Part shown: one piece after another, positions 1 to 64,000 of the stretch | Layout of the letters: the number at the start of each line of letters is the position of its first letter | How positions within the stretch are numbered: the stretch's first letter is position 1 | Source: Cyanobacteria bacterium auto_48_18 | GTDB lineage: Bacteria > Cyanobacteriota > Vampirovibrionia > Obscuribacterales > Obscuribacteraceae | DNA length: 64,000 bases | NCBI GenBank assembly: GCA_036170915.1 | Contig: JAVHQC010000033.1 | Span: forward strand, 160,001-224,000 | Direction: 5' to 3' | The notes under the pieces: generated by a model | The model's database searches: none | Told to the model about the DNA's origin: nothing | Seen by the model: the letters and a program-made list of their open reading frames with translations, nothing else | Position numbers and translations under genes: made by a program

Positions 1-1176
1 ACTTTCGCACTACCACTCTTAGAGAAAACGTCTTGGGATGAGGCTTTTCAGGCCTTTGTTGACCAGTATTACACTGCTTGTGAAGACGTGGCCATTCCAC
101 AGACTATTCTTTTGCAACACGAACTTAGTGATATTGACGTATTGCGTGAATATGTCAGTGGCAAAGCTGAAATGGCAGTAAAGGTGCTGGTACCGCAGCG
201 TGGTGGCAAAAACGATCTGATCGACATGGCCGTTAAAAATGCTGAACACTCTCTAGGCCAAGAAATAAATCGCGTAACTGAAATTGACGTCAAAGTGCAG
301 CGCACACTTACGTCGCTTAAAGAGGCATTGGGAATCGACAAATTGCCCAATCGCATTGAATGCTTTGACATATCAAATATCTCTGGAACTGATAACGTTG
401 CCAGCATGGTTTCTTTTGAAAGCGCCAAACCAAAAAAATCTGAATATCGCATGTTCAAAATTCAGAGTGTCGAAGGCGAACCAAATGACTTTGCTTCGAT
501 GAAGGAAGCCGTGGGTAGACGTTATTCGAGGCTCTTGCGCGAGAATAAACCTTTTCCTGATTTGATTATTATCGACGGTGGAAAAGGGCAATTAAGTGCT
601 GCTATGGAAGCCTTAAGTGCGCTTGATGTGAGCGAGCACCAGTTTTCAATTGTTGGCCTGGCAAAAAAGCAAGAAGAGATTTATTTTCCTAATCGCTCTA
701 CGCCGGTTTATGTGCCCAGGCGTTCAGAGGCCTTGCATTTGCTTCAGGCCGTGCGCGACGAAGCTCACCGTTTTGCCGTCACTTTCCATCGTAAGCTGAG
801 AGCGAAGCGTGTTATATCGTCTCAGCTTGATGCCCTTAAGGGTCTAGGGGCAGCCAGACGCAAAAAACTGATCGATCATTTTGGTTCGTTTGAAAAAATC
901 AAAGTTGCCACACTTGCTGAAATTGAAGCATGCCCTGGCGTTCCTAAAAAGCTGGCACTGGAGCTTTTTAATTTCATGACCGACTTAAAGAGCAAACCCA
1001 CAGTCAAACCGCAGATAGTGGTAGGTATGGTGGCAGAAGAAGTCTCGGCGCAGGAATATCAAGCTGATGTCGAATCGGAAGCTAAAAATCTTGTCGAAGA
1101 AGGCTATGAGGAAGAGTTCGACGCAGAAGACGTAGAGCCTGATGAGGAGCATCTGCCGCAGCCAGATGACGAGTAA
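1..1176 (+). CDS. uvrC: Excinuclease ABC subunit C, 5'-truncated by the window; acidic C-terminal tail
   Basis: Frame 1 is open from base 1; motifs RIECFDISN, PDLIIIDGGKGQL, RDEAHRFA and a C-terminal HhH (GLGAARRKKLIDHFGS). Confidence 0.96.
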   Translation, partial: TFALPLLEKTSWDEAFQAFVDQYYTACEDVAIPQTILLQHELSDIDVLREYVSGKAEMAVKVLVPQRGGKNDLIDMAVKNAEHSLGQEINRVTEIDVKVQRTLTSLKEALGIDKLPNRIECFDISNISGTDNVASMVSFESAKPKKSEYRMFKIQSVEGEPNDFASMKEAVGRRYSRLLRENKPFPDLIIIDGGKGQLSAAMEALSALDVSEHQFSIVGLAKKQEEIYFPNRSTPVYVPRRSEALHLLQAVRDEAHRFAVTFHRKLRAKRVISSQLDALKGLGAARRKKLIDHFGSFEKIKVATLAEIEACPGVPKKLALELFNFMTDLKSKPTVKPQIVVGMVAEEVSAQEYQADVESEAKNLVEEGYEEEFDAEDVEPDEEHLPQPDDE

Positions 1177-1444
1177 GTAAGTCGGTAAGTAAGTCGGCAA
1201 GTAGCGATAGTCTAGCTGGCTTATGAGCACTTTTGGGCTAGAGAAATGCTTGCACCAGAAATGGTGGCAATGATTTTCTGTTCACCCGCCTGGCTTTGCG
1301 GCCTCATCTGTGCACAGGCTTATAGATACAGGTGCTTTGAGTCGAGCAAATTTTTATATGAGCTGTCATAGTATTAGCAGCATTCGGCGTTAAAAGTCAC
1401 TCCCAGATGACCGTCAGGTGTCCTTAACCTACTGGAGCAGGGCT

Positions 1445-2185
1445 ATGTCATCTTATGAGAAGCGCAATTTACTATTGCGCAGTTTACCGACGCATATTGC
1501 TGAAGAAATTTGTACTGCTGGTCGAGTAGTTCCTTTAGAGTTGCGTGAACAACTAACCAGACCGGGCAGTCCGCAAAATTATGTTTATTTTCCTGAAACA
1601 GGTGCAATATCGCTGTTTATTCCAATGGATGACGGTTCACTAGTAGAGATCGCCACCATCGGCTATGAAGGAATGGTTGGGCTATCGCAGGTTTATGGAG
1701 TCTCCTCAGTAGCAGATATCTGCTTGTGTCCCATAGCTGGCTCAGCTTTGCGCCTTGAGTCAGATCGATTTCTCAGCTTGGTGGAGCAGTATCCAGAGCT
1801 GAAGCTGCTCTGTGAGCGCTATAGCATGACTCTTTTTAATCAGGTTGCCAGAATACTGGGTTGCAACCGTACTCACAGTGTCGAGCAACGCTGCGCCAGC
1901 TGGCTTTTACTCGCTTACGAGCGCAGCAATTATTTGCCCTTTGTTCTGACTCAAGAGTATTTGGCATTGTTGCTTGGAGTTTCGCGTACGGGTATTAATC
2001 AGGCGGCGGGAAATCTTTCTAAAGCTCGCTTAATTAGCTATGTGCGAGGGCGCATCAATGTGCTCGACGTTAAAGGTCTCGAGAAAGTGTGTTGTGGGTG
2101 TTATAGTTCCGTCAGGCAGTACTACAAGACAGTGATGCAACCTACTCCAATAAGTAATCCTGGGAGCCACTTGAGGCTAATTTAA
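1445..2185 (+). CDS. Crp/Fnr family transcriptional regulator
   Basis: cNMP-binding-like N-terminus (VYFPETG..VEIATIGYEGMVG) and HTH (LTQEYLALLLGVSR); ATG 1445 has GGAG upstream. Confidence 0.9.
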   Translation: MSSYEKRNLLLRSLPTHIAEEICTAGRVVPLELREQLTRPGSPQNYVYFPETGAISLFIPMDDGSLVEIATIGYEGMVGLSQVYGVSSVADICLCPIAGSALRLESDRFLSLVEQYPELKLLCERYSMTLFNQVARILGCNRTHSVEQRCASWLLLAYERSNYLPFVLTQEYLALLLGVSRTGINQAAGNLSKARLISYVRGRINVLDVKGLEKVCCGCYSSVRQYYKTVMQPTPISNPGSHLRLI

Positions 2186-2277
2186 ATCTCTAGTTTGTCG
2201 TGGGCGCTAGGTTTTCTTTGCTATTATGCATGCGATCTAGAAACACTTATCTTGGTCGACGGAACACGGCAATTAAT

Positions 2278-3012
2278 ATGCTCGACAATCATTACGCCAA
2301 TTCTAAGCTCGCTGAACTTTATGATTTTGATAGCGGATGGTCTAGCGATAGAGATTTCTATTTATCGCTCGCCGAATCTCAGCCTCAAATGATTTTAGAT
2401 CTCGGCTGTGGAACGGGCCTTCTTTGTAGTGCCTATGCGGGTAACGGTCATCAAGTTACTGGCGTTGATCCGTCGTCTGCCATGCTTGAAATCGCACGCA
2501 GAAAACCACATGGAGACAAAATTGAGTGGGTACAGTCCACTGCCCAGAGTTATAGGTCTGGCAAACTTTTTGATCTAATAATTATGACCGGTCACGCCTT
2601 CCAGGTCTTATTGAAAGACGCTGATATTCTAGAAACTTTTTCGACAATGCAGAAGCACCTGAAGCCAGGTGGTACTGTAGTTTTCGAATCTCGTAACCCC
2701 TTAATTGATTGGCAGAATGAATGGGACTACGAGATGGTAATTGATTTGCCAAAAGGAAAGGTTACAGAGTCAAGGCGATTTCTCGCGATGAATAGCGATT
2801 TGATGAAATTCGAATTGCGATACCAGTTTTCTGATGAGACTTTGATTTCTAAAAGTGAGCTTCGATTTTTGTCACAAGACGAAATCAATAAGCGCTTAAG
2901 TGCATCAGGCCTGAGTTGCAACAAAGTGTTGGGCGGCTGGGATGGTCGTCACTTTGACGAATCTTGCCGAGAGATGATTTTCATTGTCCATACAAGAACT
3001 AATTTAATTTGA
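2278..3012 (+). CDS. Class I SAM-dependent methyltransferase
   Basis: ILDLGCGTG, VTGVDPS..ML, FDLIIMTGHAFQ. Confidence 0.9.
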   Translation: MLDNHYANSKLAELYDFDSGWSSDRDFYLSLAESQPQMILDLGCGTGLLCSAYAGNGHQVTGVDPSSAMLEIARRKPHGDKIEWVQSTAQSYRSGKLFDLIIMTGHAFQVLLKDADILETFSTMQKHLKPGGTVVFESRNPLIDWQNEWDYEMVIDLPKGKVTESRRFLAMNSDLMKFELRYQFSDETLISKSELRFLSQDEINKRLSASGLSCNKVLGGWDGRHFDESCREMIFIVHTRTNLI

Positions 3013-3943
3013 GCTCCCAGTTTTGGCCGGTCAAATGATGCCCAAAGCTGTAATGCTGCTCTTCCAATACCAATTGAAAACCTGCTTGTTCGTAAATTCT
3101 ACGGGCGGAATGAAGAATATCGTTTGTCCATAAAGTCATTTTCTGGTAGCCACGTTGCCTGGCGAATTTTATGCATTCTTGCACCAGGCGGCGACCGATG
3201 CCCAAGCCGCGTGCATGAGGTTCAACGTACAGCAGCCGCAACTTAGCTACTTCGTCGCTCTCTTTAACTACAAAGACGGAGCCAACTATTGCGTCGTTTA
3301 CCTCGGCAATCCAACAGTGTTCTTTTTCTGCATCGAAGTTGAGGATAAATTTGGCCGCTATTTCTGCAATCAGAGCTTCGAATTTTTCATCCCAGTTATA
3401 TTCTTGATTGTAGAGAACGGCCTGACGGTGAATGATCCAACCCATGTCACCAGGTTGGTGTTCTCGCAAGACATAAGCGGCAGTGTTTTTTGTGCGAGAG
3501 CTATCCAAAAGCTGCTGCACCAAATTAATCGCCTGAATAAGTTTATTCTGCTCATCTAGTGAGAGTGGCTTCAACATCGCCGCCACTTCTTTCTCTGACC
3601 GTGCATTGAGAGGCTCAAAAGCTGCGCGGCCCTTGTCAGTGAGCGACAGAATGTGCTGCCGGGCATCTTGTGCCGATGGTGATTTGGCAATTAATTTTTG
3701 TTTTTGGAAAGCGCTTAGTATCCGACTTAAATAACCGGGATCAATAGAGAGGTCTCGACACAAATCGCTGGCAGTTAAATTTTGACCGTGATAAAGCTCG
3801 TACAAAATTCTTACTTCAGTTAATGAAAATTGACTTTCTAATAATCCTTCATGCAGCACACCAATTTTTTGTGTGTAAAAACGATTAAATTCTCTAACTG
3901 TGGCCACACGCTTGTGTAGATCACTCTTCTTCAGGCTGGGCAT
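2999..3943 (-). CDS. MarR-HTH / GNAT acetyltransferase fusion
   Basis: VREFNRFYT..LTEVRILYEL..DPGYLSRIL MarR domain; LLYVEPHARGLGIG acetyl-CoA motif; start uncertain. Confidence 0.9.
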   Translation of the reverse strand: MPSLKKSDLHKRVATVREFNRFYTQKIGVLHEGLLESQFSLTEVRILYELYHGQNLTASDLCRDLSIDPGYLSRILSAFQKQKLIAKSPSAQDARQHILSLTDKGRAAFEPLNARSEKEVAAMLKPLSLDEQNKLIQAINLVQQLLDSSRTKNTAAYVLREHQPGDMGWIIHRQAVLYNQEYNWDEKFEALIAEIAAKFILNFDAEKEHCWIAEVNDAIVGSVFVVKESDEVAKLRLLYVEPHARGLGIGRRLVQECIKFARQRGYQKMTLWTNDILHSARRIYEQAGFQLVLEEQHYSFGHHLTGQNWELKLN

Positions 3944-4079
3944 GCCTTGAAACCTCAAACCGATAAGGTTGATATTGTCAACGAAATTAGTTGACTTTGT
4001 CAACTATCTCCCTAAATTCTCTACGCTGTTAGTTAGCAGCTATACATCTATTTCTCTATTTATGCGGTTTGAGTGCTAT

Positions 4080-4107
4080 TTGCACATTTGCAAACACGTG
4101 CTATATT
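4080..4107 (+). promoter_or_regulatory. Putative sigma70 promoter of the tRNA array
   Basis: TTGCAC-16nt-TATATT with extended TGn, 14 nt before tRNA-Gly. Confidence 0.6.
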
Positions 4108-4121
4108 GAAAAAACGTTGAT

Positions 4122-4195
4122 GCGGATTTGGCACATTGGTTGTGCACTAGTCTTCCAAACTAGCGAAAAGAGTTCGATTCTCTTATTCCGCTCCA
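4122..4195 (+). tRNA. tRNA-Gly(TCC)
   Basis: CTAGT-CT TCC AA-ACTAG anticodon arm, GTTCGATTC T-loop, U73 and CCA. Confidence 0.9.
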
Positions 4196-4211
4196 TTTTT
4201 AGGTGAATGAA

Positions 4212-4355
4212 ATGAGTTCAGTGATTCGGGTAATGAAACGTAATTATGGCAGACCTTATATGTCTGCTGATCGTTTTGTCACACCCGTTTTGGATTCTAA
4301 TCACCATGTTTCAACAAGTACAACCATTCCGAAGACCACGTCTACCAGAGCTTAA
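4212..4355 (+). CDS. Small ORF, 47 aa, Thr-rich C-terminus ending STRA* (putative leader peptide)
   Basis: AGGTGA SD at 4201; MSSVIRVMKRNYGRPYMSADRFVTPVLDSNHHVSTSTTIPKTTSTRA. Confidence 0.5.
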   Translation: MSSVIRVMKRNYGRPYMSADRFVTPVLDSNHHVSTSTTIPKTTSTRA

Positions 4356-4390
4356 AGCTTGGTGCTCTGGTTCGTTCGGAGAAAAAACAC

Positions 4391-4466
4391 GCCCATGTAG
4401 CTCAAAAGCAGAGCATTCGCCTTGTAAGCGAGAGGTAGCGGGAGCATTACCACGCCTTGGGCTCCA
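4391..4466 (+). tRNA. tRNA-Thr(TGT), atypical T-arm
   Basis: GCCCATG acceptor, TAGCTCA D-arm, TCGC-CT TGT AA-GCGA, TCCA end; T-loop AGCATTA. Confidence 0.8.
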
Positions 4467-4488
4467 TTTTTCTCCAATTCAAAAATTT

Positions 4489-4560
4489 GCGCACGTGGTC
4501 TACTGGATGGGCACCGTTCTTCTAAAGCGGCTTAAGCAAGTTCGATTCTTGCCGTGCGTG
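4489..4560 (+). tRNA. tRNA-Arg(TCT)
   Basis: GCGCACG/CGTGCGT acceptor, CCGTT-CT TCT AA-AGCGG, GTTCGATTC; no encoded CCA. Confidence 0.85.
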
Positions 4561-4584
4561 AGTTTTGTACAAGGAGATTTTTTT

Positions 4585-4657
4585 AGATCGCTAGTTCAAT
4601 TGGTTAGAATCCTGACTCTTAATCAGCGAGATCCAAGTTCGATCCTTGGGCGGTCTA
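4585..4657 (+). tRNA. tRNA-Lys(CTT)
   Basis: AGATCGC/GCGGTCT acceptor, CTGA-CT CTT AA-TCAG, GTTCGATCC. Confidence 0.85.
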
Positions 4658-4668
4658 TTGTTGTTTTG

Positions 4669-4740
4669 CCTCTGATAGCACAATGGCGGTGCAGCTCTTT
4701 TACACAGAGATGGTTCTACGTTCAAGTCGTAGTCAGAGGA
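4669..4740 (+). tRNA. tRNA-Val(TAC)
   Basis: CCTCTGA/TCAGAGG acceptor, CTCT-TT TAC AC-AGAG, GTTCAAGTC. Confidence 0.85.
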
Positions 4741-4744
4741 CTAA

Positions 4745-4819
4745 TGCGTTATAGCTCAGTGGTAGAGCGGTCGCCTGTTAAGCGAATGATCCCTGGTTCG
4801 ATCCCAGGTAACGCAGCCA
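4745..4819 (+). tRNA. tRNA-Asn(GTT)
   Basis: TGCGTTA/TAACGCA acceptor, TAGCTCAGTGGTAGAGC, TCGC-CT GTT AA-GCGA, GCCA end. Confidence 0.92.
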
Positions 4820-4822
4820 TTT

Positions 4823-4894
4823 TCCACTGTCGTCTAATAGCAAGACTTCCAGCTCATAACTGGAATAATGTTGGTGCAAATCCAGCTAGTGGAA
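4823..4894 (+). tRNA. tRNA with CAT anticodon (Met, or Ile2 if lysidine-modified)
   Basis: TCCACTG/TAGTGGA acceptor, TCCAG-CT CAT AA-CTGGA, T-loop TGCAAAT. Confidence 0.8.
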
Positions 4895-4971
4895 TATTCC
4901 AAAAAAAAGTTATTGCGCAGTTTCGCTGCCCTGTGATATGTTGAGCAAAGTTGAAGTCAGGAAAGTTTCCA

Positions 4972-5127
4972 ATGAAAGCCGTTCTCCAAAATTTGTATAG
5001 CATGAACGATAGACAGCCTCGGGGCTGCTTCTTATCGTTTGTCGTGCCTGTAAATTTCATTGGAGTATTTGGAAATGAGACCAACACAATTAGTTTGCGA
5101 ATTACACCGCCGTCTACCAGAGCATAA
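4972..5127 (+). CDS. Small ORF, 51 aa, ending STRA* (putative leader peptide)
   Basis: AGGAAAG SD upstream; MKAVLQNLYSMNDRQPRGCFLSFVVPVNFIGVFGNETNTISLRITPPSTRA. Confidence 0.5.
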   Translation: MKAVLQNLYSMNDRQPRGCFLSFVVPVNFIGVFGNETNTISLRITPPSTRA

Positions 5128-5141
5128 TGCTGGGTTGATAT

Positions 5142-5216
5142 GGCCGTGTAGTTTAGTGGTAAAACGCGCTCCTGATGAGAGTGTTAGCGATTGTTCGATT
5201 CAATCCATGGCCTCCA
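5142..5216 (+). tRNA. tRNA with GAT anticodon (nominal Ile), atypical G37 and U73
   Basis: GGCCGTG/CATGGCC acceptor, CGCTC-CT GAT GA-GAGTG, GTTCGATTC, TCCA end. Confidence 0.8.
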
Positions 5217-5275
5217 TATTCTTTCACCGATGCCGGTGCGGCACCGCAGATGATACCGCATGCTCGCCGGCTTTT

Positions 5276-5347
5276 GCTCCAATAGCCCAATGCAGAGGCA
5301 GCAGATTTAAACCCTGCAAAGTGAGGACTCATGCCCCTCTTGGAGCA
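5276..5347 (+). tRNA. tRNA-Leu(TAA)-like, short variable loop, degenerate T-loop (possibly a pseudo-tRNA)
   Basis: GCTCCAA/TTGGAGC acceptor, GCAGA-TT TAA AC-CCTGC. Confidence 0.65.
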
Positions 5348-5350
5348 CTC

Positions 5351-5422
5351 GCCCTATTACCCCAATGTAGAGGGAATAGTTTCAAAAACTATAAAGTCTC
5401 AGTTCGCGCCTGAGATAGGGCA
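5351..5422 (+). tRNA. tRNA-Leu(CAA)-like, short variable loop
   Basis: GCCCTAT/ATAGGGC acceptor, ATAGT-TT CAA AA-ACTAT, CTCAG-TTCGCGC-CTGAG T-arm. Confidence 0.75.
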
Positions 5423-5425
5423 TTT

Positions 5426-5502
5426 GGTTCTGAAGATAAACCAGCAGAGTCGCCTCGTTGTCAGCGAGGAAATAGCGGGGGCAGCACCCGTCAGAACCGC
5501 CA
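5426..5502 (+). tRNA. tRNA-Asp(GTC), atypical D and T loops
   Basis: GGTTCTG/CAGAACC acceptor, CCTCG-TT GTC AG-CGAGG, G73 and CCA. Confidence 0.78.
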
Positions 5503-5517
5503 TTTTTTTTGATATAT

Positions 5518-5603
5518 CGGCATGTGGGTGAGTGGTCGAAACCAGGACTCTGTAAAAGTTCTCCCTAAAAAGCACATTCGTTCGAATCGAATCATGCCGA
5601 CCA
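5518..5603 (+). tRNA. tRNA-Tyr(GTA) with a C1-G72 pair
   Basis: CGGCATG/CATGCCG acceptor, GGACT-CT GTA AA-AGTTC, long variable region, GTTCGAATC, ACCA. Confidence 0.85.
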
Positions 5604-5676
5604 ATTTTAGACTTAACCGACTTCTAGTGAGGTAAGTACGGTGCTCATGAGCCAACACTTCGGCTAGACTGTCTTT

Positions 5677-6369
5677 ATGCTCAGAATAAAGCAAAGCATC
5701 TGCGTCCTTCTCGTCCTGGCTCTTGCCGGCCCTTCTTCCATGCAGGTAGTTTTGGCAGATGACATCAACGATGAGAAACTTTCCAGAGCTGAGGCCTTGA
5801 CCGAATTAGGCCACATGAGAACTGATCGATTCCGATTTGCTGAAGCAGCTCAACTTTATAGCGACGCGATTAAGTTAAACCCTGAACTTACTCTTGCTTA
5901 CGCTTGCCGCGCAGATGCTCGCGTAAAGTTGCACGACGACGTTGGTGCCTTGACAGACTACGACATGGCCTTAAAACTTTCACCTGATGACGCATTTGTC
6001 TATGGATGTCGCGGGGAGCTTAAGCTTCTAACAGGAGAGATCAAGGGTGCACTTCGTGATTTAGATATGGCAGATGCATTAGGGCTAGATTTCTTCTTTA
6101 TTTATTGGCGACGTGCAGAAGCAGAACTTATAGCTCGTGACTACGAGGGAGTTATCAAAGACTGCAATCGAGCGTTCCAATACGATTGCTTAACCGATTC
6201 TCGCCTCTATTTTCTCCGTGCTCAAGCAGAGTTTCACACGTTTAATTACATCGCTTCAGTTATTGATTTTTCTTTGGCCAACTATATTGAGTGTGCTGCG
6301 ACTTTGAGAAGGGTTTTGCTTCAATCAATAACTAACGTGAACGGCGCACATAAACGTGCCACAAACTAG
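5677..6369 (+). CDS. Secreted TPR-repeat protein
   Basis: Signal peptide; TPR patterns (YSDAIKLNPELTLAY..RA, ALTDYDMALKLSP). Confidence 0.8.
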   Translation: MLRIKQSICVLLVLALAGPSSMQVVLADDINDEKLSRAEALTELGHMRTDRFRFAEAAQLYSDAIKLNPELTLAYACRADARVKLHDDVGALTDYDMALKLSPDDAFVYGCRGELKLLTGEIKGALRDLDMADALGLDFFFIYWRRAEAELIARDYEGVIKDCNRAFQYDCLTDSRLYFLRAQAEFHTFNYIASVIDFSLANYIECAATLRRVLLQSITNVNGAHKRATN

Positions 6370-6862
6370 GTGCAATTTGTTCGGACCAGAATTCAAATCC
6401 GCGTGAGTGCCAAATGTCATAAAAAGGCTGCGGTTCCCAGCGATGCTTGATGCCTATGACTTTACCCGGCGCCGCCGTATTGACCGCAATATTGATTGGT
6501 GGCATTGGGTCGCCTTGTTTATCGTCGATAGCGGTGACGTCAACCCAGACAATGGAATTGTTATCTAGATTCAGCATCCAATCAGGCTTCTCTAAGGGTG
6601 ATTGCGGCAAAACTTCGGTGGCGCTATCCACGATTTCGTCATCGGCATTTAGTCCTGCGAGTTCGTTTATCTTCGCTAAGAATTCTTTTTCAGGAACCTT
6701 TGCAATTGCTGCCACTCTGCTTAAACTGATGCGTGGTGGCATAACCTTTTGCAGCAATGGATTACGCAGTCGTTCAAAATCGTGTCTGTTCAGGCTAATT
6801 ACATATTCAAGCACGTCGGGGCTGGCTGCCAGCGCTTCGGACAGACGCGTTTTTCCATTCAT
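6332..6862 (-). CDS. DUF1858/DUF2249-like protein
   Basis: FERLRNPLLQKVM..ISL..VAAI (DUF1858-like) and HRWEPQPFY (DUF2249-like). Confidence 0.65.
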   Translation of the reverse strand: MNGKTRLSEALAASPDVLEYVISLNRHDFERLRNPLLQKVMPPRISLSRVAAIAKVPEKEFLAKINELAGLNADDEIVDSATEVLPQSPLEKPDWMLNLDNNSIVWVDVTAIDDKQGDPMPPINIAVNTAAPGKVIGIKHRWEPQPFYDIWHSRGFEFWSEQIAPSLWHVYVRRSR

Positions 6863-6868
6863 TCGACC

Positions 6869-7627
6869 CTACTCCACCGGATACTTGAGCTCAATCGCTT
6901 TTTTTTCGTCAGCCGAATATGCTTTTTCATTACCAAGTTTTTTATGCAGCATGGCACGGTGATAATAGGCCTCAGCATAATCACTTCTATGAGCAATGGA
7001 AGTATCAAAATCTTTCATGGCCAGATCAAAGTGCTTCAGGGCAAAATTGATTGTGCCGCGCGTGTCATAGGCTTCTGCCATCTTTGGTGCTAACTCCAAA
7101 GCTTTATTAACGTCCGCTAGGGCTGCATGTAGTTCACCGGCTTGAGCGCGCATCCAGGCTCGATTGTTGAAAGCAGGAGCATAGCTATCGTCAGAACTTA
7201 CTGCTTCATCGAGATCGTTAATTGCTTTTGCGCGTTCGCCGATGAGGGCGAGGCACGTGCCTCTTAAATTAAGCAAGGCAGCCAGACGCTTGGCGTTGGC
7301 TGCAGGGTCAGAGTTTTGTTTTTTTGCCGCTGGTTTTGCAACGCTCGCCGCTTGTGTCAAAGGCAGGCTAGATGAGCTATGAATGCGACTGATTGCAGCA
7401 TTTAACACACTAAGGTCGCTCATCGCCTTCATTTTCTCAGCGGTGGTTACTCGCACCTTAAATAAGTTCGGCAAGCTGGAGCTGTGATTGTCAGACCCCG
7501 AGTTAAAATCCCCCACGGACGGAGGCATTTTCGCCAAAACCGCCTGAATGGGCAAGCTCGATAAGACAGCAACCATAAGTGCGCAAGCCGGCGCCTGCGG
7601 TGAGCGTCTGCTCGGTTGTCTCATCAA
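6869..7627 (-). CDS. Secreted TPR-repeat protein
   Basis: AFNNRAW, ALADVNKALELAP, AEAYDTRG, AEAYYHRA. Confidence 0.85.
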   Translation of the reverse strand: MMRQPSRRSPQAPACALMVAVLSSLPIQAVLAKMPPSVGDFNSGSDNHSSSLPNLFKVRVTTAEKMKAMSDLSVLNAAISRIHSSSSLPLTQAASVAKPAAKKQNSDPAANAKRLAALLNLRGTCLALIGERAKAINDLDEAVSSDDSYAPAFNNRAWMRAQAGELHAALADVNKALELAPKMAEAYDTRGTINFALKHFDLAMKDFDTSIAHRSDYAEAYYHRAMLHKKLGNEKAYSADEKKAIELKYPVE

Positions 7628-7931
7628 ATTCCCTCCGGCGAACGTAATTATGAGGTTTACGGGCCCGCCCTATAGTTTAGGACGAAAAATTGATGAATTT
7701 CATCTTTGAATGCCCCTAGTTTCCCTTGACATATGGAATGATGGTTTCAGGAGTGCTTGATTTTCGTCTCATAGGGTCCTGGCTGGCGCTTGCTTTGTCT
7801 ACCATTGAAGCATTCCTTGGTTTTTCTTGATCGCACATCAGAATATGAGCGCTGCCGACCACGGCGGCGCTTTTATTCTTTTTGATGGTATATTCTTCAA
7901 TATTCGGTCGCCCATCTATATAGAGATAGCT

Positions 7932-8069
7932 ATGGCTCTTTCATTCAAGAAATTTCAAGCAAGAAATTTTCTCCGCAAGAATTTTAAACAAATCGTCGTT
8001 TGGACCATGATTTTCTTGTTCCTTGGCACACTCGTGCCGTCGACCTTCTTTATGTTCATGAATAACTAG
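7932..8069 (+). CDS. Small single-TM protein (45 aa)
   Basis: Basic N-terminus followed by a hydrophobic helix; ends 4 nt before rarA. Confidence 0.5.
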   Translation: MALSFKKFQARNFLRKNFKQIVVWTMIFLFLGTLVPSTFFMFMNN

Positions 8070-8073
8070 AACA

Positions 8074-9366
8074 ATGTTTGTTCAAAAAAATCGGCCTCCG
8101 CTGGCAGAGCGCATGCGCCCCAGGGAGCTGGACGAATATTATGGTCAGGAAAAACTTTTGGCTGACGGCGGTGTATTGCGCACTATGTTGGCCGAAGGCA
8201 ATTTAAGTTCGTTTATTTTATGGGGGCCGCCGGGCGTAGGTAAAACTACCCTGGCCCGCATTGTGGCCAAAGAGACCGACAGTAAGTGGATTGCCTTTAC
8301 TGCGGTCACCGCCGGCATGAAAGAAATCAAGGCCGTGATGAATGAAGCGGAAGCCTTCATGAAAATTGAAGGCCGCCGCACCATTATGTTTGTCGATGAA
8401 ATTCATCGCTTCAACAAAGCTCAACAAGACGCCTTTTTGCCCTATGTAGAAACAGGCACCATTTGTCTGGTTGGTGCCACCACTGAAAATCCATCATTTG
8501 AAATCAATTCTGCTTTGCTCTCGCGGCTCAAAGTTTTTGTTATGGATGAACTTGATTTGCCTGCTCTGCTCAAAATCATGAACACCGCACTAACAGACAA
8601 AGAAAGAGGTATTGGTGATCTTGAACTCACCGCTAGCGAAGACACTCTCAAATTAATCGCCGCCTATTCATCAGGTGACGCACGCACCGCGCTTAATTCG
8701 CTGGAGCTAGCGGCCAATCTTGCCAGCAAGCGTGGCCAGAAAGAAATAAGTGAAAAAGAGATTCGCTCAGCTGTGCAACAAGCGGTTTTACGATATGACA
8801 AAGATGGCGAAAATCATTTCAATCTAATTTCGGCTTTGCATAAGTCAATTCGCAATTCAGATGTGCAAGCAAGTTTGTACTGGTTGGCACGCATGATGGA
8901 AGCCGGTGAGGAGCCTCTTTATGTTGCTCGTCGACTGGTGCGTTTTGCATCTGAAGATATTGGCCTGGCCGCACCACAAGCACTGACTCAAGCAGTGGCG
9001 GCCATGCAGGCTGTAGATTTTATCGGTGTGCCAGAAGGTAAATTGGCTCTGGCTCAGTGTGTTGTTTACATGGCCCTGGCACCGAAATCGAATGCGTTAT
9101 ATAAGGCTTACAATGAGGCCGCTCAAGATGCACTAAATACAGTGCAGCATCCGGTTCCTCTGCACTTGCGCAATGCTCCGACTAAATTGATGAAAGAGAT
9201 TGGATATGCTAAGGGCTATCAATATGCTCATGATTATGAAGGCGGCAAGGCCGAAAACATGAAATGTATGCCGGCTGAATTGGCTCATCGCAAATACTTC
9301 CAGCCTAGTGATCGCGGCTTTGAAGGTAAAGTGCGGAAGGCCGAGAACAATAACGTAGTCGAGTGA
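8074..9366 (+). CDS. rarA: Replication-associated recombination protein A (MgsA)
   Basis: PLAERMRP, WGPPGVGKTT, DEIHRFNKAQQD, ISALHKSIR, SEDIGLA, PLHLRNAPT. Confidence 0.97.
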   Translation: MFVQKNRPPLAERMRPRELDEYYGQEKLLADGGVLRTMLAEGNLSSFILWGPPGVGKTTLARIVAKETDSKWIAFTAVTAGMKEIKAVMNEAEAFMKIEGRRTIMFVDEIHRFNKAQQDAFLPYVETGTICLVGATTENPSFEINSALLSRLKVFVMDELDLPALLKIMNTALTDKERGIGDLELTASEDTLKLIAAYSSGDARTALNSLELAANLASKRGQKEISEKEIRSAVQQAVLRYDKDGENHFNLISALHKSIRNSDVQASLYWLARMMEAGEEPLYVARRLVRFASEDIGLAAPQALTQAVAAMQAVDFIGVPEGKLALAQCVVYMALAPKSNALYKAYNEAAQDALNTVQHPVPLHLRNAPTKLMKEIGYAKGYQYAHDYEGGKAENMKCMPAELAHRKYFQPSDRGFEGKVRKAENNNVVE

Positions 9367-9388
9367 GTGGAGTTGAGCAACAAAAGTA

Positions 9389-10021
9389 TTATTTGCTATT
9401 TTGCGGCTCTATGCTAAATCCTAATTCTCCGGCCGTCTTCTGCAGGGTTTGTTTCAGGCTCGAGTGACTTAGGGGGATGCTGCTGATTACCTTTAAAGCG
9501 CTTCGAGACCGCTCGTAAAGAGCAAGTGCCAGTTCGTCATTGTGAGCGTTGCCAAAAATCAATCCATCGAGTTGTTTGTAGATAAAGAGCGTCTCGTAAA
9601 AATATCGTGACCATTTTTGGCTTAGTGAATGGTCGCTGTCTTTGCACAGTGCAGCCACTGAGCCTGCTCTCATAGCACCATCTCCTCTTAAATCTAAGAG
9701 CATTAGCTCTCTTTCGATTTCAAAGCCGCTCAATTGCCAACTAGCGTATTGAATGATTCGCGTATCTCCGAAGATTTCAACCAGGCAGCCTGAAAGCGTT
9801 GCACCGGCATATAAAATTCCTCGATGGGGATCTAGCTCAGGGCCGCTTGCATTGTCGGTGTGATGATCAAAGCGTTTATGTGGGCCATGACTGCGAAAAC
9901 TGATTGCAGTCGCATCGTATGATGTTGGGTCAAACATGCGAACAAACTTCGACCCTCGAGGAGCGGTGAACCAAACTGGGTTGGGTGCAACCACGGGCGG
10001 TGGCGGCATAATGATTACCAT
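9389..10021 (-). CDS. RES-domain toxin
   Basis: RFDHH, LYAG..L.GCLVEIFGD, LLDLRG, DGLIF..AHN; TGATG overlap with the upstream gene. Confidence 0.8.
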   Translation of the reverse strand: MVIIMPPPPVVAPNPVWFTAPRGSKFVRMFDPTSYDATAISFRSHGPHKRFDHHTDNASGPELDPHRGILYAGATLSGCLVEIFGDTRIIQYASWQLSGFEIERELMLLDLRGDGAMRAGSVAALCKDSDHSLSQKWSRYFYETLFIYKQLDGLIFGNAHNDELALALYERSRSALKVISSIPLSHSSLKQTLQKTAGELGFSIEPQNSK

Positions 10022-10638
10022 CAAGCCACCCCGACAGAACGTGCCTCGCGCAATACCCGTTCTGTGTCGCCGTGCCTCAAAATATGAATCGGTGAATCAC
10101 CATCGAACACTGCATTTGGTGTCACAAGCCAACTTACCTTACTAAGCAAACTACCAGACAGGTCTTTCAAAACCTCAGTTAAACCGGACACCGTCCCATC
10201 TGGGCCTGTAGGGTCGAATTGAAAGAGCGGTAGTCTCATTACATTTGATTCTATAAGACCGATCAACTTGTTCTCGCGTATGCGATCATGAATAGTTTGT
10301 TTTGAAACACCAAGCATTTCTGCAGCTTCAATCGAGCCAATAGAATTGTCTAGAAGCTCGCGTCTGCGTTTAAAGAAGTTGTATAAGCTAGTCACTTCCA
10401 GCGATTTGGCCTCATGAGGAGTAAATCTTTTGATGCCCAAAAGCTCAGCAAGAGCGGGATCTATTTCCTGATTGCGCTCGGCGGAAACGCTGGACATGCG
10501 ACTCAAGAGACAGGCGACTCCCTCTGGGCCTAGAGTGTCTACAAAAAAGCGTGCTGCTGCTTCATCACTTCCAAGTTCTTGAAAGTATTTTTGCAACATG
10601 TCGACGGCAACCATCTGGTTTTTGGCCTTGGCACGCAT
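10021..10638 (-). CDS. HTH antitoxin of the RES toxin (Xre/MbcA-like)
   Basis: EAAEMLGVSKQTIHDR HTH, LPLFQF, WLVTPN..FDGDSPI..L. Confidence 0.75.
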   Translation of the reverse strand: MRAKAKNQMVAVDMLQKYFQELGSDEAAARFFVDTLGPEGVACLLSRMSSVSAERNQEIDPALAELLGIKRFTPHEAKSLEVTSLYNFFKRRRELLDNSIGSIEAAEMLGVSKQTIHDRIRENKLIGLIESNVMRLPLFQFDPTGPDGTVSGLTEVLKDLSGSLLSKVSWLVTPNAVFDGDSPIHILRHGDTERVLREARSVGVA

Positions 10639-10755
10639 GTTAAACCTCGCCTATTCTGACTTTAATACTATCAGCCTTTGGCAAGCGCGTCAAGTTTCCA
10701 CGCTTGACCAGCGTTCTCAGCTGCTATCCGTGGGGGTTCTGGACTCTCTTCCATC

Positions 10756-10799
10756 CAATAAAAAAAAGAGGAAGCATACACTTCCTCTTTTTTTTATTG
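10756..10799. terminator. Intrinsic terminator, potentially bidirectional
   Basis: CAATAAAAAAAAGAGGAAG-cataca-CTTCCTCTTTTTTTTATTG inverted repeat. Confidence 0.85.
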
Positions 10800-10817
10800 T
10801 CATTAGTGCCTACAAAG

Positions 10818-11441
10818 TTAGTGTTTGTACCAACTTTGAGGAACGAATTTGTGCCACCATTTTTGTGCCTTAACGGCTTCTAGTTCGGTGCGGGTGCTAT
10901 TAAGAATGCTCGATAGGCGAGTATTTTCTTCTTCGACTGTTACTAGAATATCTTCAAGATAATCGCGTTCGACTTTCACCTTAGCCAGTGCGTCCATTAG
11001 ATAACGGCGCTCTTTTACGGCTGCTTCTTTTTCGTATTCGACAACCTTGAGCACGCGCACTTGTTCTTCTAGTACAGGAATTCTTTGAATGGTGAAGTAT
11101 TGGCTGACCATGATTTGCTTAACGGCAGCATTCTCTTCAGTCATTTCCTGCATTTTAGTAAGAAGAGCGATCACTCTTCTTTGCAGGTAAGTTACTTCGT
11201 CTTGACTCTTGCTAGCGACTTTTTGTTCTTTGTACTTTTGAACAACATCGAGCACCTGATAGCGCACTCGACGATCTCTAGTTTGCTTGAGTCTAAGATC
11301 TTCTGGTTCTGGAGCAGGCTCGGAGGCCCATTTGAAGATGTGATCTAATCCGTCAACTTCAATGGCATCGGCGTGCTGACCTGGTGCTTCACCAGGAGAA
11401 AAATCTAGGTTGTCGGCAGTATTTTTTTTACGATTGCTCAC
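10818..11441 (-). CDS. Hypothetical coiled-coil protein
   Basis: E/K/Q/L heptad-rich body with a KWWHKF C-terminus. Confidence 0.75.
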   Translation of the reverse strand: MSNRKKNTADNLDFSPGEAPGQHADAIEVDGLDHIFKWASEPAPEPEDLRLKQTRDRRVRYQVLDVVQKYKEQKVASKSQDEVTYLQRRVIALLTKMQEMTEENAAVKQIMVSQYFTIQRIPVLEEQVRVLKVVEYEKEAAVKERRYLMDALAKVKVERDYLEDILVTVEEENTRLSSILNSTRTELEAVKAQKWWHKFVPQSWYKH

Positions 11442-12084
11442 ACTTATACCCCTTTCTTAAAACCTATAATACCGATAAACCATGAATTTGTAAAAGTAAA
11501 TTTGCCATTGCCAATGGTGCGGCACCACTTACCTCTTGGAAGCACCGCTTATGGTGCAATAGTGGTGGCTGGTGGCATTTTGCGCTGGCACTATTGGTGG
11601 TGACATAAGTTAAAAATGCGGCGTTTTCGCACCCTGTTGCGTTGATGCAAATGATTAATTCGTGCCGTAATTCATTTATAAGTCGGTTGAATGTCGGTTG
11701 TGAGCCAGTGTAAAAGCGCATTAAGTCTTTTATCGGACGCACATTTTGGCGATACGATGGAAATGGAGAGCGGTATTCCTATATAAGGCGATTTGATATC
11801 GGCGAGTTGAAGTGCGGGTTCGAAAAGTTGAACGCACCGTATGCGGCTAGGCCCTTAACCCCGGGGAAAATGGCTGAATATTTTCCAAAAATATTTTAAA
11901 TTCATGTATGCCTTGCCTGGCGCAGGTTTCGGGAGTTTGAAGGGCCGCAAAAGCAGGGAATAGTGGGAGAAACCGGGGGGTAGTACGTAATTACGCGCAA
12001 GACAAGAGCCTGGCGAATGGCTAAGGTAGATACGAGCCGCAAACAGGCAATTGAAACCTGATTAAGGCCCGAAGGAGAGAAGAC

Positions 12085-12795
12085 GTGAGCACCAAGTCGG
12101 TACAGAAAATAGCAAATGCACTTTCAACCGCTCTATTGGCTGTCGCTGCTTTCTCTTGCCCAGTGTTCGCTTATGGCGAATCTGACGTGATGAATACATT
12201 GAGAAGTCCGCTCATCTACGGCGCGCCCAATAGCCCAGCATGGGTGCCCGCCCAGGAAGGTTGCCCACCACCAATCGGTAGTGGCGACTGCCCTTTACCT
12301 GTTACCGGTGGTGATTATGGTGCGCCTTTCCTACCAGTGACTTCAGTGCCAATGCCTCTAGTAGGGCCTCTGGATAAAGCCACGGTCAATGCCTTTGCCG
12401 CTCCCTACTTGTGCCCACCACCTTCAACTCCAGGTTACGACCCTTATTCAATAAATGGTTCGAGTGGAGGTTATGGTGTTAGTGCTCCGGTCTCGGTGGT
12501 TAATGTAAGCCCCGGCGGCGGTTTGGAAGGTAGTGCACCAACTCGTAGATGGAGAGCCCAGCGCTCATTCGACCATGGTCAACCCAACAATGTACGCGGC
12601 AATGGTTCAACCCTCAACGATTTTGGTCAGAAGCTCTGTGATAAACCAGATTTGAAAATGGTCCCGCAAGTTTCACAAGATGGCCCGAGACAACAAGGCA
12701 GCTGGATGGGCCAGACCACACAAGATTTACACGGAAACAGGTCGCTCTTTAAAGGACCAAATCTCCGCTCTCAACTCACAATCGCTCCATATTAA
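12085..12795 (+). CDS. Secreted Pro/Gly-rich protein (paralog of 12864)
   Basis: AAGGAG RBS, signal peptide, LRSPLIYGAPN. Confidence 0.8.
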   Translation: MSTKSVQKIANALSTALLAVAAFSCPVFAYGESDVMNTLRSPLIYGAPNSPAWVPAQEGCPPPIGSGDCPLPVTGGDYGAPFLPVTSVPMPLVGPLDKATVNAFAAPYLCPPPSTPGYDPYSINGSSGGYGVSAPVSVVNVSPGGGLEGSAPTRRWRAQRSFDHGQPNNVRGNGSTLNDFGQKLCDKPDLKMVPQVSQDGPRQQGSWMGQTTQDLHGNRSLFKGPNLRSQLTIAPY

Positions 12796-12863
12796 CTTCA
12801 CGAATTTTTCCCTCGCCCGCCACGCTCAACTTATTCTTTATAACGGCTTCAGGAGGCCAGACA

Positions 12864-13856
12864 ATGTTTAACCGTAAGTTCATCCCCGCAGTATTCTCTG
12901 CAATCACCATAAGTGCCACTTGCGCACTTGCCTCCTCAGCCCAACCGTGGCCAGGCAGCCCACCACAAGTTGGCCCTGCTCCGGTGAGCCCAGTGAGCAC
13001 TTTGCGCACACCATTGATTCAAGGCCAGCCAAACGGCGCGCCGTTCCAGGCACCAATCGAAGGCGCTCCACCAGCGATTGGTGACGGCCCAACTCCAGCA
13101 GGTGTCAACCCAGGTATGGGTGGCTCACCAGAGTTGATGCCATGGGTACCGGCCATTCCAGCCAACCAGATTGACAATAGTTTTTCAGGCATTCCTTTAG
13201 GCATTAGTCCAGCAATCGTTTCTCCTCCTGGAGTATTGGGACCATCGCTGACAGGCATTGTGCCGCAGTCGCCATCAACTCCTGGTGTAGATCCTGGATC
13301 GCTTTCGGCTCCTCCTGGATTCATTAATGCTTCACAGCAAGTCAACATCATGCCTTACGGCGGATTTGCCGGTACTGGTGGATATAACACCACAGTTCCA
13401 ACCGTGCGTCGTGGTGGACAGGAGACTGCCCAGTGGGGATACCGCGGTCGTAACTCAATGATTGGTGGCTTCGGTGGTGACGGTTCGCAAGACAACGTAG
13501 AGCGAATGGGGCCATGGGCCGGCTGGGGCGCTGTAACCGGCGTACCTACAGGTAATGGCTTGAGATCTGGATCTATCGACCTCGGCGGCGGTCAACGCTT
13601 CCAGGCCGGCGGAGCCATCATTCCAACCGGTTCGAGCATTCAAGACTTTGGTCTGTCTGCCACCAGAAACAACCCGATTGGTGCATTGCAAGCTAATCAG
13701 TCTTATGAATTCGGCCAGGGCTTCAGACGGATACCCATGTACAGCAGCAAGACTACTGACTTCGGTTTCCCCTACACCCAGTTCTCACCAGGCAACGTAA
13801 CTGCTCAAAAGACCGGCCAACGTTTGCTTCCAACTGGAGTAATCACCAACTTCTAA
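12864..13856 (+). CDS. Secreted Pro/Gly-rich protein
   Basis: AGGAGG RBS, signal peptide, LRTPLIQGQPN. Confidence 0.8.
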   Translation: MFNRKFIPAVFSAITISATCALASSAQPWPGSPPQVGPAPVSPVSTLRTPLIQGQPNGAPFQAPIEGAPPAIGDGPTPAGVNPGMGGSPELMPWVPAIPANQIDNSFSGIPLGISPAIVSPPGVLGPSLTGIVPQSPSTPGVDPGSLSAPPGFINASQQVNIMPYGGFAGTGGYNTTVPTVRRGGQETAQWGYRGRNSMIGGFGGDGSQDNVERMGPWAGWGAVTGVPTGNGLRSGSIDLGGGQRFQAGGAIIPTGSSIQDFGLSATRNNPIGALQANQSYEFGQGFRRIPMYSSKTTDFGFPYTQFSPGNVTAQKTGQRLLPTGVITNF

Positions 13857-14069
13857 AAAGAAATTGTGTGGCTTAAATTTTGTCCCGGTAATCCGTAAAG
13901 TCGCAAGACTCCAATCCTGCCGGGTTGCCGGGATGAAACTAAATAAAACCCTTAGGGGGGAATTCCCATGATCGTGGGAATCCCCCCGATTTCATTCCTG
14001 GTGGGGGTTTCGTAATATGTATCTAACGAACCGCATTGCGGCACCCCTAGGACAACGGACTCAAGAATC

Positions 14070-14783
14070 ATGAGAAGAGAAGCCCCAACAAACAGAATCG
14101 CTAAATTGGCACTAGCTGTGGCCCTGGTCTCTTGCTTATTCGGGCAGACACTACCTGCGATGGCACAGTACAGTCTGCAAGCTGAGCAAGATGCAATGCT
14201 TCCTCCCGATGTTGTGCCACTAGACCCGGCTGTGGGTCAAAGAATGTCCCAAGCGCAAGCTGCAGCTCGTCAGAACAACGCCAATAATAGCTATAACAAC
14301 GGCCAACAGTCAGCAATGGCTGGTGACCCTTCCATGGCTAATGGCATGTCGAACGGTATGTCTAACGGAATGCCTAATAACATGTCGAATGACCAGGGCA
14401 TGCAAAACAATTTCAACAATCAGTCACAGGGCCAGTTCAACAACATGCAACAGGCCAACAACATGGGTCAGCCTAATGGCAATGCTCCAGGCAGCACCGG
14501 TACATCAGACTGGATCATGCCTAATGGCCAGGACCAAAATGCCCCAATGACCGCTTACGGTAATGTCAGCCAAACTCAAACACTGACTGCACCTCCATCT
14601 AATCCAATCGTACGACGCTCCACTCGCCGCGGCGGGATGGGCACTGCTGTTAGCGCTCTGGCCGGATTCGGCGCCGGCGCTATGGTAGGCACCATGATCA
14701 GACGGCCCAACACGCTGTTCGGTCTCGGCGCTACCGGTCTGTTTATGACCGGCTTCGGTACACGCAACGGCTTCCGGTTTTAG
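14070..14783 (+). CDS. Secreted Asn/Gln/Met-rich protein with a glycine-zipper-like C-terminus
   Basis: Signal peptide AMA-Q; low-complexity middle; AGFGAGAMVG. Confidence 0.78.
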   Translation: MRREAPTNRIAKLALAVALVSCLFGQTLPAMAQYSLQAEQDAMLPPDVVPLDPAVGQRMSQAQAAARQNNANNSYNNGQQSAMAGDPSMANGMSNGMSNGMPNNMSNDQGMQNNFNNQSQGQFNNMQQANNMGQPNGNAPGSTGTSDWIMPNGQDQNAPMTAYGNVSQTQTLTAPPSNPIVRRSTRRGGMGTAVSALAGFGAGAMVGTMIRRPNTLFGLGATGLFMTGFGTRNGFRF

Positions 14784-14809
14784 TTTTCTTTTTGTCTGGA
14801 GACAAGGCA

Positions 14810-15451
14810 ATGAATTTCAAAATTTTTCTTTCTGTAATCGCTCTTGCTGTAACTACTGTTGCTGCTCAACCGGCTGCCCGAGCTGATGAGGGTGGTGGTG
14901 GCAACATGAGATGGAAGTTTGCCCCAAACGTTTACAGACTTGAAGAGCCTACCGGACCACGTCACCATGCTTTTCATGAGCCACCAGCGCAACAAGTGCG
15001 TCGTGGTCAAACTCCTGGTGTACACAATATGCTCGGATTCAACCCAGCAACTTTGAAGAAGCCAGTGGCCGCTGTGCCGCAGCAACAGCCCAATGTCATG
15101 GCTCAACTGGTGCCTCCAGGTTTCAACAATTTGTTTGGCAAACCAACTTCAACTGGTACTGCAGCCACTGCCCAGGCCAAGCCTCTGACAGCTTTGATGG
15201 CTCCTACCGCTTCAACACTTGCACCATCGAGACCAGCCGTCAAAGCGCCTGTGCGTCGTATGGCTAGCAACAACAATGTTATGGCTCGCATGAGACGGCC
15301 TGCTCGCAGTCAATCTCACAATGCCAGCGCCGGACCGATTGCATCGTACGGACAAGGTGTGGGTTACATTCCTGGATCGACCGCTCCTGGCGTAACCGGT
15401 GGAAGTGGTGGTGCCAACGCTACTGTTAACGGTAAGTTGATTCGTCACTAG
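14810..15451 (+). CDS. Secreted basic Pro/Ala-rich protein (paralog of 15532)
   Basis: Signal peptide; WKFAPNVY, IASYGQGVGYIPGST, VNGKLI. Confidence 0.78.
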   Translation: MNFKIFLSVIALAVTTVAAQPAARADEGGGGNMRWKFAPNVYRLEEPTGPRHHAFHEPPAQQVRRGQTPGVHNMLGFNPATLKKPVAAVPQQQPNVMAQLVPPGFNNLFGKPTSTGTAATAQAKPLTALMAPTASTLAPSRPAVKAPVRRMASNNNVMARMRRPARSQSHNASAGPIASYGQGVGYIPGSTAPGVTGGSGGANATVNGKLIRH

Positions 15452-15531
15452 TCCACAGTTAAGCATCAACTGAGAAATACACTCTTCGGGGTGTATTTCT
15501 CGTTTTCTTTTTCTTGAGGGTCGGTATATTT

Positions 15532-16140
15532 ATGAAAATTTTGCCTCTCTTTTTGATTTCGGCAGTGGTCGGCATGGCCAGTATTTCTGTGTCGGTGCCG
15601 GCAGCACAGGCGCAATCTCCGCGCTTTGAATATGCTCCTCATTATTGGGAAAAAGATCAGTCGACGGGAGGTCGTCGCCGCCGTGGCTACAACAATCTGG
15701 CACCACTTGTGCTGCAAAACGTACCGAGCGGAAAAACTGTCAGTGCGCAGAATATGACTGGTGTGGATTTCGCCAATCTGCCTAAACGAAGTGCAGTAGC
15801 CCCTGCGAGGACGACAGCGGTGAATTCTGTGGCGTCAGATTCTGGTGCTTTTGGTAAACCAAACGTACCGGCCGCAGCTCGGGCAGGTTCAATCAGACCA
15901 GGACTGCCGATGACTGCGATGCCTGAATTGGCCACAACTCCAGCAAAGCCAATTAAGGCTGCGAGCAAATCCACTAACGCTTTAAGAAATATAAGCGGCA
16001 AGCGACTGGCAAAACTGCCTACTATCCAAAGCTATCCTCAAGGGGCTGGATATGTGTCCGGCTCGACGGCTCCGGCCTTGTATGGCGTGAATACTAAAGC
16101 AAGGATATCGGTCGGTGGCAAGCTGTTGCCCAAGCATTAG
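15532..16140 (+). CDS. Secreted basic Pro/Ala-rich protein
   Basis: Signal peptide; FEYAPHYW, IQSYPQGAGYVSGST, VGGKLL. Confidence 0.78.
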   Translation: MKILPLFLISAVVGMASISVSVPAAQAQSPRFEYAPHYWEKDQSTGGRRRRGYNNLAPLVLQNVPSGKTVSAQNMTGVDFANLPKRSAVAPARTTAVNSVASDSGAFGKPNVPAAARAGSIRPGLPMTAMPELATTPAKPIKAASKSTNALRNISGKRLAKLPTIQSYPQGAGYVSGSTAPALYGVNTKARISVGGKLLPKH

Positions 16141-16148
16141 CGGTAACG

Positions 16149-17000
16149 CTATCTAATCGCGCAGTCAAACAATGCAGTGTATCTGTTTCCCTTTTTGATT
16201 GCCGTAATGGGATTTGGAAAGAGCGGGCCACCAAAAGTTGGGCTTTGAATTCTTTGCACGAGATAGCTCGCCATTTCTCTTGCGCCAATCGGCCTTTCAT
16301 TGCCCATCAATTCATCAAGCATTCTCATTCTGCGAGACATGCGAGTTGATTCTGCAATCTGCTTAAAATTGGCCTCGAGCATCATTAAGCCATTTTTTTG
16401 ACTTTCGCTCAAATTTGGGGCCGTAAAAGCCTTCCTTACTTCGGCGTGCGTAATGGACGCATCTTTATCTGCATCTATCCATTTGGCGTTACTGCGTAGG
16501 AAGTTGAGGGCGCCATATTCGCCTGGTGCATGTTTCTGCAGTAGCGCGAGATCCTTGTCCAGATCGCCTCGCCATCCAGTGACAACATTCAGGTCTTCTC
16601 TAGACATAGCATCTGATTTGTCATTGCTAGCCGAAGCGAGGAATGGAAAATGATTCCGTACAAAGTTTAAATAGGTTTTGTCACTGGCGTTGACGTTGTG
16701 GTCGTTAATGGCGGCCCGGCATTCGTAGTAGCCCAGGGCTTTATCACCGTTGGTGTCATCTTTACTTGCATTCTTGTCGAACCAACCGGTCACATCCTCT
16801 AATTTTACTGTGGGCAAAACTTTATTGGCGGTGTCTGTTTCTTTTGCACCCAGCCTGGCCAGCATTTCTTTGCTGTGGTCAAGAAACATATTATGTGGAA
16901 TGGTGTCGCGTCTACTTTGGTCTCGTTGATCGAACGCATATATTGGCGGTTTGCCATCAGTAGGATCGGTTGTATCTGCGCCGGTGTCGAATTCTTTCAT
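16149..17000 (-). CDS. Hypothetical protein with two EF-hand-like repeats
   Basis: DTNGDKALGYYE and DADKDASITHAE loops. Confidence 0.65.
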   Translation of the reverse strand: MKEFDTGADTTDPTDGKPPIYAFDQRDQSRRDTIPHNMFLDHSKEMLARLGAKETDTANKVLPTVKLEDVTGWFDKNASKDDTNGDKALGYYECRAAINDHNVNASDKTYLNFVRNHFPFLASASNDKSDAMSREDLNVVTGWRGDLDKDLALLQKHAPGEYGALNFLRSNAKWIDADKDASITHAEVRKAFTAPNLSESQKNGLMMLEANFKQIAESTRMSRRMRMLDELMGNERPIGAREMASYLVQRIQSPTFGGPLFPNPITAIKKGNRYTALFDCAIR

Positions 17001-17139
17001 GATTGATTTCCTTAGCAGGTGTGTCAATCATCGGGGGTTTTTGAATCTACACGGCTGCAATAGTTTTTGGACAGAGGCGAGTGCACTTGCTGTCCTTAAA
17101 TGGTAATGTCAACCAGTGCTTCTATTTGAGGGCTGAAAA

Positions 17140-17685
17140 TTGTCTACTGAGCTAGTTATACCTGGGCCAGATGAACCCATCGGTTTTCCCATATCGCCGC
17201 TGAAGTTGGCGGTTATGCACGTTGCCACTTTTGGCCTCTATGACATTTTTTGGGCCTGGAAGAATTTTGCTAGCCTAAGTTATCCCAGTCGCAATGGATT
17301 TCGCAGGATGATTTTTGCGCTATTTCTTTCCCTATCTTTGCACGGACTATTGAAAAGATTCAAAGAATTGGGTGCTCAGCTCGGGCACAATGTAGATATA
17401 AGGCAAAATGCACTAGCCATTTCGTTCTTCTTACTAGTAATCATAAGTAATATCATTCTTCGAGCGAAAGACCCGGCATTAGTACATTTCCTTCCCGGAT
17501 TATTAGTGGTCGTTCCGCTCTATTTGAGTCAGTCGAAAATAAACGAGCTACATTGTGCTCTCAGGCCTAACATAGCCGTCGATGCCAAATTCAATGTAGC
17601 AAACATAATTGGTATTGTCGTTGGAGGAATTATGTGGCTCCTAATCTTGGTTGGCTCGTTTCTGCCACCGCTTCCAACGGATTAG
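17140..17685 (+). CDS. Hypothetical multi-pass membrane protein
   Basis: TFGLYDIFWAWKN motif and about 5 hydrophobic segments. Confidence 0.75.
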   Translation: MSTELVIPGPDEPIGFPISPLKLAVMHVATFGLYDIFWAWKNFASLSYPSRNGFRRMIFALFLSLSLHGLLKRFKELGAQLGHNVDIRQNALAISFFLLVIISNIILRAKDPALVHFLPGLLVVVPLYLSQSKINELHCALRPNIAVDAKFNVANIIGIVVGGIMWLLILVGSFLPPLPTD

Positions 17686-17867
17686 AAAAAATATTTGAAA
17701 TTTCCGTCTGCCATGGGAATTACCACATATTCAAGGTCGGGGATAAGCCTTATTGTTCATGCATAAGCCAGACGAAGCGATTGCACGGCGGTCACCTGCA
17801 AGTCCTCAAATAAGTCTGACAACCAATTAAATGCAGTTCCAACTAAATATCAGAGGTTTCTTTCACC

Positions 17868-18296
17868 ATGAATAAAGTATCAACCCTAGCCAAGAAAATT
17901 TCCAAGTCGCACTCATTCAAAGTCGCTACCCGCCTGGGATTTGTACTTGCTCCCCAGTTGGTGTTGATGGCCTTTGGAGTTTATGATCAAGCCGCTCACG
18001 CACAAGGTTTGGTTGGCGCACCAGTTGATCCACGTTATGGACAATCAAACGAAGTTGGCCAATTGGCAGACTACGGATATGACTGTGCAAGAGATATTTC
18101 CCGCGTAGTTACTGCTCTGTCCACTGTTCCATCATCTTTAGCCGGCATGAAGATTGCCTTCGGTCAAAGAGACGGCGGTGAGTCAGCAATGAACGTAGCG
18201 AAAGGCCTGGGCATCGGATTCGGCGGACCAACTGCTGTTCACTTGCTCGGAACATTCGCCATCAACAACATGGGCGGTCTGGGTGGCGGTCTCTAA
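17868..18296 (+). CDS. VirB2/TrbC-like pilin, copy 1 (allele A)
   Basis: 45-aa leader ending AHA-Q; two hydrophobic helices around an FGQRD loop; Gly-rich end; upstream of VirB6/VirB4/VirD4-like genes. Confidence 0.7.
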   Translation: MNKVSTLAKKISKSHSFKVATRLGFVLAPQLVLMAFGVYDQAAHAQGLVGAPVDPRYGQSNEVGQLADYGYDCARDISRVVTALSTVPSSLAGMKIAFGQRDGGESAMNVAKGLGIGFGGPTAVHLLGTFAINNMGGLGGGL

Positions 18297-18344
18297 ACCA
18301 AGAGACGCGAAACACCTATATAAAGACTGCTGACGAAAGCTCTC

Positions 18345-18377
18345 GAGAGCCGGGTTTTGGCCCGGCTCTTGCGTTTT
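18345..18377 (+). terminator. Intrinsic terminator after pilin 1
   Basis: GAGAGCCGGG-ttttgg-CCCGGCTCTT followed by a T-rich tail. Confidence 0.7.
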
Positions 18378-18656
18378 GTCCGAATATTGTTCAAATCAGT
18401 CCAGACCCTCGACTACTCACATCAGCTTTTGACTCAACTGGCGTTGGGCGGCTACGTATTTCTCCCACGAATTCCTCGAAATATGAGTAATTTCTCCGTC
18501 TTGCATGGGAATTACCACATATTCAAGGCCGTGGGAAAGTTTTATTGTTCTCCCATAAGCCAGACGAAGCGATTGCATGTCGGTCAACGGCAATCAACAA
18601 ACTGAGTCTGACACCCGCACCAAAGCTGCTCCACGTAATCAGAGGTTTCTTCCACC

Positions 18657-19085
18657 ATGAATAAAGTTACATCCCTCGCTAAAAAAGTTTCTCAGTCTCA
18701 CTCTTTCAAAGTCGCTACCCGCCTGGGATTTGTACTTGCTCCCCAGTTGGTTTTGATGGCTTTCGGAGTATATGACCAGGCCGCTCACGCACAAGGCCTT
18801 GTAGGTGCCCCAGTAGACCCACGTTACGGACAATCAAACGAAGTAGGCCAATTGGCAGACTACGGTTATGACTGTGCAAGAGATATTTCCCGCGTAGTTA
18901 CTGCTCTATCGACTGTTCCATCATCTTTAGCTGGCATGAAAATTGCCTTCGGCCAAAGAGACGGTGGAGAATCGGCCATGAACGTTGCAAAAGGCTTGGG
19001 CATCGGATTCGGCGGACCAACCGCAGTTCACTTGCTCGGAACATTCGCCATCAACAACATGGGTGGTCTGGGTGGCGGTCTCTAA
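18657..19085 (+). CDS. VirB2/TrbC-like pilin, copy 2 (allele B)
   Basis: Identical to copy 1 from residue 14 onward. Confidence 0.7.
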   Translation: MNKVTSLAKKVSQSHSFKVATRLGFVLAPQLVLMAFGVYDQAAHAQGLVGAPVDPRYGQSNEVGQLADYGYDCARDISRVVTALSTVPSSLAGMKIAFGQRDGGESAMNVAKGLGIGFGGPTAVHLLGTFAINNMGGLGGGL

Positions 19086-19117
19086 TTCGAGACAGTTCGC
19101 TCATCGAAAATAAGTTT

Positions 19118-19143
19118 AAAAGCCGGGCCCAGCCCGGCTTTTT
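19118..19143 (+). terminator. Intrinsic terminator after pilin 2
   Basis: AAAAGCCGGGC-cca-GCCCGGCTTTTT. Confidence 0.85.
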
Positions 19144-19201
19144 GCTGTGTTGATGGTCTTGCGCGGTTGGCTAGGGGGCCTCTAATAGATAGTTCCAAAA
19201 C

Positions 19202-19230
19202 GCAGAGAAAAATTGCGCAAATTTCTCTGC
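19202..19230. repeat. 29-bp palindrome, copy 1
   Basis: GCAGAGAAAAATTGCGCAAATTTCTCTGC. Confidence 0.85.
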
Positions 19231-19406
19231 TTGATTAAGTGCAGAAAAAAACTTTTCGCACTTCGTGTTTTCCACATATTCAGGCCGGTGGGAAAAAGCT
19301 ATTGTTCACACATAAGCCGGACGAAACGCAAATCCAATAATGATTTCAGCAAATCGCAACCGACAAACTCTTCGCTCCTATCTACAACTAGAGGTTTTCT
19401 TTCACC

Positions 19407-19835
19407 ATGAATAAAGTTGCATCCCTCGCTAAAAAAGTTTCGAAGTCGCACTCTTTCAAAGTCGCAACACGCCTGGGATTTGTACTTGCTCCCCAGTTGG
19501 TGTTGATGGCCTTTGGAGTTTATGATCAAGCCGCTCACGCACAAGGTTTGGTTGGCGCACCAGTTGATCCACGTTATGGACAATCAAACGAAGTTGGCCA
19601 ATTGGCAGACTACGGATATGACTGTGCAAGAGATATTTCCCGCGTAGTTACTGCTCTGTCCACTGTTCCATCATCTTTAGCCGGCATGAAGATTGCCTTC
19701 GGTCAAAGAGACGGCGGTGAATCAGCAATGAACGTAGCGAAAGGCTTGGGCATCGGATTCGGCGGACCAACCGCAGTTCACTTGCTCGGAACATTCGCCA
19801 TCAACAACATGGGCGGCCTGGGTGGCGGTCTCTAA
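19407..19835 (+). CDS. VirB2/TrbC-like pilin, copy 3 (A/B mosaic)
   Basis: Identical mature protein. Confidence 0.7.
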   Translation: MNKVASLAKKVSKSHSFKVATRLGFVLAPQLVLMAFGVYDQAAHAQGLVGAPVDPRYGQSNEVGQLADYGYDCARDISRVVTALSTVPSSLAGMKIAFGQRDGGESAMNVAKGLGIGFGGPTAVHLLGTFAINNMGGLGGGL

Positions 19836-19878
19836 TTAGAGGCTCAACCGTTCAGACTCTCTGCAAAAAAGCTCTAAT

Positions 19879-19906
19879 GAGCCGGGTTCTGCCCGGCTCT
19901 TGCTTT
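19879..19906 (+). terminator. Intrinsic terminator after pilin 3
   Basis: GAGCCGGGT-tct-GCCCGGCTC followed by TTGCTTT. Confidence 0.7.
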
Positions 19907-20184
19907 ATCTAGTTATGACGACTATGTAGAGCTCGTTCGAACAATTTGAAAGCGCGACGGAATCAAGTTCCACTTGACTTCGTAATGCCACCATGAAAAT
20001 CTCTGAAAATGAGCAAAATTGCCGTTTGCCATGGGAATTACAACATATCCAAGGCCTCCGCAAAGCCTTATTGTTGTCCCATAAGCCAGACGAAGCGATT
20101 GCATGTCGGTCAACTGCAAATCAACAAATTAAGTCTGACACCCGCACTAAAAGCTGCTCCACGCAATCAGAGGTTTCTTCCACC

Positions 20185-20613
20185 ATGAATAAAGTTACAT
20201 CCCTCGCTAAAAAAGTTTCTCAGTCTCACTCTTTCAAAGTCGCTACCCGCCTGGGATTTGTACTTGCTCCCCAGTTGGTTTTGATGGCTTTCGGAGTATA
20301 TGACCAGGCCGCTCACGCACAAGGCCTTGTAGGTGCCCCAGTAGACCCACGTTACGGACAATCAAACGAAGTAGGCCAATTGGCAGACTACGGTTATGAC
20401 TGTGCAAGAGATATTTCCCGCGTAGTTACTGCTCTATCGACTGTTCCATCATCTTTAGCTGGCATGAAAATTGCCTTCGGCCAAAGAGACGGTGGAGAAT
20501 CGGCCATGAACGTTGCAAAAGGCTTGGGCATCGGATTCGGCGGACCAACCGCAGTTCACTTGCTCGGAACATTCGCCATCAACAACATGGGTGGTCTGGG
20601 TGGCGGTCTCTAA
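20185..20613 (+). CDS. VirB2/TrbC-like pilin, copy 4 (allele B)
   Basis: Same sequence as copy 2; start set by homology and the GAGG RBS. Confidence 0.7.
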   Translation: MNKVTSLAKKVSQSHSFKVATRLGFVLAPQLVLMAFGVYDQAAHAQGLVGAPVDPRYGQSNEVGQLADYGYDCARDISRVVTALSTVPSSLAGMKIAFGQRDGGESAMNVAKGLGIGFGGPTAVHLLGTFAINNMGGLGGGL

Positions 20614-20645
20614 TTCGAGACAGTTCGCTCATCGAAAATAAGTTT

Positions 20646-20671
20646 AAAAGCCGGGCCCAGCCCGGCTTTTT
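20646..20671 (+). terminator. Intrinsic terminator after pilin 4
   Basis: Same hairpin as at 19118. Confidence 0.85.
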
Positions 20672-20743
20672 GCTGTGTTGATTGTCTAGTTTGGCGTCGA
20701 TTTGATAGTCGATTGGATGGTTTGAATATGCTGTGTCCAAAAC

Positions 20744-20772
20744 GCAGAGAAAAATTGCGCAAATTTCTCTGC
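20744..20772. repeat. 29-bp palindrome, copy 2
   Basis: GCAGAGAAAAATTGCGCAAATTTCTCTGC. Confidence 0.85.
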
Positions 20773-20860
20773 TCTATTAGAGGAGGGATAACCGGGGTGC
20801 CAAAATTGGCGCCAGGGCTTACTGTAATAAAACCGCAAAACTTTTTTGGAAGCGAAAATC

Positions 20861-21343
20861 ATGACTATCTTAACTGGCCCAATTCCATCTGTGCCGCGTT
20901 CGCTAAAACAAAGATTGGCGATTTTTGCTGGGCTGCTACTTATTTGTGATTTCTCCACCGGCATTTTGGTCGACTGGGCGAATACGCCATTTTGTGAAAC
21001 TCGTGCTGATGCTAAAGCCCTTCGGTCAAGTTCCTGTGACCGATTCGGAAAGACGACACTTGTCTTGGAGCAGGCCGAAAACAATCTTGATGCAGTCGCT
21101 CAAGATATTGAACAGCAGGTGTGTCCTGGTAGTACCGAACCGGCACACCGCCTCTGCTTTCATTCCCACGATACGGCTTGTATTCTTGCAGCCAATTTGG
21201 AAGACATCGCATACACACGAATGATTCGAGTGCAGAATCGATTGGCAAAAATCATGCAACATCCGTGGCACACAAATTGCCAGCTATACGACGGTGTTGT
21301 CCCTAAATGCCCACTCAGCTTAATCTTATGGATTTTAGGCTAA
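20861..21343 (+). CDS. Cys-rich membrane-anchored protein resembling the VirB6-like N-terminus
   Basis: GKTTLVLEQAENNLDAVAQDIEQQVCP aligns with GQTTLVQQQAEQNTEAVAQNVEQQLWP of 22377. Confidence 0.65.
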   Translation: MTILTGPIPSVPRSLKQRLAIFAGLLLICDFSTGILVDWANTPFCETRADAKALRSSSCDRFGKTTLVLEQAENNLDAVAQDIEQQVCPGSTEPAHRLCFHSHDTACILAANLEDIAYTRMIRVQNRLAKIMQHPWHTNCQLYDGVVPKCPLSLILWILG

Positions 21344-21409
21344 TTTGATCGTGATAGAAAAGTTTGCGCGCATTTCCCTGTGTGCACGCAGGTACAAGGA
21401 TGCGAGATA

Positions 21410-21880
21410 GTGATTAATCTAACCAGCCCTACTCAATTTGTGCAGCGTTCGTTAAAGCAAAAATTCGCGACACTGGCAGGTCTCTTACTAGTTTGTGATT
21501 TTTCGACCGGCATTTTTGTCGAATGGGCGAATACGCCGATCACGTGCGAGCATTTTGCTATTTTGGGGAAGTCACAGGTATTAGGTTTTCCCTGTTGCGA
21601 TGCATCTGGGCGAACAACATTGGTCCGACAAGAAGCTGAAAATAATTCTGAATGCGTATCGCAGCTGTTAGATATCCAATTAAATCCAAGTGACAGTTGT
21701 TTGGATGGTCTATCTTTCTGCAGCGATAATATCCTCACAAATTTTTTCGAGAATGTTCCCATATATTGCCGTCAAGTCGTAAGCCACCGACTCGGAAAAG
21801 TCCAATGCCGGCTGTTATCGTTAATCAAATTACCGCACTCGTGCCACAGAGGCTGTCCTTTGACGAAGGCTCTCTTCTGA
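21410..21880 (+). CDS. Cys-rich paralog of 20861
   Basis: RSLKQKFATLAGLLLVCDFSTGIFVEWANTP shared with 20861; GTG start after AAGGA. Confidence 0.65.
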   Translation: MINLTSPTQFVQRSLKQKFATLAGLLLVCDFSTGIFVEWANTPITCEHFAILGKSQVLGFPCCDASGRTTLVRQEAENNSECVSQLLDIQLNPSDSCLDGLSFCSDNILTNFFENVPIYCRQVVSHRLGKVQCRLLSLIKLPHSCHRGCPLTKALF

Positions 21881-21919
21881 CAAAGGCTCTCTTCTGACAA
21901 AGGCTCTCTTCTGACAAAG
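21861..21919 (+). repeat. 17-bp tandem repeat, about 3.5 copies
   Basis: (TGACAAAGGCTCTCTTC)n spanning the stop of the 21410 gene. Confidence 0.9.
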
Positions 21920-21985
21920 GCTCATTAGGCCTATAAACGTTGCCCGCCTTTGCCTCGCGAAGATTCGGGTCTGACATTTAATATT

Positions 21986-22014
21986 ACAGAGAAATTTTGC
22001 GCAAATTTCTCTGC
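21986..22014. repeat. 29-bp palindrome, copy 3 (flank inverted)
   Basis: ACAGAGAAATTTTGCGCAAATTTCTCTGC followed by GTTTTGG. Confidence 0.85.
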
Positions 22015-22376
22015 GTTTTGGAAAGTCAAAATTAACTACCACCCAGGCAGCCAAAAAACACCAAACAAAAATCATTTATCAAAACGCCTCTAGGATGGGA
22101 ATGACCGGGGTGTCAAAACCCACAAGGGGCCTTAAAGTAATATCAGCATCGTGCTGACGTGTGCTTGCGAAGGTCTAAAAAATCTAAACAAGTAAAAATA
22201 TCCCCCGAAAGCCTTAACAGGACATTAAAAGATGCCTGTTTTGCCCGCAGAATGGGAATAACCACACTGACAAGTTTTTATTTTGGCACTAGAGTGTTTT
22301 ACACGAGATACTTTTGCCGGCCTCATAGAGCCCAATAAGCAGTCTTTACTTTCTTTTTTTAAAGCAAAAAACCACA

Positions 22377-25300
22377 GTGGATAACGGAAACAGTCAAGCC
22401 AGTTTTAAAAGACGCTTTCACAAGCAATTATTAGCGCTCGTGGCACTCCTCATGCTGCTTGCGCCATTCGCATTTGCAGTACCGGTGGTGCTGGCGCAAA
22501 CTATGGTGCCTTCGCCAAACGATGATTTCCTTCCAACTGACGGCGGTTCAACCAGTCCTGGCGCCAGCGCGACTCAACCTACTGCCGAAAATATTTACGA
22601 CGCTCCTGGTCAAACCACGTTAGTTCAACAGCAAGCTGAGCAGAACACAGAAGCTGTGGCGCAAAACGTCGAGCAACAATTATGGCCTGATTTTGGTGCT
22701 TATAACGAGACCTATCAGGGCTTAAGCGCATTCTGGGGAGACGACATCATCTCCAACTTCTTCGCCAATATTGGTCAGTTGATTGGTAAATGGCTAAGTG
22801 AATTTATCAACGGTTGGGTCGCAGATGCTGTGCAATTCCTCACCGGCTTCTTGCGCATCTTTGTACTTAACCCCAACATCGCCGTCAACGGATTGAGCAC
22901 TACACCTGGCCAACCAGGTGCCGCCATTGACGATATTTCGCCTTACGTTCGTCAAGGCGCCGATATCATGTACGGTATCGCCATCGATTTGCTCTTATTG
23001 CTCTTCATTCTCTGCATCTGGAAATATTGGGCCGAAGCTGCCTGGCGCGGCGGCGGCAACATGATGGGTGCAGTTGGTCGTCTGATTTTCACTTCCGGTC
23101 TGCTTTTAGCCTGGCCGACAATTTACGCTTTTGAAATTCAGATCACCAACGAAATGATCAAGGCGCTCTATTTCAACTCTGCTGACCAGGTGGCAATGCT
23201 TGATGCCGCTATGGCCGCTGCTGTCAAAGGCGGTCTCGTAGCTGGTGCCGGCTTGTTGGCCAATGCTACTGCACCTATCGCCGGCCAAGTGCTGGGTGGT
23301 GTGCTCGGCGGTGGCGCTGGTGGTATTGTTTTGGGAACGGTTGGTAGCCTGGTTGCCTTTGTTGGTCTGATTATTTACTTAGTGCTGGGCGGCATTTTGA
23401 TTGCCCAACTAATTTATATTCTTGTGCTCAAGGCCATTCAAACTGCTTTGCTCACCGCTCAATATATGTTCGCACCTCTTTTCCTCGTCTTCTTCGCTTT
23501 GCCTGACACTGAAAATGTCTGCTCCGGATTCGTGCGCTCATTTGTTGAAGTCAGCCTCTGGACCTTTGTCTGGGTAGGCATGCTCAAAATTATGGTAATT
23601 GTGGTTCTTTCCGACTTTAACCCGTGGGGCAAAATCGTTATGGCCGTGGGCGTTCTGCAGCTCATGATTCAAGTGCCGTCGTTCTTGGCTCGCGCACAGA
23701 TTTCACCAATGTCAGATTTCATCTCTGCTGGTCTGGTCACTGGTGGTTTGCTCTCAGGTGGTAAGGCTCTAAGTGGAATGCTTGCAGATCGCGGTAAACA
23801 CTTTGCCAATGCCGTGGGTAACTTTGGTTATGCCGGAGCAAAAGGTGCTCCAAAATCACAAAGCGTAGAACTTAACGGTTTGGCTAATGACGTTGCCAAT
23901 CCAGGACTATTGAAAGATATTCGAGGCGCAGCAGCCACAGGTCAAGTTCCTGGTAAAGACGGCAAAAAGCCGCCACCCGGCGCTGGTGGTCTTGGAGCTG
24001 ACGGTAAACCAATCAAGCCACCAGAAGGTCCTAAGGGGCCAAAAGATGGTAAGGGTGGTGCTGGTATAGGACCAGACGGCAAACCAATCGCGCCTGCGGC
24101 CAATCCACTTGGAGCTAAAGGAGCCAAAGGCGAAGGCGAGCAGGGCACCAGTGCCAATGTCGTTCCGCCCGGAACTAAACCAATAACACCAGCTAATCCT
24201 GGCGATAAGAGTGCAGCTGAAGCTCTGGCCAACGCAGGGAAGAACGGCGCTACGGTGGCCGCAGTGGCTGGCGTGGTCGGAGCAGGCATGGCAGCAGCAG
24301 GCGCAAATGGTGCTCTGTCTGAAGCCAACAAAGCGGCTGGAACTGGTGATCAGACCGGTAAAGATTTGAGCGCGCAACAGCTTGCCGAAGCGGCGAAAGC
24401 CACAGGCAACCTAGTTAATGCCGCCGGCAATTTGACCGACGGCAAAGGCAAAGAGCTGCTTGACTCTAAAGGCCAACCTATTAAGGCGACTGTGCCGCCG
24501 GCAGCTGGCGACAAAGGTAAAGCTGGCGAAGTATTAAAAGACCAGGCTACAGTCAGCGCTAAACTGGCTGACGGTAAAGATGCTGCCGGAAAAGTAAATG
24601 GCCCTGAAGCCACAGCCAAAGGCAAAGATCTTGCTACCGGAATCAAGCCTGGTGACTTGCCTAAGGCCGGTGGAGTCGGCACAAACACTGATGGTGCCAG
24701 CCTGAAGACAGCCGGCGATGAAGTCGAAGTTACCGGTCAGAACGAAGATGGCACCAAAGCAGTGGCATCAGCAGTGGTGCCTGGCATGAAGGTAGCTAAT
24801 GCTACAACTACCGGCGCGCCTAATGCTAATCTCAACCCTGACGGCTCTACAAAAACTACTGTTGATGGCGGCAAACCCGGCGGCACAGGCGCCAAGCTTG
24901 AAACAGTCAAAGGCGAGACCAATGTTGTTCCCAAACCTGGTGTCAATCCTGTTGCCACAGGTAACGGTAACAAACCGGTTGTGCCACCAATTAACTCTTC
25001 TCAGCTAGCCACCGCCACTAGTGCCATCGCCACTGGTAAGGGTATTGATCCAACTACAGCAATTGTCACCGGCGACGAAACTTTGAACCCTGCCGATCCT
25101 GGGGCTCCAGTTGTCGCTGATGCTAAAGAAGGAACATTCAATAATAAGCAAGGCACAAACAATGCCGCTACTGCAGCTACTGCTCTAGCAACAGCAGCTA
25201 CAGTTGTGGCGGGTTCAGCAGCGCTGAAGAATGCTGCCACTTCCCCTCAAGGAAAAGTCGAAACCAACGTCACCGGCAAGGTGACAGGCGACGGCTCTAC

Positions 25301-28300
25301 TACTGGTAAACCTGGTAGTGTCGTTCCTCCAGTTGGCGCAGCAGCCAATTTACAGACTAACACCCCTGCTTCAACAACTGGTGTTAACGCCGCAGGCGCT
25401 CCTGTGGTCAATGCCACCACTGAGACAGTTGAAGAAGGGCAGCAAGCTGCAAGCGTGCTTGGAGCCGAAACCAATAAATTGGGCACCACAACTCCTGGCG
25501 TCAATAGTGCCAATCCAGCAGCTACTCTGGCTACAGCAGCCACAGTGATGGCAGGTTCTGCAGCGCTTAAAAATGCTGCCACCTCACCTCAACAAAAAGT
25601 TGAGACCAACACGACGGCCAAAGTTGTAGGCACCGGTACTGGCACTGGCAGTGTCGTCCCACCAGTGGGCGGAAACCCACTACAGACTAATGCCAACCCT
25701 GTTAATGGAATCAACAACCCTGCAGGCACTCCTGTGGTCAGTACCAATACTGAAACACTTGAAGAAGGGCAGCAAGCTGCAAACGTGCTTGGAGCCGAAA
25801 CCAATAAATTGGGCACCACAACTCCTGGCGTCAATAGTGCCAATCCAGCAGCTACTCTGGCTACAGCAGCCACAGTGATGGCAGGTTCTGCAGCGCTTAA
25901 AAATGCTGCCACCTCACCTCAACAAAAAGTTGAGACCAACACCACAGCTAAAGTTGTCGGCACGGGTACCGGAGCCGGCAGTGTGGTCCCACCAATGGGC
26001 GGGAATCCACTACAGACTAATGTCAACCCAGTTACTGGAGTCAACAATGCAGGCGCTCCGGTAGTCACCAATACCGAATTAGTTGAAGAAGGTCTTGAAG
26101 CAGCCGGAGCGTTGGGCGCAGCCAATGTCGTTCGGGCCACAGGGGCCACCACTATGCCTGGTGCTAACAAATTAGACAATGCCACCGGCACTACCACCAC
26201 TACATCTGCCACCGGCAAGATAGTGCCGCCGACGAACCAAACAGCTAATCCAACTGTGACTACTCAGGTCACCGGTGCTAAGGGGGCAGGTATTGTGCCT
26301 CCCGTAGCTACACCTACTCAGTTTGCCAATACCACTGGTGGTACCGGCGGCGCACCACCTACGGCTGGAACTGCAACTAAATTTATGGATGGCGGTGACG
26401 GCGGCGACGGTGGAGATGATGGTAGCGGCGGTGCTGGTGGTGGTGGTGGTGGTATGCCACCAGGTGGACCTGCAGCTCAACCTACTCAGCCTAGCGGCGG
26501 CCAGAAAGCTTCGATGTTTGATGGTTATATGCAAGCCGGTTACAGACACGTGCCTTACAGAGTCGCCGCAGCAGCCATCAGATTGGCTCAAGGCGCCACT
26601 CTGGGTGTGTCACGCAGTGGTAAGCCAGAAAACATCTACGATAATCAAGGCCACATGATGCACGTCCGCTTTGGCGAAGGCGCGTCTGATGAGCAAAAAG
26701 GTATGCAAATCATGGCCGGCGCTTACGGCGAGTTGATGAGCACCGATGCCGAAGCTTATGACGCAGCCAGACAGTCATCTATTGATGCCGGCGAGCATAA
26801 ACCGCAATCAATGGCTGAAAGAGCCGCTGCTGGTATTTTGGCTTATAACGGCAGTTCATGGAGTCAAACTGCTGCCGCCAAACAAAGATTTGCCCGCTCT
26901 ATGTCTAAGCATGCGGCACTTGGTGCTCAGTCTTACATTAATGGTGAAGAAGGCAACGCTTACACCGAGCACCTGGTCAACAGATACGGACCAATGAGTG
27001 AAGACCAGCAAGCTTGGGCTGCTCACATTATGACCAGCACCGATTCGCCAGAATCTGGATGGAGCTGGAGAATGGGCCCTGCCACTGATGCTCTCATCCA
27101 GAGTGGTTTGCCAATCAGCCCTGTCAACAGAGCCGTGGCTGCCAACCAGAGCGTGCTCAAAGCACAGCCATGGTTGCGTGGAGCTGCCATTCGTGGTGGT
27201 GGCGAGTATATGCAGGCTCGTGCGAAGGCTGAAATTCCTGAAGGTACAAGTGGACTGGTGCAAGATGCCTGGTACGGCAACCGTGCACAATCTATGCCTG
27301 CTGAAGTTGTGAATACACTTGGTGCATTGACCCTGGCTGGAATCATGGATGAGGATGGCCATTCCGTATGCCGCGACTTCGCCACAGTAGACCAAGTAGC
27401 TGCCATGGTCGGCCCTGGTGCTAGACCTGAAGATTATGTAGGCGCTTACAACACCCTGCACGGCGGCAGCAAAGTCATGGCCAACTTCGTCCCTAGCGGG
27501 GGCGGTGGTGGTGGTGGCGGCGGTGGTGGCCATGTCAATTTGGGCAGCGCTCACATGGGTGGCGGATCACCTCCTCCGTCTGGTGGTGGTGGTATGACCC
27601 TCGGTGGTGTCACTGTATCTGGTGGCGGCGGTGGTGGTGGCGGCGGCGGCACAGCCGACGTTGATCTCTTCCTCGACGGCCCTTCTGCAGGCGCATCGAA
27701 CATCAACCCTAACGCTATTCCTCTACCTAATAACTTGCCTAACTTGCAAGGCGGTGGGCCAACTGTGGTCAACTCCCGCTTGCAACCTCCAAGCAATCAA
27801 GGCGGCGGCGGCAACGTCAATCTTGGCTCAGTTAAACTGCCTGGTGGTAATGTCGGATCTTCCACCGGTCAGATTCAAATCGGCCGCGTCGATGGTGGCA
27901 ACAGTGGTGGCAGCGGTAGTTTGCCCAGCGAAAATGTTTCCATGGACGTCGAGCAGTCTGTATCTGGTCAGGTTGTAGATTATGGCGGCGCTCAACAGCA
28001 AGCCATATCCAGTGCCGTCAGTCAATTTGGCGGTTCGCAAAATCTGGTCAAGCAAGTGGTGGCAGATTTGAGAGCCAGTGGGATGGATTGGAAACAAATT
28101 TACGATCCCACTAAGAGTGATTCGGATCCTGGTAAATATCAGTTGCTCGAAACCGCTGTTCAAGCCTACTCACAAAATCCGGAATCTATGCCGGCTGTGG
28201 CAGTGGCTGCTCAAGCTGTGGGTGCCTCTAATGTTTCCATGGGTGATGTGCAAATTGTTCAATCAATGTTTGACGCTGATCCTAAGTGGCAGTCCAATAA

Positions 28301-28568
28301 CATTGATTACGGCGCGGTCTATACTGCCAGAGCGATTGTTGACGCTCACAGTACCGATCCGCAAACATACGGAACGCCTTATCTGAGCAAAGATTATGTC
28401 GATTCCGTACGCCAGGATCCTCGCTTCGTGCCAAGACCGGTGCCTGTTCGCGACCAGTCTGGGTCCGTAGCCAGATATGATCAATCGCCTGTGCCGAAAG
28501 ATCGCCTGGTCAAGCGTATGATGGAACGGATGTTGGGCCAGGATGGCTACAACAACGGTAATGGTTGA
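22377..28568 (+). CDS. Giant VirB6/TrbL-like T4SS membrane protein with a repetitive Gly/Ala/Thr C-terminal extension
   Basis: Polytopic N-terminal ~450 aa (YMFAPLFLVFFALPDT); located between pilins and VirB3/VirB4-like genes. Confidence 0.75.
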   Translation: MDNGNSQASFKRRFHKQLLALVALLMLLAPFAFAVPVVLAQTMVPSPNDDFLPTDGGSTSPGASATQPTAENIYDAPGQTTLVQQQAEQNTEAVAQNVEQQLWPDFGAYNETYQGLSAFWGDDIISNFFANIGQLIGKWLSEFINGWVADAVQFLTGFLRIFVLNPNIAVNGLSTTPGQPGAAIDDISPYVRQGADIMYGIAIDLLLLLFILCIWKYWAEAAWRGGGNMMGAVGRLIFTSGLLLAWPTIYAFEIQITNEMIKALYFNSADQVAMLDAAMAAAVKGGLVAGAGLLANATAPIAGQVLGGVLGGGAGGIVLGTVGSLVAFVGLIIYLVLGGILIAQLIYILVLKAIQTALLTAQYMFAPLFLVFFALPDTENVCSGFVRSFVEVSLWTFVWVGMLKIMVIVVLSDFNPWGKIVMAVGVLQLMIQVPSFLARAQISPMSDFISAGLVTGGLLSGGKALSGMLADRGKHFANAVGNFGYAGAKGAPKSQSVELNGLANDVANPGLLKDIRGAAATGQVPGKDGKKPPPGAGGLGADGKPIKPPEGPKGPKDGKGGAGIGPDGKPIAPAANPLGAKGAKGEGEQGTSANVVPPGTKPITPANPGDKSAAEALANAGKNGATVAAVAGVVGAGMAAAGANGALSEANKAAGTGDQTGKDLSAQQLAEAAKATGNLVNAAGNLTDGKGKELLDSKGQPIKATVPPAAGDKGKAGEVLKDQATVSAKLADGKDAAGKVNGPEATAKGKDLATGIKPGDLPKAGGVGTNTDGASLKTAGDEVEVTGQNEDGTKAVASAVVPGMKVANATTTGAPNANLNPDGSTKTTVDGGKPGGTGAKLETVKGETNVVPKPGVNPVATGNGNKPVVPPINSSQLATATSAIATGKGIDPTTAIVTGDETLNPADPGAPVVADAKEGTFNNKQGTNNAATAATALATAATVVAGSAALKNAATSPQGKVETNVTGKVTGDGSTTGKPGSVVPPVGAAANLQTNTPASTTGVNAAGAPVVNATTETVEEGQQAASVLGAETNKLGTTTPGVNSANPAATLATAATVMAGSAALKNAATSPQQKVETNTTAKVVGTGTGTGSVVPPVGGNPLQTNANPVNGINNPAGTPVVSTNTETLEEGQQAANVLGAETNKLGTTTPGVNSANPAATLATAATVMAGSAALKNAATSPQQKVETNTTAKVVGTGTGAGSVVPPMGGNPLQTNVNPVTGVNNAGAPVVTNTELVEEGLEAAGALGAANVVRATGATTMPGANKLDNATGTTTTTSATGKIVPPTNQTANPTVTTQVTGAKGAGIVPPVATPTQFANTTGGTGGAPPTAGTATKFMDGGDGGDGGDDGSGGAGGGGGGMPPGGPAAQPTQPSGGQKASMFDGYMQAGYRHVPYRVAAAAIRLAQGATLGVSRSGKPENIYDNQGHMMHVRFGEGASDEQKGMQIMAGAYGELMSTDAEAYDAARQSSIDAGEHKPQSMAERAAAGILAYNGSSWSQTAAAKQRFARSMSKHAALGAQSYINGEEGNAYTEHLVNRYGPMSEDQQAWAAHIMTSTDSPESGWSWRMGPATDALIQSGLPISPVNRAVAANQSVLKAQPWLRGAAIRGGGEYMQARAKAEIPEGTSGLVQDAWYGNRAQSMPAEVVNTLGALTLAGIMDEDGHSVCRDFATVDQVAAMVGPGARPEDYVGAYNTLHGGSKVMANFVPSGGGGGGGGGGGHVNLGSAHMGGGSPPPSGGGGMTLGGVTVSGGGGGGGGGGTADVDLFLDGPSAGASNINPNAIPLPNNLPNLQGGGPTVVNSRLQPPSNQGGGGNVNLGSVKLPGGNVGSSTGQIQIGRVDGGNSGGSGSLPSENVSMDVEQSVSGQVVDYGGAQQQAISSAVSQFGGSQNLVKQVVADLRASGMDWKQIYDPTKSDSDPGKYQLLETAVQAYSQNPESMPAVAVAAQAVGASNVSMGDVQIVQSMFDADPKWQSNNIDYGAVYTARAIVDAHSTDPQTYGTPYLSKDYVDSVRQDPRFVPRPVPVRDQSGSVARYDQSPVPKDRLVKRMMERMLGQDGYNNGNG
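25170..26100 (+). repeat. Intragenic ~330-bp (~110 aa) tandem repeats
   Basis: ATAATVxAGSAALKNAATSPQ x3; near-identical DNA blocks starting at 25431 and 25761. Confidence 0.9.
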
Positions 28569-28620
28569 TAATTCAATCGTTACCAATGCTAGCGGCTGAT
28601 AAAACAGCAAAGTCAAAGCC

Positions 28621-29295
28621 ATGAAGTTCTTTAAACTGCGCCATCTGACAGTGGTCTGTCCTGAATGTCAAACAATTTTCGCCACTTATGAAGTGGCAAG
28701 AATGCCTGCCATCGACCCCACTACTCCCGTTGAGAGCGACTTGCATCGCATTTTACCTGATGCCGAATTACGCTCAAGTTTGCTTGCCATGTGTCCTAAT
28801 TGCATCTACACCTGGTGGTTGTCATCGTTTAAGGAGCATTTTTATCTGCCGCAAGTGGTGCCTGACAGCCCGCCTACAGAACCGGCAAAAAAGTTCGCCC
28901 ATGCCGTGGCTTCGGGTCGTAAACATAATGTGCACGCCCTAGATAAAGCAGTGCTCGCTTTAAATGGTTACTGGTGTGCCAAAGAACAAGGGGTGGACGG
29001 CAGCAGATTTCTTGCCCTGGCCAAGTCAGAGCTGCAAACGGCCTTAAACGATGACAGCTGGGCCGGCAACCGTAGTCGCTACAACTATGTTATGGGCGAG
29101 ATTGCGAGACTTACCGGTGACTTTGCTCTAGCGGTTAATCATTTTGAGAAGGTCGATAAAACTGCGGGTCTTCCCACTGAGCTGGTTTCTAAGATGCAGG
29201 AGTTCGCAGTTTCTGGGAATAAAAGCAGTGTAAGGCTTCCACCACATATCGTAGGTATGATTTTTGTTCCTGGCCACCGTGGGGCCGTCAGTTGA
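28621..29295 (+). CDS. Zn-finger plus TPR-like protein (DUF2225-like)
   Basis: CPECQT..CPNCIY; YVMGEIARLTGDFALAVNHF. Confidence 0.65.
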   Translation: MKFFKLRHLTVVCPECQTIFATYEVARMPAIDPTTPVESDLHRILPDAELRSSLLAMCPNCIYTWWLSSFKEHFYLPQVVPDSPPTEPAKKFAHAVASGRKHNVHALDKAVLALNGYWCAKEQGVDGSRFLALAKSELQTALNDDSWAGNRSRYNYVMGEIARLTGDFALAVNHFEKVDKTAGLPTELVSKMQEFAVSGNKSSVRLPPHIVGMIFVPGHRGAVS

Positions 29296-29331
29296 CCGTT
29301 TAAAAGCCAAGTTTTTAAGTAGAATGAAATT

Positions 29332-29670
29332 ATGGATGACATTACACCTCTAAACTTAGAAGACGCTCCCAAGTTATTTGGTATGCGTTTTGATCAGCTG
29401 TTCGCGATTCTTGCCAGCTTGATTGTTTCCACGCAGCTTTATTCGTGGATGAATCCGCTCATGTTCAATGGGCAAGATCTCAGGCTCTATATATGTCTGT
29501 TTTTCGGCATCCTTGGCCCTTTCTACTGTTTGGTTACTCTCAACCATTCAGCATCCTACTGGGAGACTTTGCTCAATTTTTATACCGGCTCACAAGTGCT
29601 GATTCCTGGGCCTGATCCAAATCCTGTCAGGTTTTTGACTGACGAAAAACTGCCGGAATTTATTGATTAA
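29332..29670 (+). CDS. PrgI/VirB3-like small membrane protein
   Basis: PLNLEDAPKLFGMRFDQL plus two TM helices, directly upstream of the VirB4-like gene. Confidence 0.65.
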   Translation: MDDITPLNLEDAPKLFGMRFDQLFAILASLIVSTQLYSWMNPLMFNGQDLRLYICLFFGILGPFYCLVTLNHSASYWETLLNFYTGSQVLIPGPDPNPVRFLTDEKLPEFID

Positions 29671-29688
29671 AGGAGTTCTGCTTACTTA

Positions 29689-32514
29689 ATGGTCACATCC
29701 ATAAATCGGTCTTACTCTAAAGAAAATAGTTTGCTTGGTTTTTTCAAACGAGGCAAAGATAAAGAGGCGCCGGTTTCTGCTGAAATTTTAGGCAAGATTC
29801 CTGGCCATGCTGTACCGAGACCCCATACATCAGCCGCCAGCATTTTGCCATTGTGGGATTTATTCCATGATGACGCTTCCGGACAGGGCATTCTTTGTTT
29901 GAAGGACGGTACTTATCGATGCGTCTTTGAGCTTGATGGTGTGCACGTCTCAGGTTTTGACGAGATGCGTCTGGTTTCTTTGATGAATCACTTTACTGGT
30001 TTTCTCAATGGTATCGACACTTCGGCGCAGTTAACGGTTGTCTGTCATAACATTTCTAAGCGCGAATATTTTCAAAGGCATCCAGTCGAAGTTAATGAAG
30101 ATCCGTTCTTGCGATATGTGGCCAAAGTAGTAGAGAACGACCAGGCGTCGCTCTTGTCGCGCAACTTTGTGCCTGAGCTCAAGTTCTATGTCACTTTCTG
30201 CTATCGGCCTCCTAAAGAAAAACCACCGAAGCAGACAATGATTGATGCCGCTGTCAATTCAGTGATGAATGCACTGACAAGTCAGGCTGCCAGACAAACT
30301 GTGGGAAGCCATTTTAAGAATGTCACCACATTAGTGCAGCGGGCCAATGGTTATGTCAGCCAGCTTGGTGCCTGTGGTATGGCCGGCCGGCCAGTGTCTG
30401 CCCTGGAATATTTTCGCATGATTTATCGCGAGCTTAATCCTAAGCAAGCGGAGCAATCAGAAGACACCTTGCCAGTGCCGGTGCGCCCCCAGACTCAACC
30501 TGTGCCGCCAATGATCAGACGCGTCTTTCCTGATATGGAACCAGCCACGGTGCGTCAACAATTAGTCGAATCTTGTTATGACTTCAGTTCGCCTGACTTC
30601 GTCAAGATTTCAGATATGACTGATTATATTGAAGCCACCGACCCTGGTGCCGATTTAACTAACCCTGAAGTAGCGGGGCGCTATGTGCGCACCCTTTATA
30701 TGAACCGGCTGCCAGAGCGCACCGGGCCGCTCTGGTTGCAACCCTTGCTGCGCCTTAACTGCGAGTGGCGTCTCAATATTTATGCGCATAAATTAGACAA
30801 AGAACTCTTCCGTAAGAGCTTGCAGAAAAAACAAGCGCAAGCATCAGCCAACACTTATCAGGGCATCATGGGTCAGCGCTCAGCCCCTAACCAGGAAGAA
30901 GCGGAAAAGGCACAGGAAGCCGCTACCATTGGTTCAGAGTTGTACACCACCAACATGGAAGTGTTCAATTACGCCATTTATTTCACTCTCTTTGCCGACA
31001 GCTTAGAAGAGCTAAATCGCTCTACCGAATTTGTACGATCAGCTGCTTCGCAGTGTCGTGGTGCCAGATTTATCATTGGTCACCATGAACAAAGATCACT
31101 ATTTATCGGCAGTCTGCCTGGCTTAGGTGTTGATGTTGCTCGTCGCGGTAAAGCCGTGCGCACACCCACAGTGCGAAATTCATTCCCCTTCGTTCATGCT
31201 AAGTTAGGCTCTGAATACGGTGACTGGTTAGGATTTTCCAAAGAAACTCTAGAGCCGGTCTTCCTTAATCCATATGATGAAAAATTACCAAACGCCCTCT
31301 GCATCGTCTTCGGTCAGCCGGGTGAAGGTAAATCTATGGTGGCGCAACAAATTATTCAGATGAAAACTTTGTCTGGAGCTAAGACGGTAATCATCGATAG
31401 ATCAGGCTCATATCGCATGTTGACTGAAGTCTATGACGACTGCGCCTATATCAAACTCGGCCCTGACGGCCAGGTTTGCATCAATCTATACGACTTGCCA
31501 TATCAGGGCCCCGATGGCAAAGCTGTAGATCCGGCCAGCCCACCTGAATCACACATTATCAAAATTTTGAATTTCCATTCAGTCATGCTTGGCGAACGTG
31601 GTGAGCAAGCGCTCAACAAAGATGAAAAGCCAATATTGATGCAAGGCATTCAGGCTATTTATAAAAGTTGCGCTGAGGCCGGACGCATTCCAATTGAATC
31701 TGACCTGGTGGCCTGGCTCACCGACGAATCAACTAAGCATGGCAAAACCAAGCGTGGTGATACTTGCGAAGATTTGTCCAACCGCCTCAGTCTTTACTGC
31801 AAGGGTGCTATTTTCGGTAAGCTTTTTGATGGGCCTACATCCATTCCCCTTGATACGCAGCTGATGGTTTTTGACACCTCAGATTTGGCTCACGACAAAA
31901 CTTTAGAAGCCGTTGTCACTTTGTTCGTCTCTGACTATGTATTGCGTAGAGCGGCTCAGCATAAAGCTGAACAAGTTGCTCTGGGTAAACCATCGCGCTT
32001 CGTTTTTTGCATAGACGAGTTGTGGAGACTGCTGCGTTATGAAGGCGGCAAGACTCTGGTTGAAGACGCCTCGCGTACCAGCCGACACTTAGGTCTACTG
32101 TTCATAGGCATCTCGCAAGAGCTTGGTGACTTATTGCGCGATGATCGCGCGCGCAACCTTGCCACCAACAGTGCCATCAAGATCATTCTTGGTAATGACC
32201 CTTCAAACTTTGAATTGATTCGCGAAGCCTGCGGTCTCACTCCTCAAGAAATGGGCGCCATTGCCCACCTCACACGTAAAAACAGAGAGTATTCAGACGC
32301 CTTTCTCATCTATCACAAACTCTCTCGCGGAGTAGTGAAGCTGGTGGTGCCGCGCTTCATGTATTGGGTAGCCACAACAGAACCAAACACAGACCAACCC
32401 ATGCGTTCAAAAATGATTGAACTTTGCGCCGGCGACGCGCGTTGGGCCTGCCATCTACTTGGTCAGGGTTACACACCAGAGACCTTTACACCTGATTTGC
32501 TCACGGCGGGTTGA
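29689..32514 (+). CDS. virB4: VirB4-like T4SS ATPase
   Basis: Walker A GQPGEGKS, IIDRSGSY, Walker B FCIDELW, RTSRHLG..ISQ. Confidence 0.88.
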   Translation: MVTSINRSYSKENSLLGFFKRGKDKEAPVSAEILGKIPGHAVPRPHTSAASILPLWDLFHDDASGQGILCLKDGTYRCVFELDGVHVSGFDEMRLVSLMNHFTGFLNGIDTSAQLTVVCHNISKREYFQRHPVEVNEDPFLRYVAKVVENDQASLLSRNFVPELKFYVTFCYRPPKEKPPKQTMIDAAVNSVMNALTSQAARQTVGSHFKNVTTLVQRANGYVSQLGACGMAGRPVSALEYFRMIYRELNPKQAEQSEDTLPVPVRPQTQPVPPMIRRVFPDMEPATVRQQLVESCYDFSSPDFVKISDMTDYIEATDPGADLTNPEVAGRYVRTLYMNRLPERTGPLWLQPLLRLNCEWRLNIYAHKLDKELFRKSLQKKQAQASANTYQGIMGQRSAPNQEEAEKAQEAATIGSELYTTNMEVFNYAIYFTLFADSLEELNRSTEFVRSAASQCRGARFIIGHHEQRSLFIGSLPGLGVDVARRGKAVRTPTVRNSFPFVHAKLGSEYGDWLGFSKETLEPVFLNPYDEKLPNALCIVFGQPGEGKSMVAQQIIQMKTLSGAKTVIIDRSGSYRMLTEVYDDCAYIKLGPDGQVCINLYDLPYQGPDGKAVDPASPPESHIIKILNFHSVMLGERGEQALNKDEKPILMQGIQAIYKSCAEAGRIPIESDLVAWLTDESTKHGKTKRGDTCEDLSNRLSLYCKGAIFGKLFDGPTSIPLDTQLMVFDTSDLAHDKTLEAVVTLFVSDYVLRRAAQHKAEQVALGKPSRFVFCIDELWRLLRYEGGKTLVEDASRTSRHLGLLFIGISQELGDLLRDDRARNLATNSAIKIILGNDPSNFELIREACGLTPQEMGAIAHLTRKNREYSDAFLIYHKLSRGVVKLVVPRFMYWVATTEPNTDQPMRSKMIELCAGDARWACHLLGQGYTPETFTPDLLTAG

Positions 32515-32515
32515 T

Positions 32516-33157
32516 ATGTATATGTTTGATTATCAAGCCGGTGAGAAATACAAAATGACTTTGATTACTGTCGGGCTAGCCGGGGTTATGGCTGGCGCGG
32601 CGTTGACGCTTTTTCTTTCACCTCAAAGTTCTGGGCCACCTTCGAAGACGAGGCCGAGGACACGGGTTGAGTCAGATCCTGATGTCACTGGTCAGGCGCG
32701 CCCAGTGGGAGGGCGTTATTTGAATCAGGGGCAGACGCCGGCTACTCCACCACCTAATGCCGCAGATATGGTGCAGCCAAATGCTGCTACCGAAATTGTC
32801 AAAGGCTTTTTGCCTCTGGCCTGGGATTTTTCATCAGCTTCCGCCCAAAATTCGCAAACATCAGCCATGAACCTGATGACGCCTGAGTGCGCGCAAAATT
32901 ATCAAACCAGTGTGTGGACTCCTGAAGTGGCCCAGGGCATTCTCGGATCTGGCATCAAAAGTAATTTCAATCAAACCATGGTGGCGGCAGGGCAGAATTT
33001 GCAAGATGGCTCTATCGAAGTGACAGTGCGCGGAACGCTGGATATGACTTTGCCTGACCAGCCGCCCACCAGTAAACCGTGTAACTATATCTATTTAGTG
33101 AAGAAGGTTAATGGGCAGCTAAAAATAGCTGGTATCAGCGAAGGTCCAGCGTCATGA
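32516..33157 (+). CDS. Bitopic membrane protein, VirB8/TcpC-like
   Basis: N-terminal TM and NTF2-like C-terminal pattern (YLVKKVNGQLKIAGI); operon position. Confidence 0.5.
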   Translation: MYMFDYQAGEKYKMTLITVGLAGVMAGAALTLFLSPQSSGPPSKTRPRTRVESDPDVTGQARPVGGRYLNQGQTPATPPPNAADMVQPNAATEIVKGFLPLAWDFSSASAQNSQTSAMNLMTPECAQNYQTSVWTPEVAQGILGSGIKSNFNQTMVAAGQNLQDGSIEVTVRGTLDMTLPDQPPTSKPCNYIYLVKKVNGQLKIAGISEGPAS

Positions 33158-33325
33158 TCGAGGCCACGAGAAAACATCAGTTGTGGCATGATAATAGAAA
33201 GGCTTGGTAGAAATACGAAACTTTTGGTAGATAATCGCTTCTCTTTTCGTATTCACCGCAGAACTGGTGCGGGTTTTGTTGTGCAACTACTTGTATAAAA
33301 GGTATAAGTAAGTAACGATCAATTT

Positions 33326-36300
33326 GTGTCTGAGGAGACCTCGATGAAGTGGGTTGCGCAAATAAATGAAAGGGGTCTGATTTCGTCCTATCGCGATATG
33401 GATAGCAACGAGCAGATTTCTGCCAGAGAGTACGAACGCCGCATGCAAATGCAGGGTTCGGTGGGCGCGCCCTATGAAGGTGGCGGCAGCTTGCAGGCTT
33501 CGCCTTATCCACAGACTTATTCGCAAGCTCCTGTTCAATATAATGGCGCGCAGCAATATCAAAGCCCTGTTCAGCCAGCGCAAATGCCTTTGCAGCAGCC
33601 CATTCAGACTGGCGGACAGCCGTCGTCATACTCACAGATGGGCTATCCTCCCCAATCTTATCCAACAGCTATACCGCAGCCCGTGCAACAACCACCCAGT
33701 CCGCTGATTCAGCAGGGTGCTAGTCTCGTTGGGGCCGATGGCGGCCCGCCGCCTATTCCACGGCCAACAACCGGTCTTGTACCAACCATGGGCCAGGCAG
33801 TGCAGGGCAAAAATCTTCGTCTTGAAGGCCGACCTGAACACAGCCAACAAGTGCAAAACTTTGCCCCGCGCAAAGGCAAAGGCTTCCTTGATGCAACATC
33901 AATAGCCATTTTGATGCCTACTCTGGTGCTGCTGGCTCTAATCATTGCTGCTGCGCACAAGAAAAGATTATTCCCCTGGCAAACAATCAGAACTTTCAAC
34001 CCACCATCTGGTTTGATGACCCCGCGCGATTATGAGCGCTCTTATGTATGCCCACCCAACGGACGCAGGCATGGTCGCATGGGCGGCAAAAATCCTAATG
34101 CCACCTGGACAGAATCTGACGGCGTAGTCATTCCGTTCGGATTCCTAGCGCGCACCCACCTGCCGGTGACCATTCCCATGGGTCGCCTGCCAAACAAAAA
34201 CATGTTCATTGTTGCTCCGTCAGGTTCAGGTAAAACAACCTTGATGCGGGCCGTAATCAAAGCTTTGCTGGCCAAGCCATGCGTCATTATTGCTTTAGAA
34301 GCTAAAGCGAACGATCCTAATTTAGATGAACGCCGCGAAGGTTTCAAATACACAGTCTTGCCTGAAGCTGAACACGCCGGTTTCCGCACGCTCTACTTCA
34401 ACCCATTAGATGCTGATTCAATTTGTTGGAACCCGCTCGATCAAGACGCAGTCACGTTTGCCACATCAATTGTGCAAGACATCAACTCGTTAGAAGCTGA
34501 AGAACAGCACTGGGCAGAGCGAGATCTAGGTTACATCGAAGGCTTGACTCAACTGCTCAAATGGGGTGGTGTGCAGGTCATGGGCGAAGATGAGAACGGC
34601 CAACCATCTCAGCTTGATCCACTGCCATGTAATCCATATGGTTTGATGAAACTGGTAAACAATCGCCGCAACATTGTTGAATCGTTGCGTAAATTGAAAG
34701 CAGATCCAAATATCAACGCCGGCGAACTGGGTGAATTGACTCAACGTCTTTCATCGATTATTCGTACCGACAGTGATTGGGATAAAAACATTCAGGGTGT
34801 ACGCGGCCGTCTGCGTATGTTCAAAAACCGCGCCATTCTCAAAGCCACAGAAAAATCAAATGTGGATTTGAAGACCAGTATGCACCAGCCCACAGTGCTG
34901 ATTTTCGGTGCTCCAGCATCACTTGGTCCTGACGCAGAGTCGCTGGCTGCATGCTTCGTGCACCAGATGCAACAAGCTTTGCACACCAGATATGGTACAA
35001 AATCGGTCTTGCCTCTCTTTGCCTTCTTTGATGAATATCAAACTTTGAACATAGATTTGGCCGGCAGATTGTCTGCTATCGTCCGTGGTGCCAACGGCGG
35101 TCTGACAATCATTCTGCAGAACATTTCGCAGATCACCAGTGGTGGTGCCTCCGTAGCACCAGAATTGAAAACTATTTTCTCCAACAGCGCGGTACGTGTC
35201 TGCTTGCACAACGCAGACGAAACCACAGCCAAATTCTTCTCAGAAGAAATCGGCAAACACGCGGTGGTTGTCCCTGGTATTGCCGACCACTTCCAGGCCA
35301 ACGGATTTGGTATTTTCCCCACCAGTTGGAACAGAATTCACAGCCAACAGGTAGTGGCCAGAGTCGACACCGATTCTATTAAGCGTATGGAAAAACACCA
35401 CGCTCTGGTTTATCTCTCACCAGCCGGCGATCCCGAATTTGGCGAAACAAAGCCATTCATGGTTGACCTGCGCGGAATTGAAGAAATCGCCAAACTGCAC
35501 TTGCTGCACAACGTCAGTGCCAGAAGACACGCCGGAGACGGAGATGACTCAAGCAGCGGCACAGGTGGTGGCGGCGCTGGTGGTAGCGGTAATGGCGCGC
35601 CTGCAGCACCTAGTTTTGCCACGCCAGCAGGAAGTTTGCCTTTCCCCAGTCGCGAAGACATCGGCAATGTTGCCGCTCGTGGTGCCGAACTGGCTGATGC
35701 TGCACCTGGACCCATAACCGCACCAGGTTTTGTCAGCCCGGTTATTCAGACCGGTTCTAATGCGTTGCTGGGGTCTCAAACCGGATCCAATCCGGTCATG
35801 CAAGCTCCTATTAATGGTATGGGTCATGGTAATGGCAATGGCTCAGCGGCTGCACCGGCTAACAATGGCGCTTCGCGAATTTGCCCAAATTGCACAAAAT
35901 TGGCCGGCAAAGGTAAATTCTGCATTGAGTGCGGACAATTTATCGGACTGCCGCAAGCTGTCGAGGCTACTGTTACTGCTTCTACTTCTGCTGAGGTGAT
36001 AGGCAGCAACGGTGGCGGTGGAAACATCCTCAATGGTGGCGGTAGTCTTCCCAACCCTATGCCTGCAACCAACGGCATTATTCCAAGCTACGCAGAGGCT
36101 AATCCGAGCAATTCGAGCAATGGTCCAGCGGTAGACTCTATGGGTAACGTTATCGATGGTTCTGACGGGCAACTGTCCGCAATTCCCGGCCAGCAAGCCA
36201 CACCGCGCTATGGTGGTCTGCGTCCACAAACACGCGAGGCTATGCCATCTAAACGTGGTCTGTTCGAGAACGGCGGCGGCAACCCCGAGCCTAATCTCAA

Positions 36301-36388
36301 CCAAACCAGACGGCCCATGACCAGCCTCAACCCTGATGTTTCCCATTTGGGCCTCGACCCAACAAAGAAGCCTGGCGTAGAGTTCTAA
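33326..36388 (+). CDS. virD4: VirD4/TraG-like type IV coupling protein
   Basis: TM segment, Walker A APSGSGKT, WNPL, Walker B FFDEY, ILQNISQI, TAKFFSEEIG. Confidence 0.85.
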   Translation: MSEETSMKWVAQINERGLISSYRDMDSNEQISAREYERRMQMQGSVGAPYEGGGSLQASPYPQTYSQAPVQYNGAQQYQSPVQPAQMPLQQPIQTGGQPSSYSQMGYPPQSYPTAIPQPVQQPPSPLIQQGASLVGADGGPPPIPRPTTGLVPTMGQAVQGKNLRLEGRPEHSQQVQNFAPRKGKGFLDATSIAILMPTLVLLALIIAAAHKKRLFPWQTIRTFNPPSGLMTPRDYERSYVCPPNGRRHGRMGGKNPNATWTESDGVVIPFGFLARTHLPVTIPMGRLPNKNMFIVAPSGSGKTTLMRAVIKALLAKPCVIIALEAKANDPNLDERREGFKYTVLPEAEHAGFRTLYFNPLDADSICWNPLDQDAVTFATSIVQDINSLEAEEQHWAERDLGYIEGLTQLLKWGGVQVMGEDENGQPSQLDPLPCNPYGLMKLVNNRRNIVESLRKLKADPNINAGELGELTQRLSSIIRTDSDWDKNIQGVRGRLRMFKNRAILKATEKSNVDLKTSMHQPTVLIFGAPASLGPDAESLAACFVHQMQQALHTRYGTKSVLPLFAFFDEYQTLNIDLAGRLSAIVRGANGGLTIILQNISQITSGGASVAPELKTIFSNSAVRVCLHNADETTAKFFSEEIGKHAVVVPGIADHFQANGFGIFPTSWNRIHSQQVVARVDTDSIKRMEKHHALVYLSPAGDPEFGETKPFMVDLRGIEEIAKLHLLHNVSARRHAGDGDDSSSGTGGGGAGGSGNGAPAAPSFATPAGSLPFPSREDIGNVAARGAELADAAPGPITAPGFVSPVIQTGSNALLGSQTGSNPVMQAPINGMGHGNGNGSAAAPANNGASRICPNCTKLAGKGKFCIECGQFIGLPQAVEATVTASTSAEVIGSNGGGGNILNGGGSLPNPMPATNGIIPSYAEANPSNSSNGPAVDSMGNVIDGSDGQLSAIPGQQATPRYGGLRPQTREAMPSKRGLFENGGGNPEPNLNQTRRPMTSLNPDVSHLGLDPTKKPGVEF

Positions 36389-36474
36389 TTTGATCACTTA
36401 AGTGTGCATATATTCCGCCCAGCGGGTAAATCACCTTAGGGACACCACTTTAGGAACCACGTCACCTTTTGGTT

Positions 36475-37614
36475 ATGCAGCAGACTTTACTTCCCAGCGA
36501 CAAAGACTATTGGAAGCACATCGTTGCTTCGAACAATCAGTTTGGTATAGACGTCCTTAAAACTCTCGCCATGGCCAGACCGACATCAAATGTAGTGTTG
36601 TCGCCCACCAGTATTTTTCTTACCGCTTGCATGCTCTATAACGGGGCAGGTGGAAACACCTATTCGCAAATGGCCGCTGCCCTCAATTTACCGAAGCCCA
36701 ATGAAATCAATCCATGGAACAGGCAACTTTTAAATTACCTGGTGATGGATAAACCGGACCACGAAGTCTCAATTGCCTCAGCTCTCTGGTTTGGTAAAGG
36801 GGTGCGCTGCCACGAAGGCTTTGTCAATAACGCCGTAGAAGCCTATTCAGCCTCTTTATATGGAGTAGATTTTGGCTCCCCTGAGGCGATTGAGCAAATC
36901 AACTATTGGGCAGAGAATGCCACCAAGGGTAGAATCACTCATATTCTGGATGAAAATAGTTGCAACGAAGCTACCCTTCTGGTCATCAGCAACGCAATTT
37001 ATTTCTTTGCTAAATGGGAACAGAAATTTGATGCTGAGAAGACCATAGACAGCCCTTTTTATATGGTTGGTGGCGGTGCAAAATCTGTAAAAATGATGTC
37101 TAAAGTAGATAGTTTGGCTTATCGGGAAGATGAAAATGCCCAGATAGTAAAGCTGCCTTACAAACAATCACCATACTTTATGCAATTGGTATTGCCCAAG
37201 CCTGGTCGCAGTTTTGGCCACTGCATCGAATATATCAAAAATCCAAACATGGTTATGAATGCTGTTCCGAAAACTTCGGTGGCTTTGCGAATGCCCCGGA
37301 TGGAAATTGAATTTAGTGACAATCTCAATCAAGCAATGTCGCAGCTTGGTATGAGTGAACTTTTCGCTAATAACTGCGATTTGTCTTTGATCACTCCAGG
37401 TGTAAAAGTTAGCTTCATTAATCATGCAGCAAAATTAACTGTGGACGAAAGCGGTACTGAAGCCGCCGCGGTAACGGCGGTCGGGGTAGGGTACGGTTTG
37501 GCACCGAGCGTCGAGAAACCTGTCTCAATGACTCTGGACAGACCATTTTTGATGGCCATCGCTGATAGTGGCACAGGGCAAGTGCTCTTTTCTGGTGCCA
37601 TACTTTCGCCGTGA
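36475..37614 (+). CDS. Serpin (serine protease inhibitor family)
   Basis: NVVLSPTSI, NAIYFFAKW, VDESGTEAAAVT hinge, DRPFL. Confidence 0.93.
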   Translation: MQQTLLPSDKDYWKHIVASNNQFGIDVLKTLAMARPTSNVVLSPTSIFLTACMLYNGAGGNTYSQMAAALNLPKPNEINPWNRQLLNYLVMDKPDHEVSIASALWFGKGVRCHEGFVNNAVEAYSASLYGVDFGSPEAIEQINYWAENATKGRITHILDENSCNEATLLVISNAIYFFAKWEQKFDAEKTIDSPFYMVGGGAKSVKMMSKVDSLAYREDENAQIVKLPYKQSPYFMQLVLPKPGRSFGHCIEYIKNPNMVMNAVPKTSVALRMPRMEIEFSDNLNQAMSQLGMSELFANNCDLSLITPGVKVSFINHAAKLTVDESGTEAAAVTAVGVGYGLAPSVEKPVSMTLDRPFLMAIADSGTGQVLFSGAILSP

Positions 37615-37659
37615 GCGTCGGGCTTTGGTCGGCTGGTTACTAAAAGAGCTTACGAAAAC

Positions 37660-37688
37660 GCAGAGAAATTTTGCGCAAATTTCTCTGC
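37660..37688. repeat. 29-bp palindrome, copy 4
   Basis: GCAGAGAAATTTTGCGCAAATTTCTCTGC between convergent genes. Confidence 0.85.
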
Positions 37689-37743
37689 AATCTGGCACAA
37701 CCTATTAATGACCCCGACAACAAGAGCCGAAAAGCAGCGAAAA

Positions 37744-38469
37744 TCAGGGTTTTTGCGCCGTAAAATTGATCTGTGTCGAGCACCAGTGCACCGAGCGACC
37801 TTCTTTTTCTAAAGTCTCTTCGTAAGGGTCGATAGTTTTAGCAATCACATTCCAGCCGGCAAAAGCAAGCGCCAGCATTTCTTCTACTTCTTCGCGCAGC
37901 AGCGGAGTTTCTACAAAAGTAGCAATGGCCTCGCCTGAAACAACATCAACAACGTTGCGATTGGTAGTCATTTCAATGCGCACAAAGCCACCGCTTTTGC
38001 AGCCTGCTGCTATTTCGCGCATTAGAGTGAGCACGCGGTCTTTGCCCTGGCAATGCTCCAGGGTCGAGATTGCGGCAATCAAATCGTAATGCGATTTAGC
38101 CATAGCGAAATCATCATTGTCGGCGAGTACTGGCTCAATAATATCTTGAACTTTATAAGTGACAGCATACTCACTCAACAGATCTATTGATTCTGCTAAA
38201 ACATCTACGCAAGTGATTGTGGCTTCTTTATTTTGTTTCTGCAAAGCTTGTGCCATAGGAATGGCATTGCGACCTACTCCGCAGCCCAAATCAAGAATTT
38301 TGATATTGCCTTCTAAATAGTTGAGCAGCTGCATCAAAGGTTCGTCAGGATGCGCTAACCAGGAGCCGTCTTCGAATAGTTTGAAACGACTATAGTAGGC
38401 TTTATGGTATTTGAGTGTTTCTTCTCGTGCGCGTTCAAAGTCAACAGATTCCACTGATTCAATAGACAT
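37744..38469 (-). CDS. Class I SAM-dependent methyltransferase (TehB-like)
   Basis: ILDLGCGVGRNA, YDLIAAISTLEH. Confidence 0.85.
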   Translation of the reverse strand: MSIESVESVDFERAREETLKYHKAYYSRFKLFEDGSWLAHPDEPLMQLLNYLEGNIKILDLGCGVGRNAIPMAQALQKQNKEATITCVDVLAESIDLLSEYAVTYKVQDIIEPVLADNDDFAMAKSHYDLIAAISTLEHCQGKDRVLTLMREIAAGCKSGGFVRIEMTTNRNVVDVVSGEAIATFVETPLLREEVEEMLALAFAGWNVIAKTIDPYEETLEKEGRSVHWCSTQINFTAQKP

Positions 38470-38473
38470 GCAA

Positions 38474-39262
38474 TCAGCTCCCAGCAGATTTATTATTGAC
38501 TGCGCTGTAAAGCGCACCGCGAGTGCGTAGCTGAATGTTATTGCCTTTGCGGAAATGTTGAATTACGTGGCGCAGACGAGCCCTATCTTTTTCATTCAGT
38601 TCCGTCTCGTACCAGTTGCTGAATGCAAAAGTGAATGCTTCAGCGGTGACGGCGCAGTCAGGAAAAATAAAGGAGTAATCACTTTCTTCGTATGGAATTT
38701 CTTCTTTCAAATATTGTTCGAATACACGTTCAAGTGGTGCTTCGTAAATTTCGGCAGCATCGAGATCGCGTTCGCGTGAAGGCACAAAGCGCCTTGCGAT
38801 ACGGTCATAATCACAATCTCCGTAGAGGCCAAAAATAAACAGATGACCATCAGCTTTGAGTACACGCTTCACTTCGGCCAGCGCCTGGTCGCGTTCTTTA
38901 ACCAGATGGAACATCCACGGCATGATCACAACGTCGAAGCAATCGTCATCAAAAGCTAATTGCTCAGCTCCCATTTCTAAGAAGGTGAGGTTCGAGATGG
39001 TATTGCGCGCTGCGTAGTCGGCTGCAAACTGCACCAGGCGACCGTCAGGGTCAACGCCTGTGACTCGTTTGGCTAGTGGTGCCAGTTGATAACAAAGCCT
39101 GCCGTTACCACAACCAAGTTCAAGTACATTCTTTCCAGCAATGCTTGCTTGCCGCTCCATTGCCGCAATTTCTGCGCCGGAAATTGCAAAGAAATTGCTC
39201 CACAATCTCATCGATTGCAGATAATCCGAGCTTTTCCGGCGCGAAATAGAGGGTGACGTCAT
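38474..39262 (-). CDS. Class I SAM-dependent methyltransferase
   Basis: VLELGCGNG, FDDDCFDVV, EVKRVLKADG. Confidence 0.88.
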   Translation of the reverse strand: MTSPSISRRKSSDYLQSMRLWSNFFAISGAEIAAMERQASIAGKNVLELGCGNGRLCYQLAPLAKRVTGVDPDGRLVQFAADYAARNTISNLTFLEMGAEQLAFDDDCFDVVIMPWMFHLVKERDQALAEVKRVLKADGHLFIFGLYGDCDYDRIARRFVPSRERDLDAAEIYEAPLERVFEQYLKEEIPYEESDYSFIFPDCAVTAEAFTFAFSNWYETELNEKDRARLRHVIQHFRKGNNIQLRTRGALYSAVNNKSAGS

Positions 39263-39271
39263 CAGTTTGAC

Positions 39272-40285
39272 CTAGACCAGTGCAGGGCTTTTAGTTGCTT
39301 GTTCTTTATTGCTGAGTCCTTTTTCGCTAAGACCTTTTTCTTTGAGCGCTTTTTCATAAGTAAAAGTCTCGTCCATGTCTTTGACCAGGTCGGTTTTATA
39401 GTAGTCGTTGTACCAGCGCTCACAGTCCCAGGCAAAGGCTTTTCTTAGACGCTCGAGATAAGTAGTCCAGTCACGTTCGTTGGCTTTGGTTGTCCAGGTG
39501 GCAAGAATGTTGTCGAAAGTAGCTTCTTGTTCTTTTTGGAAATCAAGAATAGCATCGTCTTCACCTTGTTCAAAGCGCTTGAGATTGCGTGAGAACGGTA
39601 TCGAACCGAGATACTTGTCGGCTCCAACTCTTTCTTTGATGTAATTGGCGTCTTCTTCACCATCTACTTTGTTGCCGACCACAAATGTACGGCTGGCAAA
39701 TTGAGGAGCAATTTCTTCAAAATCAAGAAATACCTGAGTAGATTTTTCGGTGGGCTCAAGCACAAAGACATTGATGTCGTAGGCGAAAGAAAGTGATGTA
39801 GCGACATTATCTGTACCAGCAGTGGTGTCGGCCACGACCATGTCTTCACTGGTGTCGAGCATGTGGTGGAAAATACCGGCTAAGCTTTTCAGCTTCTCGT
39901 GATAGCAAGAGCCGCCCACATCTTCTTGTTGATAGGTGCCTACAGTGAGCAAAGCAATGTTGCCTTCTTTTAAAGCGTATTTTTCAATGAAGGCGTCGTT
40001 CGCTTTAGCCGTGATGAAATTGGAACCGACAGCTGGAGGGGTGGTGCCAATCATCGGTCTTGTGCCGATGTCTTTTCTCTCGCCCTGCAAATATTCAGTC
40101 ACTTCGTCGAAATGAAGACCTAGTTGTTTTGTCTCGCCTTTGAGATTCAACGCACTTTTTAAGTGAGCATTAAGATCTGCGTCTACGGCCACAACAAAGG
40201 GAAAGCGCTTGGCTAAATATTGTATGAAACCGGATGACGTTGTTGTTTTACCGGCTCCGCCTTTTCCAAGAAATGCAATCCTCAT
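39272..40285 (-). CDS. CooC/AcsF-like (MinD superfamily) ATPase
   Basis: MRIAFLGKGGAGKTT, VDADLN, GGSCYH, DTTAG, VLEPT, GNKV. Confidence 0.85.
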   Translation of the reverse strand: MRIAFLGKGGAGKTTTSSGFIQYLAKRFPFVVAVDADLNAHLKSALNLKGETKQLGLHFDEVTEYLQGERKDIGTRPMIGTTPPAVGSNFITAKANDAFIEKYALKEGNIALLTVGTYQQEDVGGSCYHEKLKSLAGIFHHMLDTSEDMVVADTTAGTDNVATSLSFAYDINVFVLEPTEKSTQVFLDFEEIAPQFASRTFVVGNKVDGEEDANYIKERVGADKYLGSIPFSRNLKRFEQGEDDAILDFQKEQEATFDNILATWTTKANERDWTTYLERLRKAFAWDCERWYNDYYKTDLVKDMDETFTYEKALKEKGLSEKGLSNKEQATKSPALV

Positions 40286-40785
40286 TTTAATTCTCCTTTT
40301 CTCTCAAGTTTTATAGTTTTGGTTGGTGCTGTATCTCTACTTGCAACAACAGTGCTGGCAGCAACAGTGCATAACCGGCAAGTGCCGAATAATTCGAGCA
40401 AGTGTTCAGATACCGAAAATCCGTGTTCACGTAAAATGATTTCTTCGATGCTTGAAAGCAAGCAGTCTTTCATCTTGATATTGCTGTGGCAAACTTTGCA
40501 AATCAGGTGGTGGCTGTGCTCACCTGCTTCAATAGCTTCATAGCGTTTTTCGGCGTCGCCCACGCTGACTGCTTGAACCAGACCAAGCCTGGTTAAAAGT
40601 TCAAGTGAGCGGTAGACCGTGGTCAAGCCTGGTGCCGCAGTTTCGCTGGCCAACTTAGTTAGTTTCATGCGGAAGCAAAGATCGCGAGCGCTGAGCATCT
40701 CGGGTGCTTGTTTGAGAGCAGACAGCACTGCTTTTGCTCCTTTTGGGAGATTCTTGCGTGTGCCCACTAGTTTACTTTCCAGCAT
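40282..40785 (-). CDS. Fur family metal-responsive regulator
   Basis: GLTTVYRSL, HSHHLICKVC, FGTCRLC. Confidence 0.9.
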   Translation of the reverse strand: MLESKLVGTRKNLPKGAKAVLSALKQAPEMLSARDLCFRMKLTKLASETAAPGLTTVYRSLELLTRLGLVQAVSVGDAEKRYEAIEAGEHSHHLICKVCHSNIKMKDCLLSSIEEIILREHGFSVSEHLLELFGTCRLCTVAASTVVASRDTAPTKTIKLERKGELK

Positions 40786-42127
40786 GGTTTTGCTCCTTGC
40801 TGCACTCGGAGCTGCGTAATTCGGCGCTGCGCAAATCAGCGTTACGTAATTCGGTTGCGATTAATTTCACTAGCGGGCCGGAAAGATTTTCAGGATAGCC
40901 ATGCAGTTTAATTACGCTATCTGTAGCACCAGGAAGTGCGTTCGTCGCCACTATCTGTGGTGCTACCCACTGCAGGGTAACAACATCATAAAACTGATGT
41001 ACTCCATCTCTTTCTCTGTAGCCATAAAGAGGTAGGTAACTGTGGAAAACAAAACCAGAGGCACGCAGGTGATCTATTACTTCCAGCGCTTGTGGTTCAT
41101 TGGCCGGTACACGCACCAAGATGTAGCGTTTATCTTTTTCTTTGACACTCTTGACGGCTTCACTGAGAGCTGCGGCGTCAAATTTGAAATCAGGTTGGTA
41201 GACAATATAACTATGGCCGAAACCATCTTTATAGTCGATGGTTAAGTGAGCTGATGCGGCGTCAGCGTTCTGCTCTGCTTGATTTTCTTCATTATCAACC
41301 CGCTGGAAAAATTTGCTCTTGACGCTTCTATCGAGCAAATCTTCGAATTGAAATAAAATTGATTGCACTATGGGCGCATAGTCATGAGGTACATAGGCTG
41401 TGCGATGCTGCAGAACTTCCGCCACTAATTGCAAATGCTCTTCGCTCAAGCGTCCGTCTGCAAGTTTAATTGAGCCCTGTGCTTGAGCTGTTAGCACTGC
41501 CTGCACCACATCACTGGTGGTGTTGCCTAACTTACGGCCCAGAGTGCTGCGAATTTGCTTAATGGCACTGACTAGTTTGCCTTGAAAACGTGTCACCCAC
41601 AAAACTGACTCAGGGTGATTGACAAAAAATACTGAAGGATAGTGGCAGAAAGCAAAACCGACGATATTGCGAAAACCTGCCTGGAAATGGGCAGCCTGGC
41701 TGGCAAGGCTGTGGGTCACCAGTTCGGTGCTGTTGATGGTGAGCGCCGTGGCTTCGGTAATATCTCTCAGGCCGTCTACCAGCGCAGAACCTATGCGCAT
41801 ACCGCGACAATCACGCCGCACTGCCATGCTGTTGTGCTCGATGTGGAACGGGCTCAGCCGGTCGGCCACCATAGCACCAACAATGCGGTCATTGTGTTTG
41901 GCTACGGCAATCATGCGCTCTTCCGCCAGAAGTGTGGCTTTTACACCAGCCTCAGAAAAAAGGTCGCTGTCAGGATAAGCTTCTGCTCCGGGTTGGCCTA
42001 CGCCACCAACACCAAGAGCGGCTTCGTACATTGTGGCAATATCTTGACTGAGGGTATCAGCATGGTCGCGAGTGGCGGCAAAGACCTGCACTTTTTCTTC
42101 TGGTTTGCTTTCCACATATTCTGGCAT
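40772..42127 (-). CDS. GNAT-fold protein
   Basis: MAVRRDCRGMRIGSAL, ELVTHSLASQ; ATG 42127 overlaps the upstream TGA. Confidence 0.7.
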   Translation of the reverse strand: MPEYVESKPEEKVQVFAATRDHADTLSQDIATMYEAALGVGGVGQPGAEAYPDSDLFSEAGVKATLLAEERMIAVAKHNDRIVGAMVADRLSPFHIEHNSMAVRRDCRGMRIGSALVDGLRDITEATALTINSTELVTHSLASQAAHFQAGFRNIVGFAFCHYPSVFFVNHPESVLWVTRFQGKLVSAIKQIRSTLGRKLGNTTSDVVQAVLTAQAQGSIKLADGRLSEEHLQLVAEVLQHRTAYVPHDYAPIVQSILFQFEDLLDRSVKSKFFQRVDNEENQAEQNADAASAHLTIDYKDGFGHSYIVYQPDFKFDAAALSEAVKSVKEKDKRYILVRVPANEPQALEVIDHLRASGFVFHSYLPLYGYRERDGVHQFYDVVTLQWVAPQIVATNALPGATDSVIKLHGYPENLSGPLVKLIATELRNADLRSAELRSSECSKEQNHAGK

Positions 42128-43734
42128 CAAGCTTGGAGCTGGCATTGCACCTCCGGGCTGCGGGCCTGCGAAGCGCTGTTTAGGGCCAATATATGTTTGG
42201 CCACATTGTGACCATTGGCGGCAGTGACATTGCCACCAGGGTAGGTGCCTGCACCGCAAAGATATAAATTATCAAAAGGAGTTTCATAGGGTGCGCAATC
42301 AGGCAAACTGCGTTTCTCAAACAAATATTGAGGAGTCATCGGCATGTGCCAACACGACAGAGAGGCCAGATTAAAGGCTTCCGCCAGTACCCTTGGTGAT
42401 ACCACATAACTTTGCTCTATCAATTGACGAATTTCAGGACATTGCCCTTCAATGGCAGCAATGGTCAATTCAAGCAGTTGTTCATCGTCGGCCTGGCTCC
42501 AGGCCTTGCCATCTATTTGGGCGGGCACATAATGTACGTCCACAGTCAGCACATGTTTGCCGCTGTGCTCAGCCCGATTATCAGCCATAGAAGGGTCTTC
42601 GAGCGTGGGAAATGCCATGGTCAGCATTAAGCGCTCTGGCATATTGCCGCCGGGCACGGTATGAGAAGCTTGCTTAACAGCACTCAGGGGTGGAGCAACT
42701 ACAATCACGCCTTTGTGATTATGGTCAATTTGTTTCAGTGTTGTAAAAGTCGGCAATGCTTTCAAAAGGAAATGCAATTTGGCGGCTGAGACCTTGGGGC
42801 GGTTTTCGCTCAAATAATGGCGAATGGCTTCAGTGGCGGGTTGCTTGTCTAGCAATTTCTCAAAGAGTATGTAGCTATCGCAATTGGCAATGACAATGTC
42901 AAAACTTTTCTTTTCGCCGTTTTCAAATTCAACAGCGGCAATGCGGCCGGCTTCAACCACCAGACGACTGACACCATGGCTGGTGTGCAGCGTGGCACCA
43001 TGAGCTTGCGCAACTTTTGCCAGAGCTTGAGTTATTTCACCCATGCCCCCATAAACCTGCCCCCAGGCGCCAAATTCGCCTTTGGTTTCGGCGGTGCCGT
43101 GGTGAATGCAGCCAAAAACCGAGCCCACTACATTAACAAAGCCTGGTGTGCAAGTGGCTGCCACAGCCATTAAGTCTTCACTCTGAATATAATGTTTGAG
43201 CAGGTCAAGTAGACTGCCTTCGAAAATGTGGGCAGCAATTTTATCTAGTTTTGCTTCAAGCAAAAGTGACACCACTTGCTTTTGCGTCAGATCGCTTTTG
43301 AGATAACGCGGATAGATAAGTGCAGCGGCTTTCTGCATGTCGCCCCAGAAGCGCTGCCAGCCTTCTTTATCTGCACCTGTGAGCGAGGCAATTTCCGCTC
43401 TGGCTTCCCCACCATCTCGAGGGGTGAAAGAAAATTGTCCACCGTCGAGCAAAACAATTTCAATTGGGTCGGTTAAGTATGGCTTGAGACCATGCTCTTC
43501 TAAACTAAGCTCTTGCACAATTTCTTTGCGCACCATACCGAAATATGATGCCACTGTTGAAACTTTGATTTCGCTGCCGAATGCGGCAAATGGCTTTTCG
43601 GTGACACAGAGACCACCCAGGCTATTGCGTTTTTCAAAAACATCAACTTTATAGCCGGCTTGGGCCAGATATGCAGCAGCGGTCAGACCATTGTGGCCTG
43701 CTCCGACAATCGCGATTGTTTTTGCTGCGGTCAT
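42127..43734 (-). CDS. FAD-dependent oxidoreductase, phytoene dehydrogenase-like
   Basis: GAGHNGLTAAAYLA, GGMGEIT, LYLCGAGTYPGGNVTAANGHN. Confidence 0.88.
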   Translation of the reverse strand: MTAAKTIAIVGAGHNGLTAAAYLAQAGYKVDVFEKRNSLGGLCVTEKPFAAFGSEIKVSTVASYFGMVRKEIVQELSLEEHGLKPYLTDPIEIVLLDGGQFSFTPRDGGEARAEIASLTGADKEGWQRFWGDMQKAAALIYPRYLKSDLTQKQVVSLLLEAKLDKIAAHIFEGSLLDLLKHYIQSEDLMAVAATCTPGFVNVVGSVFGCIHHGTAETKGEFGAWGQVYGGMGEITQALAKVAQAHGATLHTSHGVSRLVVEAGRIAAVEFENGEKKSFDIVIANCDSYILFEKLLDKQPATEAIRHYLSENRPKVSAAKLHFLLKALPTFTTLKQIDHNHKGVIVVAPPLSAVKQASHTVPGGNMPERLMLTMAFPTLEDPSMADNRAEHSGKHVLTVDVHYVPAQIDGKAWSQADDEQLLELTIAAIEGQCPEIRQLIEQSYVVSPRVLAEAFNLASLSCWHMPMTPQYLFEKRSLPDCAPYETPFDNLYLCGAGTYPGGNVTAANGHNVAKHILALNSASQARSPEVQCQLQA

Positions 43735-43743
43735 TTTAATTCT

Positions 43744-45015
43744 CTAGTTCGTGGCTGCTTGTAATACTTCCACCAGCTGATCGATTTCAGCTTTGGTGTT
43801 ATAAGCGTGCATGCTCACTCGCAAATAATCCTCTTCGCCTTCGCCTTTTTTCTCAGTGCAGTGATCACCCGCTCTGACGAAGATTTTTTCGGCGTCCAGT
43901 AAGAAAGTAAGGTCAAGGGCGGCCACTTGCTCAAAGCGGAATGAAATAATGCCGAAGCCTGAGTCACATCCGCAAATGCCGATGCCCGGCGCGAATGCCA
44001 GACCAGGCAAGTCCATAAGTTTCTGCCAGAGATATACAGTAAGTTCGCTCAATTGTTTTTCAATGGCTTCAATACCAATTGATTGAATGAAGTCCACGGC
44101 TTTGCCCAGCGACAAAATGGCAGGAATATTGAGAGTGCCGCACTCAATTAATTGATGCATCGACTTAGCCGAATACTCCAGACCGTTTTCGGTGATCGAA
44201 ACTGGGCTCTGGCCACCAAGGCGAACTGGCTTGATTTTAGCGGCGATGCGAGGGGAGATATAAAGCCCACCTACACCAGGGGCTGCGAACATTTTGTGTC
44301 CTGAAAACGAAATCATGTCGACAGGCAGTGTCTGGGCGTCTACTTTTGTATGACCCACGCTCTGGCTGGCATCAAGCGAAATCACCACATCATCGCCAAC
44401 AATTTCGCGAATTTTTGCAACTTCCATGTCTAGGCCGAATACGTGGTGCACGTGAGCCATAGCCAGCACTTTAGTGCGAGGAGAGATTTGAGCCTTGATG
44501 CTCTTTAAGTCATAGTCGCCCACTTCGTGAATGGTGAAGTGTTTGATGTGAATGTTTTTGCCTTGAGCCTGCAGCATCTCTTGCACGTTGTACCAGGGCA
44601 AGACTGCTGATTTATGATCTTGCTGGCAAAGCATGACTTCATCGCCGTCTTCCAGATTGTTGAGGCCATAGCTAAGTGCCGCCATATTGAGGCTGTCTGT
44701 GGCACCACCTGTGAAGACCAGGTTTTGCACTTCGCAATTAAGAAATTGCGCCACTTTGTTTCTTGTCTCTTCAATATCGCGAGTCAGTTGTGTTGACCAC
44801 GAGTATGAGGCGCGACCGGCATTAGCGCAGCGATTGGTGTAATAGTCGAGCAGTTCGTCTACAACTATTTGCGGCTTTTGCGTTGTGCTGGCGCTGTCAA
44901 AATAAATTAGATCAGGATGGTTAGCAAAAATAGGGAAGTGTTTTCTGAAACTCTCCACGTCTAAAGTGTTTGCAGTATTGGTGGTATCTTGCTCTTGAAT
45001 TTGACAGCTGGTCAT
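43744..45015 (-). CDS. Class V PLP enzyme, SufS-like cysteine desulfurase
   Basis: YFDSASTTQKP, DASQSVGH, FSGHKMF, VRAGDHC (catalytic Cys position). Confidence 0.85.
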   Translation of the reverse strand: MTSCQIQEQDTTNTANTLDVESFRKHFPIFANHPDLIYFDSASTTQKPQIVVDELLDYYTNRCANAGRASYSWSTQLTRDIEETRNKVAQFLNCEVQNLVFTGGATDSLNMAALSYGLNNLEDGDEVMLCQQDHKSAVLPWYNVQEMLQAQGKNIHIKHFTIHEVGDYDLKSIKAQISPRTKVLAMAHVHHVFGLDMEVAKIREIVGDDVVISLDASQSVGHTKVDAQTLPVDMISFSGHKMFAAPGVGGLYISPRIAAKIKPVRLGGQSPVSITENGLEYSAKSMHQLIECGTLNIPAILSLGKAVDFIQSIGIEAIEKQLSELTVYLWQKLMDLPGLAFAPGIGICGCDSGFGIISFRFEQVAALDLTFLLDAEKIFVRAGDHCTEKKGEGEEDYLRVSMHAYNTKAEIDQLVEVLQAATN

Positions 45016-45065
45016 TCGTTTTTCCTGTGAACTGTGAACTATGTAAGTACTATTTTTTGTGATTG

Positions 45066-46445
45066 TTATTTTGAGCCTGAACCCATGCCTACCAAACTTT
45101 TTCTTACACCATCTTGCTTGGCCCGCTCTGTGGTCTTACCGGCGTCGCGCCAGCCCACAAAGCCACCTTCCAGGCTGCTCACATCCACACCCTTGGTTTT
45201 GAAGTAAGCGGCGAAGCGTTTCGATACTTCACCGGTGGGGCAAACCAGTACAACTTTCTGGTCGTTGGCAAATGGCACGCCCATATCAGCAATGTCTTCC
45301 AAACCGTCTGTAGGAATGTTTAGTGAGCCTGGTATGCGTGAAGCTTTAAAGGCAAGGCTGCCACGCATATCAACAATCAGTGGCTTGACGCTCTGAGCGA
45401 GCAGACTCTCTAATTTGTCGCAGTCGACTTCAGGAGCGTTGTCAGTTTGCTCTTTGGTGATCGCTTTGAGCGAATCTTTTTTCACTGCCAGACCAAATAA
45501 TTCTGGTCTGTATTTTTGCAGGTAAGAGAGATACCACTCAACGCGGTCACATGCGATGAAGACGGCGTTGTGTTTGCGTGTCAACGTACCGTCAATATCT
45601 TTGAAATATTTGAGAGCGGCGGCGAGGCTGCCACCACCAGTAGGCCCGGCTAAAATGCCGCACTTGCGAATCAGATCGAGCATGGCATCAATTGATTCGT
45701 CCATTGAGACTTCAATAATATCGTCGTAGAAGTCTTTTCTGAACAAGCCTACTTCGTACATTTCATCAACGTTTCTGATGCCCGGCAGCAGTTGACCTTT
45801 GCTGGCGATAACACCAACGTTTATCATTTTCTCATTCTTTTCTTTGAGAAAAGTGCCGGCACCACGGGTAGAGCCCGTTGTGCCCAGGCCACCGATGAAA
45901 TAGTCTACTTCGCCGGCATTTGCGGCCTGCAAATCTTCCCAGACTTCGCGCCCGGTAGAGTTGTAGTGAGCATGGATATTTTTTTCGTTGGTATATTGCG
46001 AGGTGTGGAAATATTTGCCGGGGCTGGCCGACATAATTTGCTCGATGAAAGTGATTGGATCGTTAGGGTCGGTAGGATCTGGACATTCGGACAAACCGGG
46101 CAATTCGTCAACGTCAGCGCCCAGCAGTTGCAAAATTTGTTTGACTTCGCGCACCTTGATGCGGTTTGTCACGATTTTGAAAGGCACACCATAAGCTGAA
46201 CAGACCAGTTGCATGGCTTTAGCCATGTTGCCGCTTGATGATTCAATGACGGTTTTGCCTTCTCTGGCGATTTGTTCAATATCGTCTTTGAGCACATTCC
46301 ATGCGCTCTTATCTTTAACCGAGCCAAAAGGATTCAACAACTCGAGCTTGGCGTAGAGATTGATATTTTTTAGACCATGCACTTGCGGCGGTATTTCGAA
46401 CAATGGTGTATTGCCGATTAGCTCACTGACATGTTTGACTAACAT
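45066..46445 (-). CDS. Cysteine synthase-family PLP enzyme fused to a rhodanese domain
   Basis: NPFGSVKD, ESSSGN, GLGTTGS; C-terminal IPGSLNIP..VCPTGEVS..LEGGFVGW. Confidence 0.88.
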   Translation of the reverse strand: MLVKHVSELIGNTPLFEIPPQVHGLKNINLYAKLELLNPFGSVKDKSAWNVLKDDIEQIAREGKTVIESSSGNMAKAMQLVCSAYGVPFKIVTNRIKVREVKQILQLLGADVDELPGLSECPDPTDPNDPITFIEQIMSASPGKYFHTSQYTNEKNIHAHYNSTGREVWEDLQAANAGEVDYFIGGLGTTGSTRGAGTFLKEKNEKMINVGVIASKGQLLPGIRNVDEMYEVGLFRKDFYDDIIEVSMDESIDAMLDLIRKCGILAGPTGGGSLAAALKYFKDIDGTLTRKHNAVFIACDRVEWYLSYLQKYRPELFGLAVKKDSLKAITKEQTDNAPEVDCDKLESLLAQSVKPLIVDMRGSLAFKASRIPGSLNIPTDGLEDIADMGVPFANDQKVVLVCPTGEVSKRFAAYFKTKGVDVSSLEGGFVGWRDAGKTTERAKQDGVRKSLVGMGSGSK

Positions 46446-46511
46446 TTTGAATTATCTCCGAGTGTTCTACAAAGGTTTGTGGTCTGAAACTATAGGAAAA
46501 CTATAAGTAGA

Positions 46512-48026
46512 TTAGGGCAACTCTTCCCAGTAAGGCACATACTCTGAATCGAGCATCCAGGTGAATTTACCCTGGCGCTCCATTACTGCTACTTTCTTAG
46601 CAATAGGATGCATGATTGAAGTAGAAGCCGAAAAGTCCATGAAATAACCGGCACTGTTGACGAATACGACTAAATCGCCTGGTTTGGGCAACTTTTTCAC
46701 ATAAGTCAAATGGCGGTAAATCAAGTCAGATTCCAGGCAGAGGTTACCGGCAAAATAAACACCGACTGGCTGAGCGTCTGATGATTCCGGTGTGGGATCT
46801 TTTTCGATTACTACCGGATCAACAAAGATTTCTTGATCAAGGAATGATATATCCTGGCGTTTCATATTCAGGCAAATGATTGGTTCATTGCGGCTTGACG
46901 TGCGGACCGAGTTAACCCGAGCGACAGTAATGCCTGTTTGTTCAACCAGTGAGCGGCCCGGTTCGATCCAGAGCTCAATCATATTGTCGCGAATGATACT
47001 GGCAGCAGTGGCGTCACCTAAATTGGCAAAGCGCTGGCTGAGCAATTCATCTAAGAAATCACCACCAGTCTCGGTATCAAAATAGCTGTAGCTATTGAAA
47101 TTGCCTTTCAACTTGCCCTTGTCTGACGACATGCCAAAGGCGTTGTTGTGCCAGGTCATGGTTGGTCTAGTGCCGAGCACTGACTCTTTCAGGGCGCTGA
47201 CATAAGCGTTCCATTCATCTTCGTTCTCTAAATAATTGACTTTGTAGCCACCGCCGATATTTAGTACGCGTGGTTCAAAGTCTCTGCTTAGCGCTTCTTC
47301 GAAAAGCTCAAGGCAATTTTCAATGGCAATGGCGCGCTCTAGAACACTGACTGTATCTAAGTGGAAGGAAAAACCGAGCAATTCCACTTCTTTGCGATTA
47401 GCTTCTAAAATATCAAAAGCAATGTTGGCTTCTTTTAGAGGCACACCAAAACGGCTGCCTTTATTGAGAAACTTACTGTGATTGGCTTCAAAACCAGAGA
47501 GGCGAAGGAGAATTTTGGTCGCCTTCTTCACTTTGAGCACTGCTCGCAGTGTCAAAATCATCTTTAGTTCAGAGATGCTGTCTACTGCAATGGTGATGCC
47601 CTGTTGAATGGCCAGACCAAGAAACTCTGCGTTTTTTGGCCCGGTGGCTTCGATGCGGCTAGCATCAAAGCCGCTACCCAGAGCGTGTCTTAATTCATTG
47701 ACTGAGCTGACATCGAGATTGGCGTTTTCAACCGCCAGGCGCCTTGTTAATGAATCAGATTGATTGCATTTGTGTGCGAAGAATATTTTGCCGATTACAT
47801 TGAGGTCGCGGAATGTTTTTTGAAAACCTTCCACATTCTCGCCAATCAGTTCAGGGAACAGCACATTCAGTGGGCTCCCGAGAGCGCGGGTGAGCTCAAG
47901 CAATGTCTCTCTTTCCGCCAGAAATTTCTTTATCAGCGGGTGGATTTTTGGCGTCAGAACAAGATTTTCTGGCGCTCTTTCTGCTTTTATCTGTTCTAAA
48001 TTAGATACTGGAGTTGTAATTGACAT
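46512..48026 (-). CDS. Fold-type III PLP decarboxylase (LysA/SbnH/Y4yA-like)
   Basis: FAHKCN, DVSSVNEL, TGPKN, SRFG, LNIGGG, IEPGRSL, GNLCLESD, NSAGY. Confidence 0.87.
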   Translation of the reverse strand: MSITTPVSNLEQIKAERAPENLVLTPKIHPLIKKFLAERETLLELTRALGSPLNVLFPELIGENVEGFQKTFRDLNVIGKIFFAHKCNQSDSLTRRLAVENANLDVSSVNELRHALGSGFDASRIEATGPKNAEFLGLAIQQGITIAVDSISELKMILTLRAVLKVKKATKILLRLSGFEANHSKFLNKGSRFGVPLKEANIAFDILEANRKEVELLGFSFHLDTVSVLERAIAIENCLELFEEALSRDFEPRVLNIGGGYKVNYLENEDEWNAYVSALKESVLGTRPTMTWHNNAFGMSSDKGKLKGNFNSYSYFDTETGGDFLDELLSQRFANLGDATAASIIRDNMIELWIEPGRSLVEQTGITVARVNSVRTSSRNEPIICLNMKRQDISFLDQEIFVDPVVIEKDPTPESSDAQPVGVYFAGNLCLESDLIYRHLTYVKKLPKPGDLVVFVNSAGYFMDFSASTSIMHPIAKKVAVMERQGKFTWMLDSEYVPYWEELP

Positions 48027-48044
48027 TTTATTCTCGTTTAACAC

Positions 48045-49019
48045 TTAAACCGTAGTTAGACTTTTTACTCGGTCTAAGACTTTCTCGTAAGTGAAGTCCT
48101 GGTCGAGGCCGCTGTCTAATTTTTGATCAAAATAATCATCTAACCAGTCGCGGCAAACTTTAGTGTGAGTAGCTCTCAAGCGCGTCAGGTAGTCAGTCCA
48201 GTTGCGCTTTTTGCTTTCTAGAGTATTGAGAACTTTTTCGAAGACCAATTCTTGTTCTTTCATGAAATCATCAAGTGCTTCACGTTTGCCCTGTTCAAAG
48301 CGCTTCAGATGGCGTGATTGTGGCACTGCACCAAGCAATTTTTCTTGGCCTACATGTTTGATGATGAATAGTTCGTCTTCAGGGGTATCGACTTTGTTGG
48401 CAATTACATAAGTGCGCTCTGCCAGGTGCGGAGCTACTTGCAGATAATCAAGATAGACTTGAACAGATTTTTTGGTTGGCTCAACCACAAAGACGTTCAT
48501 GTCATAAGCGAACGAAAGTGAAGTGGCCACATTGTCGGTACCGGCAGTAGTGTCAGCTACGACAACATCGCTATCACCATCAAGCAAATGATGGAAGAAA
48601 GACTGCAAACCGGTGAGCTTAACGTGATAGCAAGCCCCACCCACATCACTTTCTTTGTAAGTACCCACTGTTAAAAGTGCTATATTACCGCTGGTTTGCG
48701 CATATTTTTTGATTAGCGGATCGCTCGCGCTGACAGCGATGAAATTTGATTTCAGCGAAGGTGGAGTGGTACCAACCATGGTAAGTTCGCCCAGGTCTGT
48801 TCTTTCACCTTTCAAGTAGGTGATGATTTCTTCTTTTACTTCGCCTAATTCGTGTGCTTCGCCTTGCAAATTCTCAAGGTGCAGTGCTCCACGCAGGTGG
48901 GCGTTAACATCGGCATCAATAGCCAGTACATATGGTTTTTTCTTGGCCAGATAGCGAATAAAACCAGCTGCTGTAGTGGTTTTACCGGCGCCGCCTTTTC
49001 CTAGAAATGCAATTCTCAT
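48045..49019 (-). CDS. CooC/AcsF-like ATPase, second paralog
   Basis: MRIAFLGKGGAGKTT, GGACYH, DTTAGTDNVATSL. Confidence 0.85.
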   Translation of the reverse strand: MRIAFLGKGGAGKTTTAAGFIRYLAKKKPYVLAIDADVNAHLRGALHLENLQGEAHELGEVKEEIITYLKGERTDLGELTMVGTTPPSLKSNFIAVSASDPLIKKYAQTSGNIALLTVGTYKESDVGGACYHVKLTGLQSFFHHLLDGDSDVVVADTTAGTDNVATSLSFAYDMNVFVVEPTKKSVQVYLDYLQVAPHLAERTYVIANKVDTPEDELFIIKHVGQEKLLGAVPQSRHLKRFEQGKREALDDFMKEQELVFEKVLNTLESKKRNWTDYLTRLRATHTKVCRDWLDDYFDQKLDSGLDQDFTYEKVLDRVKSLTTV

Positions 49020-49039
49020 GGTCTTTTCTCCTGCCCTTT

Positions 49040-50683
49040 TTAGAGCGGTTTTACTGCTCTTTTTACGATTTTTTTGTTTTGATTGCGCACACCAGTCGGA
49101 ATTTTTCTGGCGGACAATCTATTTTTATGTGTGTTGCCGAAACGCGCATCACTTGCATGATTTGAATTTTGGCTTTGTAGACTTGTGTTCTTAAGGTCAC
49201 GGCCCAGCACCGTAAACCACGGCAATAGTGCCGAATCCGTAAAGTGATAAGAGGCTCTTGGTGGCAATACCAGTTTGTCGTTTTTTGCCAGAGTCTCGTA
49301 GACTGAAGGGCAAGCTCTCTCAACTTTGGTGCCTTCGTCATAGTGTGTTTTGACTACAGCCTGTGATAAATATTCAGGTAAGAACACCACAGGTAGTTCT
49401 TTGATGTAATCGTATTCGGCCAGTAGTGGGCGAATATATGTATTGAGTTTTGAGCGATATTCAGGCCGTGAAAGGAAATAAGCCAGATGACTGAGTGCCT
49501 CATGGCGCGATACGGCACTTTCTTTTGATTGTTCAAAATATTCAGCAGTGGCTTTTTGAAACTCTGGGCAATCCATTGACCAGTCCAGATTTTTGTCTGC
49601 TGTGTGTTTGAGAATATTCCAAATATAAGAAGCGGTGACGCGGTGATTGCCATCGGCCACCAGACCCATTTCGTTAATTACAACTGGTGCAAAGCCACGG
49701 CCCACGAGGTTAATCACTTCATCAAACAAACGCTCGCGCACACAAAACTCTGTTGCTCCCAATCTCGCTAATGGATAGAGCGCCACTTCTACGAAGTTAC
49801 CGGCGAATACTCCAGCAGCAAAAGTTTGCAAACCAGCACTCATAGTTTTGTAGCTAATCAGTGCTTCCAATTCAAAAAGCACATATAAGAGATTGTTGTC
49901 AGTGATGCGATTTTGATTTTCTTGCAAAAATGCTAGTGCCTGTGCCAGCGGCTCGGCGTCTTGCCGGGCGTCAAAAATAATTGAATGGTGCCAGGCTGTA
50001 CTTATGGTAAGCAGCATTGCTACAGAATCTGCCTGGGCAAAATTGTTGTGCTGCGCTGTTTGATAAAGTCCTTGCACATGCTTTTTGAAAGCTGATAGCG
50101 CTCCTACCGCTCTATCGGCGTCGAGTTTAGCTTCTTCACCAACACCTGTGACCACTGTCTGATGCAAGAATGAAAGTGACGGAGCGCTAATGCCTGTCCA
50201 GGCCCAAGGTTCTTTCACTTCGGCAGGGCTGGTGAAAAGATCGGTGTCAACTGTTTGCGCAATGGCGTTGCCGATTCTTTCTAACCGAGCAATAGTTTTG
50301 CTGTCGAAAGAAACTAAATTTTGGAATTGGTCAAACAATAAATTACCGCGATTAACTTCGTGGCAGTGTGGTCCACCAGGACCCGGAATGATGGGGCCAG
50401 GAAAATAACTGGGCACATTCTGGCTGCTCACGTCGCTGGTACCGGCTGCCAGTGCGGCCTCCAGGCGTAATTGATAAAACAGTGCTGAAGCTTGAGTTTC
50501 GCCACCAAGATTTTCTTTTTCGGCGTGACTGATTTCATTGCCGAAATTGAGCTGGCTGGTGGAGACAACTTGAATTTTCTTTTGCGCTTGATAGGCAGTG
50601 AGCGATGGCATCGAACAGGCAGGCGCAAATTTAGATACGCCCTGGTTCTGACCGGCAAAAATTGAAAATGTCAGAGCTTCCAC
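49040..50683 (-). CDS. Hypothetical protein with a ParB/Srx-like motif
   Basis: PVVINEMGLVADGNHRV; GTG start overlaps the upstream TAG. Confidence 0.6.
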   Translation of the reverse strand: MEALTFSIFAGQNQGVSKFAPACSMPSLTAYQAQKKIQVVSTSQLNFGNEISHAEKENLGGETQASALFYQLRLEAALAAGTSDVSSQNVPSYFPGPIIPGPGGPHCHEVNRGNLLFDQFQNLVSFDSKTIARLERIGNAIAQTVDTDLFTSPAEVKEPWAWTGISAPSLSFLHQTVVTGVGEEAKLDADRAVGALSAFKKHVQGLYQTAQHNNFAQADSVAMLLTISTAWHHSIIFDARQDAEPLAQALAFLQENQNRITDNNLLYVLFELEALISYKTMSAGLQTFAAGVFAGNFVEVALYPLARLGATEFCVRERLFDEVINLVGRGFAPVVINEMGLVADGNHRVTASYIWNILKHTADKNLDWSMDCPEFQKATAEYFEQSKESAVSRHEALSHLAYFLSRPEYRSKLNTYIRPLLAEYDYIKELPVVFLPEYLSQAVVKTHYDEGTKVERACPSVYETLAKNDKLVLPPRASYHFTDSALLPWFTVLGRDLKNTSLQSQNSNHASDARFGNTHKNRLSARKIPTGVRNQNKKIVKRAVKPL

Positions 50684-51567
50684 TATTTTGCTCCTGCGGC
50701 AGTGAGTTGCTGAGCTTTGCGCTCCGGATAGACTTCCACCAGACGCTCTTGCCAGTAAGCCTGGCGCTCAATCAGTGCTTGGGTTGGTTTTTGTTGATTG
50801 AAGAATTGAGTCAGCAAATCGTATGTGGTTAAACCTGGCTCAAGAGCAAAGAGATCGTATTTGCAGAAGCTCGCCAAAAGAATTTCTTCTGCTGCTTTTA
50901 AGTTGCCGGTTTGCATAGTTGCGTTTGCTTCTTGCAATAAACTCTGGCGCAGGCTTTCGGTCAGGTCAGGTAGTTTGTGCAGCGCATCTTGATCAAGAAA
51001 TTGATTGTCTAAAAGACTCTGCAATTTTTCTTCTACATAGCAGTCGAGCATTAAATGAATGCGCGGTGCAGGGCCAAAATTGCAAGCACTGTGAATTGTC
51101 GATTTGGGATCAAGTTTCCACAAATAACCTTTTTTGAAATGCACATTCAAACCAGGGCTGGTGATGAACGCTTGGTCATTGGTTATGAGCGGCATGTGCA
51201 GGCGATAACGTGGCACGTCTTCGAGATAAACAAAGTCACGATGCTCATGCAAAAATGTGCCCGGGTCTAAGCGCAAAAGCCTTGAGCCCATGATCTTAAA
51301 GCCGCTGTCTTGCAAGAATTTTTGCAATGACGGTAGCTGCTGTAGAAGCGGAGTGGCAGCAGGGCTTGGACAATCGTGATAATCAAAATTGGTCTGTTCG
51401 CCGGTGTGATTCAAAAGTGTGGCGATTTTCAAACCGTCAGATCCATATTCCGGATAAGGCTCTTGCCAGATTGACTCCAACTGCAGAGCCGGAGCCATAA
51501 GCTCGGCGACAATGGCATCGAGTATGGCGGCAGGAATTTCTTTTAGTTGAGCGATGTAGGAAAGAAT
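50683..51567 (-). CDS. Aspartyl/asparaginyl beta-hydroxylase-like Fe(II)/2OG enzyme; probable ATT start
   Basis: RLLRLDPG..LHEHRD, RLHMPLITN, HSACNFG..RIHLMLD; first ATG is at 51498. Confidence 0.8.
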   Translation of the reverse strand: MLSYIAQLKEIPAAILDAIVAELMAPALQLESIWQEPYPEYGSDGLKIATLLNHTGEQTNFDYHDCPSPAATPLLQQLPSLQKFLQDSGFKIMGSRLLRLDPGTFLHEHRDFVYLEDVPRYRLHMPLITNDQAFITSPGLNVHFKKGYLWKLDPKSTIHSACNFGPAPRIHLMLDCYVEEKLQSLLDNQFLDQDALHKLPDLTESLRQSLLQEANATMQTGNLKAAEEILLASFCKYDLFALEPGLTTYDLLTQFFNQQKPTQALIERQAYWQERLVEVYPERKAQQLTAAGAK

Positions 51568-51609
51568 GGTTCTGCTCCTGGCTTGTATATACGGATGGCA
51601 ATCATATCT

Positions 51610-51628
51610 GAAAATGGTTTCCGTTTTC
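51610..51628. promoter_or_regulatory. Putative Fur/Zur-type operator
   Basis: 9-1-9 imperfect inverted repeat GAAAATGGT-T-TCCGTTTTC beside a minus-strand TATGAT (51606-51601). Confidence 0.5.
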
Positions 51629-52166
51629 CGATTATGAGAGCGGTTACATGCGAATCATTGCGTTAGCGTTTCATATCTTTACTTCTGCATTGCCACACTG
51701 GGTGGGGCAATTACTTCAGCACGGCTCTGTCACTGGCATCAGGCTTATTGAGAACGAGTTGCAACCGACCTGAGGTCAGTTTAGTGCCAAAGCTCACAAT
51801 CAGCATCTGTTTTTCGAATTATGTAACGAGCATGAGCGGCCTCTCATAGAGCATCACCAGTGGTGCTAAATTAAAACCTGTGGTGCTTTTGCTCACTTTG
51901 CATTTTCGCAAGCCCCGCTGATTAGCGCGATATAAGCTGAGCGTCGCGATTTTCAGATGATATCTATTTCAGCAGAATCGCAAACCACCGTTGGCTTTTC
52001 CGCTCTATTTCGGCAGAGGCTCTTGCCACTGGCTATGGTGTCGGATGACAATAGCGCTCTTGCATAACCTTTACAGCCGGGCATTCGCAATCTTTCAGAT
52101 TTTAAGCTGACGAACTTGTAAGAGTGATCTAGAATCTATTTAAGGGGTACTAAAAAGGAAGTTGTC

Positions 52167-53057
52167 GTGGACAGCGGTCAGTCTCGTGCATATTTTGAAA
52201 ATAAGACGGAAAACAGTCGCCTCGAAAGTGGCGTCTCAGACAAAGGCGATAAGAATCTAAAAAGCAAAGTGAAAAAGAAGAGTGTGGTCTTAATGGATCG
52301 CGACATCAACTCTCTTCTTGAGCTTTATTTGCACCGCACGATCTCTTCCAGTCAGCTGGCCCGGCTGTGTTTTCCAGACATCAGCTATGAGACTGCCCGC
52401 AAACGTTTGCGCCGCCTGCAGCAAGCTGGCTTTACTGGTGCCTCATCGTCAGGCCGCATGGAAGGGCGTGGACGGCCTGAGTTGATTTATTTTCTCACCG
52501 CTTCCGGTGCCAGAGCCCTCGAGCAGAGCCGGGGTATTTCCTGGGAAACTATTCCCACCGGCCCACCTCACACTTATCACAAAGAACACTTTTTGCGTCT
52601 TGTGGACGTACGATTGGCCATGGAAGACGCTGAGTTAGCCGGTCTTATTACTGGTCTTGAATTTACTACCGGCCGCGAATTCTGGAAAGAGTTGGCTTCT
52701 GATCTTACTGAAGCGGAAGAGCAGGCCGACGCCACTATCTCTTTCAGTTATCCTGGTTTGGAGCCAGTGCGTGTTTTGTTAGAAATCGACACTGGCAATT
52801 TCCGTCAGACACGGCACTGGGAGCCAAAAATCAAAGCCTTTCTCAAAACCGGTTATCCGATTTGGGTGGTTACCGGCAGCGCGCCGCGCATTTTTACTTT
52901 GCGCAAATGGACTCAACCATTGCTTGAAGAAGCTCGTGTAGGACCAGGCAAATGCGTTTTTGCTGTCTACACCGAAATTGTAGAAAAAGGAATTTTCAAC
53001 GCCCAGTGGCAGCGCACAGATGGCTCGTACACAGACTTACAGCCCAAGATGATCTAA
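52167..53057 (+). CDS. Replication-relaxation family (relaxase-like) protein
   Basis: wHTH (RD..LL..L..SSQLARL..ARKRLRRL, YFLTASG), H..RL, ADA, LEIDTG. Confidence 0.75.
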   Translation: MDSGQSRAYFENKTENSRLESGVSDKGDKNLKSKVKKKSVVLMDRDINSLLELYLHRTISSSQLARLCFPDISYETARKRLRRLQQAGFTGASSSGRMEGRGRPELIYFLTASGARALEQSRGISWETIPTGPPHTYHKEHFLRLVDVRLAMEDAELAGLITGLEFTTGREFWKELASDLTEAEEQADATISFSYPGLEPVRVLLEIDTGNFRQTRHWEPKIKAFLKTGYPIWVVTGSAPRIFTLRKWTQPLLEEARVGPGKCVFAVYTEIVEKGIFNAQWQRTDGSYTDLQPKMI

Positions 53058-54082
53058 GGCGCAAGCTCTTCGGTCTGAATGTTGAGCAACTCTTCCGCAA
53101 AGTGACAGGCAGACTGGTGGCCAGGTGTAATTTCGCGCAAGGGCGGCGTGTCGATTTTGCAAATGTCGCGTGCCATCGGGCAGCGGGTGTGGAAAGCACA
53201 ACCGGGGGGCGGATTTGCCGGGCTAGGCAAGTCGCCTTGCAGCAAGACGCGATGACTCCTGTCGTAATTAGGATCTGGTACTGGAGCTGCTGAGATCAGT
53301 GCCTTTGCGTAAGGATGCAGAGGTTGCTTGTAGACTTCGCCGCAAGGTCCTATCTCAACAATGCGACCAAGATACATGACGGCAATGCGATCTGAAATGT
53401 AGCGCACCACATCGAGATTGTGGGCGATGAAAAGATAAGTGAGGTTGAACTCTTTTTTTAAATCAAGCAGTAAATTGAGAATTTGCGCTTGCACACTCAC
53501 ATCAAGTGCTGACACCGGTTCGTCGGCCACGATTAGTCGAGGTCGCAAAGCCAGTGCTCGAGCAATACCAATGCGCTGACGCTGGCCGCCGGAAAACTCG
53601 TGCGGATAACGATCAAGCATTTCTTTAGGCAGACCGACGAGTTCAATTAAGCGCGTCACCTCGGCTTTAATATTGGAGGCGCCGTCAGTACTTGTTCCCT
53701 TCGACATACCGTGAACTTCTAAAGGCTCGGCCAGTATCTGCGCGATGGTCATACGCGGATCAAGGCTGGCATAAGGATTCTGAAAAACAATTTGCATCTG
53801 CTTGCGCAAAGGTTTCATGGCCCGGGAATCAAGAGCCATAATTTCCTGACCGTCAAATGATACTGAGCCCTGTGTGGCAGGCATCAATCGCAGCATTACT
53901 CGACCGAGAGTCGATTTGCCGCAACCAGATTCGCCCACTAGCCCTAACGTTTCACCTTCAATAATATCGAGATTGATGCCGTCAAGAGCCCTGACAGCAC
54001 CAACTTGTTTATTGAAAAAGCCTTTGCGAATGGGGAAATGCTTTTTGAGATCTTTGATTTGAACGAGAGTCTTGGCGGTCAT
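53054..54082 (-). CDS. Oligopeptide/dipeptide ABC transporter ATP-binding protein (OppF/DppF-like)
   Basis: GESGCGKST, FSGGQRQRI, DEPVSALD, GCAFHTRCP. Confidence 0.95.
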   Translation of the reverse strand: MTAKTLVQIKDLKKHFPIRKGFFNKQVGAVRALDGINLDIIEGETLGLVGESGCGKSTLGRVMLRLMPATQGSVSFDGQEIMALDSRAMKPLRKQMQIVFQNPYASLDPRMTIAQILAEPLEVHGMSKGTSTDGASNIKAEVTRLIELVGLPKEMLDRYPHEFSGGQRQRIGIARALALRPRLIVADEPVSALDVSVQAQILNLLLDLKKEFNLTYLFIAHNLDVVRYISDRIAVMYLGRIVEIGPCGEVYKQPLHPYAKALISAAPVPDPNYDRSHRVLLQGDLPSPANPPPGCAFHTRCPMARDICKIDTPPLREITPGHQSACHFAEELLNIQTEELAP

Positions 54083-54092
54083 TTAGCCTTAT

Positions 54093-54548
54093 TTATGGAA
54101 TTTTGACATTGATGCGGTTTAAACGGTCTGACAATTTTGTCAGAAACTGCATGGCAAATGTCGAATTTCCCTGATTTTGCTTACCAGTTGCATCAGCTTG
54201 ATTGCTCTCGGCTACATAAACCCCTTTATGGCGCGAACGGACCAACTGGGAAGGGGTCATGCGCTGGTCAAGATTCCATTCTTCATAAATAGCCTGTTCA
54301 TTATAAGCATTGCGATTGTTGGCCGCTGCTTGTGAGGCTCGTCCTAAACTGGCCATAAGCTCCCGCTCTTGCAGGGCGCGCTCGGCTATAAGATTTGCAC
54401 TATTGTCGGACTGCGACGAAGCCGGCTTTGTATAACCGCCCCAGGGATTGCCATGAATGCGATACGGGCGTGGCTCTCTTAAAAAGACATACCAGAAGAC
54501 CGTATATAAGATGGCCATTTCGAACGCGATGATTGCATAGGCGAGCAT
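54093..54548 (-). CDS. Hypothetical protein with an N-terminal TM
   Basis: GGGAGG RBS before MLAYAIIAFEMAILYTVFWYVFL. Confidence 0.7.
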   Translation of the reverse strand: MLAYAIIAFEMAILYTVFWYVFLREPRPYRIHGNPWGGYTKPASSQSDNSANLIAERALQERELMASLGRASQAAANNRNAYNEQAIYEEWNLDQRMTPSQLVRSRHKGVYVAESNQADATGKQNQGNSTFAMQFLTKLSDRLNRINVKIP

Positions 54549-54937
54549 AATCGCCTCCCGGCTTGATAAGCCTTGAGCGGGGTACCTGGTTTGGTCAGTG
54601 TTTGGAAGAGAATGTCTTTTTTGAAAAAAGCTCGGTGACAAAAATATAGCTTTTGGTTACGCGCATTACTCAAAGGAGACAGCTGGTTCCATAGCCACCA
54701 TATGTCGCAACAAAGCTCTTTAGTGAGTAAGCTTTATTGTGCAAATATTCTAACCAAAGATGGGAGAAATACCATGACTTTTTAATAAATCTGCCGTTGT
54801 CAAGTGATTAATTGTAAAAAGCGCATAGTGTTTACTAGACGTCTTTTCGCGCCGAAAGCAGACTTAATTATGGTCAAAGGCGACAGGCTGGCTGCCAAGC
54901 GGCTACTGTACTCACTTTCTCTCCGAGCGGAGCAACA

Positions 54938-56164
54938 ATGCAGTCTAATAATGCGCTGTCAAATTCAGTAAAAGTTGCCGTGGTGGGTGCGGGTACCATG
55001 GGCTCGTCTATCGCCGTGGCCCTCCTGGGCAGCGGTTACAGCGTATTGCTCAAAGAGACAGAGCAAGCTTTCCTCGATAAAGGAGTGGCTAACATCGAGC
55101 GGTTGTTCGCCAGTCGTATGAAAAAAGGCTTGAGCGCTGAAGAGGTGGCCGAACAGAAAGAGCGATTGCAAACTACGCTGAACTACGAGCATTTTTCAGA
55201 AGTTGATTTCGTCATTGAAGCTGCTTCCGAAAATCTGGAAATCAAAAAACAAATATTCCAAGATCTTGATCAGTGGTGTCATGTTGATGCCATTCTCGCC
55301 ACCAACACTTCGAGCCTTTCAATTACGCAAATAGCTAACTTTGTGCGCCGCGCCGACAAAGTGGTTGGCCTGCACTTTTTCAACCCGGCTCACATCATGA
55401 AATTGGTTGAGGTCATTCCTGGTCTTGAAACGTCGCACGACACAGTGGCTCGCGCTCTTGAACTGGCCCGTTCTATGGGCAAACTGGCGGTGCGCGTTGA
55501 AGAATGTGCATCGTTCTTAGTCAACAGGCTGCTTGGTCGCTACATGAACGAGTCGCTTTTTCAGTTGCAGAATGGTGCCACTGTTGAAGAAATAGACAAA
55601 GTCGTATGCGACTATGTGATGCCCATCGGGCCCCTGGCACTGCGCGACATGAATGGTGCTGATATTGGTCTGGCTGTAGCCAAATACAATTATCAGGAGT
55701 ATGGTGCGCGTTTTGCCGTGCCCCCAATTTTAGAGGCCATGGTGCAAAACAATTTGCTTGGTCAAAAGACCATGGGCGGTTTTTACAGTTACGATGCCGA
55801 AACTCGCAAGCGCACCGTGGTCAATGCTGAATTTCTAAAGTTGCTCGAAGCAGTTAAAGCGAAAGAAGGGGAAAAATCGCAACCAAATTCTTTCAGCGCT
55901 GAGCGACTATTTTTGCCCATGATTAATGAAGCCTTTCTGGCAATGCAAGAGCGTATTGTTCAACCAGAAGATCTTGACGCGGCGCTCATGGCCGGGCTTG
56001 GAATGCGCAAAGGCCCGCTCAGTCTGGCTGCTGATATTGGTCTGGCCAACTGTTTGAAAATGTTGGACGAAGCAGCAGCACAGTCAAACGAACAAAAAGA
56101 ACGTTTTCGCCCAGCTCCTTTACTCAAGCGTTTTGTTTGGGCCGGGCGGTCGTCAGTGCTTTAA
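54938..56164 (+). CDS. 3-hydroxyacyl-CoA dehydrogenase with a duplicated C-terminal domain
   Basis: VVGAGTMG, TNTSSL, GLHFFNP, FLVNRL; two GP..L.D motifs. Confidence 0.92.
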   Translation: MQSNNALSNSVKVAVVGAGTMGSSIAVALLGSGYSVLLKETEQAFLDKGVANIERLFASRMKKGLSAEEVAEQKERLQTTLNYEHFSEVDFVIEAASENLEIKKQIFQDLDQWCHVDAILATNTSSLSITQIANFVRRADKVVGLHFFNPAHIMKLVEVIPGLETSHDTVARALELARSMGKLAVRVEECASFLVNRLLGRYMNESLFQLQNGATVEEIDKVVCDYVMPIGPLALRDMNGADIGLAVAKYNYQEYGARFAVPPILEAMVQNNLLGQKTMGGFYSYDAETRKRTVVNAEFLKLLEAVKAKEGEKSQPNSFSAERLFLPMINEAFLAMQERIVQPEDLDAALMAGLGMRKGPLSLAADIGLANCLKMLDEAAAQSNEQKERFRPAPLLKRFVWAGRSSVL

Positions 56165-56497
56165 AACTCGATTTTAGAGTTCGTCTTTAAGATCGCCACC
56201 GAAGTGATAGCGGTCGTTAAACCAGATGGCAACAAATGCGCTCATAGCTGTCAGAGAAAGCCCTAATACATATTCCATTTGTTTGCCTCACTCCTGATTT
56301 GCAGTTTAGTTCTTATGCACTTAGTGACCTGCTCATGCTTCATTAGTGCCATTTTTCTGCTTAAGAGTGGGTTAAGAAGTACGGTGGGCATTGCTTAAAC
56401 TCGCTGGGGCAGCCTGACCCCAGCGGGAACAACGTCTCTTGGCCTATCGTCGTAACACACATGCGATAATGGCAGTAGTTCGAGTCCGAGGCCCGAT

Positions 56498-57928
56498 ATG
56501 CTCAAGTTAAACTCTCAAATTATTAAAACCCTTGCCCTGTCCCAGGCGTTGGTCTTGAGTTTAGCTGCGCCCGTGGCTCTCGCCGCCAGCAGCAAAGTTT
56601 CACCTGAGATCGTCAAGTTAGACAATATTGAAACAGTCATTTATGGTGCGCCTAAAACCAGTGAATCTACTGATAGCCGCCTTAAGAGTTTAGAAGTGAA
56701 ATTGTTTGGTGTTAGCCGCAAAGGCACGACAACTGAAAGGTTATCGGGCATTGAAAAGACACTTTCTTATGGCAGTGGAGCCGCCACCGGCTCGCTTTTG
56801 CCTCCTCTGGCGCCAACTTTGGACACAAGCAGTAGCTCTGCGGCAGAAGTGCCTCCTGCTTACATTGATGCAGCTGAACGCTTTGCTACATCTAATGGAT
56901 CATCTAATGGATCATCTAATGGCTCTTCTAATGGCTCATTTAATTCATCGGGCAGTTACAGTGTCGACTCTTCCGGCGCTCTGGCCGAAGCCATGCAGCT
57001 TTATCAAGAAGGCAAAATACCTGAAGCCGAAAGCGCTTTTCATGGCATAGTCTCCAAAGATCCAAGCAATGGAGACGCATACTATAATTTGGCCGTCATT
57101 GCTGAAGGCAAAGGCGACTTCAATGGTGCACTTTCGTACTATCGCAGCGCCCTTAATCTCAACCCTCAAGACACTGATTTGCAAAGCGCTGTTGCCAGCG
57201 TGCAGAACAAATTGCGTCCAGCTCAAGCTAATCAAGTTATGTCCAGTGCACCAGCTGCAGTGGCGCAGGGCCCTCAGGACGCAGCCCGCAAGCAGCAACT
57301 TAAGAATGCAGTGGCATCAGCTTCTACTGATTACAAAGCCGGCCGATACGACTCTGCTGTGTCTAAACTAAATAATGTCGCTTCGCAAGTACCAGACGAC
57401 GCCGATGTGCAATTCGCTCTGGCTCAAGCATTTCGCGCCAAAGGTGATCTCAACAATGCTCGTAGCCATATGGCCAGAGCTTCTGCACTTAATCCTGCCA
57501 GCACCACTTTTGGTGGCGCTCTAAATGATATTGATCGCGCTATTGCTTCTAAAGGCACCGCGTCTTCCGGGTCCAGTGGATCTTTTCCTCAGTCGAGCCC
57601 CGGACTATCTCCTGCTGATACTTTCGCTTCATCAAATTCGAACCCTGCACTAGCTGGCCAACCTGAAGGTCAGATTACTCCCTTTGCCGGCAGCAAGGCG
57701 GGTAACCTGAACAGTGGCGGTGGTGGTCTCAATGGTGTTGCATACAGTGCTCGTTCGCAGAGCAGCCGATTGAAAAAAGCTGCCACCTATGGTCTGGCTG
57801 GCGCCGCTGCTGGTGCGCTTTCTGGAGCTTTGTTTAATTCAGGTGGCTCGCGTATGGGCAGTGCTAAAAATTCAGCTTTGCGTGGTGCTGTGCTAGGTGC
57901 CGTCTTTGGCTTTGCTACCGGTAGATGA
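56498..57928 (+). CDS. Secreted TPR protein with a glycine-zipper C-terminus
   Basis: Signal peptide, RL..LE repeats, DAYYNLA, ALNLNP; SNGS microrepeat at ~56891-56938. Confidence 0.8.
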   Translation: MLKLNSQIIKTLALSQALVLSLAAPVALAASSKVSPEIVKLDNIETVIYGAPKTSESTDSRLKSLEVKLFGVSRKGTTTERLSGIEKTLSYGSGAATGSLLPPLAPTLDTSSSSAAEVPPAYIDAAERFATSNGSSNGSSNGSSNGSFNSSGSYSVDSSGALAEAMQLYQEGKIPEAESAFHGIVSKDPSNGDAYYNLAVIAEGKGDFNGALSYYRSALNLNPQDTDLQSAVASVQNKLRPAQANQVMSSAPAAVAQGPQDAARKQQLKNAVASASTDYKAGRYDSAVSKLNNVASQVPDDADVQFALAQAFRAKGDLNNARSHMARASALNPASTTFGGALNDIDRAIASKGTASSGSSGSFPQSSPGLSPADTFASSNSNPALAGQPEGQITPFAGSKAGNLNSGGGGLNGVAYSARSQSSRLKKAATYGLAGAAAGALSGALFNSGGSRMGSAKNSALRGAVLGAVFGFATGR

Positions 57929-58617
57929 TCATGAAAAAGAAGACAATCAACTATTTGTTATTGCTAGTGGCCTTGAGCTGCAACTCCTATACTCCTGATG
58001 CGCACGCGGCCGGGTCTGTGCTAAAGGGCGGAGTGCGTTTAGAGAATGGTTCTACCAGATTAGCTAGACCATCAGGCAATAGTGCTCCCACGCTTTCTAC
58101 CGCTGACGCCGCGCCGCCGGTTGCTCCTCAGCGTAATACCAGCCTCTTTGCCTCTGCACAGGGTTCAGGTTTAATCGACAAAACTGCTTTTACCGCTCTT
58201 CCTGCTGGGCCACTCAGTGGCGCTGCGCAAGCGCAAAATAACAAGTTCGACATTGGTGCCGAGCGCAATTCCAAACAACTGACTTTAGCCTGGGAAGCAT
58301 GGCACAAACAGCTTTCGTCAGAAATTTATGCTCGCTGGCAAGAAGTGGCGATGATTAGAGGCCGCGCCAGTATGAGGGTTACAGTCACTCGTGATCACCA
58401 TGTGATTGCACAGTTAACTTCGCCGTCGGGTAATCATCGTTTTGACAGAACGTTGCTCGATGTTGTGAACAGTTTAGATGGTAATCCTGGTCTGAATTTT
58501 CCTACCGGTTCGCAGCGTCCGCAAGTTTCTTTTGAAGCCGACTATATAGCCGATACCAACGTCAAGGGTGGCTACAGCTGGACCAAAAACGACTACGAAA
58601 CAGTGCAAGATCGCTAA
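57925..58617 (+). CDS. Secreted protein with a TonB/TolA C-terminal-like domain
   Basis: IYARW..VTVTRD..SPSGNHRFD..LNFP; ATGA overlap with the upstream gene. Confidence 0.6.
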   Translation: MIMKKKTINYLLLLVALSCNSYTPDAHAAGSVLKGGVRLENGSTRLARPSGNSAPTLSTADAAPPVAPQRNTSLFASAQGSGLIDKTAFTALPAGPLSGAAQAQNNKFDIGAERNSKQLTLAWEAWHKQLSSEIYARWQEVAMIRGRASMRVTVTRDHHVIAQLTSPSGNHRFDRTLLDVVNSLDGNPGLNFPTGSQRPQVSFEADYIADTNVKGGYSWTKNDYETVQDR

Positions 58618-58642
58618 GGCGCAAGCCAGTTAAATGTGCTTT

Positions 58643-60256
58643 TTAGGGCGATTTCGGTAAAAGATCATGATAGAGCACAACTGGTGTATCGCCCTGCAAA
58701 GCGTTGGCTTTAGCTGCTTCTGCCGCTGATAACAGAAGACCCAATTCGAGGAAGTCTTCTGGTACGCAAGCAGCACCAAAAGAAAGAGCCAGGGTGCGTT
58801 CGTCTACGCCTGTAGAGAGCGGTGACTTCATCAAAGAAGTAATCAATCGTTTGGCAAACACTCTGGCACCTTCACGATTAGTGTCAGGGCAGAGCAAAGC
58901 GTAATCGAAAGCTTCATAGTGTGCGAGCAAATCGTTGTGACGTTTAGCCTGAGAGATGCGCAGCACAGCTTCGCGCAAAGCACCAATGGGCAACGGTTCG
59001 CGAATAGATCCGTTAGGGCCGCTTTTGACGCGCATCTCAAAAACAATCACTGAAACCGGTCTGCCTGAGCGGTGACCGCGGAAATATTCTTGCTCGAGAA
59101 AATAGAGAAAAGCGGGAAAATTGAACATGCCGGTGTCGCCGCGGCGCAACTGCATAATTACAGATTGAATAGCAGCGCTGTCCACAGTTTTTGGTTCAAG
59201 CGCCGGCAGACTTTGATTGCCTTTTTTGGCCGGTTTAGTAAAAGCAGCCAGACCGCAACTGAGCATATTGCAAACAATTGGCACCCAGAGACTTCTGGCA
59301 TAACCCAATTTGGCTACGATTTCATCAGTGCTGAGTTTGTCGTCGATGGCGTCATAAAAACGCCTTTGCGCTACGAAATCTACAGGGATAGCTGGTTTCA
59401 GCAGCTTACGCAGTTCACCTTCGTCAACAATGCGTTGAGTTTTCACCATCACAGCGTCTGATTTGAATCCGCTGTTTTTGAGAAAATTCTGTTTGTCGAA
59501 AATCTGCGCGCCTTGAATAATCAAAGAGTCGAGTGGCTCGCTGATGGTTTTGTGCTTGGTCATTACCTTAGGCTGGAAGAAAAAGCGGCCGTCCTTCCAT
59601 GTAATTAACTCGTAGATGCATTCAGACCCTTTGGCTATGGGACTGGTGGCGTGAATAGGCTGACCATCAATGAAAAATACTTCGGCGGCACCAACATCAC
59701 TTTGAATTTCCAATCGGCCGGTCATTTTTGCCAGAGCAATAGACTGCAGCAACGCACCAATTTGCACAAAGGCCAGGTCACCATTAAGAACGGTACCGCT
59801 GGTGCGATTGAGTGGATTGTCGCCACCCACCGCAGGAATTGGAATAGTGGCTCTTTGCTTAGTCAGGGCATCGGGAATATAGAAGAATGCTTTTTCTTCT
59901 GCCTGTTCTTCTTGCGTGGCTGCTTGCGCGGTGACATGCTGCGTACCTTCGCGATCATTCAAGCTGGCTTCAATGCGATTGAAAACCAGAAGCGAATCGC
60001 AGCTGGTGAATTCCCAGAGCAATGCAGCTTGCCCGGCATTAGATGCAATCAACTTCCACTGCGGGTCGCCGCCCATAGGGTCGGCGTGAGCTGTGAGTTT
60101 GTACTCAGCACCTCTTGCGGCAGCGGGCCAAATCACTTCAACTTGCTTATCGAGATTCTCCAGAGCCCACGTGAGGATCTGGTGAATCGCCGTGGCGGTC
60201 GGATTGCCAGGCAGAATTTGAATTGACTTGGCCGCGTATTGCTTTTCTTTCTGCAT
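58643..60256 (-). CDS. DUF4388 (PatA-N-like) plus degenerate GGDEF domain protein
   Basis: GDL..LLQSI..TGRL..FF.DG..HA..W.DG.F.F; DLLAHYEAFDY at the GGDEF position. Confidence 0.75.
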   Translation of the reverse strand: MQKEKQYAAKSIQILPGNPTATAIHQILTWALENLDKQVEVIWPAAARGAEYKLTAHADPMGGDPQWKLIASNAGQAALLWEFTSCDSLLVFNRIEASLNDREGTQHVTAQAATQEEQAEEKAFFYIPDALTKQRATIPIPAVGGDNPLNRTSGTVLNGDLAFVQIGALLQSIALAKMTGRLEIQSDVGAAEVFFIDGQPIHATSPIAKGSECIYELITWKDGRFFFQPKVMTKHKTISEPLDSLIIQGAQIFDKQNFLKNSGFKSDAVMVKTQRIVDEGELRKLLKPAIPVDFVAQRRFYDAIDDKLSTDEIVAKLGYARSLWVPIVCNMLSCGLAAFTKPAKKGNQSLPALEPKTVDSAAIQSVIMQLRRGDTGMFNFPAFLYFLEQEYFRGHRSGRPVSVIVFEMRVKSGPNGSIREPLPIGALREAVLRISQAKRHNDLLAHYEAFDYALLCPDTNREGARVFAKRLITSLMKSPLSTGVDERTLALSFGAACVPEDFLELGLLLSAAEAAKANALQGDTPVVLYHDLLPKSP

Positions 60257-60287
60257 TAAATGGCTGCTTAACCTGAATTATACGGTC

Positions 60288-61475
60288 TTAGACTGTCGAT
60301 TTAGCCATGTCGTAGGTGATGGAATGTTTGGCCATGCGGTCAAAAGCTTCTGCAAGGCGAACCTTATCGACGCTCAAGGCGATGCGAACAAATCCTTCTC
60401 CGTTAGGTCCGTAAGCTGTGCCAGGCGGAACTACGATTCCCGCTTTCTCCAGCATAACAGTACTGAAGTCAGCGGAGCTCATTCCAGCTGGCGTCGGCAG
60501 CCAAATATAGAATGTGCCTTTGATCGGTTTGAGACTCCAACCCAGCTGATTAAGCCGTTCTACAGCCAGATCGCGTCTTTCAACATAGAGACTATTGCAA
60601 TATTGAATGTGGTCGGTTGGTCCTTCAAATCCGGCGATGGCCGCAAACTGAATGGCACGGAAAATATCAGTGTCAATATTCGACTTAATTTTGGCGATGG
60701 ATTTAATCGCTTCGGCATTGCCTACAGCAAAACCAATTCTCCAGCCAGTCATGTTGTAGCTTTTGGAAAGTGAATGTAGTTCGATGGCGATGTCTTTGGC
60801 GCCTTTGACTTGCAGTATCGACGGCGCTTTGTAGCCGTCAAAAGTCATTTCAGAATAAGCCTGGTCGTGGACAAGTAAGATGTCGTGCTTCTTGCAGAAG
60901 GCCACGGCTTTTTCGAAGAAGGCCATGTCGCAAACTGCGCCGGTAGGGTTGTTTGGATAGTTGAACATCAAAAGCTTAGCTTTTTTCAGCACCGCATCTG
61001 GTATCGCATCAAGATCGGGAATGAAATTGTTTGCTGGCGTAAGCGGCATAAAGTATGGCTCACCGCCTGCCAGAATAGTGGAGGTGCGATAAACAGGATA
61101 AGCCGGATCAGGAATGATGTTGACGTCACCTGAATCGACGAAAGCCATGATTGTGTTATGCAAGCCTTCTTTAGTGCCGATCATAGATGTGATCTCACTG
61201 GCCGGATCAATATCGATATTGAAGCGCTTCTTCAGCCACGTGCAGGCAGCAGTCTTAAATTCTTTGGTGCCGCCAAAGGGTGGATAGTGGTGGTTGATCG
61301 GTTTTTCCAACGCTTCGTGCATAGCGTCGACAATGTGACGCGGTGTCGGTTGGTCAGGGTCGCCTATGCCAAGGTTGATTACGTCTACGCCGGCTTCAAC
61401 AGCGGCCAGGCGCTTTTTGTCCATTTCGGCAAAGACATAAGGTGGAATTGACTTGAGCCTGCGAGAAACTTCCAT
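60288..61475 (-). CDS. dapL: LL-diaminopimelate aminotransferase
   Basis: PPYVFA, LGIGDPD, NYPNNPTGA, SLSKSYNMTGWRIG. Confidence 0.85.
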   Translation of the reverse strand: MEVSRRLKSIPPYVFAEMDKKRLAAVEAGVDVINLGIGDPDQPTPRHIVDAMHEALEKPINHHYPPFGGTKEFKTAACTWLKKRFNIDIDPASEITSMIGTKEGLHNTIMAFVDSGDVNIIPDPAYPVYRTSTILAGGEPYFMPLTPANNFIPDLDAIPDAVLKKAKLLMFNYPNNPTGAVCDMAFFEKAVAFCKKHDILLVHDQAYSEMTFDGYKAPSILQVKGAKDIAIELHSLSKSYNMTGWRIGFAVGNAEAIKSIAKIKSNIDTDIFRAIQFAAIAGFEGPTDHIQYCNSLYVERRDLAVERLNQLGWSLKPIKGTFYIWLPTPAGMSSADFSTVMLEKAGIVVPPGTAYGPNGEGFVRIALSVDKVRLAEAFDRMAKHSITYDMAKSTV

Positions 61476-61740
61476 TGATTTAGACCTTGGTTGATAGTGA
61501 TTTGATTGTGGGTATCGTTCTGATAACCAATCTGAGAGGGCATTTGCCATCAGACATTACCATAGCTTCACATATTCTTGGCCCAGCAGTTTGATTAGTA
61601 AGCATAGTTAACGTTCTTCTTAATATGGGCGTGCCCCTGCGGCTTTCCAGAGAGATAACGCTTAACGCCAGAGATGACAAGCGCCCGCCTCTCACTATAA
61701 TGCTGCAAGTACTGATCTGACGAGGTTACCTGACAGGCAC

Positions 61741-63498
61741 ATGCCGGCCGAAAGCAATACTGTTGAGTCGTGGAAGCTGAATAAAAACGTTCTGTTTGGC
61801 CTCGCTTTTGTAGTCTTAATCGCCTCTGTGGTGTTTTTCAAAGACCTCGGCTCGGTGCCGCTGTTCAATCCTGACGAAGCGCTTTACGCCGAGCCGGCGC
61901 GCGAAATGCTTGTAACCGGCGAATACATAACCACTTTGCTCAATTATGTTGTGCGTTTCACCAAGCCGCCGCTGTGTATTTGGGCCATGGCCGGCTGCTT
62001 TCAGCTCTTCGGAGTGAACGAGTTCGCCGCCCGTTTCTTCGGCGCTGCCTGCGGCGTGGTTTTAATTGCCGTCACATATCTAGCCGCTGCCAGATATATA
62101 TCTTTGCGCGCCGCATTAGTTGGCGCTTTGACTTTAGCCAGCGCGCCGCTTTTTGTCTTCACCGGACGCGAAGCAATCACCGACATGCCACTTTCGCTGT
62201 TTGGTGCTGGCACACAGCTGGCATTCTTTCACGCCAGTCAATCTAAATTTAGTTGTCGCGGTGCCATCTATCTAGGATACGTGCTGATTGGACTGGCCGT
62301 GATGACGAAAGGTCCGGTGGGCCTGGTTTTGCCCGTTGCGATTTTGTTCGCCTGGCATTTCCTCAAAGGCGATCTCTGGGCGGCATTTAAAAGTTATCGA
62401 CCATTAACAGGAGCGGCCATTGTCGCCGCCATTTCACTACCATGGTTTATCACTGAAATAGTTGTTACTCACGGCGCTTATTTTCAAGAATTTATTATCA
62501 GGGAAAATTTTCAGCGATTTACGGCCGTGGTAGATAATCATAAGCAACCAGTTTATTATCATTTGGTGGCCATGGCCGGGGGGTTCTTTCCCTGGACTGT
62601 TTATTTGCCACAGGCTCTGCTAGCGGCTCTGCTGCCGTTTTTCAGCGCACTCAAGCCTGTCGCCGTCGAGAAGACGAATGCCACCAGTGGCAGTGCACTA
62701 GTGAATTGTGTCAATTTTCTCAAAAGTCGTATGAGGCAATCGCAACTTTACCTTGCTGCAGTAAGCGATGGTGGCAGCCTGGCAATGTATTGCATTTTGT
62801 GGGCGACAATTACACTCGTGTTTTACAGTGCCTCGGTGTCTAAACTGTTAGCCTATACGCTGCCTGCTTTTCCCGCTCTCGCCATTGTGGTTGCCTGGGA
62901 GATGGAGCGTTGTTTCGTTCGTCAGGAACACGGCTTCAAACGCCTGGCCCTGCCGCTTATATTTGTGGTGCTGGCCTATGGGGCTGCCAGCGCAGTGGCA
63001 CCTGTAGTGGCACAAAAAGTGCGAGACGCTCCGGCTAGTATTGCTGGCCTTATTTCAGCTTATACCGCGATTCAAGTGGCTCTGGTCTTGGTCAGCCTAA
63101 TAGTGATGCGCACCCGCAAGCTTTTTGCTGGTGCACTTCTTTTAGCAGCGGGCAGCGCTCTGCTTTTGAGCATTCACATGGGTCGCGTGCTACCTGTGCT
63201 CTCAGCCAAACTCGAAGGACCTCTACCCAAGTATTCTTATTTTGCCGGGCAATCAAAAGATCCAATTCTTGTCTTTGACATGCGCAAACCCGGCGTGCCT
63301 TTCTATGCTCTACGTCAGGTAGAAAATGTCAATGGTCTTGATGCTCTCAACGCGCGTCTGAAGCAAATACCACAGGCTTACATTTTGTCTAAAGCTAATA
63401 AACTGGCCGCATTGAAAGAGTTGCCGGGTATGAAAGTTATCGCTTCTGAAGGCGATTATGCCATGGTGCAATTTGCAAAAGCTGACGCTGCGCCCTGA
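61741..63498 (+). CDS. ArnT/GT83-family glycosyltransferase
   Basis: DEALYAEPAREM, KPPL, EFAAR, TKGPVG, LPWF; polytopic. Confidence 0.9.
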   Translation: MPAESNTVESWKLNKNVLFGLAFVVLIASVVFFKDLGSVPLFNPDEALYAEPAREMLVTGEYITTLLNYVVRFTKPPLCIWAMAGCFQLFGVNEFAARFFGAACGVVLIAVTYLAAARYISLRAALVGALTLASAPLFVFTGREAITDMPLSLFGAGTQLAFFHASQSKFSCRGAIYLGYVLIGLAVMTKGPVGLVLPVAILFAWHFLKGDLWAAFKSYRPLTGAAIVAAISLPWFITEIVVTHGAYFQEFIIRENFQRFTAVVDNHKQPVYYHLVAMAGGFFPWTVYLPQALLAALLPFFSALKPVAVEKTNATSGSALVNCVNFLKSRMRQSQLYLAAVSDGGSLAMYCILWATITLVFYSASVSKLLAYTLPAFPALAIVVAWEMERCFVRQEHGFKRLALPLIFVVLAYGAASAVAPVVAQKVRDAPASIAGLISAYTAIQVALVLVSLIVMRTRKLFAGALLLAAGSALLLSIHMGRVLPVLSAKLEGPLPKYSYFAGQSKDPILVFDMRKPGVPFYALRQVENVNGLDALNARLKQIPQAYILSKANKLAALKELPGMKVIASEGDYAMVQFAKADAAP

Positions 63499-63526
63499 TA
63501 AAATCGTCTACTGATAAGTTCGTCCA

Positions 63527-64000
63527 CTAAACCGCTTGCCCCGCCGCATAACCTGATGCCCAGGCCCACTGAAAATTGTATCCACCTAGCATTCCTGTGA
63601 CGTCTACCACCTCGCCGATAAAATAGAGCCCTGGAGATTTCTTCGATTCCATCGTTTGGGATGAAAGTTCGCTGGTGTCTACACCACCTCTTGTTACTTC
63701 TGCTTTTTTATAGCCAACTGTGCGAGCCGGAGCCAACTGCCAGCCATGAATATTACTTGCCAGGTCAGCAATTTTTTTATCCGCCATGGTATTTATTGGA
63801 CCGTAAATGTCTAAATGGTGCGTAAAATATTCGGCAAAACGCTTGGGCAAAATTTCGGCCAGCACGTTTTTTATTTCCTGTTTAGAGCCGCCTTTTTTTA
63901 CTCTGCTTAAAAAGTCACTGGCATTTTGATCAGGTAAAAGGTCAATAGAGAGCTTGTCTCCTTGATTCCAGTAAAGTGAAATTTGCAGGCTGGCTGGCCC
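63527..64000 (-). CDS. HI0933/BaiN-family flavoprotein, 3' part
   Basis: AEVTRGGV, GLYFIGEVVDVTG.LGGYNFQWAWASG; frame is open to the window end. Confidence 0.92.
   Translation of the reverse strand, partial: GPASLQISLYWNQGDKLSIDLLPDQNASDFLSRVKKGGSKQEIKNVLAEILPKRFAEYFTHHLDIYGPINTMADKKIADLASNIHGWQLAPARTVGYKKAEVTRGGVDTSELSSQTMESKKSPGLYFIGEVVDVTGMLGGYNFQWAWASGYAAGQAV

Follow-up and report, generated by a model that had tools for sequence, protein, structure and literature searches.

In the translational attenuation of ermC and cat, a sequestered start is freed by a ribosome that occupies the first codons of the leader. Arrest peptides of the TnaC and SecM type carry conserved C-terminal arrest residues. 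The uORF-mediated transcription attenuator of whiB7 uses a leader ORF to gauge translation (PMC10274678), and in the coat-lysis pair of MS2 and fr a structured downstream start lies about 40-50 nt before the upstream stop (PMC12548453). Two further papers describe cyanobacterial L-arrays of tRNA genes and rtcB as induced by translation inhibitors, and the L-array (trn operon) of Anabaena PCC 7120 as controlled by the repressor TrcR (PMC8421152; PMC10272220). The upstream ORFs treated in PMC13285730 stand ahead of protein genes. A reading frame kept open across bacterial tRNA genes was not found among the entries listed for the open-licence literature; Figure S8 of PMC8421152 gives an array comparison. 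tRNA genes are usually regarded as untranslated. Here their spacing appears tuned for ribosome read-through from a locked start, in a lineage without Rho.

The window is the whole stretch of 64,000 nucleotides that we analysed. It comes from a member of the Obscuribacterales, which are non-photosynthetic relatives of the cyanobacteria. Those close homologues of a neighbouring gene that carry a name are from this order as well. Its tRNA array has 11 called tRNA genes on one strand within 1.5 kb, and most of the amino acids of the array are also served by separate tRNA copies elsewhere in the same genome. This is the layout of an L-type array, a long co-oriented tRNA cluster extra to the housekeeping set. 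All window coordinates below are on the plus strand unless stated otherwise. A promoter-like site, P1 (4079..4107), has a -35 TTTGCA and an extended -10 TG-n-TATATT, and is a consensus match only. The first gene of the array is tRNA-Gly(TCC) at 4122..4195. The first tRNA block (4391..4895) has Thr(TGT), Arg(TCT), Lys(CTT), Val(TAC), Asn(GTT) and Met(CAT), where tRNA-Thr was called by Rfam only and its anticodon was read by eye. An internal promoter-like site, P2 (4913..4942; -35 TTGCGC, extended -10 TG-n-TATGTT), is again a consensus match only, and P2-like sites are present in relatives. The second block (5142..5603) starts with Ile(GAT), followed by a TAA-loop tRNA that only Rfam calls (5276-5347), Leu(CAA), a tRNA-like structure whose GTC loop was recognised by eye alone (5426-5502), and Tyr(GTA). 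The GTC-loop fold has a CCA end and is uncalled by ARAGORN and Rfam; a near-identical copy in another locus (L026) is Ser(TGA) at a relaxed threshold.

A second tRNA array in the same genome (G000:C33 15652-16720, minus strand, L055) has its own leader and a promoter near-identical to 4079-4117 of the window. That makes three similar promoter-like sites in this genome, two in the window array and one before the second array, and each precedes an ORF of 47-51 codons. In an Rfam covariance search tRNA alone reached the gathering score, and no known cis-regulatory RNA was matched. With the array as query, 205 genomes from the class's other families gave no match to these tRNA sequences, and matches in a plasmid search were limited to single tRNAs. 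On the minus strand at 2999-4003, divergent from the array promoter, is a gene for a MarR-GNAT fusion; relatives have different upstream genes.

The array resembles the Anabaena L-array in being a long set of spare tRNAs beside a housekeeping set, and the rtcB of this genome also has leader ORFs. It differs in that the Anabaena trn operon lacks such an upstream leader and does not place more tRNAs in one frame than shuffling gives. TrcR-type tandem repeats over the -10 box or start site gave no match at P1 or P2 with up to 1 mismatch. The Anabaena operon (L124) does have, by eye, a four-codon ATG-led frame that ends shortly 5' of tRNA-Asp.

Two SD-led small ORFs are found in the array just where the initial annotation placed them. 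Outer ORF1 (4212..4355, 47 aa, class A) has the SD AGGTGA at 4201-4206, and outer ORF2 (4972..5127, 51 aa, class I) has a weaker SD, CAGGAAA, at 4958. Both end in STRA-stop. Their common tail of 21 nt, also reported before, is real: it has two copies in the window and 0/100 shuffles match it even when 3 mismatches are allowed. The window's two are the only exact copies in the genome. The distance to the next tRNA had been given as 14-35 nt. This holds for ORF2, 14 nt before tRNA-Ile, and for ORF1, 35 nt before the Rfam-only tRNA-Thr, but ORF1 also ends 5 nt before a remnant of a tRNA-Ala. That gene is intact in relatives and has been deleted here down to about its first 25 bases (about 4361-4385). 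The T/A difference between the tails was described as synonymous. It is there, but it is paired with an A/T change 3' of the stop, and a 4-bp stem around the stop is kept in both copies. Nor are the peptides wholly unrelated in their design outside their ends: both ORFs have a common leader architecture, described below, that was missed. The idea that leader ORFs are placed to link translation with the tRNA blocks has fared well. The ORFs are conserved and SD-led, and homologous arrays were found in 13/14 other genomes of the genus. In one series of class A comparisons ORF length varies by whole codons only.

The STRA-stop itself is another matter. A role in stalling or termination sensing was proposed, but a conserved peptide of this kind is not supported: in the arrays of relatives, where the initial annotation suggested looking, STRA-stop makes up 3/48 distinct leader ends (TRA-stop 5, RA-stop 10, A-stop 23). 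A test of codon-level conservation was also suggested. The pN/pS of the outer frame ranges from 0.33 to 1.85 over 11 pairs. By these two measures the ORFs lack the conserved C-terminal residues of TnaC and SecM. ORF1 of congeners sits behind tRNA-Gly and ends in STRA, STSA or STSV, mostly with tRNA-Ala 5 nt downstream. The orthologues of ORF2 in six same-genus relatives examined end in PRII-stop. Compared with four relatives the window has 21 additional bases ahead of tRNA-Ile, in the last codons of ORF2. The ORF2 tail differs from the window's ORF1 tail at 3/24 positions and from the ORF1 tails of nine relatives at 5-9. Since it is nearer to copy 1 in the window than to any relative's tail, the simplest account is that it looks like a recent 21-nt copy made within this genome, as far as sequence comparison can tell. 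Exact matches to the STRA motif elsewhere (15 viral, 2 in the genome collection, 5 in the order) are out-of-frame or antisense within other genes and none is near a tRNA, so it was rejected as a widespread element. A protein search with ORF1, a short query, gave no candidate.

What the leaders do share is a pair of start codons. We collected 40 leaders from the tRNA arrays of 8 genera of Obscuribacterales. The outer ORF is 36-67 codons long across the order. An inner start lies 91-130 nt 3' of the outer start, mostly 35-59 nt ahead of the outer stop, and it is in the +1 frame in 39/40 leaders despite 10 different spacings. The inner starts were assigned by rule in 38 cases (one is a GTG set for that locus) and by hand in two. 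The region between the starts folds into a single long hairpin, H1, with z <= -2 in 36/40 leaders. H1 of leader 1 (4202..4305, z -2.9) pairs the outer SD and start with the bases just 5' of the inner ATG. H1 of leader 2 (4960..5082, z -3.1) pairs the region around the outer start with both the inner SD (GGAG, 5062) and the ATG. Among 29 distinct leaders outside class A, pairing of the outer start with the inner spacer favours a single register (0.67, versus 0.15-0.57 at others); RNAalifold on 15 divergent leaders among them recovered only a 5-bp apical stem. In class A both-side changes are seen in 6/33 pairs of H1. Class A leaders, ORF1 of the window among them, have a weak inner SD.

In these predicted folds the downstream start is sequestered and is overlapped by the upstream ORF, as in a translationally coupled pair. 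A ribosome modelled at codon 1 of the outer ORF makes the inner site cheaper to open in the two window leaders: the cost falls from 7.6 to 3.3 kcal/mol in one and from 11.7 to 5.5 kcal/mol in the other. Ribosomes at outer codons 1-10 ease the opening, and at codon 15 or at the stop there is mostly no effect. A ribosome at the first leader codons is thus predicted to free the inner start much like in ermC and cat. However, unlike in those systems there is no conserved arrest motif, the long leader overlaps the inner start, and no protein gene follows. The inner-site motif alone was also tried across the order; it is mostly background and useful only for finding second arrays. Before protein genes of the same genome the two-start design gives 69 raw matches. 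Only 9 of these have an inner frame of at least 100 codons, and 2 of the 9 are array leaders.

The inner frame stays open through the tRNA genes. Inner ORF1 (4306..4944, ATG, +1 frame, 212 codons, weak SD) spans the Ala remnant and tRNA-Thr, Arg, Lys, Val, Asn and Met, and stops 30 nt before the start of ORF2. Shuffling the phase of the tRNAs gives P 0.006 for this frame. Inner ORF2 (5075..5413, ATG, +1 frame, 112 codons) spans tRNA-Ile and the Rfam-only tRNA at 5276-5347 and enters tRNA-Leu(CAA); its P of 0.22 is not significant alone. In the second array of this genome the inner frame is 174 codons long (P 0.012). The frames have to be compared from just past the outer stop, since before it +2 is the outer frame and there is no fair control. 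Past that stop the inner frame outlasts both others in 13/13 genus-by-class groups, with medians of 125 codons against 8 and 9. Summed over the 40 leaders, the 300 nt after the outer stop hold 44 stops in the inner frame versus 189 and 201 in the others. The tRNA-phase shuffles combined over groups give p 3.5e-6, a figure that overstates the case since kin are not independent. The inner frame stays open across quite different tRNA sets, and the 21-nt insert of the window leaves it intact.

It is worth considering searches that are blind to frame. A fixed rule applied to 20 new loci gave 3 matches, all in +1 with 130-164 open codons, and nothing in 17/20. Looser inspection of 18 loci added two further long frames and some short ones. 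Metagenome and viral contigs gave 121 pattern matches, 6 of them with at least 2 tRNAs downstream and 5 of those 6 with an outer SD. All 5 of these SD-bearing, array-linked matches are in +1 with 65-202 open codons. A test blind to the start can be made too: in 20/20 such arrays more tRNAs lie under one frame than the shuffle mean, with P<0.05 in 4 taken alone. Only 1/8 comparator arrays exceeds its shuffle mean, and the Anabaena operon does not. Where leaders are in tandem (8 loci) the inner frame fuses with the next outer ORF in 4, ends within 30 nt of the next start in 3 (the window included) and ends 90 nt early in 1. The same hand-over from leader to leader is repeated at one metagenome locus.

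It must be noted that the inner frame has no fixed end point, and the last tRNAs of most arrays lie past it. Short inner frames exist among the collected leaders (35, 41 and 47 codons), and in two further arrays frames of 47 and 85 codons end before the first called tRNA. In one genome the outer ORF is cut to 14 codons and the inner frame still has 126. A Pfam search of the inner ORFs found no family at cut-off. The product varies with tRNA content, and so it is not the conserved protein that would be expected downstream in a coupled pair. We argue that these tRNA precursors are probably also mRNAs. Selection would maintain an uninterrupted frame that crosses as many as nine tRNA genes with their spacers and is linked from one leader to the next, and ribosome traffic would set the supply of spare tRNAs.

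A second helix, H2, lies at the outer stop. In leader 1 (4328..4380; z -2.9 for 4320-4392) the tail and stop codon of ORF1 pair with the 5' remnant of the deleted tRNA-Ala, and the part of that gene that survives is the part that pairs. In leader 2 (5099..5154) the ORF2 tail holds tRNA-Ile by its 5' strand and the stop sits in the apical loop; the pairing is 0.91 versus 0.18 for shuffled upstream RNA. The median pairing to upstream RNA is 0.73 for 14 first tRNAs, a set without the ORF1 leader of the window, and 0.0 for 53 later tRNAs. In 5/14 the pairing of H2 is stronger than with shuffled upstream RNA (5% level). When the leader tail is blocked the acceptor stem of the first tRNA is predicted to form. 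In these models the recurring letters before the stop, Ala included, appear to be due largely to base-pairing with the next tRNA. In the reading proposed below, the peptide sequences would be immaterial and the frames and helices would be what matters.

This design is built from parts that are known from other systems. Like that of whiB7, the leader ORF drifts and draws on a varied set of codons (for 16 and 18 different amino acids in the two window ORFs). Unlike in whiB7, there is no intrinsic terminator or antiterminator after the leader, and the output is a locked second start with a frame running through tRNAs. MS2 gives a similar picture of likeness and difference. The overlap of -50 nt matches, as do the stop-start hand-overs between leaders of the window type. 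However, here no conserved protein is encoded in the inner frame, which lies over tRNA genes. The lock reaches back over a long range to the upstream start, and in the model the inner site stays closed when a ribosome is at the outer stop.

Going by the sequence and the predicted folds, the arrangement suggests that the release of the spare tRNAs is timed by ribosomes that move through their precursor. The direction of the effect is harder to settle, and here we tentatively propose a translation gauge: ribosome traffic over the precursor may hold back its maturation, and stalled translation would then release the tRNAs. In a healthy cell, ribosomes on the outer ORF would unlock the inner start by translational coupling, and the inner ribosomes would traverse the pre-tRNAs. 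H2 would prevent the first tRNA from folding and RNase P could not cut the leader off, leaving tRNA folding and maturation low. When elongation fails through drugs or damaged or missing tRNAs, ribosomes would stall in the leader and in a buffer of 15-20 codons. There they would hold H2 open, and the first tRNA could fold and be cut. The array would then be free of ribosomes and would mature. This scenario assumes that the array is induced under translation stress as in Anabaena. The nuclease step is unsupported, because neither RNase R (above the family cut-off) nor an RNase P RNA was found in this genome, which is 86% complete.

One can imagine the opposite sign, which we consider possible but unlikely. 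A ribosome stalled at the first outer codons would unmask the inner start as in ermC, and translation through the array would switch it on, with ribosomes trailing RNA polymerase to prevent pausing or early termination and to melt H2. Several results are on its side. In the model the inner site opens only when the ribosome is at outer codons 1-10, frame coverage is best at the starts of arrays and is relayed between leaders, and the first tRNA is trapped by H2 unless the tail is blocked. The genome with a 14-codon outer ORF and an open inner frame fits it too, and is a point against repression by traffic. So is the modelled ribosome at the outer stop that leaves the inner site closed, unlike MS2, and so is the fact that a tRNA is unfolded for no more than a moment as a ribosome passes. 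However, activation needs something to act on. Rho is absent from 41/41 genomes searched, and U-tracts follow 19% of the tRNAs in these arrays versus 20% in comparators. Because of this there is nothing seen for trailing ribosomes to antiterminate; Rho-dependent polarity and a folded tRNA with a U-tract as terminator were both rejected on these grounds. A terminator scan found no sense-strand match inside the tRNA blocks. It gave 4 terminator-like matches versus 2.0 by chance, and both sense-strand ones are within H1. Activation would also demand 100-280 codons of good translation while translation fails. Repression by traffic is favoured because there is no target for antitermination and because activation would need such long translation under stress.

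The remaining explanations give the inner frame or the leaders a lesser role. Inner ribosomes might only aid the survival or folding of the precursor, or simply must not stop within it, with regulation left to the promoters and the two helices. The lack of a fixed end point, the three similar promoter-like sites at the heads of three leaders and the drift of the peptides are all in line with this. However, it explains neither why two starts are locked at a fixed register nor why the frame is handed over to the next leader, and we regard it as rather improbable. The view that the C-terminal STRA peptide stalls ribosomes or slows termination, and thereby controls the tRNA blocks, is in our judgement very doubtful. 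It can point to TRA-stop or RA-stop recurring in three leader groups, those before rtcB included, and to a stop codon within H2, a place at which slow ribosomes would make a difference. The rarity of STRA-stop, the different ends of ORF2 orthologues, the closeness of copy 2 to copy 1 and the explanation of the letters by pairing with tRNA all speak against it. It is at least as hard to believe that the hairpins are untranslated RNA and that the inner frames are open by an accident of inheritance; this has very little chance of being right. The arrays do share ancestry, and frames of up to 111 codons occur in the leaderless Anabaena operon. However, an accident should not persist in frame and openness over so many spacings, tRNA sets and frame-blind searches. 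If the translation gauge is true it is a new control layer over stress tRNA arrays, in which tRNAs are controlled through translation of the tRNA genes themselves. It would be a further way to sense failing translation besides repression by TrcR and terminator-based leaders. An open frame over tRNA genes would then be a simple signature that can be searched for in any array.

The same family has a second type of array (L191, L202, L071; also L199, L201, L203) with the gene order Ala-Val-Ile-Gly-Arg-Lys-Thr-Cys-Trp-Phe. It has a strong terminator-like hairpin with a U-tract upstream and is without long read-through frames. In L191 and L202 an SD-led ORF of 38-41 codons ends just before the hairpin, at a sequence that by eye is able to pair with it. 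This leader looks like an attenuator of the whiB7 type.

Leader ORFs are also found before rtcB, in this genome (G000:C6 about 80200-81000, minus strand, L079) and in others (L080-L093). There are two SD-led ORFs upstream, one of 50 aa ending in RRA-stop and then one of about 60-100 aa starting with MRF or MRY, which overlaps the start of rtcB in some genomes. Three rtcB leaders had no +1 inner ATG. Upstream there is also a terminator-like 5' hairpin, and close to the promoter lies a palindrome that is shared with some tRNA arrays. A second rtcB (G000:C11 69567-71296) is followed by an overlapping gene of 208 aa, which looks like the release-factor homologue prfH. Lastly, in the array that also holds L042, the spacer between tRNA-Asn and tRNA-Ser (L058 2997-3213) carries a unit of about 70 nt three times in tandem.

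Follow-up and report, generated by a model that had tools for sequence, protein, structure and literature searches.

The four tandem pilin-like genes of the window, the 64,000-nucleotide stretch of Cyanobacteria bacterium auto_48_18 that we analysed, are best explained as copies, kept for dosage, of one gene for a VirB2-like major pilin, part of a type IV secretion-like system that is chromosomal and passed on vertically (Table 1). We give this reading a probability of about two in three. Judged from sequence, each pilin 'leader' is a copy of the putative virB6 promoter, captured by tandem duplication independently in several lineages. The array itself is a variant of ordinary gene-dosage amplification; what is new is the reuse of the mature domain inside other proteins.

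Table 1. Features of the window in and around the pilin array.
Feature	Position	Strand	Description
Upstream block of exported low-complexity proteins	12085..16140	+	ancestral pilin gene ends this operon in most relatives
Two unrelated genes	16149-17685		separate A1 from upstream block
Promoter element of A1	17714..17756	+	quasi-palindromic operator-like box, -35-like hexamer, 17-bp spacer, -10-like hexamer; putative function, from spacing and conservation
Pilin-like gene A1	17868..18296	+	142-aa ORF; 45-aa leader ending AHA and 97-aa mature domain
A-type intrinsic terminator (after A1)	18344..18371	+	
Promoter element of B1	18506..18548	+	promoter-pattern match
Pilin-like gene B1	18657..19085	+	142-aa ORF
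B-type terminator, bidirectional hairpin (after B1)	19118..19142	+	
Extragenic palindromic repeat, occurs genome-wide	19194..19237, second copy 20736-20779	.	sequence repeat
Promoter element of A2	19263..19305	+	hexamers and 17-bp spacer retained, operator-like box degenerate
Pilin-like gene A2	19407..19835	+	142-aa ORF; B-type at several 5' sites
A-type terminator (after A2)	19879..19899	+	
Promoter element of B2	20032..20074	+	promoter-pattern match
Pilin-like gene B2	20185..20613	+	142-aa ORF
B-type terminator (after B2)	20646..20670	+	
Two ORFs, 165 and 166 aa, about 40% alike	20846..21880	+	first shares segment with N-terminus of VirB6-like protein
Same promoter element before virB6-like gene	22253..22295	+	likely source of pilin promoters
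Cluster remainder: VirB6-like, Cys-pair, VirB3-like, VirB4, VirB8-like, VirD4	22377..36388	+	
VirB4	29689-32514	+	Pfam/NCBIfam
VirD4	33326-36388	+	Pfam/NCBIfam

The original prediction was that the four ORFs differ within their first 13 residues only, despite many synonymous changes between the A and B alleles. Amino-acid differences were found at residues 5, 6, 11 and 13 alone, and 33-39 synonymous codons differed between A and B. A1 and A2 differed at 16 nt, and B1 and B2 at none. The predicted AB-AB duplication was borne out by gene-start spacings of 1539 and 1528 and by two alternating terminator types. The mature domain showed a dS of 0.40-0.47 between A and B with zero residue changes (the lone 'non-synonymous' step in the count is a counting path inside one Leu codon), as expected under the strong purifying selection that had been proposed. 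The spacers of the AB units were 70% alike overall and 55% alike in the first half, which dates the AB duplication further back than one would judge from the coding identity.

A conserved upstream element preceded all four copies and was full in three of the four, A2 having the degenerate box. Of the leader and terminator that had been assigned to each gene, the terminators stood, and the 'leaders' are better described as captured virB6 promoters than as plain leaders. A sigma-70 scan found the virB6 promoter only and missed those of the pilin genes, and Rfam held no family for the upstream element, with a single chance-level match. The background rate of the promoter pattern, which was fitted after these sequences had been seen, was 0.0009 per 500 bp. 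Across 52 loci of other genera the element lay at most 500 bp downstream of 27 of the 49 single pilins, and within 260 bp upstream of none of the 49. In seven arrays from three genera (G004, G005, G010, G012, G014, G024, and G214) the first, operonic copy lacked the element and the later copies carried it. G024 and G214 come from other genera, each having a pilin variant of its own, and all three copies in G024 fell into a separate starred clade; the expansions in these two genomes were therefore independent. The element preceded both copies in six two-copy arrays of the genus and in G187, and the duplications in G016 and G206 did not capture it. A two-copy array was also present in G003, a single-contig genome.

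These patterns suggest how the arrays arose. The ancestral single pilin gene would have been the last gene of the upstream operon, and a unit of pilin, terminator and downstream virB6 promoter was copied, presumably by unequal recombination. Because the duplicated unit includes the virB6 promoter, every extra copy would be a separate, co-regulated transcription unit. Since all copies would supply one filament, each would be kept to the same sequence, both to serve dosage and to avoid deviant subunits that would poison assembly, with the coding parts homogenised by occasional conversion. The array exemplifies a simple, recurrent path to more pilin, in which the gene is duplicated along with the promoter of the next operon.

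Within a VirB4/VirD4 cluster on the chromosome, the pilin gene occupies the place of VirB2. It preceded the VirB6-like, VirB3-like, VirB4, VirB8-like, and VirD4 genes in all 8 other genomes whose stretch reached VirB4 and lay beside the VirB6-like gene in one further genome; other genes intervened in G018. The VirB6-like label stands for position and membrane segments with no family match, VirB3-like for position and size, and VirB8-like for a weak TraE match. The 165- and 166-aa ORFs between array and cluster are likely remnants of partial duplications.

The leader is basic and then hydrophobic and ends in AHA, with a predicted cleavage site. AlphaFold modelled the mature domain as a hairpin (H24-53/H58-89, pLDDT 77) with a disordered N-terminal segment; a first model from a shallow alignment had reached a pLDDT of 51. 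The hairpin was weakly hydrophobic, and both ends of the mature domain were invariant and compatible with head-to-tail cyclisation. The named ESM neighbours were DUF4134, TrbC/VirB2, and DUF2976, at 0.88-0.90 (one source), those at 0.89-0.90 with 176-178 shared features; we take DUF4134 and DUF2976 to be pilins of Bacteroidota and ICE systems. Pfam and NCBIfam gave no match above cut-off for the pilin, TrbC matched 1 of 77 family members (E 0.026), and the TrbC, T4SS_pilin, and DUF4134 models (PF04956, PF18895, and PF13572 tested) did not pick up the pilin in the genome. A sequence search of solved structures returned 0 matches, and fold searches returned no pilin (best E 2.2; best Z 7.1, to generic hairpins). 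The helical hairpin, the language-model neighbours and the cluster position together make the gene a likely member of the VirB2 family, by anatomy and place. Cleavage behind AHA would remove the 45-residue leader and yield a membrane hairpin of two helices whose periplasmic ends are invariant, and VirB4 would extract and polymerise the mature hairpin.

The window comes from a non-photosynthetic relative of cyanobacteria in the order Obscuribacterales. The mature domain was present in 94 of 99 other Obscuribacterales genomes and in none of 201 genomes from elsewhere in the class, and named homologs were mostly from Obscuribacterales/Melainabacteria. No pilin matches were found in viral contigs, plasmids or phages. 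Across 117 homolog clusters the mature domain was at least 90% identical. Within multi-copy genomes the mature copies were identical in 7 of 15 and 1-4 residues apart in 8 of 15, with dS from 0.07 to 2.7. The array copies are as invariant as had been claimed. However, the array did not produce this invariance, since it was found across the order, single-copy genomes included.

Parts of the pilin recurred in other proteins of the lineage. A VIT domain was present in 50 of the 68 long proteins that matched pilin residues 44-90, and in 62 of the 68 the glycine-rich terminus of the pilin formed the C-terminal end. These resident fusions retained both ends and had the core swapped for ordinary hydrophobic helices and a basic loop (median charge +4 vs +1); the two tested retained 20-24 of the last 69 residues. 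A Cys-rich family contributed 22 proteins with the pilin domain, and three further long proteins joined the pilin motif to a VirB6-like N-terminal segment. The window's genome encoded one long protein of the resident-fusion type (C5) and one with the N-terminal motif only (C31). The variant pilin of a genome was mirrored in its VIT fusion in two of four genomes, G214 (five diagnostic residues) and G024; the VIT fusions of G002 and G230 were without it. The N-terminal motif also lay inside the alpha-2-macroglobulin bait region in G004, G005, and G014, where its DNA was 15-26 of 72 nt from the pilin genes of the same genome. Among 30 macroglobulin bait loci the pilin motif was found in none and that of a second family in one, and neither pilin-like motif was found in the two macroglobulin baits of the window's genome. 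The N-terminal motif as a mobile DNA element was dropped as a candidate, the carriers retaining the peptide but diverging from the pilin genes at 12-26 of 72 nt.

The second family (C6), likewise small and built of leader plus hairpin, occurred in 61 of 61 Obscuribacterales genomes and formed protein-identical tandem arrays too. Its domain ended another VIT protein (C11), and its motif occurred in tandem with the pilin motif in C31 and in one macroglobulin bait. Profile comparison gave no homology between the pilin and this family (probability 0.3%; 30 of 1000 shuffles equally good), no Pfam pilin model matched it, and its arrays were not beside a VirB4 cluster. It may be called a pilin by its anatomy.

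The true pilin core was kept in six long proteins, namely two TIR-membrane proteins (one below the membrane-segment threshold), two BlaR1-M56 proteins, one Ser/Thr kinase and one TIR-nSTAND1-membrane-WD40 protein, which retained 52-65 of the last 69 residues. In P0181, the WD40 carrier, the hairpin was inserted in the propeller and had charged residues in place of hydrophobic or glycine ones at three positions, and the N-terminal motif followed two blades after the hairpin; a homolog of P0181 was identical at 126 of 172 positions. The insert was absent from the 15 other loci found with the TIR-STAND-WD40 carrier. The TIR, M56, and STAND parts had no match in the window's genome, the N-terminus of P0181 matched 0 of 107 Obscuribacterales genomes at 1e-30, and a search of 251 Planctomycetota at E 1e-100 gave no host for the TIR-STAND-WD40 carrier. 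The closest genome match of the TIR part was an alphaproteobacterial MAG (52%). Some of the fusion carriers apparently come from other bacteria.

One Planctomycetota MAG held two leaderless, recoded mini-genes amid the high-GC genes of a 79-kb and a 40-kb contig, and had no match to the window's VirB4. Their GC3 was 0.87 and 0.81 vs 0.35-0.76 in 86 other cores, and the core of the first, compared with its nearest pilins, differed at 0-2 residues yet at 34-37 of 213 nt. No mini-genes were found elsewhere (1 of 401 Planctomycetota and 1 of 121 relatives, the same MAG in both). Reuse of the pilin outside the lineage appears to be a rare, real-looking trait. The outside proteins keep the packing core near-intact, and the residents drop the core and keep the exposed ends. 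We read this as outsiders keeping the core because co-assembly would need it, and residents keeping only the ends because a bait must not enter the lineage's own filament.

An integrated-decoy layout, with effector domain, membrane segment and target copy in one chain, was present in the TIR, M56, kinase, and TIR-nSTAND1-WD40 carriers. The order may use its invariant pilus against or on other bacteria, and the hairpin in the receptors of these neighbours may be a decoy or bait; we put this forward tentatively, at somewhat less than even odds. An abundant, exposed pilin that is unable to change would become a target. The pilin gene would have been acquired by neighbours, whose TIR, NLR-like, BlaR1, and kinase receptors came to include its hairpin; these receptors would cluster and fire upon co-assembly with incoming pilin; alternatively, leaderless mini-pilins would jam or mimic the incoming pilin. 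The VIT proteins and macroglobulins of the order itself would bear pilin ends as bait for an attacker or processor of the pilus. We counted against the decoy that a sensed pilin might diversify, that foreign carriers are few, and that a sorting tag fits the VIT fusions about equally. In the available text of its description, the Attar/Namtar anti-conjugation defence depends on VirB2 or VirB8 for its action (bioRxiv 10.64898/2026.07.06.735840), and a relative is, in the accessible part of the source, a predator proposed to employ a different, T-type system (PMC4451040). In the part of the literature covered we found no report of the cluster, nor of a VIT protein, macroglobulin bait or TIR/STAND receptor that contains a pilin copy. 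If the decoy reading is true, bacteria would have their own equivalent of integrated-decoy immunity, and the genomes would point to this uncultured order as an attacker. An invariant pilin in trap-like and receptor-like proteins offers a sequence-level handle on the secretion system of this abundant uncultured order, and TIR plus pilin and the mini-pilin are small constructs open to testing in laboratory bacteria.

The foreign-looking fusions and mini-genes could also stem from chimeric contigs or be neutral remnants of DNA transfer, which we consider unlikely. The small number of long core carriers, the single MAG with mini-genes and the short contigs of most carriers (1.5-9 kb) would fit such an origin. 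However, three families had two diverged members each (197/298, 126/172, and 90/358, the last in the M56 part), the fusions were joined in frame, and the mini-genes combined a near-unchanged core peptide with many nucleotide changes and a high GC3 on their longer contigs.

We give still less credence to the mature domain as a PEP-CTERM-like sorting or anchoring tag, with the free protein as its commonest carrier. An enzyme of the lineage, or its secretion machine, would then read both ends and display the fused VIT and Cys-rich proteins on envelope or pilus. The resident VIT carriers do resemble the sorted_by_XrtN, MSEP-CTERM, and marine_srt_targ families (below cut-off), whose members usually have a sorting signal at the C-terminal end, and the glycine-rich terminus shared by most long carriers agrees with a tag. 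We list on the same side that the exosortase PF09721 was not found in the 86%-complete genome; a PEP-CTERM-like test returned just 2 long carriers there. However, a tag fails for the motif in macroglobulin bait regions and WD40 loops, for the tandem of two distinct motifs carried by a single VIT protein and for carriers in a genome without the window's VirB4, and the replaced core of the resident fusions speaks against filament co-assembly.

Dosage is the plain reading of the array, and poisoning by deviant subunits would yield equal identity. The proposed selection for dosage of an abundant subunit agreed with high-expression codon use, which ranked the pilin genes above all 2325 ORFs of at least 300 aa on a score with 3 reference genes that is noisier for short genes; that dosage is the selected trait is what we infer. 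From the RNA runs came 2 and 3 contigs, all of low depth and belonging to a related strain; one lay across a promoter region, and none bears on expression. The copies could instead reflect recurrent near-neutral duplication, with dosage unselected and identity kept because deviant subunits are dominant-negative. Pilin copy number among relatives varied from 1 to 4, many genera having a single copy, and gene fragments lay beside the array, as such a process would leave. However, position-specific paralogs persisted across species at high dS with promoters intact, and near-neutral copies would have lost promoter or frame more often; only in G187 were 3' ends altered, perhaps by sequence errors. 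We regard this origin as improbable and keep dosage as the preferred reading of the array.

The four copies were supported by contigs from two runs. In run X1, which may be the source sample, exact contigs covered each of the three distinct spacers at 12-16x, like the flanks, and the 3' end of B stood at 23.9x. Run X2, a related strain, gave diverged contigs over all three spacers. Run X1 also contained, at single-copy depth, a B variant with six synonymous differences, and the exact B1/B2 tract of 518 bp is on that account probably in part a collapsed consensus. That the four-copy array is an assembly artefact is most improbable given these spacer contigs and the arrays known in 14 other genomes, even though B1 and B2 are identical over that tract and no contig or read bridges the array.

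The pilin resembles VirB2/TrbC pilins (PF04956) in its small size, long leader, two-helix hairpin and place in a VirB4 cluster, as far as their anatomy is given in the text available to us (PMC3556328). It differs from them in having no significant sequence or fold match, in the invariant, polar segment of 23 residues at its N-terminus and its glycine-rich C-terminus, and in being chromosomal and near-universal within one order. Like the VirB2 arrays of Patescibacteria, Anaplasma, and Bartonella, it forms tandem genes at a chromosomal T4SS (PMC12102498, in the portion available). However, the Patescibacteria arrays have a mean identity of 25% and a maximum of 54% in that portion (PMC12102498), whereas here the mature domain is 96-100% identical and every copy has its own promoter and terminator. 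The opposition to diversified VirB2 arrays that had been drawn at the outset therefore holds for Patescibacteria and, by the accessible text, for Anaplasma (PMC3556328). Within genomes the copies showed 0-4 differences in 97 residues, short of the strong divergence of those arrays.

The Attar/Namtar proteins are membrane defence proteins acting via VirB2 or VirB8, a precedent for pilins as immune triggers. Unlike the carriers described here, they are without a characterised domain and act on plasmid-bearing cells, and the available part of their description reports no pilin copy in a receptor. Plant NLRs with integrated decoys and macroglobulin baits follow a comparable principle, the receptor or trap containing a duplicate of what the attacker targets or of one of its subunits. 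The proteins here differ in coming from bacteria and in having a pilin as their integrated piece, with a function that we infer from sequence. Multicopy genes for invariant abundant proteins, such as tufA/tufB, combine dosage, purifying selection and occasional conversion, and the pilin array belongs to this same, ordinary class.

The operator-like box in the promoter element of the pilin copies and virB6 was also found elsewhere in the same genome. It precedes a gene on another contig for a 264-aa Arg/Tyr/Gly-rich protein without a Pfam match, which is a possible member of the regulon, and a box of this kind also lies upstream of a second chromosomal VirB4 cluster. VirD4 was not near this second cluster. 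Another genome, G025, is likewise in the two-VirB4 state.

Features in the window and in other contigs or genomes
Feature	Location	Remarks
264-aa gene	this genome, C24:20376	box with near-consensus -35-like/-10-like hexamers
Stand-alone divergent pilin-like gene	this genome, C10:206335-206751	about 30% identical
Second VirB4 cluster	this genome, C1:924-18165	VirB4 28% identical; VirB6-like, VirB3-like, Cys-pair genes
Extragenic palindromic repeat	window 19194-19237, 20736-20779, about 21987-22023, about 37655	about 35 bp
17-bp tandem repeat	window 21835-21919	four to five copies; precedes virB6 promoter
ORFs with N-terminal segment of VirB6-like protein	window 20846-21880; G003, L035:16625-18865; G012, L050:11749-13101	between pilins and virB6
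Gene cluster	window 39272-51498	two ParA/CooC-like ATPases, Fur-like regulator, GNAT, phytoene-desaturase-like, SufS-like, cysteine-synthase-rhodanese, decarboxylase-like; labels by eye
Second leader-plus-hairpin family	this genome, C6:22772-23308, C25 contig end, C32:79953, C34:9433; G003, C1:969976-974392

'Minor' pilin-like forms of 120-160 aa resembling the stand-alone divergent gene were common in one search. Full pilins of 90-95% identity occurred in L094, L121, L124 and L142, whose record titles name Heliomicrobium, Bryobacterales, Proteobacteria or Chloroflexota. These titles look like mislabels because three of the records coincide by coordinates with Obscuribacterales genomes, and their pilins were left out of the foreign-carrier count. 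The two pilin copies of genome G187 (L174:5294-6334) depart from the family frame at one common point near the 3' end, reflecting either a sequence error or a real truncation.

The palindromic repeat had matches on most contigs, with inverted pairs frequent. Some VIT/vWA proteins (P0186, P0187, P0310) also carry the VirB6-like N-terminal segment, at their end. A RES-domain gene and its Xre/MbcA-like partner (window 9389-10638) form an insertion after mgsA that is missing from the equivalent place in genome G003. The ParA/CooC-like gene cluster was also present in G003. A Replic_Relax (PF13814) gene (window 52167-53057) lies 16 kb downstream of VirD4.

The second leader-plus-hairpin family, pilin-like by anatomy only, adjoins no VirB4 cluster, and its array locus in this assembly is broken off at the end of C25. 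It was present in all 61 of 61 Obscuribacterales genomes, frequently as tandem arrays whose conserved part differs by 0-2 residues yet by up to 34 nt.

Follow-up and report, generated by a model that had tools for sequence, protein, structure and literature searches.

A twelve-gene operon with zinc- and iron-type promoter motifs in Obscuribacteraceae: a candidate synthetase-free pathway to a small metal ligand

The Obscuribacteraceae genome studied here (86% complete) belongs to a non-photosynthetic relative of cyanobacteria, and the 64,000-nucleotide stretch that was analysed (the window) contains twelve minus-strand open reading frames at 37744..51567, all intact. These form a conserved operon, beyond chance, because dN/dS is low in all twelve genes (0.015-0.12 in comparison with two relatives, denoting purifying selection) and gene order is conserved. 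The operon is not one indivisible unit: it consists of a widespread core of three to four genes (Y4yA-type fold-III PLP enzyme, cysteine-synthase/rhodanese fusion, cysteine desulfurase, and CooC-like ATPase) and an Obscuribacteraceae-specific expansion. We give an even chance to the reading that this is a metal-starvation operon, answering to zinc first with iron added in this lineage, whose products make a small sulfur/nitrogen metal ligand without a synthetase.

A widespread core and a family-specific expansion

The genes are tightly packed, with intergenic distances of -44 to +66 nt (Table 1). Their labels in a preliminary description, made from the sequence alone, were upheld by Pfam and NCBIfam. 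That description treated them as a single operon and proposed conservation of the gene set elsewhere as a test; of the related loci, 15/33 show the order seen here and all 33 keep a five-gene block intact. The picture of one unit gives way to that of core plus expansion. Its other test, a match to a characterised pathway, turned up none. No description of the gene set was found in the literature by title or abstract start, and subscription papers and supplements could describe the core. What is new here is the expansion, with a ParB/Srx-fold putative kinase, Fe/2OG hydroxylase, flavoprotein, GNAT protein, Zur-like regulator and two methyltransferases, and a promoter with two separable motifs, one of zinc-regulon type and one of flavodoxin/fur type. 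The accessory genes are variable within Obscuribacteraceae and missing in 24/24 distant metagenome loci, and therefore some of them may be co-regulated passengers. Among 300 other genomes of Cyanobacteriota, a sample rich in small gut-type genomes, none matched a single-protein query at E<=1e-70.

Table 1. Features of the operon and its flanks, in the direction of transcription of the genes
Feature	Position	Strand	Remarks
Box 1, iron-Fur-type palindrome	51747..51765	.	consensus ATTGAGAAnnnTTCTCAAT; conserved upstream in relatives
Box 2, second box-1-type site	51646..51664	.	weaker; right half conserved in relatives
Box 3, Zur-type palindrome	51607..51625	.	consensus TGnAAAnnnTTTnCA; in 21/29 upstream regions examined
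Fe(II)/2-oxoglutarate hydroxylase, Asp/Asn beta-hydroxylase family	50683..51567	-	PF05118, E 1e-12
ParB/Srx-fold protein, putative small-molecule (serine-type) kinase	49040..50683	-	model pLDDT 84.8
CooC-like ATPase 1, Cys-x-His site	48045..49019	-	only PDB match CooC 3kje, E 1.5e-16
Y4yA-type fold-III PLP enzyme, probable decarboxylase	46512..48044	-	PF02784; Atlas cluster named Y4yA family, score 0.96
Cysteine-synthase-fold PLP enzyme fused to rhodanese	45066..46445	-	PF00291 + PF00581
SufS-type cysteine desulfurase	43744..45015	-	TIGR01979, 318 bits, below SufS equivalog cut-off
FAD oxidoreductase, phytoene-desaturase/amine-oxidase superfamily	42127..43734	-	PF01593; best PDB match 4dgk, E 7e-11
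GNAT-domain protein with unnamed C-terminal part	40772..42127	-	ATG at 42127; PF00583/PF13508, E about 2e-6
Fur-family regulator, Zur-like paralogue	40282..40785	-	best PDB match 3mwm, E 3e-18, vs 1e-16 for a Fur
CooC-like ATPase 2	39272..40285	-	58% identical to ATPase 1
Class I SAM methyltransferase 1	38474..39262	-	PF08241, E 4e-23; in 21/33 loci
Class I SAM methyltransferase 2	37744..38517	-	PF13649, E 9e-12; in 25/33 loci
Terminator-like hairpin	37659..37689	-	13-pair stem + T-run; similar scans also ring by chance

In other genera members are lost and their order is shuffled, as would be expected of an aggregate of metal-starvation genes that act separately and not in one pathway; in loci L036, L043 and L046, moreover, only iron-type boxes lie ahead of the core, and the hydroxylase sits beside a Fur-type regulator downstream of such boxes. 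We regard an aggregate as highly improbable for the operon as a whole, given the block common to all related loci and the ParB/Srx family, which in 41/48 of its carriers is no more than 8 kb from the PLP-rhodanese gene despite the shuffling, although for the methyltransferases an aggregate may hold in part.

The HxD...H triad and Arg of the hydroxylase, the first gene, are invariant in 36 loci. In agreement with what the preliminary description implied, its translation most likely starts at 51567 with a non-canonical ATT, because GGAG precedes this codon and four loci (L029, L031, L032, L048) have ATG or GTG near the equivalent codon. The true start of methyltransferase 2 is probably a later ATG near 38466. 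A sigma-70 scan was uninformative (18 sites vs 16.7 expected), and a small neighbour gene (cluster c19) had no Pfam match.

The preliminary description was also right that a scaffold synthetase is missing: no NRPS condensation domain was found in the 86%-complete genome and no IucA/IucC domain among the twelve genes or in that genome (controls rang), and among the twelve genes there is no ATP-grasp. Its statement that no transporter is present holds for this genus, where a linked copy is missing, but a BT1-family MFS gene borders the cluster in 15/33 related loci; in the BT1 tree, the host's two BT1 genes do not group firmly with the cluster-linked ones. The host has CysE, SerC, two further members of the cysteine-synthase family and a Suf operon besides, and the operon is therefore not housekeeping.

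Promoter motifs and metal context

The motif of box 1 also stands ahead of the host's flavodoxin (three sites) and its Fur-type regulator; as a plain pattern, box 1 is not above chance within the window. The motif of box 3 is also found ahead of COG0523 genes, of the His-rich gene and of a ribosomal-paralogue island in Streptomyces; its matrix scores 20 bits before the L33/L31/COG0523 unit of Streptomyces locus L050 and before COG0523 in L035. When a matrix trained solely on loci L016-L048 was applied to 34 other loci, 14 had an upstream site at p<=0.05 and 20 had no significant box. A -10-like TATGAT (51601-51606), read by eye, abuts box 3.

In the Streptomyces locus, genes for S14, L28, L33, L31, a CobW_C protein and S18 precede the core trio, and the box-3 motif lies between those for L28 and L33. 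Judged by these neighbours the trio sits in a zinc-starvation island, ribosomal-protein paralogues and COG0523 being described as Zur targets in PMC6103462. COG0523 genes occur in L035, L053 and L095, ZIP transporters in L035 and L107, and a His-rich gene shares the locus in seven cases. The conserved operator is common to known Zur targets and points to membership of a Zur regulon, and the link to metal starvation drawn in the preliminary description is borne out at the level of sequence. The regulator that it called Fur is indeed of the Fur family. It is Zur-like, however, with its best match to 3mwm, which we take to be S. coelicolor Zur, and 44% identity to the host's C30 paralogue against 36% to the Fur-type C27 paralogue.

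Zur regulons often include zinc-free substitute enzymes, according to the same source (PMC6103462), and the core could similarly replace a zinc-dependent step of primary metabolism, e.g., by way of lanthionine- or thialysine-like substitutes, cysteine persulfide or a thio-cofactor. The lack of linked, dedicated uptake genes would agree with this, as would the second-best match of the PLP domain, a lanthionine-bound Fusobacterium enzyme (5xem). Such a bypass seems unlikely to us, in that no zinc-dependent step requiring this enzyme set could be named, and the hydroxylase, GNAT protein and methyltransferases resemble secondary-metabolite tailoring. A check for DapL gave 170 bits at best (cut-off 365).

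Core enzymes and their relatives

The PLP lysine of the desulfurase (K241) is present in 74/74 and its catalytic cysteine (C386) in 73/73 aligned sequences, as in cysteine desulfurases. The type of the enzyme differs by locus, SufS-type in some and IscS-type in others (the partner in L053 scores 356 bits as IscS vs 142 as SufS), and in a more distant paralogous cluster C-S lyase-type enzymes fill its role. In the PLP-rhodanese fusion, K44, C121, C299 and C402 are each present in 78/78 aligned sequences. Given the swap of desulfurase type and a rhodanese cysteine that never varies, sulfur is probably incorporated into the product, in keeping with the sulfur use proposed in the preliminary description.

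A cysteine-synthase-type PLP domain followed by a rhodanese that retains its cysteine is the architecture of aspergillomarasmine A synthase (8h4h/8h4q), which the full-length model and profile rank first (Foldseek E 1e-27, 23% identity). With the rhodanese removed, the profile places this enzyme outside the 60 best of 90 PDB matches, which are CysK/CysM-like, and its Z is on a par with that of typical cysteine synthases (35.5 vs 36.8); orthology was considered and is not claimed. Fungal fusions of this kind are described as yielding aspergillomarasmine A, a metal chelator, or, when working with an FAD oxidoreductase and next to a GNAT gene, Dap (PMC12751119). The operon mirrors the Fusarium poae trio fda4/fda3/fda5 (PLP-rhodanese, FAD oxidoreductase, GNAT). 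The fda cluster has an NRPS and the operon does not; unlike the fungal systems, the operon links a desulfurase, a fold-III enzyme and CooC-like ATPases. In both aspergillomarasmine and Fda systems, beta-replacement on O-phosphoserine needs no synthetase for that step, and by analogy the same may hold here.

These likenesses would also accommodate a nitrogen-only route, as for aspergillomarasmine A, Fda4/Fda3 or EDDS, in which phosphoserine and an amino acid would yield an aminopolycarboxylate, the flavoprotein may release Dap, the decarboxylase would give a diamine chelator, and sulfur would only activate or repair the enzyme; the linked putative serine kinase fits as well. We consider this rather unlikely: taken by itself, the PLP domain shows no preference for the fungal enzyme, whose aligned loop lacks the Cys121 that is invariant here, and a desulfurase of either type, with intact catalytic residues, accompanies the core.

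The preliminary description compared the operon with staphyloferrin B (SbnA-I), and the two have in common a cysteine-synthase-like enzyme, a fold-III decarboxylase, a ParB-fold kinase and Fur control (the last two putative here). As stated, however, the analogy is a loose one. With the SbnA model TIGR03945 the PLP enzyme reaches 145 bits (cut-off 350), and the decarboxylase, whose PLP Lys92 and Cys436 are invariant in 70 loci, is Y4yA-type and not SbnH-type, aligning with an sbn-cluster fold-III enzyme over the barrel only (28% over 214 columns). The operon also has sulfur-transfer enzymes and a Zur-type box in addition, and has neither NIS synthetases nor SbnB/cyclodeaminase among its twelve genes. 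On the IucA/IucC, SbnA and SbnB results, the staphyloferrin B pathway itself was ruled out.

The ParB/Srx-fold protein has no Pfam or NCBIfam match. Its DGNHR motif (36/36 aligned homologues) and a Glu are invariant, the latter coinciding with E30 of SerK only if the range offset is ungapped. The top VIA matches of its model are SbnI (5ujd) and SerK (5x0b), both at Z 6.1, below the tool's safe level, with rmsd 3.3 and 2.5 over 130 and 119 residues. Foldseek returned nothing at E<=0.001 (SerK entries at E 0.2-1.1), a PDB profile search gave a weak N-terminal match to 7o0i only (E 0.003), and hhalign found no significant match to two ParB proteins from Bacillus sbn clusters (probability 0.4-3.5%; 1/40 column shuffles scored equal). 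The model is consistent with a putative serine-type small-molecule kinase.

CooC is a metal-insertion ATPase, and the operon ATPases have in common with CooC1 (3KJE) the deviant Walker A and the aligned position of the metal motif. They carry Cys-x-His (C130 and H132, 77/77) instead of Cys-x-Cys (CYC in 3kje), and the operon has no CO dehydrogenase. A third paralogue lies upstream of a 2Fe-2S ferredoxin. A predicted complex of ATPase 1 with the PLP-rhodanese protein scored 0.02 (mark 0.32) and carries no weight in what follows. Together with the His-rich genes and a hydroxylase family that includes protein hydroxylases, these ATPases might suggest that, in place of a free metabolite, desulfurase, rhodanese and ATPases give rise to a metal-sulfur site or to a modified protein, for instance the His-rich mini-protein. 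We judge this to be very unlikely, since the invariant centre comprises two PLP enzymes of the amino-acid type, which suits small-molecule chemistry better, and no client protein is conserved among the loci.

A candidate route to a metal ligand

Metal-controlled small chelators have precedents. [S,S]-EDDS of Amycolatopsis japonicum (aes), for which aspartate is described as a precursor, is a Zur-repressed small chelator found via its Zur box (PMC9252823, PMC13379591, PMC7586795), and the operon likewise has a Zur-type box. Staphylopine (cnt) is a synthetase-free metallophore whose operon is described as being under both Fur and Zur (PMC9598555), similar to the dual boxes here. Unlike these systems, the twelve genes include no C-N lyase as for EDDS, and no nicotianamine-synthase-like enzyme, racemase, opine dehydrogenase or linked ABC importer as for staphylopine. 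The Aes enzymes reportedly include a cysteine-synthase-like and a decarboxylase-like enzyme.

The route to a sulfur/nitrogen ligand that we favour is, in each reaction and in its product, inferred from the genes, residues, synteny and motifs observed above. By family chemistry, for which the residues are present, the desulfurase would draw sulfur from cysteine as a persulfide; it may pass this to rhodanese Cys402 and possibly on to Cys121 of the active-site loop. In this operon, an O-activated serine would come from the putative ParB/Srx-fold kinase; the PLP domain would, again by family chemistry, strip the serine of phosphate or acetate and add a sulfur and/or amine nucleophile to the resulting aminoacrylate. 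The Y4yA enzyme may then decarboxylate the adduct to an aminothiol or thioether amine, which, from linkage, the hydroxylase, flavoprotein, GNAT protein and methyltransferases may tailor in Obscuribacteraceae, and the Cys-x-His ATPases, by analogy, could load or unload metal. An NRPS or NIS synthetase would not be needed because the bonds would be made by PLP beta-replacement. Of the preliminary proposal of a metal-regulated pathway to a sulfur/amine compound, the conserved gene set, the metal-starvation link and sulfur use stand, and the product is as yet a proposal.

A TonB receptor was not found in 4/5 carriers searched, and ZnuA occurs in only 5/60 Obscuribacteraceae genomes; the ligand may therefore act in the cell or periplasm and not as a classical secreted siderophore. 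Together with the linked MFS gene missing in this genus, these observations count against a chelator that is secreted and reimported. More tentatively, and with less than even confidence, the operon may encode a persulfide-fed PLP assembly line (desulfurase to rhodanese to active-site cysteine) for a new class of thiol/thioether-amine metallophore or intracellular zinc buffer, its product handled by the Cys-x-His ATPases, to which the Obscuribacteraceae version would add a new kinase family and four types of tailoring enzyme under joint zinc/iron control.

If the favoured reading is true, standard NRPS/NIS-based genome mining would overlook the chemistry by which a widespread and apparently unstudied module of zinc starvation produces its metal ligand. 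With its tailoring enzymes and a candidate enzyme for precursor supply, the locus narrows the choice of substrates, and the presence of the three-gene form in culturable Streptomyces makes the question directly testable. For the Obscuribacteraceae, mostly without detectable ZnuA, the boxes would provide a first working split of Zur-type from Fur-type operators.

Conservation and setting of the twelve-gene operon

All twelve ORFs named in the preliminary description were found on the minus strand and belong to the families given there. Neighboring genes are separated by -44 to +66 nt, and comparison with the related loci L016 and L076 gives each gene a dN/dS of 0.015-0.12. The loci closest to the host genome are labeled Obscuribacterales/Melainabacteria. 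All twelve genes occur in the same order in 15 of 33 informative genome loci, and the block comprising Y4yA (a fold-III PLP enzyme), PLP-rhodanese (a cysteine-synthase fold plus rhodanese), SufS, flavoprotein, and GNAT occurs in 33/33; these loci were collected with the PLP-rhodanese protein as query and, being kin chosen by closeness to it, are not independent. The operon is real, conserved, and uncharacterised, and its reading as a loose aggregate of genes is highly improbable. The hydroxylase start (window 51567) is an apparent ATT across the host genus, and ATG/GTG in other genera.

Within the Obscuribacteraceae, the PLP-rhodanese gene is present in 71 of 104 genomes and the gene for the ParB/Srx-fold protein, a putative serine-type kinase, in 48; the two lie ≤8 kb apart in 41 of these 48, and several of the remaining 7 have them on different or short contigs. 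The Y4yA gene occurs in 30/36 genomes of the family and in none of 24 sampled from other families of the same class. At greater distance, only the core survives: 24 metagenome loci below 56% identity include Y4yA (21), the desulfurase (14), and the CooC-like ATPase (11), and none has the kinase, hydroxylase, GNAT, or flavoprotein, with short contigs and the ORF caller explaining some of these misses. PLP-rhodanese and SufS genes are also found in two Streptomyces replicons (L050 and L051), with Y4yA upstream in L050 and overlooked by the ORF caller in L051, and Actinomycetota are the commonest members of the Atlas clusters of both core enzymes. The ParB/Srx-fold protein belongs to a small family, with 101 representatives at E≤0.001 in a set of 1.84 billion.

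Elsewhere in the window, the 142-aa ORFs, 2063-aa protein, VirB4/TraG-like and VirD4-like ATPases, and Replic_Relax gene make up a set resembling type IV secretion; in relatives, too, VirD4 and Relax genes lie on either side of the operon.

Coordinates of features in the window and in related loci (L-numbers; G000, host genome)
Feature	Position	Remarks
Nine-tRNA gene array	window 4122-5603	
RES-domain gene with Xre/MbcA-like partner	window 9389-10638	probable toxin-antitoxin pair
Four near-identical 142-aa ORFs in tandem; 2063-aa low-complexity protein	within window 17868-36388	no Pfam matches
VirB4/TraG-like and VirD4-like ATPases	within window 17868-36388, after the preceding	Pfam
Bacterial serpin	window 36469-37614	convergent with operon; syntenic within genus
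Twelve-gene operon	window 51567 to 37744	minus strand
Box 3	window 51607-51625	Zur-type palindrome
Box 1	window 51747-51765	iron-Fur-type palindrome
Replic_Relax gene	window 52167-53057	beyond operon; Pfam
His-rich 114-aa protein	L052:14689-15033 (G000:C8)	two Zur-type boxes upstream
Compact cluster form	L053:5924-14894	also in L054-L057
Distant cluster type	L059:3744-11864	also L060, L061, L062, L064, L066, L067
Third CooC-like paralogue	L154 (G000:C5:1324-2805)	Fur-type site upstream

Predicted operator sites and proposed metal regulation

Three palindromes upstream of the operon are kept in relatives, and matrices made from those relatives tell two motif types apart. The box-3 motif also precedes the gene for a His-rich 114-aa protein in the host genome, COG0523 in L035, and the core in L054, L056, L057, L058, L068, L075, L079, and L094; in Streptomyces L050, it separates L28 from L33 within an island of S14/L28/L33/L31/CobW_C/S18 genes continuing into the trio. 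Both COG0523 and paralogues of ribosomal proteins are usual targets of Zur (PMC6103462). When trained only on L016-L048, a matrix places a site in 14 of 34 other loci at p≤0.05, and none at that threshold in the remaining 20.

The box-1 motif occurs at three sites before flavodoxin, a marker of iron starvation, and at one before a Fur-type paralogue, all in the host genome. The two motifs are related, certain sites score with both, and the boxes ahead of the core in L036, L043, and L046 are of the iron type only. The structure closest to the cluster's own regulator is, by a narrow margin, a Streptomyces Zur. On our reading, the predicted sites would place the operon under zinc control, supplemented by iron control; a zinc-sparing bypass, in which the core would replace a zinc-dependent step, is quite unlikely. 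The His-rich protein has no Pfam or NCBIfam match, and its homologues share loci with the core in seven cases, Streptomyces included.

Core enzymes and likeness to known pathways

Residues K44, C121, C299, and C402 of the PLP-rhodanese are conserved in 78/78 sequences, C130 and H132 of the CooC-like ATPase in 77/77, and K241 and C386 of the desulfurase in 74/74 and 73/73 aligned; K92 and C436 of Y4yA and H86/D88/H136/R146 of the hydroxylase are intact. Because the desulfurase is SufS-type in the host operon and IscS-type in L053, its function rather than the orthologue is kept. The compact form consists of IscS, CooC-like, Y4yA, and PLP-rhodanese genes, and in L053 it adjoins Fur-family genes, two COG0523 genes, and BT1 and MerC-like genes. 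The third CooC-like paralogue is followed by a thioredoxin-like 2Fe-2S ferredoxin.

In the most likely pathway, proposed here throughout, the desulfurase would put sulfur onto the rhodanese, an O-activated serine would yield aminoacrylate to which the PLP domain would add a sulfur and/or amine nucleophile, and decarboxylation by Y4yA, tailoring by accessory enzymes, and metal movement by the CooC-like ATPases would complete the scheme. A nitrogen-only chelator is doubtful, and a role in cofactor or protein maturation is very unlikely. A housekeeping role is also unlikely, since CysE, SerC, cysteine-synthase-family genes, and a Suf operon are present separately in the host genome.

The first match of the full-length PLP-rhodanese model (pLDDT 90.6) is aspergillomarasmine A synthetase. 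When the profile is restricted to the PLP domain, that enzyme is absent from the best 60 of 90 matches, so the likeness is one of common architecture rather than demonstrated orthology. As described in PMC12751119, a Fusarium PLP-rhodanese enzyme couples O-phosphoserine with alanine, an FAD enzyme frees Dap, and a GNAT gene adjoins theirs; the same three classes occur together in the host operon. By analogy, the operon may work most like synthetase-free aspergillomarasmine/Dap/EDDS-type pathways. Its predicted regulation resembles that of staphylopine (PMC9598555). The likeness to staphyloferrin B suggested previously was not borne out, as the operon fails the staphyloferrin B tests. Modeling of the ParB/Srx-fold protein (pLDDT 84.8) gave SbnI and SerK as best structural matches (both Z 6.1; next 4.3), a middling likeness for which sequence comparison with SbnI-type proteins gave no support; the fold may bind ATP, CTP, or GTP, and kinase activity is not obligatory (PMC12704722).

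The reported lack of NIS and NRPS genes agrees with our search, which found neither domain in the 86%-complete host genome, and the expectation that no characterised pathway would match holds for the literature searched, where the gene set is not described; the Y4yA papers found there deal with rhizobial secretion. The distant cluster type of the same family combines a Y4yA-like enzyme with a cystathionine-gamma-synthase-like/cysteine-synthase fusion of 900 aa, a methionine-gamma-lyase-like enzyme, a DAO-type flavoprotein, and an SDR. Iron-Fur-type boxes precede several of its copies, a divergent flavodoxin occurs in L060, and it is a candidate iron-regulated sister pathway.

Metal uptake in the Obscuribacteraceae

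The operon contains no uptake gene, searches of the Obscuribacteraceae found ZnuA in 5 of 60 genomes, and one of five carriers searched has a TonB receptor, all of which disfavours a classical secreted chelator. Transport is favoured by a BT1-family MFS gene adjoining the cluster in 15/33 loci, by ZIP genes in 45/60 genomes of the family (none was found in the 86%-complete host genome), and by periplasmic binding proteins in 5/5 searched. Given the scarcity of ZnuA and TonB receptors, zinc uptake in the Obscuribacteraceae may depend on ZIP proteins or unknown routes.
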